Part shown: positions 1 through 48,419 of the stretch, piece after piece
Position numbering within the stretch: the stretch's first letter is position 1
Layout of the letters: each line of letters begins with the position of its first letter
From: Alphaproteobacteria bacterium
GTDB lineage: Bacteria; Pseudomonadota; Alphaproteobacteria; UBA6615
Reading direction: 5' to 3'
DNA: 48,419 nucleotides
Assembly (NCBI GenBank): GCA_965261975.1
Contig: CBDHEC010000016.1
Coordinates: 1 to 48,419 of the forward strand
The notes under the pieces: generated by a model
The model's input: only the letters and a program-made list of their open reading frames with translations
Database searches by the model: none
Told to the model about the DNA's origin: nothing
Translations under genes and position numbers: made by a program

Positions 1-942
1 AGATGAGCCGCCCGGGCCCGCTCGAACGGCGCGCGCGATGGCGGCTTGGCTCCTCGAGGATGCGGGCCACGAGATCGCCCAGTTGCACGCCGATGCCGAA
101 ACGGCTCGACCACCATGGCCGCGAGGGCACCCCGGATGACGCTGTCCTCGTCGGTGGCGAACAGCGGCCAGCTTTCGCGCTGTTCGGCGGCCGCCGCAAG
201 CGCCTCGACCGGGGCCGTCGGCAGCAGCGTCGCGGTCCAGCAGAATGACGCTTGTTTCGCCGGCGTCGAGCTCGGAGATGCGATTGCTCACCGCGTTCTG
301 AACGTTCCGAGACCGGGAGCGCCATGATTGATAACCCATGACGCATGGCGGTCGCGCCACCGCTCTGAGTTCCTGCAGGCGGGCCTGGATGTTGCCGTCG
401 ATCGGGGTCGATGGGGATGGCCACGGTTTTCGTGTCCGGCATGCCAGTTTTCGGATCAGCTCGAACTGCTCGCTCATGGGTATGCGCCCGAAGACGATGC
501 CGGTAACCGTGCGCCGCCGGCGGTTACGCTTATGGGCCTCCGCCATTTCCAGCGAGACTCCGGCGACCACGAGGGGGAGGCGCGAATTCGCCGCCACTGC
601 CACTTCGATCGACGGGTCGGAAATGGCGACCAGTATATCGGCACCACGCCGGGCAAACGCGCGCACCTGTTCCGTGGCGAGGGCGGTGTCGGCTCCGGCA
701 TCGGCGATCTCGATGATGATCGTGTCGCCGGGCCAACGACCGCGCTGGGCCAACTGGTCGCGCATACCGTCGATGATCGCCTGGGTATCTGCGCTGTTGG
801 TAATGGTCATCACCGCGACGAACGGTATTTCCTTTTCAGCGCCGCGGTCTTGAGCGAGGCCAACATTGCCGCTTGCGAGCAGGGCCATGAGCGCGAGTGC
901 AAGCGCGGAAATTGTGCCCATGAAAGTCGTGCATCTGGCCAT
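1..942 (-). CDS. ABC transporter substrate-binding protein (ABC_sub_bind/PF04392-like); 3' part has frameshifts and runs off the window
   Basis: Not in the ORF track. Manual translation from ATG at 942: signal peptide, then DGMRDQLAQRG..GADILVAIS..LPLVVAGV..TVTGIV. Family-like segments MPDTKTVAIPIDP and PLFATDEDSVIRGALAA appear in other frames, indicating indels (probably errors near a contig end). Confidence 0.65.
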   Translation of the reverse strand, partial: MARCTTFMGTISALALALMALLASGNVGLAQDRGAEKEIPFVAVMTITNSADTQAIIDGMRDQLAQRGRWPGDTIIIEIADAGADTALATEQVRAFARRGADILVAISDPSIEVAVAANSRLPLVVAGVSLEMAEAHKRNRRRRTVTGIVFGRIPMSEQFELIRKLACRTRKPWPSPSTPIDGNIQARLQELRAVARPPCVMGYQSWRSRSRNVQNAVSNRISELDAGETSVILLDRDAAADGPGRGACGGRRTARKLAAVRHRRGQRHPGCPRGHGGRAVSASACNWAISWPASSRSQAAIARAVRAGPGGSS

Positions 943-973
943 AACGACAGCGTGGCGGCGTCGGTTTGGCGGG

Positions 974-1816
974 TCAATCATGGCCTTTCGCCAACTCGCG
1001 AACAGGCGCGAATGGTGGTTCGCCATCGACCCGGAAATTGCCGATAAAAGATTGCCCTACCGGTCCGGTCAGCCAGTTCACGAGTTTCTGAGCTTCAGCC
1101 GCGGCAACGTGGGGGTGTCGTTCGGGATCGATCGGGATGATGGCGTAGGGATTGGCCAGGTGCGGGCCGCCCTCGAACAGGACATCGAGCTCGCCGCGAT
1201 TGGCAAAATTGGTCCAGGAACCACTTTCGGTGAAGGTATAGGCGGACAGTACGCTCGCCATGTTCAGGGTGGCGCCCATGCCAGAGCCGGTCTCGCGGTA
1301 CCAGCGGGCACGATCCCTCCACGGAGATCGCTTCGCGAGGTCCCAGAGCCCCCGTTCCGCAGCGTTGGTTCCGCTCTCGTCTCCGCGCGAAATAAACCCG
1401 AACTCGCCATCGGCAATCCGGGCCAGAGCCGTTGCGGCGTCCGGCGCGTTGCGGATATTTGCCGGGTCGCTCCTGGGCCCGACGATCAGGAACCGGCTGG
1501 TCATCACCGGGTGGCGGGCGACGCCGTCTCCGCCCGCAACGAAGGCCGCCTCCGCCTCCGGGTGATGCACGAGAACCACGTCGAAATCTCCGCTGCGCCC
1601 GAGTTGCAGGATCGCGCCGGTGCCGCGTACGACGGTCCGGACCTCGATCCCGGCCTCGTCGTGGAACGCATCGAGCAGGGGGCCGAGCAGACCGGAATTG
1701 TCGACCGACGTGGTGGTGCCGAGCAATAAAGTGCGGTCATCATCCGCCGCGGCGGCCAGGGACGACGCCAACAGTATGACCGCAACCAGGAATTTGACGG
1801 TCAGCCGCGCTACCAC
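974..1816 (-). CDS. tupA: Tungstate ABC transporter substrate-binding protein
   Basis: TTTS motif (GTTTSVDNSGLL), GTG, FISRGDESGT, YRETGSGMG; signal peptide; in an operon with permease and ATPase. Confidence 0.9.
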   Translation of the reverse strand: MVARLTVKFLVAVILLASSLAAAADDDRTLLLGTTTSVDNSGLLGPLLDAFHDEAGIEVRTVVRGTGAILQLGRSGDFDVVLVHHPEAEAAFVAGGDGVARHPVMTSRFLIVGPRSDPANIRNAPDAATALARIADGEFGFISRGDESGTNAAERGLWDLAKRSPWRDRARWYRETGSGMGATLNMASVLSAYTFTESGSWTNFANRGELDVLFEGGPHLANPYAIIPIDPERHPHVAAAEAQKLVNWLTGPVGQSFIGNFRVDGEPPFAPVRELAKGHD

Positions 1817-2532
1817 AGCAGCTCGCCGGCGATGAACGCACGGCCTTCCTCGGTTTCGGGTTTCTCAAAAAACGTCGTGGCGTCTGCTGTTTCCAGGAGG
1901 CGGCCCTTGTGCAGAAACAGGATGTCATCGGCAATCCGTCGGGCCTGGCCCAGATCATGGGTCGCCATGACGATCTTGGTGTTGGCGGCGTGAAACCCCT
2001 CGATCAGCGTCTCGACGGCGCGGGTAGCGGCCGGGTCGAGGCTTGCGGTCGGCTCGTCGAGGAACAATATCTCCGGTTCCGTCGCCCAGGCGCGGGCCAG
2101 CGCCAGGCGTTGCTGCTCGCCGCCGGAAAGCACCCGGGCCGGCCGGCGTGCGGCATGGGAGAGGCCGGCAAGCGCCAGTGCCGCGTTCGCGCGGGACAGC
2201 CGGTCGGCACGCGCCACGCCATGTGCTGCGAGTGCGTGAGTGATGTTTCCGACGGCCGAGCGCCGCAGCATCACCGGCTGTTGGAATACCATCGCCTGCC
2301 GCCGTGCGGCGCGTCGCGCGTCGATGGCCCAACGGACCTCGCCCGATGTGGGCGGGAGGAGTCCATGGCAGAGGCGGAGAAGGAGGCTTTTTCCTGCGCC
2401 GTTCGGGCCGAGCAGGACCGTGCGCCGCCCGGCCTGCAAGTCAAAGGATACATCGTCGAGCAAACGGGTGCCGCCGGCCTCGAAGGCGAGGCGGTTGACC
2501 CGCAGGGGGAGAATCGAGGCGGGGCCGCTCAT
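1810..2532 (-). CDS. tupC: Tungstate ABC transporter ATP-binding protein
   Basis: Walker A GPNGAGKS, signature LSGGEQQR, LFLDEPT. Real start is MSGPAS at 2532; the ORF-track extension to 3690 is spurious. Confidence 0.88.
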   Translation of the reverse strand: MSGPASILPLRVNRLAFEAGGTRLLDDVSFDLQAGRRTVLLGPNGAGKSLLLRLCHGLLPPTSGEVRWAIDARRAARRQAMVFQQPVMLRRSAVGNITHALAAHGVARADRLSRANAALALAGLSHAARRPARVLSGGEQQRLALARAWATEPEILFLDEPTASLDPAATRAVETLIEGFHAANTKIVMATHDLGQARRIADDILFLHKGRLLETADATTFFEKPETEEGRAFIAGELLW

Positions 2533-3239
2533 GCCAACGCAGCTCTCTTGCCGGCCGACGTGTTGATGATCTGCACGGCGGCGTTGACGGTGAGAGCCAG
2601 GAACAGGAGCACGATCCCGAGGCCGAGCGCGGTCGAGAGGTTGCCCTTGCTGGTCTCCAGCGCGATGGCGCTGGTCATCACCCGGGTCACGTGGTCGATG
2701 TTGCCGCCGACGATCATTACCGCCCCCACCTCGGCGATGGCGCGGCCGAACCCGGCGAGCACGACCGTGGCCAGGGAATAGCGCGCATCGGTGATCAGCG
2801 TTGCCAGCGTCGTGATCGGCCCGGCGTCGAGCGATCGGAGATGCTCCCCATACTCGACCCACAGGTCGGCGACGATCTGCCGGGTCAGGGCCGCGACGAT
2901 GGGCGTGACCAGGATCGTCTGGGCGATGATCATGGCGGCGGGGGTGAAGAGCAGGCCGAGCACGCCGAGCGGGCCCGCGCGGGACAGTAAAAGAAAAACG
3001 ATCAGGCCGACGACGACCGGCGGCAGGCCCATGAAGGTGTTGAGCAGCAGGATCACGAAACCGCGGCCCGGGAAGCGCTTCAGCGCCACGATGGCGCCCA
3101 GGGGAAAGCCGATCAGGCAGGCCAGCGCGACGGCCGTCAGGCTGACCCGCAGCGACAACCCGACGATCGACATGAAGTCGGGGTCGAAGCTGACCAGAAG
3201 CGCGCCGGCTTCCGCAAAGGCTGTGACGAAGGTTTCCAT
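2529..3239 (-). CDS. tupB: Tungstate ABC transporter permease
   Basis: MGLPPVVVGL, GPLG, AGFGRAIAEVGAVMIVGGNI..TRVMT..IALET motifs; multiple TM segments. Confidence 0.9.
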   Translation of the reverse strand: METFVTAFAEAGALLVSFDPDFMSIVGLSLRVSLTAVALACLIGFPLGAIVALKRFPGRGFVILLLNTFMGLPPVVVGLIVFLLLSRAGPLGVLGLLFTPAAMIIAQTILVTPIVAALTRQIVADLWVEYGEHLRSLDAGPITTLATLITDARYSLATVVLAGFGRAIAEVGAVMIVGGNIDHVTRVMTSAIALETSKGNLSTALGLGIVLLFLALTVNAAVQIINTSAGKRAALA

Positions 3240-3342
3240 CTGGGTTCCGGGCATAACTGCTGGTTCGGGTCCGAGGCCAATATCTATGCAGGCTGGCCGC
3301 GCATGTCCAATCACGCGGTGTTTTTGATATGCTCGGCCCACC

Positions 3343-4179
3343 ATGGCAGCCGACGACAGCATTCAGCCGAACCCCGAAGATCCGCGCCTGACCGAACCGG
3401 TGCGCGGCATCGACCAGGACGGCAACCCCATCGATGCCCGGGTCGTGGTCGAGCGGCCGTTGACGCTTTTCCTGAACGGGCAGGAGATCGTCACCATGAT
3501 GACCATCGGCGACTATCCCGACTATCTCGCCGTGGGTTATCTGGCGAACCAGAACATGCTGCTGCCCGGCGACGAGATCACGGGCATCGACCATGACGAC
3601 GATCTGGGCGTGGTGGTGGTGCGCACCGACCGGGAAACCGACTACGAGGCGCGGCTCAAGAAGAAGACGCTGACCAGCGGCTGCGCCCAAGGCACCGTTT
3701 TTGGCGATCTCATGGAAAGCCTCGAAGGCGTGGTGCTGAAGCCCGATGCGGAGCTACGCACGTCGTGGCTTTACACCCTGACCAAATCCATCAACACGAT
3801 GCCGAGCCTGTATCTCGCCGCGGGCGCGATCCATGGTTGCGTGCTGTGCGAGGAAGACCAGCCGCTGATCTACATGGAAGATGTCGGCCGCCACAACGCG
3901 GTGGACAAGATCGCCGGCTACATGCGCCTCAAAGGCATTCCCGCCGACGACAAGATCTTCTACACGACCGGGCGGCTCACCTCGGAGATGGTCATAAAGA
4001 CCGTGCATATGGGCATCCCCATCCTCGTCTCCCGCTCCGGCTTCACCGCCTGGGGCGTGGAGTTGGCCCGCGAGGCGAACTTGACCCTGATCGGCCGCGC
4101 GCGGGGCAAGCGCTTCATGGCGCTGGCCGGCGAGGGGCGGATCACGTTCGACGCCGACGCAGGGGAAGTCGCGGAATGA
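3343..4179 (+). CDS. fdhD: Formate dehydrogenase accessory sulfurtransferase
   Basis: TSGCAQG, EDVGRHNAVDKIAG, TTGRLTSEMVIK motifs. Confidence 0.93.
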   Translation: MAADDSIQPNPEDPRLTEPVRGIDQDGNPIDARVVVERPLTLFLNGQEIVTMMTIGDYPDYLAVGYLANQNMLLPGDEITGIDHDDDLGVVVVRTDRETDYEARLKKKTLTSGCAQGTVFGDLMESLEGVVLKPDAELRTSWLYTLTKSINTMPSLYLAAGAIHGCVLCEEDQPLIYMEDVGRHNAVDKIAGYMRLKGIPADDKIFYTTGRLTSEMVIKTVHMGIPILVSRSGFTAWGVELAREANLTLIGRARGKRFMALAGEGRITFDADAGEVAE

Positions 4180-4655
4180 CTGAAGAGATCGGTAGCGTAT
4201 CCGAAAACGACTGGGAGATTCGCCGTCCACGCGCGGTCTGGGTTGCGATTGCGGCGGCCGCACCGCTCTCGATCGCTGCGGTCGCGTCCTACGGGTTGTT
4301 GGCGGTCGGGCTGCCGATCCTGCCCTGGTTCGGCGCGGCGATGTTCGCCCTAACGACCCTGATCTTCGCCGTCCTGATGGCGATCTGGCTGGTCCGGCGC
4401 GGCAGTCTGGCCTTTGCCCGTCGCGCAGAGTTGATTGCGCCGGCGTTCGGCCGGGCGCTGATGGCGATCCTGATCGCCGATTTCGCCATTCTCGTCTGGT
4501 TCGTGCTCCTGTCCGACGGCGGCGATGTGCCCGGGACCGTCATGTCGATCTGGATCGTCGGGTCTTTCCTGATGTGGCTGCTCGGAACCCCGATCGCGTT
4601 CCTCTGTGTGCTGTTGTTCGGCTACATCGCCCTCGGGCGGATCCCCGGACGTTGA
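4176..4655 (+). CDS. Hypothetical membrane protein (about 4 TM)
   Basis: ATG overlaps the fdhD stop (ATGA); hydrophobic segments; stop overlaps the mobA start. Confidence 0.7.
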
Positions 4656-5275
4656 CCGGTTCGCCTTCCATCCTCGGCGTCATCCTCGCGGGCGGGCAGG
4701 CGCGGCGGCTCGGCGGCGGCGACAAGGCGCTACACAACGTCGGTGGGCGGCCCCTGCTGGCCCACGCGATCGAACGTCTCGAACCCCAGGTCTCGCGAAT
4801 CGCCCTCAACGCCAACGGCGATCCGGCACGGTTTGCGGCGTTCGGCCTGCCGGTCGTCGCGGACACTGTGGATGGATTTGCCGGGCCCCTTGCGGGTGTG
4901 TTGGCGGGGCTCGACTGGGCGGCGGAAAATGCCCGCGATTGTGAGTGGGTCGTGACGGTCGCGACGGATGCCCCCTTCTTTCCCGAGGACCTGGTCGCGC
5001 GCCTCGTCGCGGTGACGGAATCCGAGGGCGCGGACCTGGCATGCGCGGAAACCGGGGGGCGGACCCACCCGGTGTTCGGTCTCTGGCCGGTCGGGCTGCG
5101 CGAGGATTTGCGTCATGCACTCGTGGAGGAGGACATCCGCAAGGTCGATCTCTGGACCGCGCGACACAGGTTGGCGGTGGTCTCTTTTCCCGTTCCGGTG
5201 GTCGATCCGTTCTTCAACATCAACCATCCGGAAGACGTCGTGGCGGCAGAGAGAATTTTCACAAGCTTGAAATAG
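4652..5275 (+). CDS. mobA: Molybdenum cofactor guanylyltransferase
   Basis: [38 protein letters not shown]; TTG start overlapping the upstream stop. Confidence 0.92.
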
Positions 5276-5296
5276 TCCGAAGGTTGGATACGTGAA

Positions 5297-5325
5297 TTGA
5301 CTCTTGTCTCCGGACTCACTTAAAT
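5297..5325 (+). promoter_or_regulatory. Sigma70-type promoter of the intergenic RNA
   Basis: TTGACT-N17-TTAAAT. Confidence 0.6.
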
Positions 5326-5331
5326 CGCGTC

Positions 5332-5557
5332 CGCATAATAAAACACCCTGGCAAAGCCGAGGTGTCGCGCACCAGTCGGAAGCAAATTTTGGCGGTGCGC
5401 AAGACGGCCCGAGGGAGGGGAGGAGAGGAGAGCAAAGACGGACGAGCGCCTGGCGCTCAACCAGCGGGAATGGAACAAAAATAGACCTACCCGTGGAAAA
5501 TGCTCTTGCTTAGATCTGAGGGGTCCGGTGCGGATACGTGCCGGACCTTTTCTTTTT
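5332..5557 (+). ncRNA. Candidate structured small RNA, GGA-rich
   Basis: Lies between a sigma70-like promoter and an intrinsic terminator, with no credible ORF. Stems ACACC/GGTGT, GCGCACC/GGTGCGC (inner stem with G-U pairs), AGAGCA/TGCTCT, GAGCGC/GCGCTC. Confidence 0.55.
5522..5557 (+). terminator. Rho-independent terminator
   Basis: GGTCCGG-tgcg-gata-cgtg-CCGGACC followed by TTTTCTTTTT. Confidence 0.8.
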
Positions 5558-5580
5558 GCCCCGCCGGGTCCGGAATTGGG

Positions 5581-6129
5581 CTACTCGACCTCTTTCAGGT
5601 TTCCCTCATCATCCACTTCGAGGCCGGTCTCCCGCGCGCGATCGATCACGCTGGGGTGCCAGGCGACGTTGCCTGCGTCGGGCCCGCCGACGATCGCCAG
5701 CATCATCGCGTCGTCCTCGTCGGTGATGCAGCGGAAGCCGCGATACACGCCCGTCGGCACGCTGACCACGTCGAGGGGCTCCAGCGCGATCGCGCGTTCC
5801 TCCTCGCCCTCCAGCCAGACAACCTCCCAGGTGCCCTTCATGGGCACGAACACTTCTTCGGTCTGATGTACATGGAAGGCCGGGCCCGCGCCGCCGTCGT
5901 TGGTCCGCTTATTGTAGACGAGGGAGAACCCAACTGCGTTGCCCAGCTTCGGGACGAGGTCGGGGTCGTCGCGGTTTTCGGTCACGTTCATGCCGATGAC
6001 GTTGACGATCTCGCGCTCATGCCCGGGCATGCGCTGGTCCAGGTAGGCGATCTCCGAGCCGTTGCAGTCGGCGTAGCGAACCACATGGTTCTTCTCCATG
6101 TCGGCGGTAGAAATTTTTGGTGTGTCCAT
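5581..6129 (-). CDS. Cupin-domain protein
   Basis: HVHQTEEVF and VVSVPTGVYRGF cupin motifs; paralog at 16148-16690. Confidence 0.8.
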   Translation of the reverse strand: MDTPKISTADMEKNHVVRYADCNGSEIAYLDQRMPGHEREIVNVIGMNVTENRDDPDLVPKLGNAVGFSLVYNKRTNDGGAGPAFHVHQTEEVFVPMKGTWEVVWLEGEEERAIALEPLDVVSVPTGVYRGFRCITDEDDAMMLAIVGGPDAGNVAWHPSVIDRARETGLEVDDEGNLKEVE

Positions 6130-6197
6130 GGGTCGTCCTCCGCTTGTCGAGCGGGAAAGTCTCGGGCGACCCGGGGGGCGGAGTCAATCTCGGCTGG

Positions 6198-8972
6198 TTA
6201 TTCTGCCGCCGCGGTCTTGGCGCCGGCTTCAACCTTCGCCGCGCAGAATTTGAACTCGGGGATCTTGCCGAACGGGTCGAGCTGCGGGTTGGTCAGCAGG
6301 TTGGCCGCCGCCTCGGCGAAGCAGAAGGGAATGAAGACCATCCCCTCGGGCACGTCCCGGTCCGCGCGGACCGCGATATCGATGGCGCCGCGCCGGGTCG
6401 AGACCCGGATCGGGTCCCCCGGCCAGACATCGAGGCGCTTCATTTCGCGCGGGTGCAGCGAGGCCACCGCCGCGGGTTCGAGATGGTCGAGGATGGTCGC
6501 ACGCCGGGTGATGGCGCCGGTGTGCCAGTGTTCGAGCATGCGCCCGGTCGAGAGCACCATCGGGTAGTCGGGGTCGGGCAGCTCGTCGGGCGGCAGCACT
6601 TCGGTCGGTACGAACTTGCCCCGGCCCGACGCGGTGGGGAAACCGCTGGCGAACATGATCTCCGTGCCGGGCCCGTCCTCATGGTCGCAGGGATAGGTCA
6701 CCGCATCCTCGCGCTCCAGCCGCTCCCAGCTGATTCCGTCGATCGAATGCATCGCCTCGCGCAGCTCGGCATAGACGTCGGCCGGGCCGTCATACTGCCA
6801 GTCGAGGCCGACGCGCCGTGCGAGCTCCTGGATGATCCACCAATCCTGCCGGGCCTCTCCCGGCGCATCGAGGGCCGGGCGGCCCAGCTGGACCTGGCGG
6901 TTGGTGTTGGTCACCGTGCCGGATTTCTCGGGCCAGGCCGACGCGGGCAAAATCACGTCAGCATGAAAGGCTGTCTCGGTCAGGAAGATTTCCTGCACCA
7001 CCAGATGCTCTAGCGCGGCCAGGCCCTGGCGGGCATGGTGCTGGTCCGGGTCCGACATGGCCGGGTTTTCGCCCATGACATACATGGCCCGGATGTCGCC
7101 CGCGCGTGCGGCATCCACGATCTCGACCACGGTCAGCCCCGGTTCGGGATTGAGGTCCTCGACGTCCCACAGCTTTTCGAACTTCGCCTTCGTGTCCGGG
7201 TCGGCCACGCTCTGATAGTCGGGATAGACCATCGGGATCAGGCCTGCGTCGGACGCACCCTGGACGTTGTTCTGGCCGCGCAGCGGGTGCAGGCCGGTGC
7301 CGGGCCGGCCGACCTGGCCGGTCATCAGCGCCAGGGAGATCAGGCAGCGCGCATTGTCGGTGCCGTGGACATGCTGGGAGATGCCCATGCCCCAGAAGAT
7401 GATCGCCCGTTCGGCGGTGGCGTAGGTGCGCGCGATGGTCTTGATGGTCTCGGCGTCGATGCCGCAGACCTCGGACATGGCTTCTGGCGTGAAGTCGGTG
7501 AGGGAGGCGCGCAGGGCCTCATAATCCTCGGTGTAACCGGCGATATACTGCTCGTCGGTGAGCTCCTCGGCGACGATCGTGTGCATGATCGCGTTGAGCA
7601 GCGCGACGTCGGTCCCCGGCTTGAACTGCAGGAAGTGGTCGGCGTGGCGGGTCAGCGCATAGCCGCGCGGATCCATCAGGATCAGCTTGGCCCCGCGCTT
7701 GGCCGCGTCCTTGATATAGGTGGCCGCGACCGGATGGTTCTCCGTTGGCCGTGCGCCGATGACAATGATGCAGTCGGTATCCTCAGCCGCCGTAAACGGC
7801 GCGGTGACGGCGCCCGAACCGATAGTTTCCATGAGTGCGGCCACGGAGCTGGCATGGCACAGCCGGGTGCAGTGATCGACATTGTTGGTGCGGAAACCGG
7901 CGCGGATCAGCTTCTGGAACAGATACGCCTCTTCGTTGGAGCCCTTGGCCGAACCGAAGCCAGCGACCGCATTGCCGCCATGGGTGTCGCGTACCCGGTT
8001 CAGGCCCGCGGCGGCCGCTTCCAGGGCCTCGTCCCAGCTCGCCTCGCGGAAATGGGTCGAGGGGTCGGCGGGATCGACCTGGTCGTCCCAGCGCTTGCCG
8101 ACGCCTTCCTTGCGGATCAGGGGTTTCGTCAGCCGGTGGGGGTGGTGCACATAGTCGAGCCCGAAGCGGCCTTTCACGCATAGGCGCTGCTCGTTGGCCG
8201 GGCCGTCGCGGCCCTCGACCTTCTGAATCTTGCCGTCCTTCAGGTGATAGGTGATCTGGCAGCCGACCCCGCAGAAGGGGCAGACGCTGTCGACGGTCTC
8301 GTTGGCCTTCGCCACGCCGACGCCGTCTTCGTCGACCATAGTCGACGGCAGCAGGGCGCCGGTGGGGCAGGCCTGAACGCATTCGCCGCAGGCGACACAG
8401 GTCGACTGGCCCATGGGGTCGTCGAAGTCGAACACGATCTTGGATTCCGCGCCCCGCGCGGCCATGCCGATCACGTCGTTCGACTGCACCTCGCGGCACG
8501 CCCGCACGCACAGATTGCAATGGATGCAGGCATCGAGATTGACCGCCATGGCGGCGTGGCTGGAATCCGCTTCGGGCGCCGTATCGCGGGCTGGAAAACG
8601 GCTTGAGGCCACGTCCACCCGGTCCGCCCATTGCCAGAATTTTGAATCCCCGTCATGCGCCGTTTTGCGGTCCGGCTGATCGGCCGCCAGCATCTCGATA
8701 ACCATTTCGCGTGCCTTGCGCGCGCGCTCGGCCTCGGTGTCCACCACCATGCCGTCGGTCGGTTGGCGCAGGCAGGATGCCGCCAGCACCCGTTCCCCCT
8801 CGATATAGACCACGCAGGCGCGGCAATTGCCGTCCGGCCGGTAGCCTGGCTCGGGGGCGTAACAGAGATGCGGGATCTCGGTGCCCTCGCGCGCCGCGAC
8901 CTGCCAGATGGTCTCATCGGGCGCGGCTGTGACCTCGCGCCCGTTGAGGGTGAACCGGATCGTCTTGCTCAT
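6198..8972 (-). CDS. fdhF: NAD-dependent formate dehydrogenase alpha subunit (Mo/W-bis-PGD, Cys ligand)
   Basis: N-terminal 2Fe-2S and 4Fe-4S motifs, CPFCGVGC, NNVDHCTRLCHAS, PLRGQNNVQG, C-terminal LSTGRMLEHWHTG. Confidence 0.95.
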   Translation of the reverse strand: MSKTIRFTLNGREVTAAPDETIWQVAAREGTEIPHLCYAPEPGYRPDGNCRACVVYIEGERVLAASCLRQPTDGMVVDTEAERARKAREMVIEMLAADQPDRKTAHDGDSKFWQWADRVDVASSRFPARDTAPEADSSHAAMAVNLDACIHCNLCVRACREVQSNDVIGMAARGAESKIVFDFDDPMGQSTCVACGECVQACPTGALLPSTMVDEDGVGVAKANETVDSVCPFCGVGCQITYHLKDGKIQKVEGRDGPANEQRLCVKGRFGLDYVHHPHRLTKPLIRKEGVGKRWDDQVDPADPSTHFREASWDEALEAAAAGLNRVRDTHGGNAVAGFGSAKGSNEEAYLFQKLIRAGFRTNNVDHCTRLCHASSVAALMETIGSGAVTAPFTAAEDTDCIIVIGARPTENHPVAATYIKDAAKRGAKLILMDPRGYALTRHADHFLQFKPGTDVALLNAIMHTIVAEELTDEQYIAGYTEDYEALRASLTDFTPEAMSEVCGIDAETIKTIARTYATAERAIIFWGMGISQHVHGTDNARCLISLALMTGQVGRPGTGLHPLRGQNNVQGASDAGLIPMVYPDYQSVADPDTKAKFEKLWDVEDLNPEPGLTVVEIVDAARAGDIRAMYVMGENPAMSDPDQHHARQGLAALEHLVVQEIFLTETAFHADVILPASAWPEKSGTVTNTNRQVQLGRPALDAPGEARQDWWIIQELARRVGLDWQYDGPADVYAELREAMHSIDGISWERLEREDAVTYPCDHEDGPGTEIMFASGFPTASGRGKFVPTEVLPPDELPDPDYPMVLSTGRMLEHWHTGAITRRATILDHLEPAAVASLHPREMKRLDVWPGDPIRVSTRRGAIDIAVRADRDVPEGMVFIPFCFAEAAANLLTNPQLDPFGKIPEFKFCAAKVEAGAKTAAAE

Positions 8973-9019
8973 GTCCCGATTATATCACGCGAGCGGCGCC
9001 CGCGTGGACAGGGAATAGG

Positions 9020-9466
9020 TCAGCGAATCTCGATCAGCTCGACATCGAACATCAACGTGGCATTCGGCGGAATGACGCCGCCCGCACCGCGTGCGCCATA
9101 GCCGAGTGCCGGCGGGATGATCAGCGTGCGCTTGCCGCCCGGGCGCATGCCCGCCACGCCTTCGTCCCAGCCGCCGATCACGCGGCCGGCGCCCAGCGGG
9201 AAGTTGAAGGGCTGGTTGCGGTCAACCGAGCTGTCGAACTTGCTGCCCTTCTCACCATCGACATAAAGCCAGCCGGTGTAGTGGACGACCACATTGTCGC
9301 CGGCCTTGGCTTTCTCACCGGCGCCGGGGGCGTTGTCGATATAGCGCAGGCCGCTGGAGGTGGTGACAGTGTCTTGGGCGTTTGAATCGTTGGGCATGAT
9401 GAAAACCATTGCCGCGGCCAGAAGCATCGCGGTCAGCAAGTGTTGGAGACGATTTAGGCGTGCCAT
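9020..9466 (-). CDS. FKBP-type peptidyl-prolyl cis-trans isomerase, secreted
   Basis: [47 protein letters not shown]. Confidence 0.93.
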
Positions 9467-9552
9467 GGGATACCTCTGAATTGGAAAGTGCAAGACCGGA
9501 CCAGCACTAGCCCGGTCCTGCACTCTTTCGAAATAAACAGCGCGTGAAGACA

Positions 9553-9996
9553 TCACGCATTGGCCTGGAGAATACCCCGTTGCACCGCGCTCGTCAGTGC
9601 CGGTCCTTCATAAAGTCCCATCGCGTTGGTTTGCGGCAGGAAACCGAACTTGGCGTAGAAATCCTCCTTGCCGAAAACCGACGTCAGGAAGATCCGCTCG
9701 AACGGAAGCTTCGCCAGCAGGCCTTCCACCAGCATCCGGCCAACGCCGCAGCCCTGATGTTGCGGGGCGACCACCACGTCGAACACCGTCGCGTAGTAGA
9801 CCCCGTCGGAAGTGGCACGTGCAGCAGCGACGAGTTCGTCACCCTTATGGACGAAAACCGATGCGTAACTGCCGTGAAAGGCGCGCGCGATATCGAACGC
9901 CTTGCGGTCGAACAGGTTTGCCGCGGCCATGATGTTGGCCAGCGCCCACCAGTCGATGGTCGAGAGTTCGTCGCTTAATCTGTATTCGTTTTGCAT
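9553..9996 (-). CDS. GNAT family N-acetyltransferase
   Basis: [15 protein letters not shown] acetyl-CoA motif; FYAKFGF. Confidence 0.85.
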
Positions 9997-10295
9997 GGTT
10001 CGGTCCCCGCTTGTTTGGGTTGTTTGCCGGGTCCACGCACAAAAAAACCGCCGTGCATGTTGCCGGCGGTCCGTTGGTCTTCTGTGATGTGATGGGTGCT
10101 AAGCCATCGTCCTCACAAACACGGAACCGCCCTCGCTCGCGCGTCGCGCGGCAAGTTCCCACATGTAATTCGTCATGGCGGTTCGGTTTGTCATGGCGCG
10201 GCTTTTAGGCGCGTTCACGAACCGGGTCAACCCGCGAATGTTGACCGCGCGGTTGCGGAGGCGTGAACATGGGGGAAAATGGGGGACAAGGCATC

Positions 10296-10979
10296 ATGAG
10301 CGACGACAAGATCACAGGCTATCAGCCCGACGACCCGCGCTACGGGCTGACGCCGGAGGAGCTGGCGCAATATTATCGCGATAAGCCGGCGCAATGGGTG
10401 ATCGTCGCGTGGGACAAGCCGGGCCAGGCCGATGCGCGCGCCGCGAATCTCGAGGCGCAGAAGGCGTATGCCAAATCTCTTGGCGACCGGCTGATCGGCT
10501 ATGGGCATATCGTCGGCGATGACGATGAGACCGACATCCAGGCAACCGCCTGGTTCGTCGAGCTTGGCGACCGCGAGGTGGCCGAAGCCTTTGCGGCTGA
10601 CGACCCGCTTGCGAAGGCCGGGGTCTATGACCGCACGGACATCCGCCGCTGGTCCAACAGCTTCATCAAGCGCCAGGCCGACTATGCGCGAAAGGGCGAG
10701 CAGCAGTTCCTGTATTTCGGCTGGAAGATTCCGAACGCCGCGCCGTTTATCGCGATCCATCTGAAGGCCCATGAGGATTTCTTTAAGGCCCATGAGGACC
10801 GCTTTATTTTCCGCGGGCCTCTGCGCTCACCTGACGGCACCGAGAATGTGGGTTCTGCGTTGATGATCGAACTGCCGGACCGCGCGGCGGCCGACGAATT
10901 CTGGGCAACCGAGCCGTTCTCGGCGAACGGCGGCTACCAGGACGACTTCAAGATCTATCGTTGGGTATTCGGCGACTAG
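10296..10979 (+). CDS. Tandem YciI-domain protein
   Basis: Two YciI-like repeats (DKPG..DDPLAKAGVY; GPLRSPDG..GSALMIE..TEPF). Confidence 0.75.
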   Translation: MSDDKITGYQPDDPRYGLTPEELAQYYRDKPAQWVIVAWDKPGQADARAANLEAQKAYAKSLGDRLIGYGHIVGDDDETDIQATAWFVELGDREVAEAFAADDPLAKAGVYDRTDIRRWSNSFIKRQADYARKGEQQFLYFGWKIPNAAPFIAIHLKAHEDFFKAHEDRFIFRGPLRSPDGTENVGSALMIELPDRAAADEFWATEPFSANGGYQDDFKIYRWVFGD

Positions 10980-10995
10980 GATTTGGCTGGCATCG

Positions 10996-12684
10996 CTAGT
11001 CAGGGAAGTATTTCAGCACGCTTTCCATCGGGTTGGGTGCGGCCTGGCCCAGCCCGCAGATCGAGGCGTCGCGCATGGTCTGTGAGAGCTCGCCGAGCAG
11101 ATCCGCATCCCAGTTGTCGGTCTGCATCAGCTTGACCGCCTTCTCGCAGCCGACCCGGCAGGGCGTACACTGGCCGCAGCTCTCATCCTCGAAGAACTGC
11201 GTCAGGTTGAGCGCGGCGGCGCGAATGTCGTCTTCCTGCGAGAGCACCACGACCGCGCCCGATCCGACGAACGCCCCATGTTCTTCGAGTGACCCGAAAG
11301 CCAGCGGCAGGTCTGCCATGGAAGCAGGTAAAATGCCGCCCGATGCACCGCCGGGCAGGTAGGCGCGAAGTTCGTGGCCGTCGGCCATACCGTCGCAATA
11401 CTCCTCGATCAGCTCCGACACCGTGATGCCGTTGGGTGCGATTTTCACGCCTGGTGTCTTCACGCGGCCCGAGACGGAATAGGCCCGCACGCCGGCATGC
11501 CCGCGCCGGCCCTGGTCCTTGTACCAATCGACCCCGGTTTCCAGGATTTCACGAATCCAGAAGACGGTTTCCACATTGTGCATCAGGGTCGGCTGACCAA
11601 AGACACCGTTCTGGGCCACATAGGGCGGCCGGTGGCGCGGCAGGCCGCGCTTGCCTTCGATGGACTCAATCAGCGCGCTTTCTTCACCGCAAATATACGC
11701 CCCCGCGCCGCGCCGGAGCTGGATGTAGCCCGGCCCGATGATGCCCGCTTCCTCGATGTCCGCGATCTCGCGGCTCAGAATTTCCCGTGCAGCGGGATAC
11801 TCGTCGCGCAGATATATCCAGAGGGATTCCGCGTCGACCGCCCATGCGGCGATCAGGGCGCCTTCGAGAATCGAATGCGGCGAGCGTTCGAGGAACTGCC
11901 GGTCCTTGAACGTACCGGGCTCGCCTTCGTCGGCATTGATCACCACGGTGCGTGGGCCTTCTTCGGCGCGTACGAAATCCCATTTTCGCGCGACGGGAAA
12001 CCCCGCGCCGCCCATGCCGCGCAGGTCGGCTTGTGCGAGGGCCGCATGCACCGTCTCGTAGGTTCGGTGGTCCGAGACGCAAGACTGGAAAATGCCGTAG
12101 GCGCCGCGCTTCAGGGCGACATCGAGAGTCTGGTAGGGCTCGATACGTGCCTCGGTTTCGCCTGCGGAAACGGCCGCGGACACGTTCTCCTGCGTGGCGA
12201 AGTCGATATGCCGATGGCCTACTTCGGCGACGGGCGCGTGATCGCAGCGGCCCATGCAAGGTGCGCGCACGACGCGCACATCGTCTGCCGTTCCGGTCTC
12301 AATTGCGGCCCGTAAACTGTCCGCACCGGCCTGCATGCAGGGCAGGCTGTCGCACACCCGGATGGTCAGCGCAGGCATGTCCACGCGATCGTCGGTCGCG
12401 ACGTCGAAATGGGCATAGAAAGTCGCGACTTCGTAGACTTCGACCAGGGACAATTTCATCAGATCGGCCAGGGCTGCCAGGTGGCGCGGCGACAGGCCGT
12501 GCCGGGCGTCCTGGATCACATGCAAATGCTCGATCAGGAGGTCGCGGCGCATCGGGGCGTCGCCGAGCAGCGTCTGCACTTCCGCGAGGGCGTCCGGGTC
12601 GACCTGTCGACCTTTCGGAAAAGACGCGGCCTTGCGACGCCCGCTGCCGGGGTGATGAAAATCCTGTGGCGTCTGCTCACTCAT
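10996..12684 (-). CDS. NAD-dependent formate dehydrogenase beta subunit (NuoE-NuoF fusion)
   Basis: VATFYAHF, CDSLPC, CMGRCDHAP, LRGMGGAGFP, NADEGEPGTFKDR, GAYICGEE, ESCGQCTPCR. Confidence 0.92.
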   Translation of the reverse strand: MSEQTPQDFHHPGSGRRKAASFPKGRQVDPDALAEVQTLLGDAPMRRDLLIEHLHVIQDARHGLSPRHLAALADLMKLSLVEVYEVATFYAHFDVATDDRVDMPALTIRVCDSLPCMQAGADSLRAAIETGTADDVRVVRAPCMGRCDHAPVAEVGHRHIDFATQENVSAAVSAGETEARIEPYQTLDVALKRGAYGIFQSCVSDHRTYETVHAALAQADLRGMGGAGFPVARKWDFVRAEEGPRTVVINADEGEPGTFKDRQFLERSPHSILEGALIAAWAVDAESLWIYLRDEYPAAREILSREIADIEEAGIIGPGYIQLRRGAGAYICGEESALIESIEGKRGLPRHRPPYVAQNGVFGQPTLMHNVETVFWIREILETGVDWYKDQGRRGHAGVRAYSVSGRVKTPGVKIAPNGITVSELIEEYCDGMADGHELRAYLPGGASGGILPASMADLPLAFGSLEEHGAFVGSGAVVVLSQEDDIRAAALNLTQFFEDESCGQCTPCRVGCEKAVKLMQTDNWDADLLGELSQTMRDASICGLGQAAPNPMESVLKYFPD

Positions 12685-12739
12685 GGTCGGCAAGTTGCTC
12701 GAAGTTGATCGGGTGAATGGGGCGGGGTGGGCGAATCGC

Positions 12740-12768
12740 ATTAGATTGCCCCCCGTGGCCGGGGTCAA
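12740..12768 (-). promoter_or_regulatory. Sigma70-type promoter of the FDH beta gene
   Basis: Minus strand TTGACC-N17-TCTAAT upstream of the ATG at 12684. Confidence 0.55.
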
Positions 12769-12769
12769 C

Positions 12770-12970
12770 AGGGCAGAGGAATTGCTGGATCAACTGGACC
12801 GCATTCGCGTTGGCATACTGACCGGCGGGATCTCTGGTGCGACCCTGCAGAATATCGTCAATCGCCTGGCCAAACGCCGATCGGACGGCGTGGAACCCCG
12901 GCTTGCGGCCCTGATCGACGAGATCGAGCTGCGTGCGCGAGTCGAGCTGGCCAAACTCTCCATAAACTAG
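12770..12970 (+). pseudogene. fliX: 5'-truncated flagellar assembly regulator FliX (C-terminal ~66 aa only)
   Basis: RAEELLDQLDRIRVGILTG..LAALIDEIELRARVELAKL is the FliX C-terminal signature; canonical position next to dksA; no N-terminal half or own start. Confidence 0.8.
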
Positions 12971-13193
12971 CTCTGTAGCCGGGGCGATCCCCGTTCCCGG
13001 GCGTCATTTTCCCCGCACCAAAAGCGACAGATACCGCGGATCGTCGGTGCTCCGACCGGCGCCGGTCCACCCGTGGGTCAGATCGTCACAAATTCGTCAC
13101 GCCACGGTACTTGCCGCAACCCGGTCTCGCGCATATATTCCGCGCGCAAAATGACCTGATGATCAAAATCAGCGTTGCAGGGGAAGAGAGCTC

Positions 13194-13613
13194 ATGTCGT
13201 CGAATATGCTTTCACCGGACTACACGCCGACCGACAAAGAAGACTTCATGAATCCGATGATGGAGGAATTCTTTCGTCAGCGTCTGACCGCTTGGCGAGA
13301 GGAGTTGCTCCGTGAATCGGGCGTGACCCTCCAGAACATGCAAACGACAAGTGTCCAGGAGCCGGACATCGCTGATCGCGCCTCGCAGGAGAGCGAGCGT
13401 ACGCTCGAACTGCGCACCCGCGACCGTGAACGCAAGCTGATCTCCAAGATCGATGCCGCGCTGCGCCGTATCGAGACCGGGGAATACGGCTATTGCGAGG
13501 ATACCGGCGAGCCCATCGGCGTCGGACGACTGATCGCGCGGCCGATCGCGACCATGAGCATCGAGGCGCAGGAGCGCCACGAGCGGATGGAAAAGACCCA
13601 CCGCGACGAGTAG
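13194..13613 (+). CDS. dksA: RNA polymerase-binding protein DksA
   Basis: DIADRAS, ELRTRDRERKLISKIDAALRRI, YGYCEDTGEPI, RLIARPIATMSIEAQERHER. Confidence 0.95.
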   Translation: MSSNMLSPDYTPTDKEDFMNPMMEEFFRQRLTAWREELLRESGVTLQNMQTTSVQEPDIADRASQESERTLELRTRDRERKLISKIDAALRRIETGEYGYCEDTGEPIGVGRLIARPIATMSIEAQERHERMEKTHRDE

Positions 13614-13817
13614 CGTCCCAACGCGCTGCGGACGGCATTGTCGTACCTTTCGACACGCTGAAATTCACCCACCTGAAATCCACCGTTATGCGGGACGATT
13701 CCCGCGTTCGTGGCTTGTGCATGCCCCGTCAAAACCTGCTAGCGTTTATCCAAGCGGGCCCGGTCAGAGGTCTGCGTGACAATGTCACAAACCGATTGTC
13801 ACGGGGGAGGCAGCGTG

Positions 13818-14846
13818 ATGCGCGCGATGGTCGTGAAAGAGTGGGGACAGCCCTTCACACTGGAGGAGCGCCCGGACCCGGAACCGGGACCGGGTGAGGC
13901 GATGCTCAAGGTGCGCGCGGCAGGCGTGGGTCTGACCCTCGTGACCATGCGCACCGGCGTATTCGGTGGTGAAGCGCCGCGGGTGATGGGGCATGAGCTC
14001 GGCGGCGATATCGTTGCGGTCGGCGAAGGCGTGACCAACGTGAAACCGGGCGACCGCTGTGCGGTCTATTTCTATTTGAACTGCGGGCATTGCCGCTGGT
14101 GTCACGGCGGTCGCGAGACCCTGTGCGAGAACCATGGCGGCTATGTCGGCGTCCATGTCGATGGCGGCTACGCCGACTATGTGGTCCTGCCCGCCGGCAA
14201 CTTCCTGCCGATCCCCGAGGGGCTCGACTATGAAGGCGCGGCCATCGCGGCCGATGCGGTCAACACCAACTGGCACTGCATGCGCGAGCGCGCGCAGATC
14301 GCGCCCCATGACGATGTGTTGCTGATTGGCGCGGGCGGCGGCGTGGGTGTCCACGGGATCCAGGTCGCCAAGGCATTCGGCGCGCGCGTGATTGCTGCCG
14401 ACATCTCTGACGAGAAGCTCGATTACGCGAAGCAATGGGGGGCAGACGAAGTGATCAACGTGCGCGCGGTTGACGATATCGCCGAAGCCGCACGCAAGCT
14501 CACCGACGGCAAGGGGGTCGAGGCCGCGGTCGATTATGTCGGCGCGTCCGAGACGTTTACGGCTGCCATAGCCGCCCTGACAACGGCGGGACGCGCGGTG
14601 GTGATCGGTGCGAAACCCGGCAATGTCGAGGTCAATCCGATTGACCTGCTGATCGGCGAGAAGATCGTCACCGGCTCGCGCCATTCGACCCGCACCGAGC
14701 TCATGGAAACCATGGAAGTGATGGCCAAGGGCACGATCAAGTCCGCGGTCGGCAAGCGCGTGCATTTCACCGAGGTCGAGACCCTGTTCGAGGATTTGCA
14801 GGCTGAGACCTTACTCGGGCGTGGCGCGCTCACTTACGACAACTAA
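13818..14846 (+). CDS. Zinc-type (MDR) alcohol dehydrogenase family protein
   Basis: GHELGG, structural Zn motif CGHCRWC..C, GAGGGVG Rossmann motif. Confidence 0.88.
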   Translation: MRAMVVKEWGQPFTLEERPDPEPGPGEAMLKVRAAGVGLTLVTMRTGVFGGEAPRVMGHELGGDIVAVGEGVTNVKPGDRCAVYFYLNCGHCRWCHGGRETLCENHGGYVGVHVDGGYADYVVLPAGNFLPIPEGLDYEGAAIAADAVNTNWHCMRERAQIAPHDDVLLIGAGGGVGVHGIQVAKAFGARVIAADISDEKLDYAKQWGADEVINVRAVDDIAEAARKLTDGKGVEAAVDYVGASETFTAAIAALTTAGRAVVIGAKPGNVEVNPIDLLIGEKIVTGSRHSTRTELMETMEVMAKGTIKSAVGKRVHFTEVETLFEDLQAETLLGRGALTYDN

Positions 14847-14869
14847 CAATAGCAATCACGGAGGAACTG

Positions 14870-16114
14870 ATGGTCGATTTTGCCCTGACGAAACGCCAGG
14901 TCGCGCTGCGCGACAAGGCCCGGAAATTCGCAATCGAGGAAATCATTCCCGTCGCCGAGGCCGGTGACCGCGAGCCCGATCCGGCCAAGTCCTTCAACTG
15001 GGATGTCATTCGCAAGGCCGACAAGCTGGGCCTGCGCACATTGTCGGTGCCCAAGGAGTATGGCGGCGGCGGGGCCGACGTGATGACCCTCTCCATGATT
15101 GGTGAGAATCTCGCCTATGGCGATCTCGGGATCGCGGTGGCCTTCGATCAGACTTGGAAGATCATGACCATGATCAGCCACCTGACAACTGCCCGGCAGC
15201 GCAAGAAATGGCTGCCCCGGGTTATGGACGACCCGACCTGTCTGTTGGCCGCGGCCGCGACCGAGCCTCTGTCGGGCAGCGATTCCATCCTGCCTTACAA
15301 CAAGCCCGACGGCGGCGTGCGCATGACCGCCAAGAAGCGCGGCGACAAGTGGGTCCTCAACGGCGAGAAACGCTATATCTCCAACGGCGGGCTGGCGAAG
15401 GTCATCTATGTGATGGCGCGTACCGATATGCGCAAGGCGCCGCTCAAGAGCATGACGGGGTTCCTGCTGACGTCCGACACGCCGGGTTATTCGGTGACGG
15501 AAATCTGGGACAAGCTCGGCCAGCGCAACGTCGCCAATGGCACGATGGTCTTCGACAATGTCGAGATCCCCGAGGCCGACGTGATGGGTACGCCCAATGG
15601 TGCGCTCGGCGAGCTGGGAGCGTTGCTGACGCGTTTCGGGTCCAACATTCAGGCCGGCGCGACCGTGCTGGGTGTTGCCCAGCGTGCCTATGATGTGACC
15701 CTCCAATACGCCAAGCAACGGGTGCAGGGCGGCAAGCCTATCTTCGAGCACCAGATCCAGTCGCAGCGGCTGGCGCGCATGCACATGCTGCTGGAATCCG
15801 CACGCTTCTATCTCTGGTATTCGGGTTGGACGGCAAACTCCGGCACACCGGATGCGGCCGCAGCATCGCTGTGCAAGGTCAACGCGGCGGAGAACTCCGT
15901 GAAGGTGCTGATGGAGGCTTTCGAGCTGTGGGCTGCCACGGGGTACATGAAGAAAAACCCGATCGAAAAACTGCTGCGCGACGGGCTCAGCTTCGTGCAC
16001 TCCGACGGCACCAACGATGTGCTGTTGCTTAAGGCGTCGCGGATGCTTGAAACCATCAAGCGTGGCGACCCACGCTACAGCCGCCGGGTGGAGCTCGCCG
16101 CCAAGGGCCGGTAA
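14870..16114 (+). CDS. Acyl-CoA dehydrogenase family protein
   Basis: ATEPLSGSD, WVLNGEKRYISNG, KLGQR, QRVQGGKPI, GYMKKNPIEKLLRD. Confidence 0.9.
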   Translation: MVDFALTKRQVALRDKARKFAIEEIIPVAEAGDREPDPAKSFNWDVIRKADKLGLRTLSVPKEYGGGGADVMTLSMIGENLAYGDLGIAVAFDQTWKIMTMISHLTTARQRKKWLPRVMDDPTCLLAAAATEPLSGSDSILPYNKPDGGVRMTAKKRGDKWVLNGEKRYISNGGLAKVIYVMARTDMRKAPLKSMTGFLLTSDTPGYSVTEIWDKLGQRNVANGTMVFDNVEIPEADVMGTPNGALGELGALLTRFGSNIQAGATVLGVAQRAYDVTLQYAKQRVQGGKPIFEHQIQSQRLARMHMLLESARFYLWYSGWTANSGTPDAAAASLCKVNAAENSVKVLMEAFELWAATGYMKKNPIEKLLRDGLSFVHSDGTNDVLLLKASRMLETIKRGDPRYSRRVELAAKGR

Positions 16115-16147
16115 CCAAGGATCGAAACGAAAACGGAGAGAGACGGA

Positions 16148-16690
16148 ATGGACGTACCATTCGTGACCCGCGAGGAAATGCTGGCGAATAATGTGTCGCG
16201 CGCGTCGGAGATGCGCGGGTCGCCCCTGGCGTTCCTCGACATGCGTATGCCCGCGCATGAGCGCGAGAACATCAACATCATTGGCCTCAACGTGACCGAG
16301 AATGTTGATGACCCTGCGCTGGCACCGATTATCAAGGCGCCCGCCCACGGGTTCAGCGTCGGCTATATCCGGGCCAAGGATGGTCGCGGTGCGGCCTTGC
16401 ACGCCCATGAGACCGAGGAGGTCTTCATTCCGGTTCGCGGCCAGTGGGAAATCTACTGGCTCGCGGGCGAAGAGGAGCAAGCGGTCACCCTGGATGTCGG
16501 CGATGTGGTCAATGTGCCTGTGGGCATCTATCGCGGGTTCCGCTGCGCGTGTGATGACCCCGATGCGCTGTTGCTGGCGGTGATCGGCGGCCCCGATCCG
16601 GGCAAGCCCAACTGGCACCCCTCGGTGCTTGAGGCGGCGCGCGAGACCGGCCTGTCGGTCGATGAAGACGGTAATTTTCGCGAAGACTAG
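16148..16690 (+). CDS. Cupin-domain protein (paralog of 5581-6129)
   Basis: HAHETEEVF, VVNVPVGIYRGF; closely similar along its length to the 5581-6129 protein. Confidence 0.8.
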   Translation: MDVPFVTREEMLANNVSRASEMRGSPLAFLDMRMPAHERENINIIGLNVTENVDDPALAPIIKAPAHGFSVGYIRAKDGRGAALHAHETEEVFIPVRGQWEIYWLAGEEEQAVTLDVGDVVNVPVGIYRGFRCACDDPDALLLAVIGGPDPGKPNWHPSVLEAARETGLSVDEDGNFRED

Positions 16691-16699
16691 TAGCGCTGC

Positions 16700-17551
16700 T
16701 TAGACGTTTGCCGCGAGGAGTTCGGGCAGCAGCGCGTTGAATCCTTCCGCCGCCTCATATTGAACCCAGTGCCCTGTATCGGGGAATACGCGAAACGGCG
16801 CATCGGGTTGAATCTCCGCCGCTGCCGTGCGGATACCGTCCAGGTCCGGGTCCAGCATGGGGTCTTTGTCACCGAATACGAAATTGAGGAGGCAAGGCAG
16901 CCCGCGCAGGCTGTCGGCCGCGATCGTCCGGCGCGCGATGCCGCGTGAGCGCAGACGGTTCTTTGCCATGTTCTCCGTGTGCAGTGTCATCGCAAGTTCG
17001 TCGACCGCAGACGGATTGTGCACCATCAGCTTCTCGAGATTCCCGCGATAGATCGGCGCAGCCTCCTCGGCGTTCATTTCTGGCGGCACCGGCACCAGCG
17101 CATTGGCCGGGCCGGTGGTGGTGAGCCCCAGAATGGGCGTGCCGACGATGGTCACACTGCGCACGCGGCTTGCCTGGAGATGCGTGACCGGGCCGGCCAG
17201 CAATCCACCGAATGAAAACCCCACCAGATCGAATGACGCGTCATCCCGGATGAGATGGCTCAGTCCCGCCGACAGGATCGTCGCCAGGCTCTCTGCGTCC
17301 GGATGGTCTGGCGGATTGTCGGAATCACCGCAGCCCGGCAGGTCGGGTGCGATGACGTGATGGGTCGCGGTAAGCTTCGGGATATTGCGCACCCAGTGGT
17401 TCCATGCTCCGAAACCGCCATGGAACAGGACGACGGCAGGCAGATTGGAATCGCCCCAGGACCGCCATACCATCCGGCCCTCGCCGCATGGTGTTTGGTG
17501 CTTGCGCGCTCCTTCGAGAAGCGCATCGAGGGTTTTACGAGAGTTGGTCAT
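16700..17551 (-). CDS. Alpha/beta hydrolase
   Basis: HGGFG, DLPGCGDS, nucleophile elbow GFSFG, GHWVQYE. Confidence 0.88.
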   Translation of the reverse strand: MTNSRKTLDALLEGARKHQTPCGEGRMVWRSWGDSNLPAVVLFHGGFGAWNHWVRNIPKLTATHHVIAPDLPGCGDSDNPPDHPDAESLATILSAGLSHLIRDDASFDLVGFSFGGLLAGPVTHLQASRVRSVTIVGTPILGLTTTGPANALVPVPPEMNAEEAAPIYRGNLEKLMVHNPSAVDELAMTLHTENMAKNRLRSRGIARRTIAADSLRGLPCLLNFVFGDKDPMLDPDLDGIRTAAAEIQPDAPFRVFPDTGHWVQYEAAEGFNALLPELLAANV

Positions 17552-17683
17552 GTACAAGTGGGTCGGGTTGGGGCGCCGGCCGCGAAGCGTGCGCCCGGAT
17601 AATGGATCTTCGAAAGATACCGTCTTGGAAGGCCTGGAGCACGACCGGAATCAGGATATTCCCGATGGGGCTTTGTGAACGAG

Positions 17684-17718
17684 AAAGGGTCGGTTCCTGC
17701 CTGGAACCGACCCTTTTT
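17684..17718. terminator. Bidirectional intrinsic terminator downstream of flgH
   Basis: AAAGGGTCGGTTCC-tgcct-GGAACCGACCCTTT-TT. Confidence 0.8.
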
Positions 17719-17791
17719 GACGTCCCCGGGCTGCCTGCCCGGGTGGCCTACCTGGCCGGTCTTCCGTAACTAGGGATGCTGCCTATGCCGC

Positions 17792-18020
17792 CTAGAACGG
17801 GAAGATGATGTCGAGCACCTGCTGGCCGTAACGCGGCTGCTGGAGATCGGAAATCTGTCCGCGACCGCCATAAGACACGCGTGCCTCGGCAATCTGGTCG
17901 TAGGAAATCGTGTTGGTCGAGGTCACATCCTCGGGCCGGATGACCCCGGCGACCTGGAGTTGGCGGGCTTCGTAATTCACGCGAATTTCCTGTCGGCCGT
18001 AAATCGCCATGTTGCCGCTG
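17792..18020 (-). pseudogene. flgH: 5'-truncated flagellar L-ring protein (C-terminal ~75 aa)
   Basis: [65 protein letters not shown] is the FlgH C-terminus; similarity stops abruptly at about 18020. Confidence 0.88.
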
Positions 18021-18484
18021 CGCGTGCGCGGACCCTGCTGGGTGACTATGACCGGGCGCTGGCCTGGCTGGATGGTCTGGCGGGTGAAGAAGTGGATCTG
18101 CTGCGGGCGGAAATTCACTGGCGCTCGAAGGATTGGAAAGCCGCCTCGCGGGTCTTCGCCCGGCTGGCTGGCCCTTTGCCCGGACCTAATGAAACCCTCG
18201 ACCCCAAACACAGCCGCTACGTCATGAATCGCGCCGTGGCACTGGCGCTGGCGGGCGAGACCAACCGCCTGTCCGCGCTCGCGACGACCCACGGCGCGGC
18301 GATGGCAAATACCGCGTTCGGCGCGGACTTCAGAATCCTCACCGCGGTGGAAAGCGCACCGCGAGATTTCGCCGAAGTGCTCAAACGCGTGGCGAAGGTC
18401 GATGACTTCCAGGCCTTTATGGAAAGCTACCGGGCCCGGCTTGCGGGGACACCCGACGCGTCTTCGGCCACCACCGGGTCGTGA
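18020..18484 (+). pseudogene. 5'-truncated flagellar-cluster TPR-like protein (C-terminal ~150 aa)
   Basis: [40 protein letters not shown] resembles the end of the large TPR protein found near fliP in alphaproteobacterial clusters; it starts back-to-back with the flgH fragment and has no start codon. Confidence 0.65.
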
Positions 18485-18593
18485 TCGCTTGAGCAAGTCG
18501 GTGTCCGTCCCGGCGTGGGAGGGTGCATCTATTCCGGGCAACAGCGTAACGGTGTGGTCTATTCGCCAAACCGAGTTTGGTCCCGGCTAGTTG

Positions 18594-20222
18594 CTAACGC
18601 TGTTCGGTATGACGATCCGAGATTTGTTTTCCTGAAATCAGATAAAGCGCGCCCGCGCTAAATCCGGATTCGTGATCCACATCTGCTCCGACCAGAATGT
18701 CGTCGAAACCGTCTTTGTTCCAGTCGTCGCCGGCGTGCAGGCCGGTTCCCAGATAACTCAGGGGTGCACCGAGGACCTTGAGAATATTGGCGTTCGAAAC
18801 GGTGTACTCCGCGCCCTCCGATACATACTTGCCCGGCAGAACATAGAGCGACCCCGCATTGTCGTAAGTGTAATGGGCGACGGTTACGAAATCGGGCACG
18901 CCGTCACCATCGATATCCCCGGCTTTCAGACTGATATCGTAGCCGATACCGCTTTTTTGCCGGGTCGGAATATTGGCTTCCCCACGGAGAGTGGTGTGGA
19001 CGATGTTCCTGAAGTCCGTTTGGCCGCCTTCGCCCGCGGCGCGCCGCAACTTTGCGCCGCTGACCAAGTAGGACACACCAATCACTATGTCCTGATCGTT
19101 CTGGGCGTTCGGAAACGACATCCAGAAATCCTGGACCCCGTCTTGATCAAAATCCCCATAGGAGCCGATGGACAAATCGCGCGTGGAATGTGCATCAATG
19201 TCGATGGTGAGAATGGAATCGCCGCGTTTGAAATCGAAGAATACCAACCGAGAGTTTGAGACCAGTACAATTTCAGAACTGTCGGGAAGCGTGCTTGCCG
19301 GCACCATGGCAATGCCGTTGAGGTTTTCTGTCCCAACCGGCAAGTCGACGGGCTTCATGTCGGCAGAATTCTTCGGATCAACGCCTATGTGCAATTGCGC
19401 ATTGTTCAAATCGACAACGGTACCGTCGACAAAAAGTGCATTGTCGCTAAGATTCAAATCCGCACCGAGTTCATCGAGGCTCAATGTCTTCGAGCCTTGT
19501 ATCTTTTCGTCGAGCTCGATTATGCGCCCATTGAACAGCCAAGATTTTCCGTTGCTGCGGACACCTACATTGTCGATGACCGGGGCCTGACCGACCTTCT
19601 CCCAATCCGACGAATTTAGTTCAACGGCGCTATCTTCCAGGCTGACCTTCTCCTCGTTGACCCAGTTGTCTCCCGAGACAATCAGGTAATCGCGGCGGTC
19701 TTCGGAGCACCTCGTGTCGGCGGTTCCGGCGACAATGTCACTAATGCCATCGTCGTTTAGGTCGCCAACAACATCGAACACCCCCATCGTGACGCTATGG
19801 TATTCCCGGTCCAGGCCGTTCATGGCGGGCGGAAGCCATTTGGCCAACGTCACCTCGTCGATGGGCGTGAGTTCGCCAGATTGGTTGAAGTAGGCTTGTA
19901 ACCTGTCAGGGTTTCGACCGAACGCCGTGACCTGGAAAAACTCGAAAACGTCATCGAAATAGTCGTTGTAGTAGATAAATGTCTCGACCTCTTCCATGGA
20001 GACGGGCTCGCGCTCGGTCGTCCTGAACAAACGGAATCGATCCGTGGTAATCGCAATCGGGCGATCTTCGCAACGTTGGTCGTAGACCAAATTTTGCTGT
20101 TTCGCCGATCTGTTCAATATGTGCCCGGCGGAGTAACTCACCACCGTGATCGCGACGAGCAGCACGACAATCGCGATGCCCGCAATGAGGTAGGCTGAAC
20201 GTGGCAGGCTGGCGAGCTTCAT
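18594..20222 (-). CDS. FG-GAP/integrin-alpha repeat protein, N-terminally membrane anchored
   Basis: Ca-binding repeats GDLNDDGISDI, GDFDQDGVQDF, GDIDGDGVPDF, DDWNKDGFDDILVGA; AGSLYVL/AGALYLI; N-terminal TM. Confidence 0.8.
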   Translation of the reverse strand: MKLASLPRSAYLIAGIAIVVLLVAITVVSYSAGHILNRSAKQQNLVYDQRCEDRPIAITTDRFRLFRTTEREPVSMEEVETFIYYNDYFDDVFEFFQVTAFGRNPDRLQAYFNQSGELTPIDEVTLAKWLPPAMNGLDREYHSVTMGVFDVVGDLNDDGISDIVAGTADTRCSEDRRDYLIVSGDNWVNEEKVSLEDSAVELNSSDWEKVGQAPVIDNVGVRSNGKSWLFNGRIIELDEKIQGSKTLSLDELGADLNLSDNALFVDGTVVDLNNAQLHIGVDPKNSADMKPVDLPVGTENLNGIAMVPASTLPDSSEIVLVSNSRLVFFDFKRGDSILTIDIDAHSTRDLSIGSYGDFDQDGVQDFWMSFPNAQNDQDIVIGVSYLVSGAKLRRAAGEGGQTDFRNIVHTTLRGEANIPTRQKSGIGYDISLKAGDIDGDGVPDFVTVAHYTYDNAGSLYVLPGKYVSEGAEYTVSNANILKVLGAPLSYLGTGLHAGDDWNKDGFDDILVGADVDHESGFSAGALYLISGKQISDRHTEQR

Positions 20223-20510
20223 GATGCACCGTTCGGTCTTTCGTTGGCGTGTTCGTGAACGACTGCTCACCCGGGCATTTGGCGACAGTCATTCGCTGGC
20301 CGCAGCCAGGAAAAAATTCTGCATTCGTGCGTGAGAACGTGGCTAGCATATTGATTTCGGAAAGTTTTTCAAGCTTCCGCGAGGGAGGTGCGGCCGCCTG
20401 CTTGCCAGTCTTTGCTTGTGCCGGTTGGGGGCTTCGCCGCCATTGGTGCCGGGGATCGGCGCTATCGGAGGGACGCGCCTGGCCTCGGCGCTGGATGGCC
20501 TGAAGCCGCG

Positions 20511-21263
20511 CTAACCGAAGCTTTGCACCAGGCTCCCGGCCACCAGATACCAGCCGTCGACCAGCACGAAGAAGATCAGCTTGAACGGCAGGGAAATCAT
20601 GATCGGTGGCAGCATCATCATGCCCATCGACATCAGGACCGATGCGACCACCATGTCGATGATCACGAAGGGCACAAACAGCAGGAAGCCGATCTCAAAG
20701 GCGCGGCGCAGTTCCGAAATCATGAAGGCGGGGATAAGCGCACGCAGCGGCGTGTCCTCGATGCTGTCCACGCTTTCGAGTTTCGCCATGTCCATGAACA
20801 GCCGCAGATCCTGCTGGCGCACATGCTGCAGCATGAAGTCCTTGATCGGGGCCATGGTCCGCTCAAACGCCTCGCCCTCGGAGATTTCCTCGGCGATCAG
20901 AGGCTGAATGCCCTGGTCGTAGGCGGCCTCCAGCGTGGGCGCCATGACGAAGGCCGTGAGAAACAGCGCCAGGCTGACCAGCACCGTGTTCGGCGGGGTT
21001 TGCTGGGTGCCGATGGCCGAACGAAGGAAGGCGAGCACCACCACGATGCGGGTGAAACTGGTCACCATCACGATGATCGAGGGGGCCAGGGAAAGGACCG
21101 TCAGGAGGGCAATGAACTGCACGACCCGGGCGGTCGTGGAGCCGCCGTCGCCGAAGTCCAGATTGAAGCTCTGAGCCTCGGCGATGCCGATCGAGCCGAG
21201 AAATCCGAGCTCCAGGCCACCCAGCGCGATGGCGTAGCGGTTCAAATGGCGGAGCCTGTTCAT
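20511..21263 (-). CDS. fliP: Flagellar export gate protein FliP
   Basis: TSFTRIVVVL, QQTPPN, PAFMISELRRAFEIGF, LMSMGMMMLPP, LPFKLIFFVLVDGW. Confidence 0.95.
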   Translation of the reverse strand: MNRLRHLNRYAIALGGLELGFLGSIGIAEAQSFNLDFGDGGSTTARVVQFIALLTVLSLAPSIIVMVTSFTRIVVVLAFLRSAIGTQQTPPNTVLVSLALFLTAFVMAPTLEAAYDQGIQPLIAEEISEGEAFERTMAPIKDFMLQHVRQQDLRLFMDMAKLESVDSIEDTPLRALIPAFMISELRRAFEIGFLLFVPFVIIDMVVASVLMSMGMMMLPPIMISLPFKLIFFVLVDGWYLVAGSLVQSFG

Positions 21264-21592
21264 TGTGCGGCCCCGCTCTGGGGCGAGTGGGATGCATCGA
21301 GATGCGCCGCGAAGTCGGCACCTTCCGTACCGTTCGGCTCGATGCCGGTCTCGACCACGGTTTCGCTGGTGGGCCCCAGCAGCAGCAGATGTTCCACGCC
21401 GTCCCGGCGCACCAGCACGAGGCGGCGCTTGGCATCGATATGCGACGCCTCGACCACCCCGAGCCGGCCCTTGCCCGCGCCGAGGGTTACCCGGCCGGCA
21501 CCGTAGCGCCGCAAGATCCATGCGAGGGCCGCGATCAGGCCGAGAACGACGACCAGGGCGAGGACAAAACGCAATCCGGAGACCAGATCCAT
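21260..21592 (-). CDS. fliO: Flagellar biosynthesis protein FliO
   Basis: N-terminal TM, RLGVVE..IDAKRRLVLVRRDGVEHLLLLG; overlaps the fliP start. Confidence 0.88.
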   Translation of the reverse strand: MDLVSGLRFVLALVVVLGLIAALAWILRRYGAGRVTLGAGKGRLGVVEASHIDAKRRLVLVRRDGVEHLLLLGPTSETVVETGIEPNGTEGADFAAHLDASHSPQSGAAQ

Positions 21593-21627
21593 AACCAGTA
21601 AAACCTTTAAGGGTAAGTCCTTGGGGC

Positions 21628-21972
21628 CTAGGCGTCGTCGTCCGGGTTCGCATCCGGCACGGTGATCGCCGCGCTGTGGTCCGTTCGGGTGGTCGAGGCC
21701 TCAGCGCGGGCGAGCTGGGCCGCGACTTCGGTCTGTTCGGCCTCGATCTCGGCGCGAATCTCGTTGAGCTGGCTCAGGAGGGTCTCGAGCTGCTCGCGGA
21801 CCTTGGGGATGTCGGCGCGGGGCAGCTCGACGGCCGATTTGCACGTCTCGGCGACTTTCAGGTTGAAGCTATCGAGGTCGACTTCCTGTCCGTCGCGCAT
21901 GGCGGCGCGGATGGTATCGAGGGAGTTCGTGGCGGTATCGAGATCCTCGCGGACCGCTTCGAGCGTGGGCAT
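21628..21972 (-). CDS. Hypothetical helical protein upstream of fliO
   Basis: 114-aa ORF with host-like codon usage, GGAG RBS, co-oriented with fliOP. Confidence 0.7.
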   Translation of the reverse strand: MPTLEAVREDLDTATNSLDTIRAAMRDGQEVDLDSFNLKVAETCKSAVELPRADIPKVREQLETLLSQLNEIRAEIEAEQTEVAAQLARAEASTTRTDHSAAITVPDANPDDDA

Positions 21973-22170
21973 CGTTCAGGACTCCAGATCGTTTTGAGAA
22001 TGGTTGAGGCCAGTCCGCGCGCACGTCCGCGGCCTGCGCAGGCAGGTGGCGTTGTCGGATATGAAGGGGCGAAACGCCCGGTCGTGCGATGGGGGTGGCA
22101 GGCACGCGTGCTTCTCGTTGCGTAGTTAAGCGGCCTTCTGCCGCACGCCCAGAGGATCGCGGATTATGCT

Positions 22171-22186
22171 TAAGGAGAGGTTAAGG
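22171..22186 (+). repeat. attL core (overlaps a TTAA-N7-TTAA CtrA-type box at 22170-22184)
   Basis: TAAGGAGAGGTTAAGG, identical to 33301-33316. Confidence 0.88.
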
Positions 22187-22222
22187 GCTCTTGCGTCAAC
22201 GCACGACATTGGAAGTCAATAT

Positions 22223-22245
22223 AAGCCGGTTATCCGGCTTTTTTT
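22223..22245 (+). terminator. Terminator-like hairpin between attL and the integrase
   Basis: AAGCCGG-ttat-CCGGCTT-TTTTT. Confidence 0.6.
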
Positions 22246-22287
22246 ATTGAATCACGTCAACGCTAAGACTATCTAAGTCACTCAAAC

Positions 22288-22309
22288 GTAGTACGTGGGT
22301 AATACGTGG
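22288..22309 (+). repeat. Tandem 11-bp arm-type integrase binding sites (left)
   Basis: GTAGTACGTGG GTAATACGTGG; related tandem pair at 33222-33243. Confidence 0.65.
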
Positions 22310-22317
22310 AGGGACAT

Positions 22318-23499
22318 ATGAGGCTGGCGTTGACACCCAAAATCATCCGCGACCTGAAGCCGAACCCCGGTGGCGGCGACTTGATCGTGACAGATGCGCT
22401 GCTGCCCGGATTCGGTGTCCGCGTCTATCCGTCAGGCCGCATGGCGTACTGGTGGAACTCGCGGCGAGAAGGTCGGCAGACGATCGGCCCCACAGATGAG
22501 TACACCCTCGACGAGGCGCGAGACGAAGCGCGCGAGAACAAGAAGCTCTACCGCAAGGGCATCAATGTCAGAAAACATAAAGCAGCCGAGATTGAAGCCA
22601 ACCTCGCAGCAGAGCGCCGGAGCGCGCTGACGATCAGCGTGGCTCTGGATGAGTACTTCAAGCACCGCACCGATTGGTCAGCAGCCACACAGAAGAACTA
22701 CGCCATCTGCCGCCGCTACATCGAGCTGGAGTTCGGTGACCAGCACCCAGCTGACCTGACGGCACCAGACTGGATCGCGGTCTTGGCCGAGTATCAGGAA
22801 ACGCAAGGCATCGCCAACAATATGCTGGCCGTAGCCAAAGGCATGTTTAAGTGGTTGACCACAGCGTCCGCTCACGCGCGCGACGTCACCACCAACCCGG
22901 TGCGCGATGTTTCAGCCAAGAGACTACCCGCTCGGACAAACTACTTGCTGCCACAGGACCTGAGGCGACTGTATGACGTTGTCGCGGACGATCGGAATCA
23001 GTTCGAGGCCGCCGCAATCCAGATGCTCATCCTGACGGCACGCCGCCCCAGCGAGATTCGAAAACTAGCGTGGGCTGAGATCGACTTCGACAAGGCCACG
23101 ATCACTATTCCGAGCGAGCGAACGAAGACAGGGACAGAAGACACGTTCCCGCTCACGCCGAGGATGGTTGCAATTCTCAAGAACGTGCCGCAGCACAACG
23201 GGCCGCTCGTGTTCTCGCGCGACGGCGGCCACACGCCGATCAGTCTCAATCTGGCTCGTGTGCGTGAGCTGCTTGGTGAGGTGCCTGACTTCACAGGCGA
23301 GTGGCGCTTCCACGATTTCCGTACCAGCCTCGGCACCGCTCTGGACGATGCGGACGCGCCCTTCCACGAGAAGGAGATCATGCTGTCACATTCCCTTGGC
23401 GCGCTGGACCGCACCTACAGCAGGTCCAATCGGCTTGGGGTCAAGACGAAGTGGCTGAAATGGTGGGACAGCACGATTTTTGGTGCCAATCATGCTTAG
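22318..23499 (+). CDS. Tyrosine recombinase/integrase with N-terminal arm-binding domain
   Basis: DALLPGFGVRVYPSG arm domain; catalytic R (TARRPSEI), K (RTKT), HDFR, H (LSHS), Y (RTYSR) all present. Confidence 0.95.
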   Translation: MRLALTPKIIRDLKPNPGGGDLIVTDALLPGFGVRVYPSGRMAYWWNSRREGRQTIGPTDEYTLDEARDEARENKKLYRKGINVRKHKAAEIEANLAAERRSALTISVALDEYFKHRTDWSAATQKNYAICRRYIELEFGDQHPADLTAPDWIAVLAEYQETQGIANNMLAVAKGMFKWLTTASAHARDVTTNPVRDVSAKRLPARTNYLLPQDLRRLYDVVADDRNQFEAAAIQMLILTARRPSEIRKLAWAEIDFDKATITIPSERTKTGTEDTFPLTPRMVAILKNVPQHNGPLVFSRDGGHTPISLNLARVRELLGEVPDFTGEWRFHDFRTSLGTALDDADAPFHEKEIMLSHSLGALDRTYSRSNRLGVKTKWLKWWDSTIFGANHA

Positions 23500-23944
23500 T
23501 GATGATCGCAAGCGTGAGCTACTGGCGTTGTGGCATCTGGATGAAAGTGAGCCGATCCCGCAGACGGACCGCGAGTGGCAGCTTGTCGAATTTGGATTGT
23601 TGGCGGCCAGCGGCACGCCCATGCGCGCGAACAGCGCTCATTTCGACCGTCTGCGCGTTGCGCTTCTTGTAGCCCGCCGTATGCGCGACGAAGGCCTGTC
23701 AGCAGGTGCTTGCGTCACCCTGCTTAGCGGCGTGATCGCTCGGCTTGATGAGCCCGAAGACCTCATCGGCGCAGATACGATGGCTGCTTGGACAACACGA
23801 AAAGCGAAGGGGTATCCGACACCCAATCAGCGCGTCAAAGCTGACATAGATAGCCTTGGCTTCTCCAGAATCGATGCCGATATCGCCGAGTGGGAGTCGC
23901 TCATGGGGCGATCGATCGCAGACGGCCTTCCCGAGGGCTGGTAA
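23492..23944 (+). CDS. Hypothetical protein of the element
   Basis: Start overlaps the integrase stop; 150 aa; no recognised motif. Confidence 0.65.
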   Translation: MLSDDRKRELLALWHLDESEPIPQTDREWQLVEFGLLAASGTPMRANSAHFDRLRVALLVARRMRDEGLSAGACVTLLSGVIARLDEPEDLIGADTMAAWTTRKAKGYPTPNQRVKADIDSLGFSRIDADIAEWESLMGRSIADGLPEGW

Positions 23945-24026
23945 CTGTAAACATATCTGCAATCCTTACACTGCTGTTTAGTGATGATACCGGCAGTCTC
24001 CGTGCGATCAATTCACGGAGACGGAC

Positions 24027-24209
24027 ATGCAGGTTCAAGAACGCGAATGGCTGACGCCACAGGAGGCCGCCGAATACCTTGCCGTATCGACCGGCACGCT
24101 GCGGCAGTGGCGCTATCTCGACTACGGGCCGAAGCCAGCTAAGCGCAAGCGCATCATTAGATACAGCAAGGCCGTCATCGACCGTTGGCTTGAAGACGGT
24201 CGGGGCTGA
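24027..24209 (+). CDS. AlpA/excisionase-like HTH protein
   Basis: WLTPQEAAEYLAVSTGTLRQWR..GPKP..IIRYSKAVIDRWL (HTH_17/AlpA pattern). Confidence 0.88.
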   Translation: MQVQEREWLTPQEAAEYLAVSTGTLRQWRYLDYGPKPAKRKRIIRYSKAVIDRWLEDGRG

Positions 24210-24212
24210 GCA

Positions 24213-25895
24213 ATGCCTGCTGGGGACCTCGCTGATCTTGCCGTTGAACTCGCCGAAGAACTCGGCCCGGTGTTTCCGTGCGCCGGTGACAAGTCACCGC
24301 TGACCGCGCACGGATTCAAAGACGCTTCGAGCGACCCTGACGAAATTTATTCCGCGTTTTTTGCCGCACCGAACGTCGCGCTCATCGGCGTCGCCACCGG
24401 CGACATCATCGCGGTCGATATTGATCGGAAAAACGGGAAGGACGGTTTTCGGTGGCCCGTGTTGGCGGAACTCCCGCTGACCCGAACGCAATCAACGCCG
24501 TCCGGTGGCGAACACCGGCTATACCGGTTGCCGCCGGGACGCCGGTTGCGTGGTTCGTTGAGCGGTCTGTTCGAAGGCATCGATATTAAGGCCGATGGCG
24601 GCTACATCGCGACCGGGCCCGGCTATCGATGGATCAATGATGAGGACATCGCGACGCTGACCGAGGCGCACTGCGAATTGCTCTCGCGACCAGCAAGGCT
24701 GCCGCTTTCGCAACAGGGCGTATCCGCCGAGGACATCGCCGGTATCGACCACGGCAACTGGCACGAGCCGGTGTTGCGGCTGGTGGGCAAGCTAGTCGCG
24801 AAGGGCATCGACGATCAGACGATCTTTGCGCTGACGGACCGGTTCACTCTGTCCGGCCACACGGTCGCCCAGACGCGTCTAGAAGTCGCTGAGATGATTT
24901 GTGGCGCGCGCGCGAAGGGTTGGGCTCCCGAAGTGCCGGAGACGCGCCAGACGCCGTTCCTGAATCCGCTGGACGTGTTTCTCGCTGACCCACCGGACTG
25001 GCGCGTAGAGGGGCTACTACCCGAGCGTGGTGTCGGCATCCTTGTCGGCGGTGAGGGGTCGGGAAAAACCTTCGTTGCGATCGACCTGTGCATGGCCATC
25101 GCAAACGGCACAGCCTACGCCAACAACTACCCTACGTCTCGCGGCCGGGTACTGTACGCCGCCGCAGAAGATCGGCTCGGGGTCGGCGCCCGTATCGTTG
25201 CGCATCATCAATGGTCGGGCCTTGGCGTCGAGGACATTGTCCTTTGGCGCGGTATCTCACTCGCCGACACCGCCGACATCGAGTTTCTGGAACAGTGCGG
25301 CGACCGGTTCGATTTCGTCGTGGTCGATACGTTGAGCAAGGCGACGCCCGGTCTGGATGAAAACAGCAATACAGAAATGGCGGCGGCTATCGACCGAGCC
25401 TATCGCCTAAGCGCGATCTGGGATGCCTTCGTGCTGCTGGTGGCGCATAGCGGCAAGGAAGCTAGCAAGGGTATCCGAGGCGCGTCTTCGCTGACGGCGA
25501 ACGTCGATACCGTTTTGAAGTGCTCGCGCCCGGGGCGCGGCAAACAGGTCGGCGTGACGCTGGCCAAACAGAAGTCAGGACCCGAAGGCGTAGCGCTCAA
25601 TTTCTCGTTTGAACCGGTCGAGGTCACGAACACCCGCACGGGCGAAGTCACGCCATCGTTGGTGGTTAAGCCTGCGGGTCGATCCGCTTCTGATCTCTGC
25701 CGCCTCGTTCTAGAGGAAGGCGAGATGTCGGTTCAGGAGGTGTTTGAGCGTGTTACTCGGCACTCCGTGGACCCGTGTTACTCGGGCGTTACCAAGGCGG
25801 CCGTGAAGCAGGCTCTGCATCGCATGGTCCAGTCGGGTGAAGCGGTGAATAGCGGCGGAAACTATGCGCTTTCCGCGGGCGGAGAGGTCGAATGA
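24213..25895 (+). CDS. Bifunctional primase-polymerase fused to an AAA_25/RepA-type helicase
   Basis: PVFPC..HGFKDAS..IGVATG..VDID..TPSGGEH (Prim-Pol); Walker A GGEGSGKT, Walker B VVVDTL, VAHSGK, RGASSL. Confidence 0.9.
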   Translation: MPAGDLADLAVELAEELGPVFPCAGDKSPLTAHGFKDASSDPDEIYSAFFAAPNVALIGVATGDIIAVDIDRKNGKDGFRWPVLAELPLTRTQSTPSGGEHRLYRLPPGRRLRGSLSGLFEGIDIKADGGYIATGPGYRWINDEDIATLTEAHCELLSRPARLPLSQQGVSAEDIAGIDHGNWHEPVLRLVGKLVAKGIDDQTIFALTDRFTLSGHTVAQTRLEVAEMICGARAKGWAPEVPETRQTPFLNPLDVFLADPPDWRVEGLLPERGVGILVGGEGSGKTFVAIDLCMAIANGTAYANNYPTSRGRVLYAAAEDRLGVGARIVAHHQWSGLGVEDIVLWRGISLADTADIEFLEQCGDRFDFVVVDTLSKATPGLDENSNTEMAAAIDRAYRLSAIWDAFVLLVAHSGKEASKGIRGASSLTANVDTVLKCSRPGRGKQVGVTLAKQKSGPEGVALNFSFEPVEVTNTRTGEVTPSLVVKPAGRSASDLCRLVLEEGEMSVQEVFERVTRHSVDPCYSGVTKAAVKQALHRMVQSGEAVNSGGNYALSAGGEVE

Positions 25896-25922
25896 CCGAG
25901 CCTCTCTTGCTCAATATCAGGT

Positions 25923-25985
25923 GTTACTACCCCGTTACTGGACCAGCAGTAACACCCCCCCTGTCTATAGACAGGGGCGTTACTG
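25923..25985. other. Putative replication origin: GTTACT iterons and a 20-bp perfect palindrome
   Basis: GTTACT at 25923, 25934, 25979 and inverted at 25948; CCCCTGTCTATAGACAGGGG at 25958-25977; further GTTAC copies in the 3' end of the primase gene. Confidence 0.6.
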
Positions 25986-26000
25986 GCGGAGGGGTCGGTA

Positions 26001-26393
26001 ATGGATAAAGACCGCCGCCGCTATTCGGTAATACCCATCCGAGCAGTCGGGCTTGTGAAGAAGGGCGAACATTGGCGCGTACTCGCTGCGCTGTGTTCCT
26101 ACACAAGTCCGTCCGGCGTGGCTTACCCAAACCAAACTACGCTCGGCGAAATGTGTCAGATGGGCCAGCCGCATGTCTCGCGGGCCATCAAAGAGTTGCA
26201 CCGGCTGGGGCTGGTTCGCCTCCTTCGGCCGAAAGGCAAGAAGCACAAACGCGCCTTCATGCGAGGCAATCGTTACCAAGTCTTATACGAGCCGAACGCG
26301 CCGCTTCCTTCTCCACTTGAAACTGAGATTGCGTGGAACAGCCGCACAAACCGCTGGCCCTCGCATCAGGACCGGGGAGGTACGGAGGGGTGA
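26001..26393 (+). CDS. Winged helix (HTH_36-like) DNA-binding protein, phage-type
   Basis: RVLAALCSY..GVAYPNQTTLGEMCQMGQPHVSRAIKELHRLGLV..NRYQV. Confidence 0.8.
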   Translation: MDKDRRRYSVIPIRAVGLVKKGEHWRVLAALCSYTSPSGVAYPNQTTLGEMCQMGQPHVSRAIKELHRLGLVRLLRPKGKKHKRAFMRGNRYQVLYEPNAPLPSPLETEIAWNSRTNRWPSHQDRGGTEG

Positions 26394-26690
26394 CGCGCGC
26401 TCTCTCACATTCACCAACAACCGCCGAAGCGCCAGCCTGCTTCACTCGGCGGCTAGCCCAGTCGGAACGCGACCCCCAGCGCGTTTCGGCTGGGCGCTTA
26501 ATTATCGATTACCCTGTGTTACAGCAAAATCAATGCGTTGTCGGTCGTGTATGTGACTGCGTACTACAGGCGCACCACAGGATGGCCAGCAGCGCGCAGA
26601 AAACCGACCCATTGCCCCCCGCCCCCCCCTGCGTCTGTGTAGAGGAGGGTGGCGCGTGATTTTCCCAATTTTCGACGAAAGGAACCCTTC

Positions 26691-27341
26691 ATGACTGAAC
26701 GCATAACCACGCTCGAGCGCGAGATCGAGGAGGCTCAGGCTGAAATCAACGCCGCCTCTTTGCTTGCCGCGACTGAACAAAGCACTCCGGCCGTGAGGCT
26801 GAAGAAAGCCCGGGCCATACTCGAGCAAAAGGAACTGTTGAAGCTCGCCCGACTAGAATTGGTCGAGCTGCGCAAGCAGGCGCGGGCCGAAGCCGAGGAA
26901 GCGGCTTTCGCCGAACGCTGCGGCAATCGCGAAGCAATTTGCGAAGCCGTGGATGAGATCGAGAAGGAATCGGCGGCCCTAGATAAAGCGCTCGCTAAGG
27001 CCGCGAAGCATTACACGGCGCTCGAGGACGGAGTGCGCTCGGTGCTTTCGTATGGCGAGAATGCGGAAGGCTTCGATCTGCGGACCTTCAAAACAGGGCA
27101 GCCGCTTCAAGCGCCATACAACTTCACGATTCATTGCCTAGCCGAACGGTTCGGGTGGGGGCCGTCGCATCATTTAGAGATGTGGCCCCGCCCGCATGGT
27201 CGAGACGAGGGGAAGGCGAGAGCGTTCGCCGACTTCCGAGCCGCGCGAGATGATTGGCGCTACCCGCCAGACGCAGAGCCGGAAGGTCCCGTTGAATTTG
27301 AAGAAGTAAGCCCGGAGGAGATGAACAATGCAGTTCTCTGA
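26691..27341 (+). CDS. Coiled-coil hypothetical protein
   Basis: AAGGA RBS; Ala/Glu/Leu-rich heptad pattern over the first ~120 aa. Confidence 0.75.
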   Translation: MTERITTLEREIEEAQAEINAASLLAATEQSTPAVRLKKARAILEQKELLKLARLELVELRKQARAEAEEAAFAERCGNREAICEAVDEIEKESAALDKALAKAAKHYTALEDGVRSVLSYGENAEGFDLRTFKTGQPLQAPYNFTIHCLAERFGWGPSHHLEMWPRPHGRDEGKARAFADFRAARDDWRYPPDAEPEGPVEFEEVSPEEMNNAVL

Positions 27342-27840
27342 AATCGTATCGTCCCATAAGCCGCTGGAAAGCCTTGTGCGGCTTGCGCTGGCCACCAAGG
27401 GCGTCACCGTAACCGACGGTACTGTGGACAGGTACGCGTCACTCCTCGAGGCGGCCATCCTCGCGGATGACGGCGAAAGCCTTGAGGGGAACGTTTGGCA
27501 GAGTTTCATCGACGGTATCGATGGATCGTCTAAGTACGAAGCGGCGATCCGGTCCATTGGCGAGACACTCGGAGCGTCGTCGAGCGAGATCGCCCAGTTC
27601 ATGGCCGTCAGCAACGCTACGATCGATGCGCTCACCGGAACGCCGATTGAGGAAGCAGAGCGTTTCCTTGCCGATGACTTTGACGCCATCACGCCGACCG
27701 CGGCGGAACCTTACTCTCACCTCGATGACCAGAGCAGGGTCGTCGCTATGGAAGTGGACCGCGCACTCGGTGCGCCAGATCCATCGCGTCCCGAGCCGTC
27801 ACATCTTGCAGAAAGCGATGGGGGCGATGATGCGGAATGA
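27328..27840 (+). CDS. Acidic hypothetical protein
   Basis: GGAGGAG RBS; overlaps the upstream gene; very D/E-rich. Confidence 0.72.
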   Translation: MQFSEIVSSHKPLESLVRLALATKGVTVTDGTVDRYASLLEAAILADDGESLEGNVWQSFIDGIDGSSKYEAAIRSIGETLGASSSEIAQFMAVSNATIDALTGTPIEEAERFLADDFDAITPTAAEPYSHLDDQSRVVAMEVDRALGAPDPSRPEPSHLAESDGGDDAE

Positions 27841-28057
27841 AATGCTCAGGTGGTCGTTCACGTTAAAGGTCGGTGTACTTGAACCCTATACGGACCTCAC
27901 CGCACAGCTGCAGGGCGCGGACGAGTTCCCGTCATTACAGGACGAAGTGTTAGAGGCTGTTGAAGAGGTCATCCAGCGCAGGGCAGGCACCATGAAGGGT
28001 CTAGCGCAGGTGCGGGTGCTGGATGTGGAGCGAGCGAACGTGAAGGCTCTTGTATGA
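27827..28057 (+). CDS. Small hypothetical protein
   Basis: MMRNEMLRWSFTLKV..; overlaps the previous stop; last gene of the co-oriented backbone. Confidence 0.6.
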   Translation: MMRNEMLRWSFTLKVGVLEPYTDLTAQLQGADEFPSLQDEVLEAVEEVIQRRAGTMKGLAQVRVLDVERANVKALV

Positions 28058-28084
28058 GACGGGCTACTGCGTGGCGCAGCTGGA

Positions 28085-28591
28085 TTACCCTTGGCTGGGG
28101 AGCTCCCCAGTTTGGAGAAACCGAACAGCGTTATCGGTGTCTTCAATCAATACTGCGCCCTTTTCGGTTGCCTTCTCTATCTTCGACCAGCCCGGCGAAG
28201 ACCCAACAAGTAAAACTGATACTTTTTTCGTAACATTTGTCCGAACAATGAATTTGCCGCTCTCCTCAGCGAGTGCTTTTAGGTAATCCTTGTCCTCATC
28301 GCTGTAGCCGGTAATGCAAATCTCCGTTTTAGAGCCGTCATTTTGCTCTACCCGAAATCTGGGCGGCCTAGGCGGCATAATTGTGTAGTTCTTTTGCTGT
28401 TCGCTGGCCTCTCTTATGGCGGCATCTAGGTTTTCGTGATACGCCACAATCCTACTTTTGTTGAACTGCTTCCACTTGTTGGCAACTAGATCTCTACCTT
28501 CAACGTGCTTGTCGGTCTCATTGGTTACCTCAATGTGATAACCTTTGACCTCGTTCTTGCTGTTTTTATAAGTGATGTAGATTTCAGCCAT
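28085..28591 (-). CDS. WYL-like N-terminal domain plus BRCT domain protein
   Basis: ITYKNSKNEV..VEGRD..KQFNKSRI (WYL-like); EICITGYS..VRTNVTKKVSVLLVGSSPGWSKIEKATEKGAVLI (BRCT). Confidence 0.75.
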   Translation of the reverse strand: MAEIYITYKNSKNEVKGYHIEVTNETDKHVEGRDLVANKWKQFNKSRIVAYHENLDAAIREASEQQKNYTIMPPRPPRFRVEQNDGSKTEICITGYSDEDKDYLKALAEESGKFIVRTNVTKKVSVLLVGSSPGWSKIEKATEKGAVLIEDTDNAVRFLQTGELPSQG

Positions 28592-28772
28592 CGCTTACAC
28601 TCCCTCGATGCGCGCTCTTAGACAGACATTTCGCCCTCGAGGCGATCATCAATGCGGTGATAGAGGTGCGCGTTCTCATCGGAAAAGCCTACAGGCGCGG
28701 GCAAAACGCTGGCAACCGTTTCGCCCAAGCTTCACCAGCCGATACAAAAACAAAAATTGAAGGTAATCCAAG

Positions 28773-29225
28773 ATGTTTGGTTTATTCGCGTCTAAACGGA
28801 CGAAATTTGCAAAGAAGGGGAAAAATCTCTTTGACGTATATATCCCCTCTTTGAAAGGCATGACCTCATCCGAGATAGGCTTCGTCCTCGCGCAAGCGGT
28901 GCAAATCAAAGATGCATCCACGATGCACGGTTCCAAGGAAGATTTGGTCACCGTGTTTCATGACCCAATGTTGTTGCCTGAAACTGAGGCGTTTGAAACG
29001 TTGCGCCTTTGGGAGCGTCATATGCTGTCCCTAAATGGATCTTTAGAAGGAAGGGCGAAGGCGGCGTCTCTATCCATTTGGTATTTATCTGTTATTGCAT
29101 GCCAAATCCCTGAATTGAGGGTTCGCGGCCGAGAGATGTGGGCGGAGTTACAAAGAGGATATGAAGAGGCAAGTTTTAACCCCGACGAAGACGCTGTAAT
29201 CGGTTTGGAACCTGACTATCAGTAA
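28773..29225 (+). CDS. Hypothetical cargo protein
   Basis: 150-aa low-GC ORF with AAGG RBS. Confidence 0.7.
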   Translation: MFGLFASKRTKFAKKGKNLFDVYIPSLKGMTSSEIGFVLAQAVQIKDASTMHGSKEDLVTVFHDPMLLPETEAFETLRLWERHMLSLNGSLEGRAKAASLSIWYLSVIACQIPELRVRGREMWAELQRGYEEASFNPDEDAVIGLEPDYQ

Positions 29226-29449
29226 ACCCTTATCATGACCCGGGCGGGATCAAAACTGGTTCTGAGAAGGACAGGCAGGCGCTTTTCTCTTTGAAAGAGC
29301 TTGTTGTTTGGAACCAAACCCGCCTACCTCATTCGAATATGCGTCGGCCCATTTAAAATCGGCTGGATGTGGGTTTTTTTATGCTTCTATACCGCACCAC
29401 TATCCGTTGATAACCGTCGCCTGACGGTGATCAAGATACTTGATACTTG

Positions 29450-30217
29450 TTATCCTTGATCTATAAGTAGGCCGAATATTTTCATATCGCGTTCAAAATA
29501 ACTTTGAAGTTCGCGTAACTTCTCTGAATTTTTCTCCGTCTCACTCAAGTATTCTGCAGCCAGCGCCGCCATGCCCTCCTCGTCGCCATCTTCAGGCATA
29601 GGTCTATCAGCTAATGCCCCACTGACGGCAGAAATATAGATGGGATTATCGCCAACATCTTTTTGAAAATGGGCTAATGAAATTAGACTAATAGTGAGGT
29701 TTTCTTTCAGTTTTTTATCACCTAACTTGGCCGCAGTGATAAGACAAGATGCGATCTTTTCTTTTGGGTGTGGCAATAGCTTTTCGTCATAAAACGCGAT
29801 AGAGCTATCCTTATGCTTCATCATACAAAACCCGAAATCCGATATGACCTCTTCAGTCGTGGCGATCGCATCAGCACCGATATTTCTCAGGGCTAGTCCC
29901 CTCGGGGTAAATAAAAATCCGACAATGAATCCAGTGACGACCCATACCCATCCACTGATATTGAATTCGAATACTTTTATGTGATATCCCGTATATTCAA
30001 TCCAAATTATTACGGCAGTTAAACCAATTAATGCAAAAATTAATGTTGGAAAAATATCTCTTTTATTACCATAAAAAACGGAGCGTAACGTTGAGCCCAA
30101 GCAAACTGCAACGAGTGGATTTAGGAGACCCGACCACCCAAGGCTAGAAAAGAATGTATCAAATACAGGAATACTTGTAAAAAATACGATAACAACATAC
30201 ACCATGATAATAAACAT
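29450..30217 (-). CDS. Cargo membrane protein (about 4 N-terminal TM plus soluble C-terminal domain)
   Basis: AGGAG RBS, very low GC, hydrophobic first ~105 aa. Confidence 0.75.
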   Translation of the reverse strand: MFIIMVYVVIVFFTSIPVFDTFFSSLGWSGLLNPLVAVCLGSTLRSVFYGNKRDIFPTLIFALIGLTAVIIWIEYTGYHIKVFEFNISGWVWVVTGFIVGFLFTPRGLALRNIGADAIATTEEVISDFGFCMMKHKDSSIAFYDEKLLPHPKEKIASCLITAAKLGDKKLKENLTISLISLAHFQKDVGDNPIYISAVSGALADRPMPEDGDEEGMAALAAEYLSETEKNSEKLRELQSYFERDMKIFGLLIDQG

Positions 30218-30364
30218 GAATGACGCTCCTTAGCTCGAGTGCTTAGATTCTAACGTATGTCTGAAAAAAATTCTTGGAATCCGAATTTAATCTTCTTTCG
30301 GAAGCCGTTTGACGGCTACCTAACGTAGACACGCGAACCAGAATTGTGGATGAACCTCCAATCA

Positions 30365-30589
30365 TCAGGAATCACCCGAGTTCGGCACCTGCTTCTCAGC
30401 GACGTTACCGCAGACAGAGCAGGTGAACCGCTGCTGGATGTAGTCAACGTCGGGCCTCCCATCTTCCAGCCAGTCAGCAGGAATGACTTCCTCCCACTGG
30501 CCGCATGGTTGGCAATGGAGGGCAAGGGTCATGCCGGAACCGGCAAGGCCGGAGATGGTGCTTATGGTGATGGGGGTTTGGTCGAGCAT
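30365..30589 (-). CDS. Small zinc-binding protein (CxxC...CxxC)
   Basis: LHCQPCG and FTCSVCG pairs in 74 aa. Confidence 0.6.
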   Translation of the reverse strand: MLDQTPITISTISGLAGSGMTLALHCQPCGQWEEVIPADWLEDGRPDVDYIQQRFTCSVCGNVAEKQVPNSGDS

Positions 30590-30717
30590 GGGGTCAGTTT
30601 GGCGCCCCTGAGCGAGGCAGGCTACGTCGCCTAAAGGGTAATAGTGGATATCCTTCGAAGAACACGGAGTCCTCGCGAGGGTTTTTTATTCCAAATAGAT
30701 AAAGGGTATTCAGGTCA

Positions 30718-30987
30718 TTAAATCAGAAAATTTAACCCAAAACCTATTGCAGCAGAAATTCCACAGGTTACCACTCCAGAGATAAATAAACTCAATAAAA
30801 AATTCTTAAAAACATTGGTTTCCGATGCTGAGGAAAGGCGTCTCAAATGTTCTATTCTAAATAAATAATAACCCGGAACATAGATTAATGCGGTTATAAT
30901 AAGAAGAGGCCAATAATCTTGGTAGAAGCCAATAAAACCGCTACCGATTACGGATATCCATAATATTAATGCACCAACTGACCTCAT
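30718..30987 (-). CDS. Small cargo membrane protein (about 3 TM)
   Basis: Low GC, hydrophobic, GGGGAA RBS before MRSVG. Confidence 0.65.
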   Translation of the reverse strand: MRSVGALILWISVIGSGFIGFYQDYWPLLIITALIYVPGYYLFRIEHLRRLSSASETNVFKNFLLSLFISGVVTCGISAAIGFGLNFLI

Positions 30988-31009
30988 AAGATTCCCCCGA
31001 AAAAACCAG

Positions 31010-31303
31010 TTACCCCGTTGCCACATACAGCACTAACCCCGCCATTACGAAAAAGCCCCCTAGCAATAGGCTTGCGAGATTAACCCAAAGCCGATGCAAG
31101 CGGGATTTCATTAATCCTTTCCGCCTGAGCCATCTAGCCATGACGAAACGGAAAATTAATGCCAACAGTACCCAGACCGTTACTGCGGGGGCTGTGTCAA
31201 TAAATTCTAGGGCTTTATTAATGAGCGCGGGATCCTCACCGCCGACTTCAACAAGGTCTTTGCCGATGACGGATGTGTCGGCTTTTCGAAAAAAGAAGGA
31301 CAT
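31010..31303 (-). CDS. Small cargo membrane protein (2 TM)
   Basis: Two hydrophobic segments; start uncertain. Confidence 0.55.
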   Translation of the reverse strand: MSFFFRKADTSVIGKDLVEVGGEDPALINKALEFIDTAPAVTVWVLLALIFRFVMARWLRRKGLMKSRLHRLWVNLASLLLGGFFVMAGLVLYVATG

Positions 31304-31330
31304 TCGGTCAGCGTTTACAAGTTGTAACTA

Positions 31331-31368
31331 ACGCCCACGGCGCGCGCGCCGGATACGCAGGCCGAGCT
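31331..31368 (+). repeat. 38-bp direct repeat, copy 1
   Basis: ACGCCCACGGCGCGCGCGCCGGATACGCAGGCCGAGCT; 36/38 identical to 31904-31941. Confidence 0.9.
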
Positions 31369-31429
31369 GTCCCGGGGTGCACAGGGCGACGAGCTTCAGG
31401 TGTAGGGCGCGAACTGACATCGACTGGCG

Positions 31430-31759
31430 TTACTTCTTGAACTCGATCTCCAGAGCCACGACATCAACATCGCCGATGTTGGTCGCATTGTGCTCGACAG
31501 GCGCGATCACCATGCTTGACGTGCCATGCACATAGTCCACCTGCTTTGAAGAGCCGTCAGGGAAGTCGAAATGCAATTTCCCAGCCGATAGCTGGATCGG
31601 CATGTAGTTCATTTCGTGCCGATGCCACCCAGTCTGCTCACCGGGCTTGAATACCCAGTGGGTGACGATCATCTGATCGTCCTCCATCAGCACCTTATGC
31701 GTGGCGATAGGTCTGTCCGCAGCTTCGTCGGCTGTCTTCTCGGCTAACTTTGTGGACAT
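31430..31759 (-). CDS. Cupin-domain protein (cargo)
   Basis: WVFKPGEQTGWHRHEMNY, VEHNATN. Confidence 0.85.
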   Translation of the reverse strand: MSTKLAEKTADEAADRPIATHKVLMEDDQMIVTHWVFKPGEQTGWHRHEMNYMPIQLSAGKLHFDFPDGSSKQVDYVHGTSSMVIAPVEHNATNIGDVDVVALEIEFKK

Positions 31760-31903
31760 GATGCTTCTCCATTTCTAAAGCGCCAAAATTGTTATCAAAG
31801 AAGACGGAACCTGCAAGGTCCGACATAGTGCTGTCGGAAATGAGTGGCTTGGGAGTCATGCGGCCATCCAAGCGGCCAGACACCCGAAGAGTATCTAACG
31901 ACC

Positions 31904-31941
31904 ACGCCCACGGCGCGCGTTCCGGATACGCAGGCCGAGCT
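31904..31941 (+). repeat. 38-bp direct repeat, copy 2
   Basis: ACGCCCACGGCGCGCGTTCCGGATACGCAGGCCGAGCT. Confidence 0.9.
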
Positions 31942-32179
31942 TGATCACCTTACCGGCGATGCGGGCGGTCCGAACGGCGAAACGAGCGGCTTTGAGAGGT
32001 GGCATGGGGCTTTTCCCGAAAAACTAATCGAGATTTTGAATTTCACAATTAGCGTAATCAACGACCTCAGACGCGAAGTTAGCCGCATCAGAGGCATACT
32101 GTTTGAGTTTCCTGACATAGTCGTCAACGTCAGATTGGTATTGTCTGATATCGGATTGCTAAGCGTGCGCTGTGAACGC

Positions 32180-32764
32180 TTATGGCAATGCGGTTGCGCG
32201 GGCAAGTTGCTCCTCGATGGCGCTCACAACCTTTTCAGAGGTCGGCGAGGTTACGGATGAAAACCACCCGACCAATTTGCCGTCTGGTGCAATCAGGTAT
32301 TTGTGGAAGTTCCAACGCGGCTTCGACAGAGGGCTAAAATGGGTGGCGGCCCACTGGTAAAAGGGATGCGCCTTTTCGCCCCGCACATGAACCTTCTCAG
32401 TCATTGGGAAATCGATCCCGTAATTCACTTCACAGAATTGCTTGATCTCGTCCTCTGTGCCCGGCTCCTGTCCACCGAAGTCGTTCGAGGGCACAGCCAA
32501 GACCACGAGTCCCTTGTCGCGGTAGCGCGCCCACAGATCAGCAAGTGCGGAATATTGTGACGTAAAACCGCATTGGGATGCCGAGTTCACTACGAGCACG
32601 GCTTTGCCTGCGAATTGAGCGAGAGGGAGTGGATCACCCTCGATTGCTATAAAGCTGAAATCGTGGGCGCTAGGCACGCCGCCCTCCGCCGCCTGAACAG
32701 GGCCGGAAAACAACGCACACAACGCTATGACTAAAATTTTGCACGGTGAAACGGGGGCTCGCAT
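32180..32764 (-). CDS. Glutathione peroxidase family protein (Cys type, signal peptide)
   Basis: VVNSASQCGFT, PSNDFGGQEPG, PRWNFHKYLI. Confidence 0.92.
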   Translation of the reverse strand: MRAPVSPCKILVIALCALFSGPVQAAEGGVPSAHDFSFIAIEGDPLPLAQFAGKAVLVVNSASQCGFTSQYSALADLWARYRDKGLVVLAVPSNDFGGQEPGTEDEIKQFCEVNYGIDFPMTEKVHVRGEKAHPFYQWAATHFSPLSKPRWNFHKYLIAPDGKLVGWFSSVTSPTSEKVVSAIEEQLARATALP

Positions 32765-33221
32765 AAGTTTCGCTTCAAATCACACTAGATAAATTTGATA
32801 CGGTCCGATTTAGGCGCTGGATTACGAGCGCGCATCAATTGCCCAATCACGACGCTGGACAACGATCACCTGAAGTGGGAGCCGTTCATCCCATTTCAGG
32901 AGAAGGTGTCGTCAGCAATCGACGGCGCACTCGTTGAGCTGGTGCCTCAGGGGCGCGGGATCGTCTCGATCGAGTTGTTAGCCGAGGACAAGTTCGAGGT
33001 GGGGTCATGAGCAAGCGTCGCCCACTGCACCTTGCTGACTGATCCGCGCCCGTGCAATTCGTCGTTCTGGCGAATTGTTGAGTCAGTTTGATGCTAGGGG
33101 TGGAGATCGCAGCAAAAGGGTCGGTGCCGACCCTTTTGGTCAACGCCATGTCGCCGAACAAGCGGGGATGTCCAAGGATCAGAAAAAGTAGGGGCCCCAT
33201 ACTTTTTCTTTTGTTCTCACA

Positions 33222-33243
33222 GTAGTCCGCGTGTAGTACGCGC
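33222..33243 (+). repeat. Tandem 11-bp arm-type sites (right)
   Basis: GTAGTCCGCGT GTAGTACGCGC, similar to the left pair. Confidence 0.6.
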
Positions 33244-33272
33244 ATCATTTAAGAAAATATTTTTTGTAACAA

Positions 33273-33285
33273 TATCAATTATTTA
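33273..33285 (+). promoter_or_regulatory. IHF consensus site between the arm sites and the attR core
   Basis: TATCAA-TTAT-TTA matches WATCAANNNNTTR in an AT-rich tract. Confidence 0.6.
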
Positions 33286-33300
33286 TGAAGAAAAATATCG

Positions 33301-33316
33301 TAAGGAGAGGTTAAGG
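33301..33316 (+). repeat. attR core
   Basis: TAAGGAGAGGTTAAGG; GC returns to host level immediately after. Confidence 0.88.
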
Positions 33317-33339
33317 ATGTTTGCCCGGCCGGGCGGTCC

Positions 33340-33585
33340 CTAGTCGGCGGGGCCGTCGTTCGCCTCGTCGGCACCATCCGTGTCAATGCCGCCCGTATCC
33401 GAGGCCGCGCCTTCGCCGGCCTTCTCGGCCTGGATGCGCTCATAGACCTCTTGGCGATAGACCGAGACGTCTTCGGGGAAGGTCAGGCCGAGCTTGATCG
33501 ATTTGCCGCGCACATCGACGACCGTCACTTCGATGTCGTCGTTGATGATGATCGAGTCACCGATTTTTCGCGTCAGATAAAGCAT
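33340..33585 (-). CDS. csrA: Carbon storage regulator CsrA/RsmA
   Basis: MLYLTRKIGDSIIINDDIEVTVVDV..IKLG..PEDVSVYRQEVYERIQ. Confidence 0.9.
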   Translation of the reverse strand: MLYLTRKIGDSIIINDDIEVTVVDVRGKSIKLGLTFPEDVSVYRQEVYERIQAEKAGEGAASDTGGIDTDGADEANDGPAD

Positions 33586-33674
33586 GTCCCCATCGGCGGT
33601 CCGATGCTGCCGGTCTTACGTGACCCGCTCGGTTCCGCCGCACCTCCCCTGCGGTTGGGTTCAGCTTATACCGC

Positions 33675-33740
33675 TTTACCGTTTGTTAATAGCGCGCCGT
33701 GATACTGGCCGAAATCGATAAAGTTTTCGGCAAATTTGCC
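33675..33740. promoter_or_regulatory. CtrA-like box and FlbD ftr-like palindrome between csrA and flgB
   Basis: TTTA-CCGTTTG-TTAA (33675-33689); GGCAAATTTGCC (33729-33740). Confidence 0.45.
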
Positions 33741-33794
33741 ATTTTCGCGCGTTCGGAACTGCCTGCCCGGCGCGCGATGCTCACGGGACTGCCT

Positions 33795-34208
33795 ATGGAT
33801 TTCAATAATCTTCCCGTTCTGCAGATGATGACCAAGAAGATGTCCTGGTTGTCGCATCGCACCGAGATCATCTCGCAGAATGTCGCCCATGGCGATACGC
33901 CTTGTTTCAAGGCCAAGGATCTCAAGCAAGTGAGTTTCCGGGATCTTGTGCGCAAGGAAGGGAACCAAAACGGTTTCCCGCCAAACCGCACCCACGGGAC
34001 CCACCTGGTCGGCCTGCAGGCGCGCACGCCGTTCGCCACCGAGGGTGCACCGGATGCCCATGAGACCACCCTCGACAAGAACGATGTCAGCATCGAGCAG
34101 CAGCTGACCAAGCTTGGCGAGACCCAGATGGCCTACCAAACCACGCTTAATCTCTATCGCAAGCATCTCGAGTTGCTGCGCACGGCACTGACCCGGCCGG
34201 GTCGCTAG
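33795..34208 (+). CDS. flgB: Flagellar basal-body rod protein FlgB
   Basis: WLSHRTEIISQNVAHGDTP.FKAKDL; NDVSIEQQL; order flgB-flgC-fliE. Confidence 0.9.
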   Translation: MDFNNLPVLQMMTKKMSWLSHRTEIISQNVAHGDTPCFKAKDLKQVSFRDLVRKEGNQNGFPPNRTHGTHLVGLQARTPFATEGAPDAHETTLDKNDVSIEQQLTKLGETQMAYQTTLNLYRKHLELLRTALTRPGR

Positions 34209-34246
34209 CCGCGTGGCTCGTAAACCGGGAATGAGGAAACTCGCCA

Positions 34247-34657
34247 ATGTCTGATCTCAACAAGGCCATGCATATCGCCGCATCGGGCATGCTCGCCCAG
34301 AATGTGCGTGTGCGCGTGATCTCCCAGAACATCGCCAACGTCGACAGTTTGGCGACCAGCCCGAACCAGTTGCCCTATCAGAGACAGACCGTGAGTTTCC
34401 GCAACGTGTTCGATCGCGCGCTCGACACGGACAAGGTCGAGGTCCACGACATCGGTGTCGACAATTCGGAATTCAGCCGCCGCTTCGAGCCGGGGCATCC
34501 GGCCGCCGACGAGACGGGTTATGTGCTGCTGCCGAACGTTAAAACGATGATCGAGATGGTCGATCTTCGCGCCGCACAGCGCAGCTACCAGGCCAACCTG
34601 CGGGTTGTCGATGTCGCTCGCACGATGGTGTCGCGCACGCTGGAGCTCCTGCAATAA
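34247..34657 (+). CDS. flgC: Flagellar basal-body rod protein FlgC
   Basis: ISQNIANVDS, PYQRQ, FEPGHPAADETGYVLLPNV, AQRSYQANL. Confidence 0.95.
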   Translation: MSDLNKAMHIAASGMLAQNVRVRVISQNIANVDSLATSPNQLPYQRQTVSFRNVFDRALDTDKVEVHDIGVDNSEFSRRFEPGHPAADETGYVLLPNVKTMIEMVDLRAAQRSYQANLRVVDVARTMVSRTLELLQ

Positions 34658-34719
34658 CGATCCATAGTCCCTTTCCGTTCAACCACTAGCCGGCGATCCC
34701 TTGCCACGGGAGTTTTCGC

Positions 34720-35025
34720 ATGACTGCCAATCTCACAAGCGCCATCGGTGCCTACACAAACGCCGCCCGCGGCGGCGCCGGGGTCGAACCCCGACCTCAG
34801 GAAGCGGGCCAGAGTTTCTCCGACCTGGTCCAATCCGCCGCCGAAGGCGCATTGCAATCCGGTCTGCGGGCCGAGGCAGTAACCCTTGAAGCCATTGACG
34901 GCAGTGCGGAGGTCTCGGAAGTGGTGACCGCCATCGCCGATGCCGAGATGGCGCTGCAGACGGTCGTCGCCATGCGCGACCAGGTCGTCGCGGCCTATCA
35001 GGAAATTCTTCGTATGCCGATCTAG
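34720..35025 (+). CDS. fliE: Flagellar hook-basal body protein FliE
   Basis: VVTAIADAEMALQTVVAMRDQVVAAYQEILRMPI. Confidence 0.95.
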   Translation: MTANLTSAIGAYTNAARGGAGVEPRPQEAGQSFSDLVQSAAEGALQSGLRAEAVTLEAIDGSAEVSEVVTAIADAEMALQTVVAMRDQVVAAYQEILRMPI

Positions 35026-35069
35026 CGATCGGATTTCTTAAGGCCCCATCTCCGGCAGAAGGCTACCCG

Positions 35070-35336
35070 ATGGATACCGCCACCGTTCTCGACATTTCGC
35101 GTGAAGCCGTGATCGTGCTTCTGAAATTGTCGGCCCCGCTGATGATCACCGCGCTGGTTGTCGGCCTGACCGTCTCGCTGTTCCAGGCGTTGACCCAGAT
35201 TCAGGAAATGACCCTCGCATTCGTGCCGAAGATCCTCGTGATCTTTGTCTCGTTGCTGGTCTTCCTGCCGTTCATGATCACGACGCTGATTACCTTCACC
35301 GAAGGTCTGGCAGACCGAATTATCGGCCTTGGCTGA
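35070..35336 (+). CDS. fliQ: Flagellar export protein FliQ
   Basis: VSLFQALTQIQEMTLAFVPKI. Confidence 0.95.
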   Translation: MDTATVLDISREAVIVLLKLSAPLMITALVVGLTVSLFQALTQIQEMTLAFVPKILVIFVSLLVFLPFMITTLITFTEGLADRIIGLG

Positions 35337-35350
35337 CGGGCGGCGCGTTC

Positions 35351-36115
35351 ATGCTTGATCGGTTGCTGGTCGCCGACGTCTATCTTTTCATGATGATTTT
35401 CGCGCGTCTTGGCAGCGCGGTGATGCTGTTGCCGGGGTTTGGCGAGGTAAACGTGCCGGTGCGCGTGCGCCTGATCATCGCGCTGACCGTGACCTTCCTG
35501 GTGTTTCCCGTTGTCTCATCGACCATTCCCGCGACCCCGCCCATCCTGTCGGAATTGTTCGTGTTGCTGGGGAGCGAGATTCTGATCGGGATTGCGATCG
35601 GTGCCATTGCCCGGCTTTTGCTGTCGATGCTGCAGGTGGGTGGCACGATCATCGCGTTCAATTCGGGCCTCGCCAGCGCCCAGCTCTTCGACCCCACGGC
35701 GGGCCAGCAGGGCGCGATCACGGGTGCGTTTCTGGCGACGGTCGGCGTCACGCTGCTGTTCGTGACCAACATGCACCATGTGATGCTGATGGGGCTCGTC
35801 GACAGCTATGTGCTGTTCGTCCCCGGGCAGGGATTTCCGGTCGGGGATTTTTCGGACCTGGCCGCGCGCGTGGTGGCGGACAGTTTTCGGTTGGGACTTC
35901 AGATCGCCCTGCCGGTACTGGTCGTTGGCATGCTGATCTATGTATCGATGGGCCTGATGGCCCGGCTGATGCCGCAAATTCAGGTTTTCTTCATCGCGCT
36001 GCCGCTCCAGATCCTGGTCGGATTCTCCATACTCGCGATCACGCTGGGCGTCAGCATGCTCGTGTTCCTCGATCATTTCGAAACCGTCATGGGCGGTTTC
36101 CTGCGAACTTCGTAA
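35351..36115 (+). CDS. fliR: Flagellar export protein FliR
   Basis: FARLG..LPGFGE, ARLMPQIQVFFIALP. Confidence 0.95.
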   Translation: MLDRLLVADVYLFMMIFARLGSAVMLLPGFGEVNVPVRVRLIIALTVTFLVFPVVSSTIPATPPILSELFVLLGSEILIGIAIGAIARLLLSMLQVGGTIIAFNSGLASAQLFDPTAGQQGAITGAFLATVGVTLLFVTNMHHVMLMGLVDSYVLFVPGQGFPVGDFSDLAARVVADSFRLGLQIALPVLVVGMLIYVSMGLMARLMPQIQVFFIALPLQILVGFSILAITLGVSMLVFLDHFETVMGGFLRTS

Positions 36116-36124
36116 GAGGCGTCG

Positions 36125-37243
36125 ATGGCCGATCAGGATCAGGACGACGCACAAAAAACAGAAGAACCGACAGCCAAGCGACTGCAAGATGCACGCAAGA
36201 AGGGCAACGTTGCCCAGTCGCGCGAGATCACCAACTGGTTCGTGCTGCTGTCGGGAACCATGGCGATAGGCCTCTTTCTGCCGTCGACCGGTTCCATGAT
36301 GATCCGCGATCTGCGGCGCTTTCTCGAGCGGCCCCATGACATCTCGTATGGCCCCGAATCCCTTGGTCTGCTGTTGACCGAAGTCGCGTCGGGTGTGGCG
36401 CTGGCGATCGCGTTTCCGATGCTGTTGTTCGTGCTGGCAGCCATCGCCGCGCCGTTGGTCCAGCACGGCATTATCTATGCACCGGAGAAACTGAAGCCGA
36501 GCCTCGAGAAGATATCTCTGATCAAGGGCGTACAGCGGATGTTCTCGCTGCGCTCGGTGACGGAACTGGTCAAGGGCCTGTTCAAGATCGCCATGGTGGC
36601 CGCGGTCGCGGCGGCCGTGATTATCCCCGAGCTTGAGGAACTACCGCATATCCCCGTGATGGACCTGCGCACGGTGCTTGAGCTTCTGTTCACGCTGGGC
36701 GTGAAGATCTTCGGCGGGGTCGTCATTTTGCTGACGGCGTTGGCGCTGTTCGACTTCATGTATCAGATCTTCGACCACCGCAAGAAACTGCGCATGACCC
36801 GGCAGGAAGTGCGTGACGAGGCCAAGCAAGCCGAGGGTGACCCGCATGTCAAAGCGCGGCTGCGCCAGATTCGCATGGAGCGGTCGCGCCAGCGCATGAT
36901 GCAGGCGGTGCCGACGGCGGATGTGGTGATCACCAACCCGACCCATTATGCGGTCGCGCTCTCCTATGATCAGGACATGATGGCCGCTCCGAAAGTGGTG
37001 GCGAAGGGCGTCGATGCTGTTGCATTCCGTATCCGCGAGACGGCAGAGGAACATGACGTGCCGATCTTCGAGAACCCGCCCCTCGCGCGCGGCATTTACG
37101 CCTCGGTTGAGCTCGACGACTTTATCGAGCCCGAGCATTTCAAGGCGGTTGCTGAAATTATCGCCTTCGTGATGGGGATCTCCAAGGTCCGGCCCAAGCC
37201 GATGCGTGATGGCGATTTGCCTGGTCCGGAGGATGCTGGCTGA
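36125..37243 (+). CDS. flhB: Flagellar export protein FlhB
   Basis: KTEEPTAKRL, EGDPHVKARLR, autocleavage motif NPTH, ENPPLAR. Confidence 0.95.
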   Translation: MADQDQDDAQKTEEPTAKRLQDARKKGNVAQSREITNWFVLLSGTMAIGLFLPSTGSMMIRDLRRFLERPHDISYGPESLGLLLTEVASGVALAIAFPMLLFVLAAIAAPLVQHGIIYAPEKLKPSLEKISLIKGVQRMFSLRSVTELVKGLFKIAMVAAVAAAVIIPELEELPHIPVMDLRTVLELLFTLGVKIFGGVVILLTALALFDFMYQIFDHRKKLRMTRQEVRDEAKQAEGDPHVKARLRQIRMERSRQRMMQAVPTADVVITNPTHYAVALSYDQDMMAAPKVVAKGVDAVAFRIRETAEEHDVPIFENPPLARGIYASVELDDFIEPEHFKAVAEIIAFVMGISKVRPKPMRDGDLPGPEDAG

Positions 37244-37421
37244 TGGCGGAGATGCTTGGCGCACGCGGATGCAACGAGTTATGAGTTGAGGGAAGTGGGC
37301 TGTTGACCCGGCCGGTTGTGGCTCGGGCAGGTCCGGTGATGGGAGCGGCGATGCCGATAGGGGAGGCAGCACGCGAAGCGCCGAGCCGAGTTCGGCCGAG
37401 GATCCGGTACTGATTGGCGCC

Positions 37422-39876
37422 GTGGCGGCGATCGTGGCGGTATCGCTCGCCGGGGTCGGTGTGTTTGCCTGGCTCGGTCCTTCCAACGAACAACTCGCGG
37501 TGGCCATCGGGGCGATCGTCCTGGTCATGGGGATCGGGATCGCCGGCCTCTGGGCGATGACACGCCGCCAGCGCCGGTTGGTTCGTAACTCGGCCATCTG
37601 GAGTGCGGTCGGCAATGTGTTGTCGTTCCCCTGTTGTATCGTTGATCCGAACGGCCGTGCCGTTTTCTCGAACGCCGGCTACCAGGCAATGTTTCCCGAT
37701 TCTGACCATGCGCCGCTGGCGCGTTTGGGAGAGCGGATCGGCAGCGGTCCGGAAACCTCCGAGCGTCTCGGGCGCCTGACATCGGCGGCGGCCAACAACG
37801 TGCCGATGACCGATGAGATCCAGGTCCCCGATACGGGTGATTCCATCACCTGGCTTCGGATTTCCGCCTATCCACTGGCGGATGTGCCGGGGGCGGCGCT
37901 ATGGGCCGTTGAGGATATCAGCGCGCGCCGACGCATGGAGCAGACCATCCATGAAGAGCAGGCGAAGCTGGTCGATTTCCTCGAGCATGCGCCGATCGGT
38001 TTCTATTCGGTTGACCAGGACGGACGTTTCCTGTTCGTCAACAACGCCCTGGCGACATGGCTGGGCTACACGGCCGAGGAGATGCTCGCTGGAGACATGC
38101 ATCTGCATGATTTTCTGTCGACGCGCCCGGCGGCGGAGGTGCCTGCCTACCGGCCGTCCCTGCTGGCGCCGGATGAGACGACGGGGGGCGGTTACGAACT
38201 GTCGCTGACGGGCCGCGACGGCCGGGCGATGCAGGTGTTTATCGGTCAAACCGAGGTATTCGCCGACGGCGGCGAGGTGCGGACCCGCTCGGTGGTACGC
38301 GACCTGACCCCCGAGCGCGAGTGGGAACAGGCCTTGCGCCGTTCCGAACAGCGTTTCGCCCGTTTTTTCGAAGACGCACCCGTCGGTATCGTGTTGCTCG
38401 ATGGGGAAGGCCGGGTCACAGAGTCCAACCGGGCCTGGCGCACGCTGGCGGCGCCGGTGGAGCAGAAGCTGCTGGGCCGACCGATCCGCGATTTCGTGGC
38501 CTCGGAAGATGACGGCAAGGTCACGACCTGGCTGGACCGGGTGATGTCGGATGCGGATCTGACCGCGCCCATGGATGTGCGGCTGCGGACCACCAACGAG
38601 GCCGGCGTCAACCGGATCGCGACCATGTATGTCAGCCGCATGGATGACAGCCAGGGCGGCATATACGGGCTGATCGTGCATTTCCTCGAGACGACCGAAC
38701 AGCGCTCGCTGGAGGCCCAGTTCGCGCAAGGCCAGAAGATGCAGGCGGTGGGTCAGCTCGCCGGTGGCATTGCCCATGACTTCAACAACCTGCTGACGGC
38801 GATGATCGGTTTTTGCGACTTGCTGCTGCTGCGCCACAGCCCGGGTGACCAGTCGTTCGGCGACATCATGCAGATCAAGCAGAATGCGAACAGAGCCGCC
38901 CGGCTGGTGCGCCAGCTCCTGGCCTTTTCGCGCCAGCAAACCCTGCAGCCCCGTGTTCTGTCGATGACCGACGTGCTGGGCGATCTGGCGAACCTGCTGC
39001 GCCGGTTGATCGGTGCGAACATCAAGCTGAATATCACCCATGGACGCGAACTCGCGCTGGTGCGCGCCGACCAGGGGCAGGTCGAGCAGGTCATTATCAA
39101 TCTGGCCGTGAACGCCCGCGACGCCATGACCGAGGGTGGCGAGCTCACCATCGAGACCGCCAACAAGACCTTCATCACGAGCCAGCGCCGGGGCGGCGAG
39201 ACGATCCTGCCGGGGGACTATGTGGTGATCAAAGTTGCCGACAGCGGCGTCGGGATCCCGAAGGAGAATCTCGAACATATTTTCGAGCCGTTCTTCACGA
39301 CCAAGGAAGTCGGCGCGGGGACCGGCCTTGGCTTGTCGACGGTTTACGGCATCGTCAAGCAAACGGGCGGGTATGTGCTGGTCGATTCCGACACGGGTTC
39401 TGGCACGTCCTTCACGATCTATCTGCCCGCACACGCCCAGGAGGCCGGTGCGGCGGAGAAGGCCGAGGCGGCGGATTCACCCAGCGCTGCAGACACGACG
39501 GGTGCGGGGACGGTGCTGGTTGTCGAGAACGAGGATGCGGTGCGGCTGTTCTCCGCGCGCGCTGCGCGCCAAGGGCTACAAGGTGCTGGAGGCGCGCACC
39601 GGCGAGGCGGCGATGGAGCTGATGGGGGTCGTCGAGGAGCCGATCGACCTGCTGGTCACGGATGCGGTGATGCCGGAAATGGACGGCCCGACGCTGATCA
39701 AGAATGTGCGCGAGGAAAAACCGGAAATGCCCGTCATCTGCATCTCGGGCTATGCCGAGGAAACATTCCGCAATCGCCTCGGCGAAGACCAGGATATTCA
39801 TTTCCTGCCCAAGCCGTTCTCGCTTGCCCAGCTAGCGGGCAAGGTGAAAGAAGTGATGGACCGGGTGCCCGCCTAG
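37422..39876 (+). pseudogene. cckA: Cell-cycle hybrid histidine kinase CckA with a frameshift in the receiver domain (real lesion or sequencing error)
   Basis: TM-PAS-PAS-HisKA (QKMQAVGQLAGGIAHDFNNLLT)-HATPase; position flhB-cckA-recA. The receiver continues in another frame (RALRAKGYKV..DAVMPEMDGP..FLPKPF) after about 39560. Confidence 0.85.
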
Positions 39877-39971
39877 GGTGGCGACTCCGGCATTTGCTCT
39901 ATAGTCCAGTTTCTCGTCCGGAACTGTTCCATATTGCGTAAATCAGGCGCAAATCCGGCAGTTTCGAATGA

Positions 39972-40011
39972 GAACAAAAAAAGAACTTTACAAGCAGAAC
40001 AAAGCAAGTAC
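39972..40011 (+). promoter_or_regulatory. Two alphaproteobacterial LexA boxes upstream of recA
   Basis: GAAC-N7-GAAC (39972-39986) and GAAC-N7-GTAC (39997-40011). Confidence 0.85.
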
Positions 40012-40114
40012 ATTGACGCTCTGAACCGCGAAGATGGGTTTTAGGACCATCGCGGGGCCGCAGGAACCAGAGGGATCCTAGGCGGGATCTCCAGAGGAAA
40101 CGGAGGAGCGATCC

Positions 40115-41251
40115 ATGAGCAGCACACAGCTTCGCGTCGTCGAGGACAGCATGAAACCCGAAGAACGCAACAAGGCCCTTGATGCCGCGTTGAGCCAGAT
40201 CGAGAAGGCCTATGGCAAGGGCTCGATCATGCGGCTTGGCGACGACAATGCCGTCGAGATTGCCTCCGTATCCACCGGTTCACTCGGCCTCGATATCGCG
40301 CTTGGTATCGGCGGCGTGCCGCGCGGCCGGGTCGTTGAGATTTATGGCCCCGAGAGTTCGGGCAAGACCACCATGGCCCTGCACATCATCGCCGAAGCTC
40401 AGAAGACGGGCGGCACATGTGCATTTGTCGATGCCGAGCACGCGCTCGACCCGACCTACGCCCGCAAGCTTGGTGTCAACCTTGACGATCTCCTGATCTC
40501 CCAGCCCGACGCAGGCGAACAGGCACTCGAAATCGCCGATACGCTGGTCCGCTCCGGTGCGGTGGATATTCTGGTGGTCGACAGTGTCGCGGCCCTGGTG
40601 CCGCGCGCCGAACTCGAAGGCGAGATGGGTGATTCACTCCCCGGCCTGCACGCCCGGCTGATGAGCCAGGCCCTGCGCAAGCTGACCGGCTCGATTTCGC
40701 GCTCGGACACGACGGTGATCTTCATCAACCAGATTCGCCACAAGATCGGCGTCATGTTCGGCAGCCCCGAGACCACGACGGGCGGCAACGCGCTGAAATT
40801 CTATGCCTCGGTCCGCCTCGACATCCGCCGCATCGGTTCGATCAAGGACCGCGACGAGGTCGTCGGCAACCAGACCCGGGTCAAGGTGGTCAAGAACAAG
40901 CTGGCGCCGCCTTTCAAGATCGTCGAATTCGACATCATGTATGGCGAGGGTGTCTCCAAGATGGGCGAATTGCTCGATCTCGGGGTCCAGGCCGGTATCA
41001 TCGACAAGTCGGGCGCCTGGTTCTCCTACGGGGACGAGCGGGTCGGGCAGGGCCGGGAGAACGCCAAGACGTTCTTCAAGGAGAACCCGGAAATTGCCGC
41101 GGAGATCGAGCACAAGATCCGCGCCAATGCAGGCCTGATCGCCGACGCCATGTTGGGCAATCCCGAGGATTTCAAGGACGGTGAGTCGGAATCGGAGGAC
41201 GAGCCGAACGGCCCATCGGACGTCCCCCAGAATGCCGCCGAAGGCGACTAA
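40115..41251 (+). CDS. recA: Recombinase A
   Basis: [43 protein letters not shown]. Confidence 0.99.
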
Positions 41252-41297
41252 ACGAGACTTTCGTCGGGATTGATCGTCCTCGGTGATGACATAAAGG

Positions 41298-41331
41298 AGG
41301 CCCCCCCACGGCAATGGGTGGGGCCTTTTTT
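41298..41331 (+). terminator. Intrinsic terminator after recA
   Basis: AGGCCCC-CCCA..TGGG-T-GGGGCCT followed by a T-tract. Confidence 0.75.
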
Positions 41332-41507
41332 GCTTATGTGTCCAGCGGACATGCTTGTCCCTGCCGTCGTTTGCAATTCCCGGGATTTGCGCTGACTGCC
41401 TTTCATGCACATTCCCACGCTTTTAACGGGCCATGTGGTAACCTCGACAGGCATTCGGGCGCGCGTTAAAACCGCCCGGCAACTTCGTTTTGACCGGCCC
41501 GGCAGAT

Positions 41508-44186
41508 ATGGCGACCACCAGTGAAATCCGTTCAGCGTTCCTCGATTATTTTGCCCAGGATGGGCATGAGATCGTCGAATCGTCTCCGCTCGTCCCGCAC
41601 AATGATCCGACCCTGCTGTTTACCAATGCGGGCATGGTTCAGTTCAAGAACGTTTTTACCGGCGCCGAGAACCGGCCCTATAGCCGTGCCACCACATCGC
41701 AGAAATGCGTACGCGCAGGGGGCAAGCATAACGATCTCGAGAATGTCGGTTACACGGCACGCCACCACACCTTCTTCGAGATGCTCGGCAACTTCTCGTT
41801 CGGTGACTATTTCAAAGAACATGCGATCGAGCTGGCCTGGAACCTGATTACCAAGGAATACGGTCTCCCGGCCGACCGGCTGATCGCGACCGTCTATGCC
41901 GAAGACGACGAAGCATTCGATCTGTGGAAGAAGATCGCCGGCCTGTCAGAAGACAAGATTATCCGCATCGCCACCCACGACAATTTCTGGGCGATGGGCG
42001 ACACGGGCCCCTGCGGGCCATGTTCGGAGATATTCTTCGATCACGGCGACAAGATCCCCGGCGGCCCCCCGGGTAGCCCTGACGAGGATGGCGACAGGTT
42101 CATCGAGGTCTGGAACCTCGTGTTCATGCAGTATGAGCAGCGCAGCGCGGATTTACGCGAAGACCTGCCGAAGCCGTCGATCGACACGGGCATGGGGCTG
42201 GAGCGGATCGCGGCGGTCCTCCAGGGCAAGCACGACAATTACGATATCGACCTGATGCGCGGCCTGATCGAGGCGTCGGCGCATGCGGCCAATGTCGATC
42301 CCGACGGAGAGGGTGCCGTCAGCCACCGGGTGATCGCTGATCATTTGCGTGCCTGTTCCTTCCTGATGGCGGATGGCGTGCTGCCCTCGAACGAGGGACG
42401 CGGGTATGTGCTGCGGCGGATCATGCGCCGCGGCATGCGCCATGCGCATCTTCTCGGCTGCCGCGACCCGCTGATGCACCGCCTGGTGCCGTCGCTTGTC
42501 TCGGCGATGGGAGATGCCTTTCCCGAGCTGCGTCGGGCCCAGCCGCTGATCACGGAGACGTTTCGCCTTGAGGAGGAGCGGTTTAAGCAGACCCTGGATC
42601 GCGGCCTGAAACTGCTCGAAGAGGAAACCGACAAACTGGCCGACGGGGCCGACCTGTCCGGCGAGGTGGCGTTCCGTTTGTACGACACGTTCGGCTTCCC
42701 GCTCGATCTGACCGAGGACATCCTGCGCGGGCAGGGGCGTTCGGTCGACAACGCCGCCTTCGATGCGGCGATGGACGCGCAACGCGCGGCCGCGCGCAGG
42801 GCCTGGTCCGGATCAGGGGACGCCGCGACCGAGGAAGTCTGGTTCGATATCCGGGAGGAAACCGGGGCTACCGAGTTTCTCGGCTACGATACCGACACCG
42901 CCGAGGGCAAAGTGGTTGCGATCGTCGTCGACGGCGAACGGGTCGAGACGGCCGCACCGGGCCAGGATGTTGCGGTCATCGTCAACCAGACGCCGTTTTA
43001 CGGGGAATCGGGCGGTCAGATGGGCGATGCCGGCGTGATGTTCAGCCCGGGCGGTGCGGAGATCACGGTCCGGGATACCCAGAAGAAACTCGGCGATATG
43101 CATGTTCATCTCGGGGCCGTCGACGGCAAGCCGTTAAGCGTCGGCGACGTGGTGGAGTTGCGTATTGATGTCATGCGTCGCAACAGGTTGCGCGCCAACC
43201 ATTCCGCGACTCACCTGCTGCATGAGGCACTGCGCGGGGAACTGGGCGCCCATGTCGCCCAGAAGGGTTCATTGGTTGCACCCGACCGATTGCGGTTCGA
43301 TATCTCCCACACCAAACCGATGGACGCGGCAGAAATTTCGGCCGTCGAGGCCGCGGTCAACGACCGGGTTGCAGTTAATGCGTCCGTGAACACGACCCTG
43401 ATGACCCCCGATGAGGCGATCGATGCCGGGGCCCTTGCATTGTTTGGCGAGAAATATGGCGATGAGGTACGGGTCGTGGCGATGGGTGGCGCCGCCGCCG
43501 ACGCTGACAATGACCGCGTGGCCTATTCCGTGGAGCTGTGCGGTGGCACCCATGTGCGCCGCACCGGCGATATCGGGCTGGTCAAGATCGTCTCGGAAAG
43601 CGCCGTATCGGCCGGTGTGCGCCGGATCGAGGCGCTCACGGGGTCCGATGCGCGCACCTATATGGAAACCCAGGACCGGCTGCTGCGAGAGACGGCGGAC
43701 AGCCTGCGGACCACACCCGAAGCTGTGCCCGAGCGCGTCGCCCAGCTGCTCGAGGAGCGCAAGAAGCTTGAGCGTGAGTTGACCGAAACGAGACGAAAGC
43801 TCGCGGCCGGTGGTGGCGGGTCGTCGGCGGCAGACGATGCGTCCCAGGACATCGGCGGGGTGACGTTTACCGCGCGCGCCCTGACCGACGTACCACCGCG
43901 TGAACTCAAGAGCTTGGTCGACGACATGAAGGACAGCATCGGCTCCGGTGTCGTTGCGGTGGCGGGTGCCTTTGACGATAAGGGCTCGATCGTGGTCGGC
44001 GTGACATCCGACCTGATCAAGCGCTTCAGCGCGGTCGATCTCGTGCGCATCGGCGTCACCGAGCTCGGCGGCAAGGGCGGCGGCGGCCGCCCGGACATGG
44101 CCCAGGGTGGCGGGCCCGACCCCTCGAAGACCGAGGCCGCGCTGGCCGCCATCGAAGCCGCCTTGAAGGACGAACTGGCCGTCTGA
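41508..44186 (+). CDS. alaS: Alanine--tRNA ligase
   Basis: [59 protein letters not shown]. Confidence 0.99.
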
Positions 44187-44209
44187 GCGACGGTCGACAG
44201 GGAGTGAAC

Positions 44210-45061
44210 ATGCGCTTCGAAGGCACCAAGACCTATGTGGCGACCGACGATCTGCAAATCGCGGTCAACGCGGCCATCACCCTCGAGCGGCCGCTGCTGG
44301 TGAAGGGTGAGCCGGGGACCGGGAAGACCGTCCTGGCACATGAGATCGCCGAGGCGCTGGGCGCGCCGCTGATCGAGTGGCATGTGAAATCCACGACCAA
44401 GGCCCAGCACGGCCTGTACGAGTATGACGCGGTCGCGCGGTTGCGTGATGGCCAGCTGGGCGATGAGCGCGTCCAGGATATTTCGAATTATATTATTCAG
44501 GGCAAACTCTGGGAGGCGTTTGAGAGTGAGCAGCGCCCCGTCCTGCTGATCGATGAGATCGACAAGGCGGACATCGAGTTTCCCAACGATCTGTTGCTCG
44601 AGATCGACCGGATGGAGTTTCACGTCTACGAGACCAAGCAGACGGTCGTCGCCAAGCACCGTCCGATTGTAATCATCACGTCGAACAACGAGAAAGAGCT
44701 GCCCGACGCGTTCCTGCGGCGTTGTTTCTTCCACTACATCGCGTTCCCGGACGCCGAAACGATGACCCGGATCGTCGATGTTCATCATCCCGACATCAAG
44801 AAGCGCTTGCTGCGCGAGGCGCTTACCTCCTTCTACGATCTGCGAGAGGTGCCGGGCCTCAAGAAAAAGCCGTCGACGTCCGAATTGCTCGACTGGTTGA
44901 AGCTCCTGATGGCCGAAGATATTGACCCCGAGGAGCTGCGCACCAACGACCCGGCGAAACTGATCCCGCCTTTGTATGGTGCGCTCTTGAAATCGGAACA
45001 GGATGTGCAGCTGTTCGAACGGCTGGCCTTCCTGAACCGTCGCGAACGTGCCGGAAGCTAG
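44210..45061 (+). CDS. MoxR family AAA+ ATPase
   Basis: GEPGTGKT, LLIDEIDKADIEFPNDLL, TSNNEKELPDAFLRRC. Confidence 0.92.
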   Translation: MRFEGTKTYVATDDLQIAVNAAITLERPLLVKGEPGTGKTVLAHEIAEALGAPLIEWHVKSTTKAQHGLYEYDAVARLRDGQLGDERVQDISNYIIQGKLWEAFESEQRPVLLIDEIDKADIEFPNDLLLEIDRMEFHVYETKQTVVAKHRPIVIITSNNEKELPDAFLRRCFFHYIAFPDAETMTRIVDVHHPDIKKRLLREALTSFYDLREVPGLKKKPSTSELLDWLKLLMAEDIDPEELRTNDPAKLIPPLYGALLKSEQDVQLFERLAFLNRRERAGS

Positions 45062-45070
45062 TTCGCCCGC

Positions 45071-46255
45071 ATGTTCGCAGATTTCTTCCAGACCCTGCGA
45101 AAAGCCGAGATCCCGGTATCCCTGCGTGAGTATCTCGATCTCCTGACGGCGATGGATCGCGGGATCGCAGAATATAAGGTCGATGACTTCTACTACTTGT
45201 CGCGTGCGCTCCTGGTGAAGGACGAGCGGCATATCGACAAGTTTGATCAGGTCTTCGGTCACGTGTTCCGGGGGCTCGAGCCGCCCGAATTCGACGATCT
45301 TGACGGCGAAATCCCCGAGGAGTGGCTCCGCAAGATGGGCGAACTGGAGCTGACGGACGAAGAAAAGGCCCAGATCGAGGCCATGGGCGGCTGGGAAAAA
45401 TTGATGGAAACCCTGCGTGAACGGCTCGCCGAACAGGAGGGGCGGCATCAGGGTGGCAAGAAATGGATCGGTACCCAGGGCACGTCGCCCTATGGCGCGA
45501 ACGGCTACAACCCCGAAGGGGTTCGGATTGGCCAGGAGGGAAACAGGAATAATTCTGCGGTGAAGGTCTGGGACCGTCGCGAATTCAAGGACCTGGATGG
45601 CAGCGTCGAAATAGGCACCCGCAACATCAAGGTGGCGTTGCGCCGTCTTCGAAAGTTTGCCCGGGAGGGTGCGGCCGACGAGCTCGACCTCGACGACACG
45701 ATCAACTCGACGGCACGCAACGGCGGCTGGCTGGACATCAAGATGGTGCCCGAGCGTCACAACGCGGTGAAGGTGTTGTTGATGTTCGACGTCGGCGGTT
45801 CGATGGATCCGCACATCCGGATGTGTGAGGAACTTTTCTCGGCCGCGCGGACCGAGTTCAAGCATCTCGAATATTTCTACTTCCACAATTGCGTCTATGA
45901 ATCACTGTGGCGGGAGAATCGCCGCCGCCGCGCGGGCGGGACAGGTACCTGGGACGTGCTGCACACCTATCCGGCGGACTACAAGCTGGTGCTCGTCGGT
46001 GACGCGACCATGAGCCCTTACGAGATTTCTCACCCCGGTGGCAGCGTGGAACACTGGAATGAAGAGGCGGGCGAGACCTGGCTGCGCCGTCTCGTGCGAA
46101 CATACCCGCAAGTCGCCTGGCTCAACCCGATGCCCCAGGACCGGTGGCGCTATTTCCCGTCGATCGGCATGGTCAGCGAAATCCTGGATGGACGCATGTA
46201 CCCGCTTACGATCGAGGGCCTGGACGATGCGATGCGCGGTTTGAGCCGAAAATAA
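45071..46255 (+). CDS. vWA domain protein (CoxE-like partner of MoxR)
   Basis: MIDAS-like FDVGGSMD, FHNCVYE, VGDATMSPYEI, WLNP. Confidence 0.9.
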   Translation: MFADFFQTLRKAEIPVSLREYLDLLTAMDRGIAEYKVDDFYYLSRALLVKDERHIDKFDQVFGHVFRGLEPPEFDDLDGEIPEEWLRKMGELELTDEEKAQIEAMGGWEKLMETLRERLAEQEGRHQGGKKWIGTQGTSPYGANGYNPEGVRIGQEGNRNNSAVKVWDRREFKDLDGSVEIGTRNIKVALRRLRKFAREGAADELDLDDTINSTARNGGWLDIKMVPERHNAVKVLLMFDVGGSMDPHIRMCEELFSAARTEFKHLEYFYFHNCVYESLWRENRRRRAGGTGTWDVLHTYPADYKLVLVGDATMSPYEISHPGGSVEHWNEEAGETWLRRLVRTYPQVAWLNPMPQDRWRYFPSIGMVSEILDGRMYPLTIEGLDDAMRGLSRK

Positions 46256-46361
46256 CGAATAAAAACAATGCGTTAAAAAAAATGGAATGGTTTCGGTACA
46301 TCGGGTGTTTATCTCTATGTAACTACCTGTGTTCACCAACGTCCCGATAGGAGACAAAACT

Positions 46362-46499
46362 ATGTCCATTACCCGTATTCTCGCCGCCGCCGGCATTGCC
46401 TCGATCGCCTTCACCGGTGCCGCTCTGGCCCAGGGCAACACCAACCCGCAGCAGTCCGCCAAGGACCAGATGGTCAAGGAAGAGGCGATGAAGAAATAG
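46362..46499 (+). CDS. Small secreted peptide (45 aa) upstream of the ECF sigma gene
   Basis: Not in the ORF track. AGGAG RBS; MSITRILAAAGIASIAFTGAALA/QGNTNPQQSAKDQMVKEEAMKK, a signal peptide with an ALA site and a Met/Lys/acidic tail. Confidence 0.7.
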   Translation: MSITRILAAAGIASIAFTGAALAQGNTNPQQSAKDQMVKEEAMKK

Positions 46500-46535
46500 C
46501 GTCGTTTCGTTCAGGCCCCTTCGCGCCGGTCTCCG

Positions 46536-47051
46536 GTGAGCACAGAATCCAAACGCCAGGCGGTGACCGCGGAATTGCCGCGGCTCCGTCGGTACGCGAT
46601 AGCGCTGATGCGCGACCGCGTCGAGGCGGATGACCTCGTCAATGACGTGGTCGTCCGGGCGTTGGACAAGCTCCACCTTTGGCGCGAAGGGACCAACATG
46701 CGGACCTGATTGTTCACGATCATGCACAATCTTCATGCCAATGAGATGCGCCGGCGCAGCCGGGCTCTTGATTCCGTCCCGCTCGACGCCGCACCACCGC
46801 GCGCCGAACCGGCGGGCCAGGAAGCGGCTGTTGAATGGTCGGAACTGTCCAACGCCATGTCCGGCCTGTCGGTGGTGCACCGCCAGGTAATTCTCCTCGT
46901 CGGCCTGGAAGGCATGACCTATGCCGAAGCCGCCGGGGTGCTGGAAGTGCCGGTGGGGACCGTCATGTCACGCCTGTCGCGTGCGCGTGAGGATTTGCGA
47001 CGGCGTATCGACGAAGGTGCGCAGATCTCGACAATCCGGAGGATCAAGTGA
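46536..47051 (+). pseudogene. ECF sigma factor with an in-frame TGA at the conserved Trp
   Basis: LPRLRRYA..EADDLV..GTNMRT*LFTIMHN..EGMTYAEAAGVLEVPVGTVMSRLSRAR; TGA at 46707-46709. Confidence 0.85.
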
Positions 47052-47866
47052 TGGGCGATGATCGCGTATCCGACAGCGAACTCAACGCCCTCGTTGATGA
47101 CGAGCTGGACCCCGCGCGTCAGGCCGAAGTCGAGGCCTGGCTGGCCGACAATCCGGAAGCCGCACGGCGTGTGGCGCGATACCGGGCGCAAAGCGCGGGG
47201 CTGCACGCCCTGTATGACGATATTCTGAACGAGGATCTGCCGGCCAGTACGGCGGCATTGCTCGATGTCCGGCGCGCCGGCGTGCCGGCCTGGGCCACGA
47301 TGGCGGCCGCGATTACCCTGTTCGTGGTTGGTGCCGCGGGGGGGTGGATCGTTCGCGGCGAGGGTGTTCCCGACGCCGGTGCCCAGTTCGCGGCCGCATC
47401 CACGAGCGCGCCTGTGACGACCCCGCCCATTGATACCCAGGTGCTGATGCAGCGTGCCTCGATGGCGCATGTGGTGAGCCACCAGGATGAACTCCGCACG
47501 CCCGCGGTCGGCGGACCCGCGGCCATGGCGGACTATATTGCCGACCGGATGGGAAAGCAGGTGCGCGTACCCAGCCTGGACTCGTTCGGGTACCGGATGC
47601 TCGGCGGGCGCGTGTTGCCCGATACGGACGGGCCGGCAGCCCAGTTCGTTTTCTCGGATGAGAACGGACAGAAGGTATCGCTCTACGTCCGCAGCGAACC
47701 GGCCAATGGGGTGGATATCACCTATGCACTGGCCGATGACCTGTCGATGTTCTACTGGAACGATTCCGATCGCTCCTATGCGTTGGTGGCGCGGATGGAT
47801 GACGATGCGGGGCGTGAAGCCTTGCTCACCGCTGCAAAAGCGGTCCATCGGCAACTTAGCCAGTAG
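47051..47866 (+). CDS. Transmembrane anti-sigma factor
   Basis: LNALVDDELDP..VEAWLA, TM helix, PSLDSFGYRMLGGRVLP. Confidence 0.88.
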   Translation: MGDDRVSDSELNALVDDELDPARQAEVEAWLADNPEAARRVARYRAQSAGLHALYDDILNEDLPASTAALLDVRRAGVPAWATMAAAITLFVVGAAGGWIVRGEGVPDAGAQFAAASTSAPVTTPPIDTQVLMQRASMAHVVSHQDELRTPAVGGPAAMADYIADRMGKQVRVPSLDSFGYRMLGGRVLPDTDGPAAQFVFSDENGQKVSLYVRSEPANGVDITYALADDLSMFYWNDSDRSYALVARMDDDAGREALLTAAKAVHRQLSQ

Positions 47867-48073
47867 AACTTCGCCGTCACCGGCCTTTCCGGGCCGTTTC
47901 GCGGCTTTTCCACTTTTCAACAGATCGTCATGGTCTGAACGGTTCAGCCTCTTTACAGAGCCGTCCGTTCGCAGCATACAGAGGCTCGCGATCGGCCATG
48001 CCAAATTCGTAATCATCGAAACCGGCACGGTCGGCTGATCCAATTTGATAATCACCGATACAAAGAGGCGAAA

Positions 48074-48419
48074 ATGATCGATCTCATGTCCATTGCGCGA
48101 ACCGAAGCCGACGGCGGCGATCTGTTCGGAACCCTGCAGGGGCTTTATGAGCCGAGCGATGTACGCCCTGAGGGCTTTCCCGACGCGGTGGTCTGGCAGG
48201 GTGGCAGTTTTGACACGGGCGTGAACCCGGTCGGCCACTCGATGACCGACGCCTATGCGCTGCTCGGCACGATCGCAGCCATCGATATTCTTGGCCTGCC
48301 GTTCTATGCGGTGCCGATGTGGTCCCAGTATCGACATGACACGAAACTCGAATGCCTGGGCTGGTTCGGTAACCTGCCGGCCACCTCGATCAAATGGTCG
48401 ACCGCTGGTGATGCCTATG
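48074..48419 (+). CDS. Hypothetical protein, 5' part (runs off the window)
   Basis: GAGG RBS, ATG at 48074, open frame to the window end (MIDLMSIARTEADGGDLFG...). Confidence 0.6.
   Translation, partial: MIDLMSIARTEADGGDLFGTLQGLYEPSDVRPEGFPDAVVWQGGSFDTGVNPVGHSMTDAYALLGTIAAIDILGLPFYAVPMWSQYRHDTKLECLGWFGNLPATSIKWSTAGDAY

Follow-up and report, generated by a model that had tools for sequence, protein, structure and literature searches.

The window considered here is the whole 48,419-bp stretch of DNA that was analysed, part of an assembly (hereafter G000) that is 94.6% complete. Flagellar genes lie on both sides of an 11.1-kb integrative element. The left flank carries, all on the minus strand, a 114-aa ORF, a FliO-like ORF, FliP, an FG-GAP protein and a partial FlgH, while the right flank begins with csrA (minus strand) followed by fliE, fliQ, fliR and flhB. 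The features on which the analysis draws are as follows:

20511..21653, minus strand: FliP, its domain corresponding to residues 183–375 of the maximal ORF (TIGR01103, 299 bits)
21260–21592, minus strand: FliO-like ORF (TIGR03500, 47 bits, under the cut-off of 55)
21628..21972, minus strand: 114-aa coiled-coil ORF, the first gene downstream of the dyad, with a homologue at the same place in G022
22096..22169, minus strand: leader-like stretch of conserved host sequence downstream of the dyad, including the hairpin GCGGC-AGAAG-GCCGC (22130–22144)
22163..22168, minus strand: CATAAT, a hexamer resembling a −10 element and separated from the dyad by 1 bp (C, A, T, A and A in 16/16 genomes, the last T in 15/16)
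22170..22184, no strand: the TTAA-GGAGAGG-TTAA dyad at attL, the putative att core, conserved in relatives and adjoining related integrases
22171..22186, no strand: attL copy of the 16-bp direct repeat TAAGGAGAGGTTAAGG, as delimited by the empty sites of G010, G011 and G004
22187..33300, plus strand: integrative element of 11.1 kb, missing at this exact place in G010, G011 and G004
22223..22247, plus strand: intrinsic-terminator-like hairpin (22223–22240) with a T run, between the core and the integrase gene (int)
22288..22295, plus strand: candidate arm-type integrase site GTAGTACG in the P' arm, ~100 bp from the attL core
22318..23499, plus strand: tyrosine integrase of 393 aa (Arm-DNA-bind_3 and Phage_integrase; phrog_1)
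24213–25895: primase-polymerase fused to an AAA_25 helicase-like domain
26001–26393: winged-helix protein, replication-initiator-like
26560..26567, minus strand: third copy of GTAGTACG, internal to the element
33233..33240, plus strand: candidate arm-type site GTAGTACG in the P arm, ~60 bp from the attR core
33301..33316, no strand: attR copy of the 16-bp direct repeat, which together with base 33300 forms the degenerate dyad GTAA-GGAGAGG-TTAA
33340..33585, minus strand: csrA, the host gene that flanks attB on the opposite side; 23 bp separate its stop codon from the core

The dyad TTAAGGAGAGGTTAA (= cTTAAGGAGAGGTTAAg), TTAA-GGAGAGG-TTAA, at 22170–22184 is the sole exact TTAA-N7-TTAA in the window, where positions 22168–22190 read gcTTAAGGAGAGGTTAAGGgctc. 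Shuffled windows contain 0.08 such dyads on average, and 8 of 100 shuffles contain at least one. A second core copy, GTAAGGAGAGGTTAA, is found at 33300–33314 with G instead of T at 33300; TAAGGAGAGGTTAA is thereby present twice in the window (second copy at 33301–33314), and two copies occurred in 0/100 shuffles. The identity between both ends, its extent judged by eye, amounts to the 16-bp direct repeat TAAGGAGAGGTTAAGG at 22171–22186 and 33301–33316. The initial annotation had read attL and attR in this manner and placed attL close to fliO/fliP, and both points hold: attR is GTAA-GGAGAGG-TTAA, and 198 bp separate the dyad from the start codon (ATG at 21972) of the 114-aa ORF on the minus strand. 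Its statement that the integration site is a TTAA-N7-TTAA box and not a tRNA was likewise borne out, as ARAGORN returned no tRNA or tmRNA gene and Rfam no match at gathering score in the whole window, the att core accordingly lying within no tRNA, tmRNA or known RNA gene called by either. Two other identities for the site were discarded by eye: a dif-like site, since the resemblance to dif is confined to one arm, and a sigma-54 promoter in TGGCAGGCACGCGTGCTT, where the spacing is off by one and the sequence is not conserved in G003 or G021.

Three congeneric genomes (G010, G011 and G004) have the flank up to 22186 and the flank from 33301 contiguous and sharing one core, and the boundaries of the element are therefore exact. 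The direct repeats correspond to a single copy in these empty sites. In G010 the empty site reads ...GATTATGCTTAAGGAGAGGTTAAGGATGTTTT..., i.e. the left side of attL joined to the right side of attR, from which it follows that the host attB is a perfect dyad, a 5-bp inverted repeat CTTAA/TTAAG around 7 bp. Without an insertion, the host site is a TTAA-N7-TTAA dyad with csrA on one side and the 114-aa ORF/fliO/fliP on the other, and in G000 it is occupied by an inserted 11.1-kb element that encodes an arm-binding tyrosine integrase and is delimited by a 16-bp identity block centred on the dyad. The element's own attP would be GTAA-GGAGAGG-TTAA.

From left to right, the element encodes the integrase, the primase-polymerase/helicase, the winged-helix protein and a BRCT-domain protein, followed by a lower-GC stretch at 28–33 kb (44–55% GC vs ~62% outside) with unknown ORFs and a glutathione peroxidase. 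The integrase is a tyrosine recombinase with the R-H-R-Y residues and an arm-binding domain: it matches PF00589 (E = 8.7e-14) and PF13356 (E = 1.7e-10), and residues R242/R243, E246, H332, R335 and Y367 are conserved, with R242/R243, H332, R335 and Y367 invariant or at least 90% conserved across 11 sequences. The octamer GTAGTACG occurs three times in the window, every copy within the element, against a mean of 0.31 in shuffled windows and three copies in 0/100 shuffles. Between the core and int, a strong terminator-like hairpin on the plus strand lies 40 nt beyond the core and is also kept in the related remnant of G048; it would shield int from transcription arriving from outside. No virion genes and no excisionase were recognised in the element, the 154-aa ORF at 23480–23944 giving no family match, and no further copies of the element arms were found in G000. 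A csrA-like paralogue inside the element had been suspected from a repeat (D7), and translation showed none.

Homologues of the integrase were collected from a protein database, species genomes, metagenomes and IMG/VR, the IMG/VR scan yielding none above 43% identity. Close relatives, taken as those with tblastn matches of 50% identity or more, comprise nine loci:

L024: exact dyad, spacer CAAAGCG
L025 (= G048): exact dyad, spacer TAATTCG
L103 and L104 (one element, seen twice): exact dyad, spacer CGTCCTG
L106: exact dyad, spacer CGCACCG
L108: exact dyad, spacer CGCCCCG
L105: TTAG-N7-TTAA at 155 bp upstream
L107: upstream sequence of just 68 bp, too short for the dyad test
L166: match to a 49-residue fragment, without a dyad

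Six of these nine have an exact dyad upstream of int and G000 is the seventh, the dyads lying 148–152 bp upstream of the estimated int start (148 bp in G000). Including GGAGAGG of G000, six different spacers are found across the clade and the host flanks differ, while the base preceding the right TTAA is G in 7/7 junctions. As a control, 150 homologues below 50% identity were inspected, 11 of which had too little upstream sequence; an exact dyad within 400 bp upstream was present in 0 of the 139 testable ones. No tRNA genes were found at the nine close loci, and one of 60 distant loci has one. The initial annotation had asked whether the closest integrase homologues consistently sit at such motifs, and every testable one lies beside a dyad of this kind (in L105, TTAG-N7-TTAA). 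Among clade members attR could be read for the G000 element only. An 11-mer repeat in L103/L104 was rejected as attR because it is on the wrong side and has a chance of ~16% at random (a rough estimate), as was a second core match of L024, which falls inside an alkA-like coding region and was matched once in the backwards control as well.

Comparison of these elements reveals that spacers switch between near-identical arms (93–100%); the geometry at the present site is CTTAA, 7 bp, TTAAG. The G048 remnant, in which int is truncated after ~116 residues, matches G000 at 125/134 positions between core and int, with spacers that differ at 5/7 positions and unrelated host flanks (29/65 matching). 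L106 and L108 have identical arms (135/135), spacers that differ at one position and left flanks matching at 36/61. This fits the lambda-like arrangement of inverted cores around a 7-bp overlap that the initial annotation had put forward. An empty site for the G048 remnant was found in G021, TTAATAATTCGTTAAT (in context ...GACGTTAATAATTCGTTAATACAAG...), located inside an ORF that G048 reads through, in a CtrA-less host. Four more distant congeners were searched for this G048-type dyad and it was not found, homology having ended before that position. G021 contains five dyads genome-wide, two of which are the two targets of this element lineage. In five relatives of the L024 host the homology extends through the whole dyad, and these five and two more have the empty site TTAA-N7-TGAA; the right TTAA at the attL of L024 is therefore element-supplied. 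Three attB sites were verified in this way, two of them perfect dyads and one with a single mismatch.

Taken together, the geometry of the att site and the clade-wide specificity for the dyad are well supported by sequence comparison. Both TTAA half-sites would be the inverted core-type sites of the integrase and the 7-bp spacer the overlap for strand exchange, as suggested by comparison across the clade. What the clade appears to require of a host is TTAA, 7 bp and T(T/G)AA, the element contributing G-TTAA on its own side. Since the element would supply this right half-site, a perfect dyad is expected at attL beside the left host DNA. As element and host would have to agree in the spacer, a given variant would be confined to hosts with the same spacer, and a lineage could move to a new dyad by a spacer change alone.

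Conservation of the host site was assessed in 46 genomes of the order (here equivalent to the family) using the ~90-nt stretch that ends at the core as query. This stretch was found in 18/46 genomes, G000 included; G043 (query 8–33) and G013 (51–72) were excluded from the alignment as their short matches stop before the dyad. In the remaining 16 genomes, which span six genera, the half-sites read TTAA in 127/128 cells, the sole exception being CTAA in G048, while the spacer columns are 38–94% identical; conserved half-sites around a free spacer are what a CtrA site would display, and the box conservation in relatives that the initial annotation had wanted examined is confirmed over this set. 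RNAalifold on the 16 sequences gave one conserved helix only, the 5-bp hairpin GYGGC-AGAAG-GCCGC, with an alifold energy of −8.7 on the minus strand vs −2.8, and its G-U-compatible changes favour a minus-strand transcript. A structured sRNA at the site was dismissed, given that this lone hairpin is all that the alignment yields. Scans of G000 and G010 for a sigma-70 promoter returned nothing, and no −35 hexamer was found, which would fit an activator-dependent promoter and proves nothing. On the minus strand of G010, a terminator-like hairpin is found ~105 nt downstream of the dyad. In G022 a small FlhB-C-like gene (PF01312, E = 3.4e-11) has its ATG 19 nt downstream of the dyad and is followed by the homologue of the 114-aa ORF, fliO and fliP, and on account of this arrangement the dyad stands at the head of an operon for flagellar export in flagellated relatives.

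The dyad has the sequence expected of a CtrA site, as TTAA-N7-TTAA is given as the CtrA motif across Alphaproteobacteria in the available text of PMC9437464. In excerpts of PMC4287350, full CtrA motifs start near −35 of activated promoters, examples from Caulobacter starting at −39 and −32 (PMC4287350 and PMC11264516, both in part). If CATAAT is taken as the −10 element, the dyad would span ~−28 to −14 and so lie nearer the start than the Caulobacter motifs at −39/−32 in those excerpts (PMC4287350). CtrA was called with NCBIfam NF045991 at its cut-off of 350 bits, which was exceeded in 14/46 genomes of the family, including G004, G010 and G011; G056 and G057 have truncated CtrA matches at short contigs. 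CtrA above the cut-off and FlhA co-occur across the family. Eight of the 16 dyad-bearing genomes encode CtrA (G056 as a partial match only) and eight, G000 being among those without it, lack both CtrA and FlhA; seven of the eight CtrA-less genomes nevertheless keep a perfect dyad. Clusters of dyads occur close to ctrA and flagellar genes both in G010, with 3/12 in a 79-kb stretch of the ctrA/flagellar region, and in G019, with 4/27 at 548–585 kb (ctrA at 523 kb, flhA at 528 kb and fliP at 581 kb). In G000, ten TTAA pairs are spaced by 7 bp vs 0–4 for all the other spacings between 0 and 20, each counted singly (Poisson tail ~2e-4), and its other nine dyads adjoin mostly metabolic genes. Across 10 genomes there was no genome-wide excess of dyads over a reversed control pattern, and exact dyads were no commoner in CtrA-positive than in CtrA-negative genomes; counts range from 4 to 33 per genome in the 11 counted. 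On these patterns it is plausible, and we would lean towards accepting, that the host dyad was a CtrA site in flagellated ancestors.

For the present host, the initial annotation had gone much further: a working CtrA operator would gate recombination, with CtrA occupancy deciding on excision, and insertion would alter the expression of flagellar export genes and phage susceptibility. The motif does match, is conserved and stands in front of fliO/fliP, a CckA-like kinase gene is retained at 37422–39941 (616 bits, under the cut-off of 1000), and ctrA could be unassembled given 94.6% completeness. Against this, the best NF045991 match in G000 reaches 130 bits vs the cut-off of 350, tblastn with the CtrA of G004 gives 34% identity at best, and the four OmpR-type regulators present are PhoB-, OmpR- or other-like. 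Nor were flhA, fliF and flagellin found in the assembly. The contiguous G000 contig lacks a 38-kb block (G010 C5:2364738–2402834; junction at window 12765–12774) that holds both ctrA and flhA in G010, and two smaller blocks near flgH are likewise missing relative to G010. With ctrA, flhA, fliF and flagellin absent, both the gating of excision and the effects on flagellar expression are therefore unsupported in G000 and the model as a whole is very unlikely here; those flagellar export genes that persist appear to be relics. The underlying idea of an operator serving as attB survives in part: the dyad is indeed the att site, but a working operator is not required by the integrase, as one related insertion is in the coding region of a CtrA-less host, another empty site is TTAA-N7-TGAA, and 8/16 dyad-keeping genomes have no CtrA.

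These exceptions leave room for a plain integrase recognition sequence whose conservation in hosts is owed to another regulator, a promoter or a leader, the likeness to a CtrA box being coincidental. The dyad and ~90 nt are kept at 80–87% identity in genomes without CtrA and FlhA, in G021 they lie between unrelated genes, an invariant CATAAT with no −35 hexamer found is adjacent, and neither the genome-wide counts relative to the reversed control nor the coding-region insertion call for CtrA. We nonetheless regard this as possible though doubtful, as all eight CtrA-positive genomes with the conserved host element have a perfect dyad before flagellar genes, dyads cluster in the flagellar regions of CtrA-positive relatives, and we know of no other regulator with a TTAA-N7-TTAA dyad. 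An RNA gene or leader as the target, with the element inserting at and replacing one end of a small transcript, would account for a conserved block of ~90–110 nt that ends exactly at the core, the 5-bp hairpin with its strand bias, the terminator-like hairpin in G010 and the strong element-supplied terminator on the plus strand 40 nt past the core. It is highly improbable in view of the lack of any Rfam family or tRNA match and the single small helix conserved; moreover, the core is on the promoter side of a minus-strand transcript, outside the transcript itself, and the other attB sites of the clade have the dyad without this leader-like block. Conservation due to a small ORF starting at ATG 22167 (ATG CTT AAG GAG AGG TTA AGG...) can be given next to no credence: although most relatives retain the ATG and M-L-K-(E/K)-x-L-(R/K) (by eye) and some spacer changes are synonymous or conservative, sequence and length past codon 7 are unrelated among relatives, the frame runs antisense into csrA, a Shine-Dalgarno sequence at a usable distance is absent, and conservation of the TTA and CTT codons is at the nucleotide level, in a genome of 63% GC.

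The explanation that we prefer, core sites of the form TTAA-N7-T(T/G)AA combined with a CtrA-box-type host site that is a relic in G000, is probably correct as a whole. The host dyad would be a conserved binding site for a protein, close to the promoter and of the CtrA-box type, which in flagellated, CtrA-encoding relatives heads an operon of the flhB-like gene, an orf, fliO and fliP. In the present host, where the CtrA/flagellum system is apparently gone, it would then persist as a relic landing pad. A stronger version, in which the integrase lineage adopted the CtrA consensus operator as its core and integrase and CtrA~P compete for the same 15 bp, seems unlikely to us. Under such competition, integration and excision would be tied to the cell-cycle or motility state in flagellated, CtrA-positive hosts. 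Through its distal half-site, the element would rebuild a perfect operator beside the host promoter, much as tRNA-targeting elements restore the tRNA 3' end.

Several known systems share parts of this arrangement. The att site of lambda has a C-O-C' core with a 7-bp overlap and arm-type sites in P and P'. As in lambda, the integrase here has a catalytic domain together with one that binds the arms, the spacer falls inside the identity block and an octamer is present in both arms; unlike in lambda, the half-sites are a fixed and very short TTAA, and the clade occupies several unrelated host loci that share the dyad only, with a spacer that varies per element. P4-type satellites carry a primase/helicase replication module, and so does the element described here. 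It also resembles P4-like integrases, which target tRNA 3' ends, in its Arm-DNA-bind_3/DUF4102 pair and in having int beside attL and reading inward, whereas the window contains no tRNA, tmRNA or Rfam RNA and the nine close loci no tRNA. By its testable features it belongs with lambda/P4-type integrative elements, the class of target being different. CTX phage is an example of a dif-integrating element. Such elements and Jorvik-like phages likewise use a short, conserved, dyad-symmetric host site that is not a gene end, but both rely on host XerCD while this one encodes its own integrase, and by eye its dyad is not dif-like. Jorvik attP and attB resemble dif according to the available text of PMC10589892. 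With CtrA sites the dyad shares the identical motif, conserved half-sites around a free spacer and a position before a flagellar export operon in CtrA-positive relatives; it differs from them in being a recombination site, in a host without ctrA. The phage CtrA sites described in the available portions of PMC9437464 and PMC10589892 serve transcriptional control and are not presented there as attB, and no CtrA-type dyad used as attB was found among the listings and passages of the full-text literature searched. We regard the att-site specificity as real and did not find it in that literature; the CtrA link is plausible for ancestors alone.

Most elements with an integrase of this kind have been described at tRNA or other gene ends. 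The small clade identified here instead appears to read a bare 4+7+4 dyad that is rare in these GC-rich genomes, the same motif being the operator of a conserved regulator. This would offer a simple account in which a few conserved landing pads are available, host specificity resides in the spacer and new loci become accessible by a 7-bp change, and it provides a compact attB/attP pair that is directly testable. If competition between CtrA and integrase did take place in flagellated hosts, it would represent a new route by which a mobile element is coupled to host physiology, the flagellar and CtrA part being moot in G000.

Public sequencing runs were also compared with the window. One run contains 0.85 of the sampled words; its contigs leave 22060–22310, the attL region, uncovered, so the absence of the joint 22186–33301 from the joints of that run is uninformative on excision. 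The remaining joints seen in sequencing runs have short sides or other coordinates. Contigs from marine and estuary runs are 90–99% like parts of the element and contain little of the host flanks, which points to related elements residing in other backgrounds.

Comparison with G010, a CtrA-positive, flagellated relative of the same genus with an empty integration site, revealed that a 38-kb block, carrying ctrA and flhA in G010, is missing from the contig of the source genome, G000 (junction at window 12765–12774). Two smaller blocks close to flgH, about 4 kb and 10 kb long, are also missing relative to G010 (window 17681–17684 and ~18005–18017). Neither FliF nor flagellin was found in G000, while fliO/P, fliE/Q/R, and flhB are still present and look like the leftovers of a flagellar system in decay. 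The following features lie around these junctions or downstream of the integrative element:

17792–18541, minus strand: FlgH ORF, adjoining the FG-GAP ORF; family match restricted to the C-terminal 75 residues
18594–20270, minus strand: FG-GAP-repeat ORF of 558 aa, in a lower-GC stretch (53%)
37422–39941, plus strand: PAS histidine kinase of 839 aa; best match to CckA models

G010 has no counterpart of the FG-GAP ORF at the corresponding place. The kinase scores 616 bits against CckA, below the cut-off of 1000, and covers model positions 61–770 of 868; G000 seems to have retained the CtrA-pathway kinase, although ctrA was not found.

TTAA-N7-TTAA-type dyads were also found at other alphaproteobacterial loci. 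A CATGC-TTAA-N7-TGAA dyad whose spacer varies is conserved in seven relatives of the host of L024, a close integrase relative (L024:2849–2863; L272–L278). It precedes, by ~55 nt, a conserved ~65-aa gene that matches no known family. The ATGC-TTAA flank is shared by the G000 attB and a second G010 dyad (C5:2391878). The gene whose coding region carries the dyad occupied by an element remnant in G048 and empty in G021 encodes a 285-aa protein, likewise of no known family, and in four genomes of that genus another TTAA-N7-TTAA lies ~80 nt upstream of its start (L226:1348 in G052, L228 in G050, L227 in G046, and L230 in G047). In genus g11 (L210, L212, L213, L010, L214, and L215), the host dyad is directly followed by a GC-rich hairpin and then TTAAC; changes in the hairpin are compensatory (GGCGGCCCCGAGGGACCGCC, GGCGGCCGAAGCCGCC), and it probably terminates transcription of the gene lying upstream on the minus strand. 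Close to csrA, ~90 bp upstream of its start, a dyad with one mismatch, TTAACAAACGGTAAA (minus strand), is found at window 33675–33689.

Within the element, two repeat structures were identified:

31331–31368 and 31904–31941: 38-nt direct repeat in the cargo part, copies 95% identical
33181–33209: near-perfect 29-nt palindrome, GAAAAAGTAGGGGCCCCATACTTTTTC, close to the right end

Each copy of the direct repeat lies within the region encoding the C-terminus of a short minus-strand frame, whose last residues read ...LGLRIR.ARRGR. The palindrome falls within a predicted 120-aa ORF (32886–33248), which may be a miscall.

Contigs from seawater and estuary metagenomes (runs X1, X2, and X5) match parts of the element at 90–99% (window 22436–26791 and 30180–33567), but show almost no match to the host flanks. 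In one X5 contig, 341 different letters replace the attR region and connect the glutathione-peroxidase region with a stretch resembling csrA.

Follow-up and report, generated by a model that had tools for sequence, protein, structure and literature searches.

An intact integrative replicon without transfer genes in the flagellar gene cluster of an alphaproteobacterium, possibly carried by phage particles

How does a DNA island that encodes its own integration and replication, and no transfer machinery, travel between cells? The question is raised by an 11,130-bp island (22187-33316) in a 48,419-nt stretch of alphaproteobacterial DNA, which as a whole we call the window (Table 1). Its status as an intact and mobile integrative replicon is close to certain. 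Since it has a replication module and no transfer machinery, we read it as a hitcher, and our best explanation, to which we give a probability of roughly 0.45, is an intact integrative, self-replicating element whose vehicle is most likely a phage particle, as in the PICMI and VEIME satellites. An earlier note on this DNA had proposed an intact satellite of a possibly undescribed family, depending on a helper phage or on a gene transfer agent.

Table 1. Features of the island and of its attachment site, with positions in the window.
Feature	Position	Strand	Evidence or remark
Conserved host non-coding element adjoining attB	22095-22170	.	upstream (minus strand) of 114-aa ORF and fliP
attL core, one 16-bp repeat copy	22171-22186	+	repeat search, sequence, empty-site comparison
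Left arm	22194-22295	+	k-mer comparison of the island's two ends, terminator scan, sequence
Tyrosine integrase int, N-terminal arm-binding domain (P4/SXT type)	22306-23499	+	PF13356 (Arm-DNA-bind_3) 1.7e-10, PF00589 (Phage_integrase) 8.7e-14, phrog_1 3.3e-50
int-overlapping orphan gene, 154 aa	23480-23944	+	ORF map; family-less
AlpA/excisionase-type HTH_17 regulator	24027-24209	+	PF12728 1.1e-9, phrog_66 1.7e-8, TIGR01764
Prim-Pol + AAA_25 primase-helicase	24213-25895	+	PF09250 2.7e-21, PF13481 1.5e-28, weak PF22798
Putative origin: six GTTACT/AGTAAC iterons and palindrome	25752-26000	+	hexamer count, palindrome search
wHTH protein HTH_36, 130 aa	26001-26393	+	PF13730 5.4e-7, phrog_270/391
Conserved non-coding spacer, ~300 nt	26394-26690	+	comparison with relatives, RNA folding, hairpin scan
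Orphan protein, 216 aa, family signature gene	26691-27341	+	relatives, predicted fold
Orphan acidic protein, 170 aa, all-alpha, overlaps both neighbour genes	27328-27840	+	clusters, AF2
Orphan small protein, ~76 aa, final backbone gene	about 27827-28057	+	homologues in L051, G047
BRCT-domain cargo protein, 168 aa	28085-28591	-	PF12738 2.6e-5, phrog_2561 4.2e-22
Low-GC family-less cargo: 150 aa (+), 255 aa (-), 102 aa (-), 97 aa (-)	28773-31303	.	ORF map, GC; Pfam, PHROGs, PADLOC null
Cupin	31430-31759	-	PF07883 8.8e-5
Exported glutathione peroxidase	32180-32764	-	PF00255 1.1e-35
Right arm: two short conserved frames lacking an ATG start codon, then AT-rich end	32795-33300	+	G054 comparison, X2 contig, translations
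attR core, second 16-bp repeat copy	33301-33316	+	repeat search, sequence, empty-site comparison

The ends of the island are sharply defined. TAAGGAGAGGTTAAGG is an exact 16-bp direct repeat with just two copies in the window, the attL and attR cores, and none of 100 shuffles matched it, even at 2 mismatches allowed. In three same-genus genomes (G010, G011 and G004) the site is uninterrupted, and the sequence left of the island, up to 22186, and that to its right, from 33301 on, meet at a single core copy; the empty attB predicted by the earlier note is letter-identical in G010 and shows small changes in the other two. Flagellar genes flank the island: to its left lie fliP and a 114-aa ORF, to its right csrA, flgC, fliE and fliQ. 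The conserved host element next to attB ends, together with the core, in TTAA-N7-TTAA (22170-22184). Of 45 other family genomes, 16 gave a match to this element alone, and across 14 aligned relatives the TTAA half-sites are retained and N7 is variable; it had no match in Rfam, and covariation was not found (5 predicted pairs, 0 compensatory). These comparisons show that site-specific recombination inserted the island at the 16-bp core containing TTAA-N7-TTAA, between csrA and orf114-fliP, and that the core and the entire conserved host element were regenerated on the attL side.

The joined form expected after excision was found in an independent seawater run, X2, in which a contig of 549 nt connects 33303 with 22268 through 94 intervening letters, exactly the spacing that attP predicts (13 + 81). 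Its depth of 17.3 falls in the range of the other X2 contigs of the element (4.5-18.7), and the flank bins reach at most 1.6, these depths not being copy numbers. The evidence for the attP-type junction is one short assembly contig, which shows that there is a relative whose right and left ends are joined; a tandem pair or a plasmid-like circle would also be expected to give this junction.

With such ends, a decayed prophage fragment or a fixed chromosomal segment that has lost all mobility is scarcely credible. Two short right-arm frames do resemble gene remnants, and decayed copies of the family exist, with stops in G049 and G050 and as fragments in G003 and G054. Here, however, the repeats are exact, each of the nine backbone frames is open, in the same order as in relatives, neither a structural gene nor a remnant of one was found in Pfam or PHROGs, and both the empty sites of the three congeners and the joined form speak of movement. 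The earlier note had named a decayed prophage fragment and fixed chromosome without an empty site as findings that would overturn it; neither was borne out, and its picture of an intact, bounded mobile element with exact terminal repeats inside a flagellar gene cluster stands.

The backbone runs on the + strand throughout, co-oriented as had been described, in the order int, int-overlapping gene, AlpA-type HTH, PrimPol-helicase, iterons, wHTH, non-coding spacer and three orphans, and profile searches assigned int, AlpA, Prim-Pol/AAA_25 and HTH_36 and left the orphans family-less. In the left arm GTCAACGC has copies at 22195 and 22256, with a third in the right arm at 33139, and GTAGTACG has one copy in each arm (22288 and 33233); both are candidate arm-type or Xis sites. 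A terminator scan placed an intrinsic terminator at 22223-22247. The 154-aa gene probably starts at the ATG at 23492, giving an 8-nt overlap with int, and its homologues follow int in L050, L051, L046, L058 and L060, with an overlap of 4 nt in L051 and L046. It has no family in Pfam, PHROGs or NCBIfam and only unnamed clusters in the Atlas; by analogy with PICMI, in which iolg sits at this place, its product is a putative excision cofactor. The AlpA-type gene ends 4 nt upstream of the primase-helicase gene.

The primase-helicase consists of a PrimPol domain (residues 10-149), a RepA-type AAA_25 helicase (259-417) and, at the C terminus, a small DNA-binding-like domain, and has 16 full-length relatives at 43-92% identity; in IMG/VR it gave helicase-domain matches only, at 38% identity or less. 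What the earlier note had called an ori is a real repeat cluster, in that 6 of the 10 GTTACT/AGTAAC hexamers of the window lie inside 25752-25984 and a perfect 10+10 palindrome (arms CCCCTGTCTA and TAGACAGGGG) adjoins them. The same architecture was present in G047 and in all six metagenome relatives read, and the iteron motif changes with the helicase, being GTTACT or GTAACT at 57-71% helicase identity to the island's, GTCACA at 35% and GGACAA at 27%. P4 alpha and the PICI/SaPI Pri-Rep proteins also combine a primase and a helicase with a DNA-binding part at the C terminus, iterons lie near their genes and AlpA is upstream, and the island resembles these replicons in all three respects; it has no sequence match (Pfam, PHROGs) to the psu-delta-sid operon or epsilon, which in P4-like satellites accompany alpA, alpha and int.

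The remainder of the backbone lies beyond the origin. The wHTH protein resembles the N-terminal domain of O/DnaD-type initiators and is the product of the family's most conserved gene. In the spacer a 16-bp perfect hairpin (26456-26495) stands beside conserved sequence, a segment at about 26425-26591 is replaced between relatives, and an X3 contig over the spacer skips 174 letters, with 193 letters between; the spacer's RNA fold has a z of -3.57, and none of 200 shuffles was equally stable. The 216-aa orphan is predicted to form a long helical hairpin with a small helical domain (AF2 pLDDT 74), for which fold searches returned generic hairpin matches only, P4 Sid (Z 8.6) ranking 50 amid many unrelated hairpins; it has 35 relatives, and 42 representatives among 1.84 billion proteins. 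The 170-aa orphan has 72 other clusters at 56-84% identity, and no fold match was found for its model (AF2 pLDDT 81, pTM 0.68; best Z 6.0). The ~76-aa orphan, without a match in Pfam, is 46% identical to L051:9688-9927. None of the three has a Pfam, PHROG or NCBIfam family, and no relative of the signature proteins turned up in IMG/VR or among 50,697 phage records, nor were plasmid relatives found. Because these proteins are family-less and so rarely represented, the island appears from its sequence to belong to an undescribed modular family, as the earlier note had thought possible, the kind of element being already known.

Syntenic elements, for which the note had suggested a search, occur in contigs from metagenomes and in a single genome of the family (G047). 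None was found in IMG/VR with three protein profiles, a result that says little, IMG/VR keeping contigs called viral. L051/L052 and L063 carry int, the overlapping gene, alpA, primase-helicase, iterons, wHTH, spacer and homologues of all three orphans; L063 has a 53-nt tRNA-Arg repeat at both ends, 12.5 kb apart, and the G047 element consists of the backbone and a single extra ORF between perfect 60-nt tRNA-Gly repeats 6,094 bp apart. Relatives with the same backbone are thus shown to occupy tRNA-Gly and tRNA-Arg behind other integrases. Compared with the window, G047 is 95% identical in the wHTH, 84, 78 and 70% in the orphans, 27% in the helicase and 25% in int, and a wHTH 95% identical beside a helicase at 27% indicates that backbone modules are swapped between elements.

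This pattern bears on a second explanation, in which the island is a cargo shuttle without a dedicated helper that excises, persists for a time as a plasmid-like circle and spreads by vesicles, natural transformation or generalised transduction, as is proposed for cargo-carrying tycheposons in the part of that work available (10.1101/2020.12.28.424599). Marine vesicle fractions are described as holding monomers of such elements (PMC11876622, in part), the attP-type contig fits a free circle equally well, and the backbone contains no phage-derived gene (PHROGs; phage records). Yet the three conserved, translationally coupled orphan genes and their regulator remain 70-95% identical between elements that have exchanged int and helicase, which argues for a specific conserved partner or a task beyond replication. 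Moreover, the direct coupling of AlpA to the replicase follows the induction logic of satellites (PMC10803314, in part), and no partition or stability gene was found in the island (Pfam, NCBIfam). We consider such a shuttle unlikely.

As the earlier note had stated, the island has no capsid, portal, terminase, relaxase or repressor family at E ≤ 0.01 in Pfam, PHROGs, NCBIfam or PADLOC. No virion, scaffold, terS or type IV secretion gene was found, and the 16 ORFs compared with PHROGs and Pfam include no virion structural or lysis gene, which sets the island apart from a prophage. The 94.6%-complete host assembly gave no match to HK97 capsid, portal, Terminase_6N or TerL_ATPase, families that were matched in control genomes including Caulobacter, and therefore a helper cannot be singled out. 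The host belongs to the Alphaproteobacteria, a class in which gene transfer agents are common, and one relative of the 170-aa protein carries the NCBI name MAG Alphaproteobacteria bacterium. Dispersal by such an agent of the host is nonetheless highly improbable, given the missing capsid, portal and terminase matches and the capacity of RcGTA-type heads, about 4 kb, which is below the 6.1 kb of the minimal relative; this half of the note's proposal is unlikely to hold.

Conjugation would offer another route if the island were mobilised through an origin of transfer only (iOriT type). The hairpin-bearing spacer would then act as oriT, and the orphans would be accessory proteins of a relaxosome. 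The available portion of one report counts more than 1,500 islands with an oriT and no relaxase (10.64898/2026.01.13.699239), and the perfect hairpin beside conserved sequence would suit such a site. Against this, no relaxase was found in the island (Pfam, PHROGs), and the host assembly matched neither the coupling protein VirD4 (PF02534), nor a MobA-type relaxase (PF03432), nor VirB4 (PF03135). An iOriT element has no need of a complete primase-helicase replicon, and among 72,556 plasmid records the primase-helicase has only partial relatives, which occur on 12 of them and do not exceed 40% identity. We regard this route as improbable.

For the hitcher with a phage vehicle the balance is mixed. 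The earlier satellite claim stands as to the gene grammar, which is that of minimal satellites, and lacks a packaging gene, an IMG/VR relative or a helper. Against a phage vehicle, the family has no tie to virions and no terS, capsid, portal or scaffold family, and the full replication module also fits plasmid-like persistence. In its favour we count accessory-type cargo, namely a BRCT gene common with P2-like phages and, in L051, an Mrr-type nuclease.

The closest parallels are other small integrative elements, compared here through the available parts of their descriptions. PICMIs (phage-inducible chromosomal minimalist islands) of Vibrionaceae fit int, an int-overlapping gene on which excision depends, alpA, prim and a hotspot for cargo into 6.1 kb and lack a packaging gene, and co-localised int, alpA and prim are mandatory in their model (PMC10803314). 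The island shares a marine host and co-oriented int, int-overlapping small gene, AlpA-type regulator and primase with distal variable cargo; its PF00589, PF12728 and primase-helicase lie within 3.6 kb on one strand. It likewise lacks capsid, terminase, remodelling gene and repressor, its minimal relative in G047 measures 6.1 kb against 6.11 kb for PICMI115, and a joined or concatemer-type junction is seen for both, here in one metagenome contig, which is the island's only pointer to the excision, replication and concatemer packaging that a helper phage induces in PICMIs. It differs in its primase, PrimPol + AAA_25 instead of DUF3987 (PF13148)/DUF5906 (PF19263); in its site, a TTAA-N7-TTAA core beside csrA, with relatives in tRNA genes, instead of the end of fis; in the extra conserved module of wHTH, spacer and three orphans; and in its alphaproteobacterial host, and its dependence on a helper is only proposed. 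Primase type and integration site place it outside the PICMIs.

VEIMEs (virion-encapsidated integrative mobile elements) are marine integrative elements with tyrosine integrase, primase/helicase, AlpA and no capsid genes, and several of their modules have alphaproteobacterial hosts, as the island has; they are defined by concatemers inside virions, and the island, known from sequence alone, is likened to them by description (PMC9618062). With tycheposons it shares an inward-facing site-specific integrase at one end with a small replication module beside it, environment-related or defence cargo, tRNA targets (in its relatives) and exchange of integrase and replication modules. Its gene map agrees with one of the points that define tycheposons, which are recognised by their own integrase lineage and hallmark profiles, the likeness here being one of gene layout (10.1101/2020.12.28.424599). 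Unlike cargo-carrying tycheposons, the island has an integrase with a P4/SXT-type arm-binding domain, and this copy did not insert in a tRNA gene. The SatelliteFinder model for PICIs asks for at least four of five components, int, alpA, primase-replicase, small terminase and capsid-morphogenesis gene (PMC10085698, in part); the island has three, neither terS nor a morphogenesis family having matched in Pfam or PHROGs at E ≤ 0.01, and falls outside this model.

In the proposed cycle, Int, the int-overlapping 154-aa protein and AlpA would excise a circle. With its C-terminal domain the PrimPol-helicase would bind the GTTACT iterons, just 3' of the gene that encodes it, and unwind and prime there, giving multicopy circles or concatemers; P4 alpha and SaPI Pri-Rep, which unwind and prime at their origins, are the model for this step. 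The wHTH protein may regulate the three translationally coupled orphan genes, and the trio, together with the variable non-coding segment, offers the best candidates for dealings with a helper, be it sensing, a packaging signal or interference. No prophage is apparent in the assembly, which makes a resident one unlikely as helper; a helper phage would then have to come from outside and would probably be virulent.

The distal end would serve as a swap zone for cargo. From 28.06 to 33.3 kb the GC content is 0.43-0.56, whereas the backbone has about 0.60 and most of the window 0.62-0.68, in line with the roughly 5 kb of mostly low-GC cargo that the earlier note had described. The BRCT protein has full-length relatives in P2-like phages (18 phage records, 17 of them covering at least 80% of the query), and in one Peduoviridae record its gene lies between a regulator adjoining tail genes and host-type genes. 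The cargo ORFs of 255, 102 and 97 aa have hydrophobic stretches as judged by eye. The two short frames of the right arm are probable gene remnants; this arm is 73% identical in nucleotides and 82% in amino acids to the decayed copy in G054, and the X2 junction contig covers it at 89-98% identity.

Two copies of the 16-mer TAAGGAGAGGTTAAGG are present in the window, one at each end of the island, and no match to it was found in 100 shuffles, even at two mismatches. We searched 41 genomes with the left flank; 22 gave a match, and in three genomes of the same genus (G010, G011 and G004) this match reached the final base. At these three loci the left flank (window 20509-22186) meets the right flank with a single shared copy of the core, and in G010 the right flank, corresponding to window 33301-34802, abuts the left one. 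Because the flanks abut through one core in all three, the island measures 11,130 bp including one core copy. The earlier note had predicted the sequence of the empty attB site, which G010 carries exactly as foretold, and the empty sites in the three genomes confirm that the region is an insertion and not fixed chromosome. ARAGORN found no tRNA in the window. Both flanks are flagellar: the left one has fliP and an ORF for a 114-aa coiled-coil protein, the right one csrA, flgC, fliE, fliQ and more export genes. An intrinsic terminator lies on the island side of attL, the left repeat copy. Immediately left of fliP there is a second strain-specific indel (window 18487-20508, about 2 kb, GC about 0.54), coding for a 558-aa FG-GAP-repeat protein; G010 and G011 have about 750 bp of other sequence in its place, and window 18133-18486 and 20509 onward align.

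Together with the preceding T, the core reads TTAA-N7-TTAA, and one perfect site of this kind was reached in 8 of 100 shuffles. The core terminates a roughly 90-nt non-coding element, which was matched in 16 of 45 other family genomes when searched alone. The alignment of 14 relatives of this element keeps the TTAA half-sites and varies in the seven intervening bases. The element, whose end reads GATTATGCTTAAG-N6-TTAAG, is present in at least three genera (loci L206-L220), and in genus g11 its last TTAAGG is the 5' half of a GC-rich hairpin. Since no Rfam family fits and the alignment lacks covariation, we read the element as a putative protein-binding site or leader belonging to the orf114-fliP genes, and not as an sRNA. 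Rfam returned nothing at the gathering score, the matches near attL being just terminator-like chance ones, and a structured sRNA at attB was dropped on the RNAalifold result for the 14 relatives (-3.4 kcal/mol, 0 of 5 pairs compensated). The motif also resembles what we take to be a CtrA box, an idea set aside: the perfect site is the only one in the window, and no regulon pattern could be demonstrated. We infer that the short inverted half-sites flanking a 7-bp spacer match the look of a tyrosine recombinase core. Because the 16 bp are duplicated, the host element stays whole at attL; at attR, the right copy, the first half-site is GTAA. The island leaves the flagellar promoter region intact.

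All the genes that the earlier note had listed were present between the repeats, on the strands and at the positions it gave. The 154-aa gene after int and the three genes after the wHTH gene had no family in Pfam, PHROGs or NCBIfam, and the 154-aa protein met only unnamed clusters in the protein atlas. Searches of the island ORFs against Pfam, PHROGs, NCBIfam and PADLOC found no virion, terminase, relaxase, repressor or defence-system family, which upholds the reported absence of capsid, portal, terminase, relaxase and repressor genes; PADLOC gave nothing beyond a weak HTH match (mad1) and a weak BRCT match.

Features of the island and its left border (window coordinates)
Feature	Coordinates	Evidence
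~90-nt non-coding host element	22095-22186	
Left 16-bp repeat (attL)	22171-22186	
Intrinsic terminator	22223-22247	
Tyrosine integrase	22306-23499	Arm-DNA-bind_3 1.7e-10, Phage_integrase 8.7e-14, phrog_1 3.3e-50
Regulator	24027-24209	HTH_17 1.1e-9; PHROG excisionase and regulator families
Replicase	24213-25895	Prim-Pol 2.7e-21; AAA_25 1.5e-28
Repeat cluster	25752-25984	6 of the window's 10 GTTACT/AGTAAC hexamers
wHTH	26001-26393	HTH_36 5.4e-7; PHROG O-like initiator families
BRCT cargo, 168 aa	28085-28591	
Two short right-end frames	32795-33190	no ATG starts
Right 16-bp repeat (attR)	33301-33316	

Among 5.8 billion clusters the primase-helicase had 16 full-length relatives (43-92% identity); almost all of these come from short metagenome contigs. 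A scan of genome contigs with this single protein brought up relatives at 37% identity or less. Among the 80 loci returned by the metagenome scan, the full backbone order was found in L051/L052 (59% identity) and L063 (35%): int, the gene overlapping it, alpA, the primase-helicase gene, the repeat cluster and the wHTH gene, followed after about 300 nt of non-coding spacer by homologues of all three family-less genes (orphans); L050, L058 and L060 have the order in part. The L063 element lies between two copies, 12.5 kb apart, of a 53-nt stretch from the 3' portion of tRNA-Arg(CCT). Directly outside it, adjoining the partial tRNA copy, an 807-aa TIR-domain protein is encoded (4640-7063), which may be part of an adjacent defence island that shares this tRNA. 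A terminal-overlap check of the 80 loci was positive in L084 alone (17,590 bp, with a distant helicase relative at 34% identity), which probably assembles as a circle because its ends overlap by 139 nt.

Of 401 genomes of the class, a profile of the 170-aa protein matched 1, the one that holds the window; of 46 genomes of the family it matched 6, G000 counted. The copy in G047 is intact, those in G049 and G050 carry stop codons, and those in G003 and G054 are fragments. The G047 element lies between perfect 60-nt repeats of tRNA-Gly(GCC), 6,094 bp apart. Its genes are int, HTH_17, an AAA_25 helicase, wHTH, the three orphans and one additional ORF, and it has the repeats as well, so that a 6.1-kb minimal form of the family exists. 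An isolated fragment in G051 (G051:C11:16991-17368, L044), 70-75% identical to primase-helicase residues 305-430 and inside a 161-aa open frame, is by its sequence another decayed family trace, in genus g11. The two frames at the island's right end are 82% identical in protein to the decayed copy in G054 (L226 488-841), and the second, which has an early stop, resembles the N-terminal portion of some longer DNA-binding protein.

Comparison of the window with G047 separated the parts that are kept from those that are exchanged: identity was 95% for the wHTH protein and 84, 78 and 70% for the orphans, against 27% for the helicase and 25% for the integrase, and L063 has a Toprim domain in place of the PrimPol. 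The repeat cluster 3' of the helicase gene had one architecture in G047 and in all six metagenome relatives read, namely direct copies, an inverted copy, a C-run/TATA/G-run palindrome and then one more copy. Its repeat word was GTTACT or GTAACT at 57-71% helicase identity, GTCACA at 35% and GGACAA at 27%. Because the word changes with the helicase, and not with the 95%-identical wHTH protein, the helicase is likely the origin binder, putatively through its C-terminal domain, for which we assume P4 alpha to be an analogue.

For the 216-aa protein we found 35 relatives, of which 27 are full-length at 75-87% identity, and just 42 representatives in 1.84 billion proteins; for the 170-aa protein there were 72 other clusters and no usable match in the protein atlas. 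Neither had relatives in phage records or IMG/VR. The orphan genes overlap by 14 nt and by about 11-14 nt. The 216-aa model is a long helical hairpin with a small helical domain (pLDDT 74), for which the fold search returned generic hairpins only, and the 170-aa model is an all-alpha domain (pLDDT 81, pTM 0.68) with no fold match above Z 6.0. The spacer upstream of the orphans folds more stably than all 200 shuffles (z -3.57) and contains a 16-bp hairpin; a segment of about 170 nt within it is replaced in G047 and in a contig from run X3.

We then looked at sequencing runs, none of those listed being RNA runs. Run X1, possibly the source sample, contained 98% of the words sampled from the island, and 21 other runs (seawater, estuary and salt marsh) contained 8-14%. 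Contigs from 4 of the 24 runs listed were compared with the island, and in X2, X3 and X6 parts of it, e.g. 29.1-30.0 kb, had no cover. A contig from X2 (549 nt, depth 17.3) matches window 32977-33100 and 33196-33303 followed by 22268-22387, and 94 letters separate the two sides; for a circular or head-to-tail junction, 13 + 81 = 94 letters are expected. The attP junction expected in reads was thus seen in part, as an attP-spaced joint in an assembly contig that derives from a relative, because it is 80-98% identical to the window; such a joint would equally arise from a tandem pair. The depth of this contig falls within that of the element's other contigs (4.5-18.7), with flank bins at 1.6 or less; the contrast between these contig depths, which are not copy numbers, is only a hint.

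The island is real, an integrative replicon that is intact and mobile and belongs to an undescribed, modular family. A satellite life-style is the best-supported mechanism (probability about 0.45). As far as the cited part of the description goes, PICMI has the same grammar, including the int-overlapping gene, needed there for excision (PMC10803314). The 94.6%-complete assembly has six tyrosine recombinases and gave no match to Phage_capsid, Phage_portal, Terminase_6N or TerL_ATPase, all profiles that matched in control genomes. A gene transfer agent, which had been proposed as a possible helper, is unlikely in an assembly with no capsid, portal or terminase match. Conjugative hitching, e.g. 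with an oriT only, has a precedent in the part cited of a report on such elements (10.64898/2026.01.13.699239); here T4SS-DNA_transf, Relaxase and CagE_TrbE_VirB also had no match in the assembly and did in control genomes, and we hold this route quite improbable. No resident helper, phage-type or conjugative, can be named. That a plasmid-like or vesicle route moves the island is somewhat less improbable, and still unlikely.

Within the satellite life-style, our more specific and doubtful proposal is that the island and its relatives form a new minimal phage-satellite family of marine Alphaproteobacteria, whose constant part would be a previously unseen helper-interaction module. This module would comprise the wHTH regulator, the non-coding stretch and the three coupled orphans, at least one with a fold lacking a match; integrase and replicase, freely swapped, would lie outside it, down to the 6.1-kb form. 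The replaceable spacer segment would give specificity as a candidate packaging or recognition signal, and the recombination core of this copy would be the palindrome conserved upstream of the flagellar export operon.

Word searches of the literature, which left out the orphan proteins, found no description of the family. In the parts of the sources cited here, the PICMI model demands a DUF3987/DUF5906 primase and fis, neither of which the island has (PMC10803314); PICI requires four of five core components, of which the island has three (PMC10085698); VEIMEs, which may include the island, are defined by concatemers in virions (PMC9618062); and the island matches tycheposons in layout (10.1101/2020.12.28.424599). 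New here are the constant module of orphans, the swapping of modules and the att site. Islands with integration and replication functions only are proving to be a large fraction of mobile DNA in bacteria, and one that is poorly understood; the mode of travel has been established for very few of them, among which is PICMI of Vibrio. The family offers a clean case outside Vibrio, with exact ends, empty sites, a minimal member, natural swaps that separate the replicase-origin pair from the constant orphan module, and a seawater sign of the excised form. Should these orphans prove to be the helper interface, they would show a satellite's minimal packaging needs without any phage-derived gene.

The distal 5 kb of the island (GC 0.43-0.56) carry a BRCT protein, four family-less genes, a cupin and a glutathione peroxidase. 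With the island the host acquires the peroxidase, the cupin, membrane proteins and a BRCT protein of phage type. Relatives of the BRCT protein that match over its full length, at 25-30% identity, occur in 18 phage records, the majority from P2-like phages of Burkholderia, Escherichia, Yersinia and Vibrio, and its role may be accessory or defensive. In the genome of Escherichia phage 500465-1 the gene lies between host-type genes and a transcriptional-regulator gene adjoining the tail genes. The cargo of L051/L052 (L051 10515-11318) is a 267-aa protein with a hydrophobic N-terminal part and an Mrr_cat restriction-endonuclease domain (3.3e-20).
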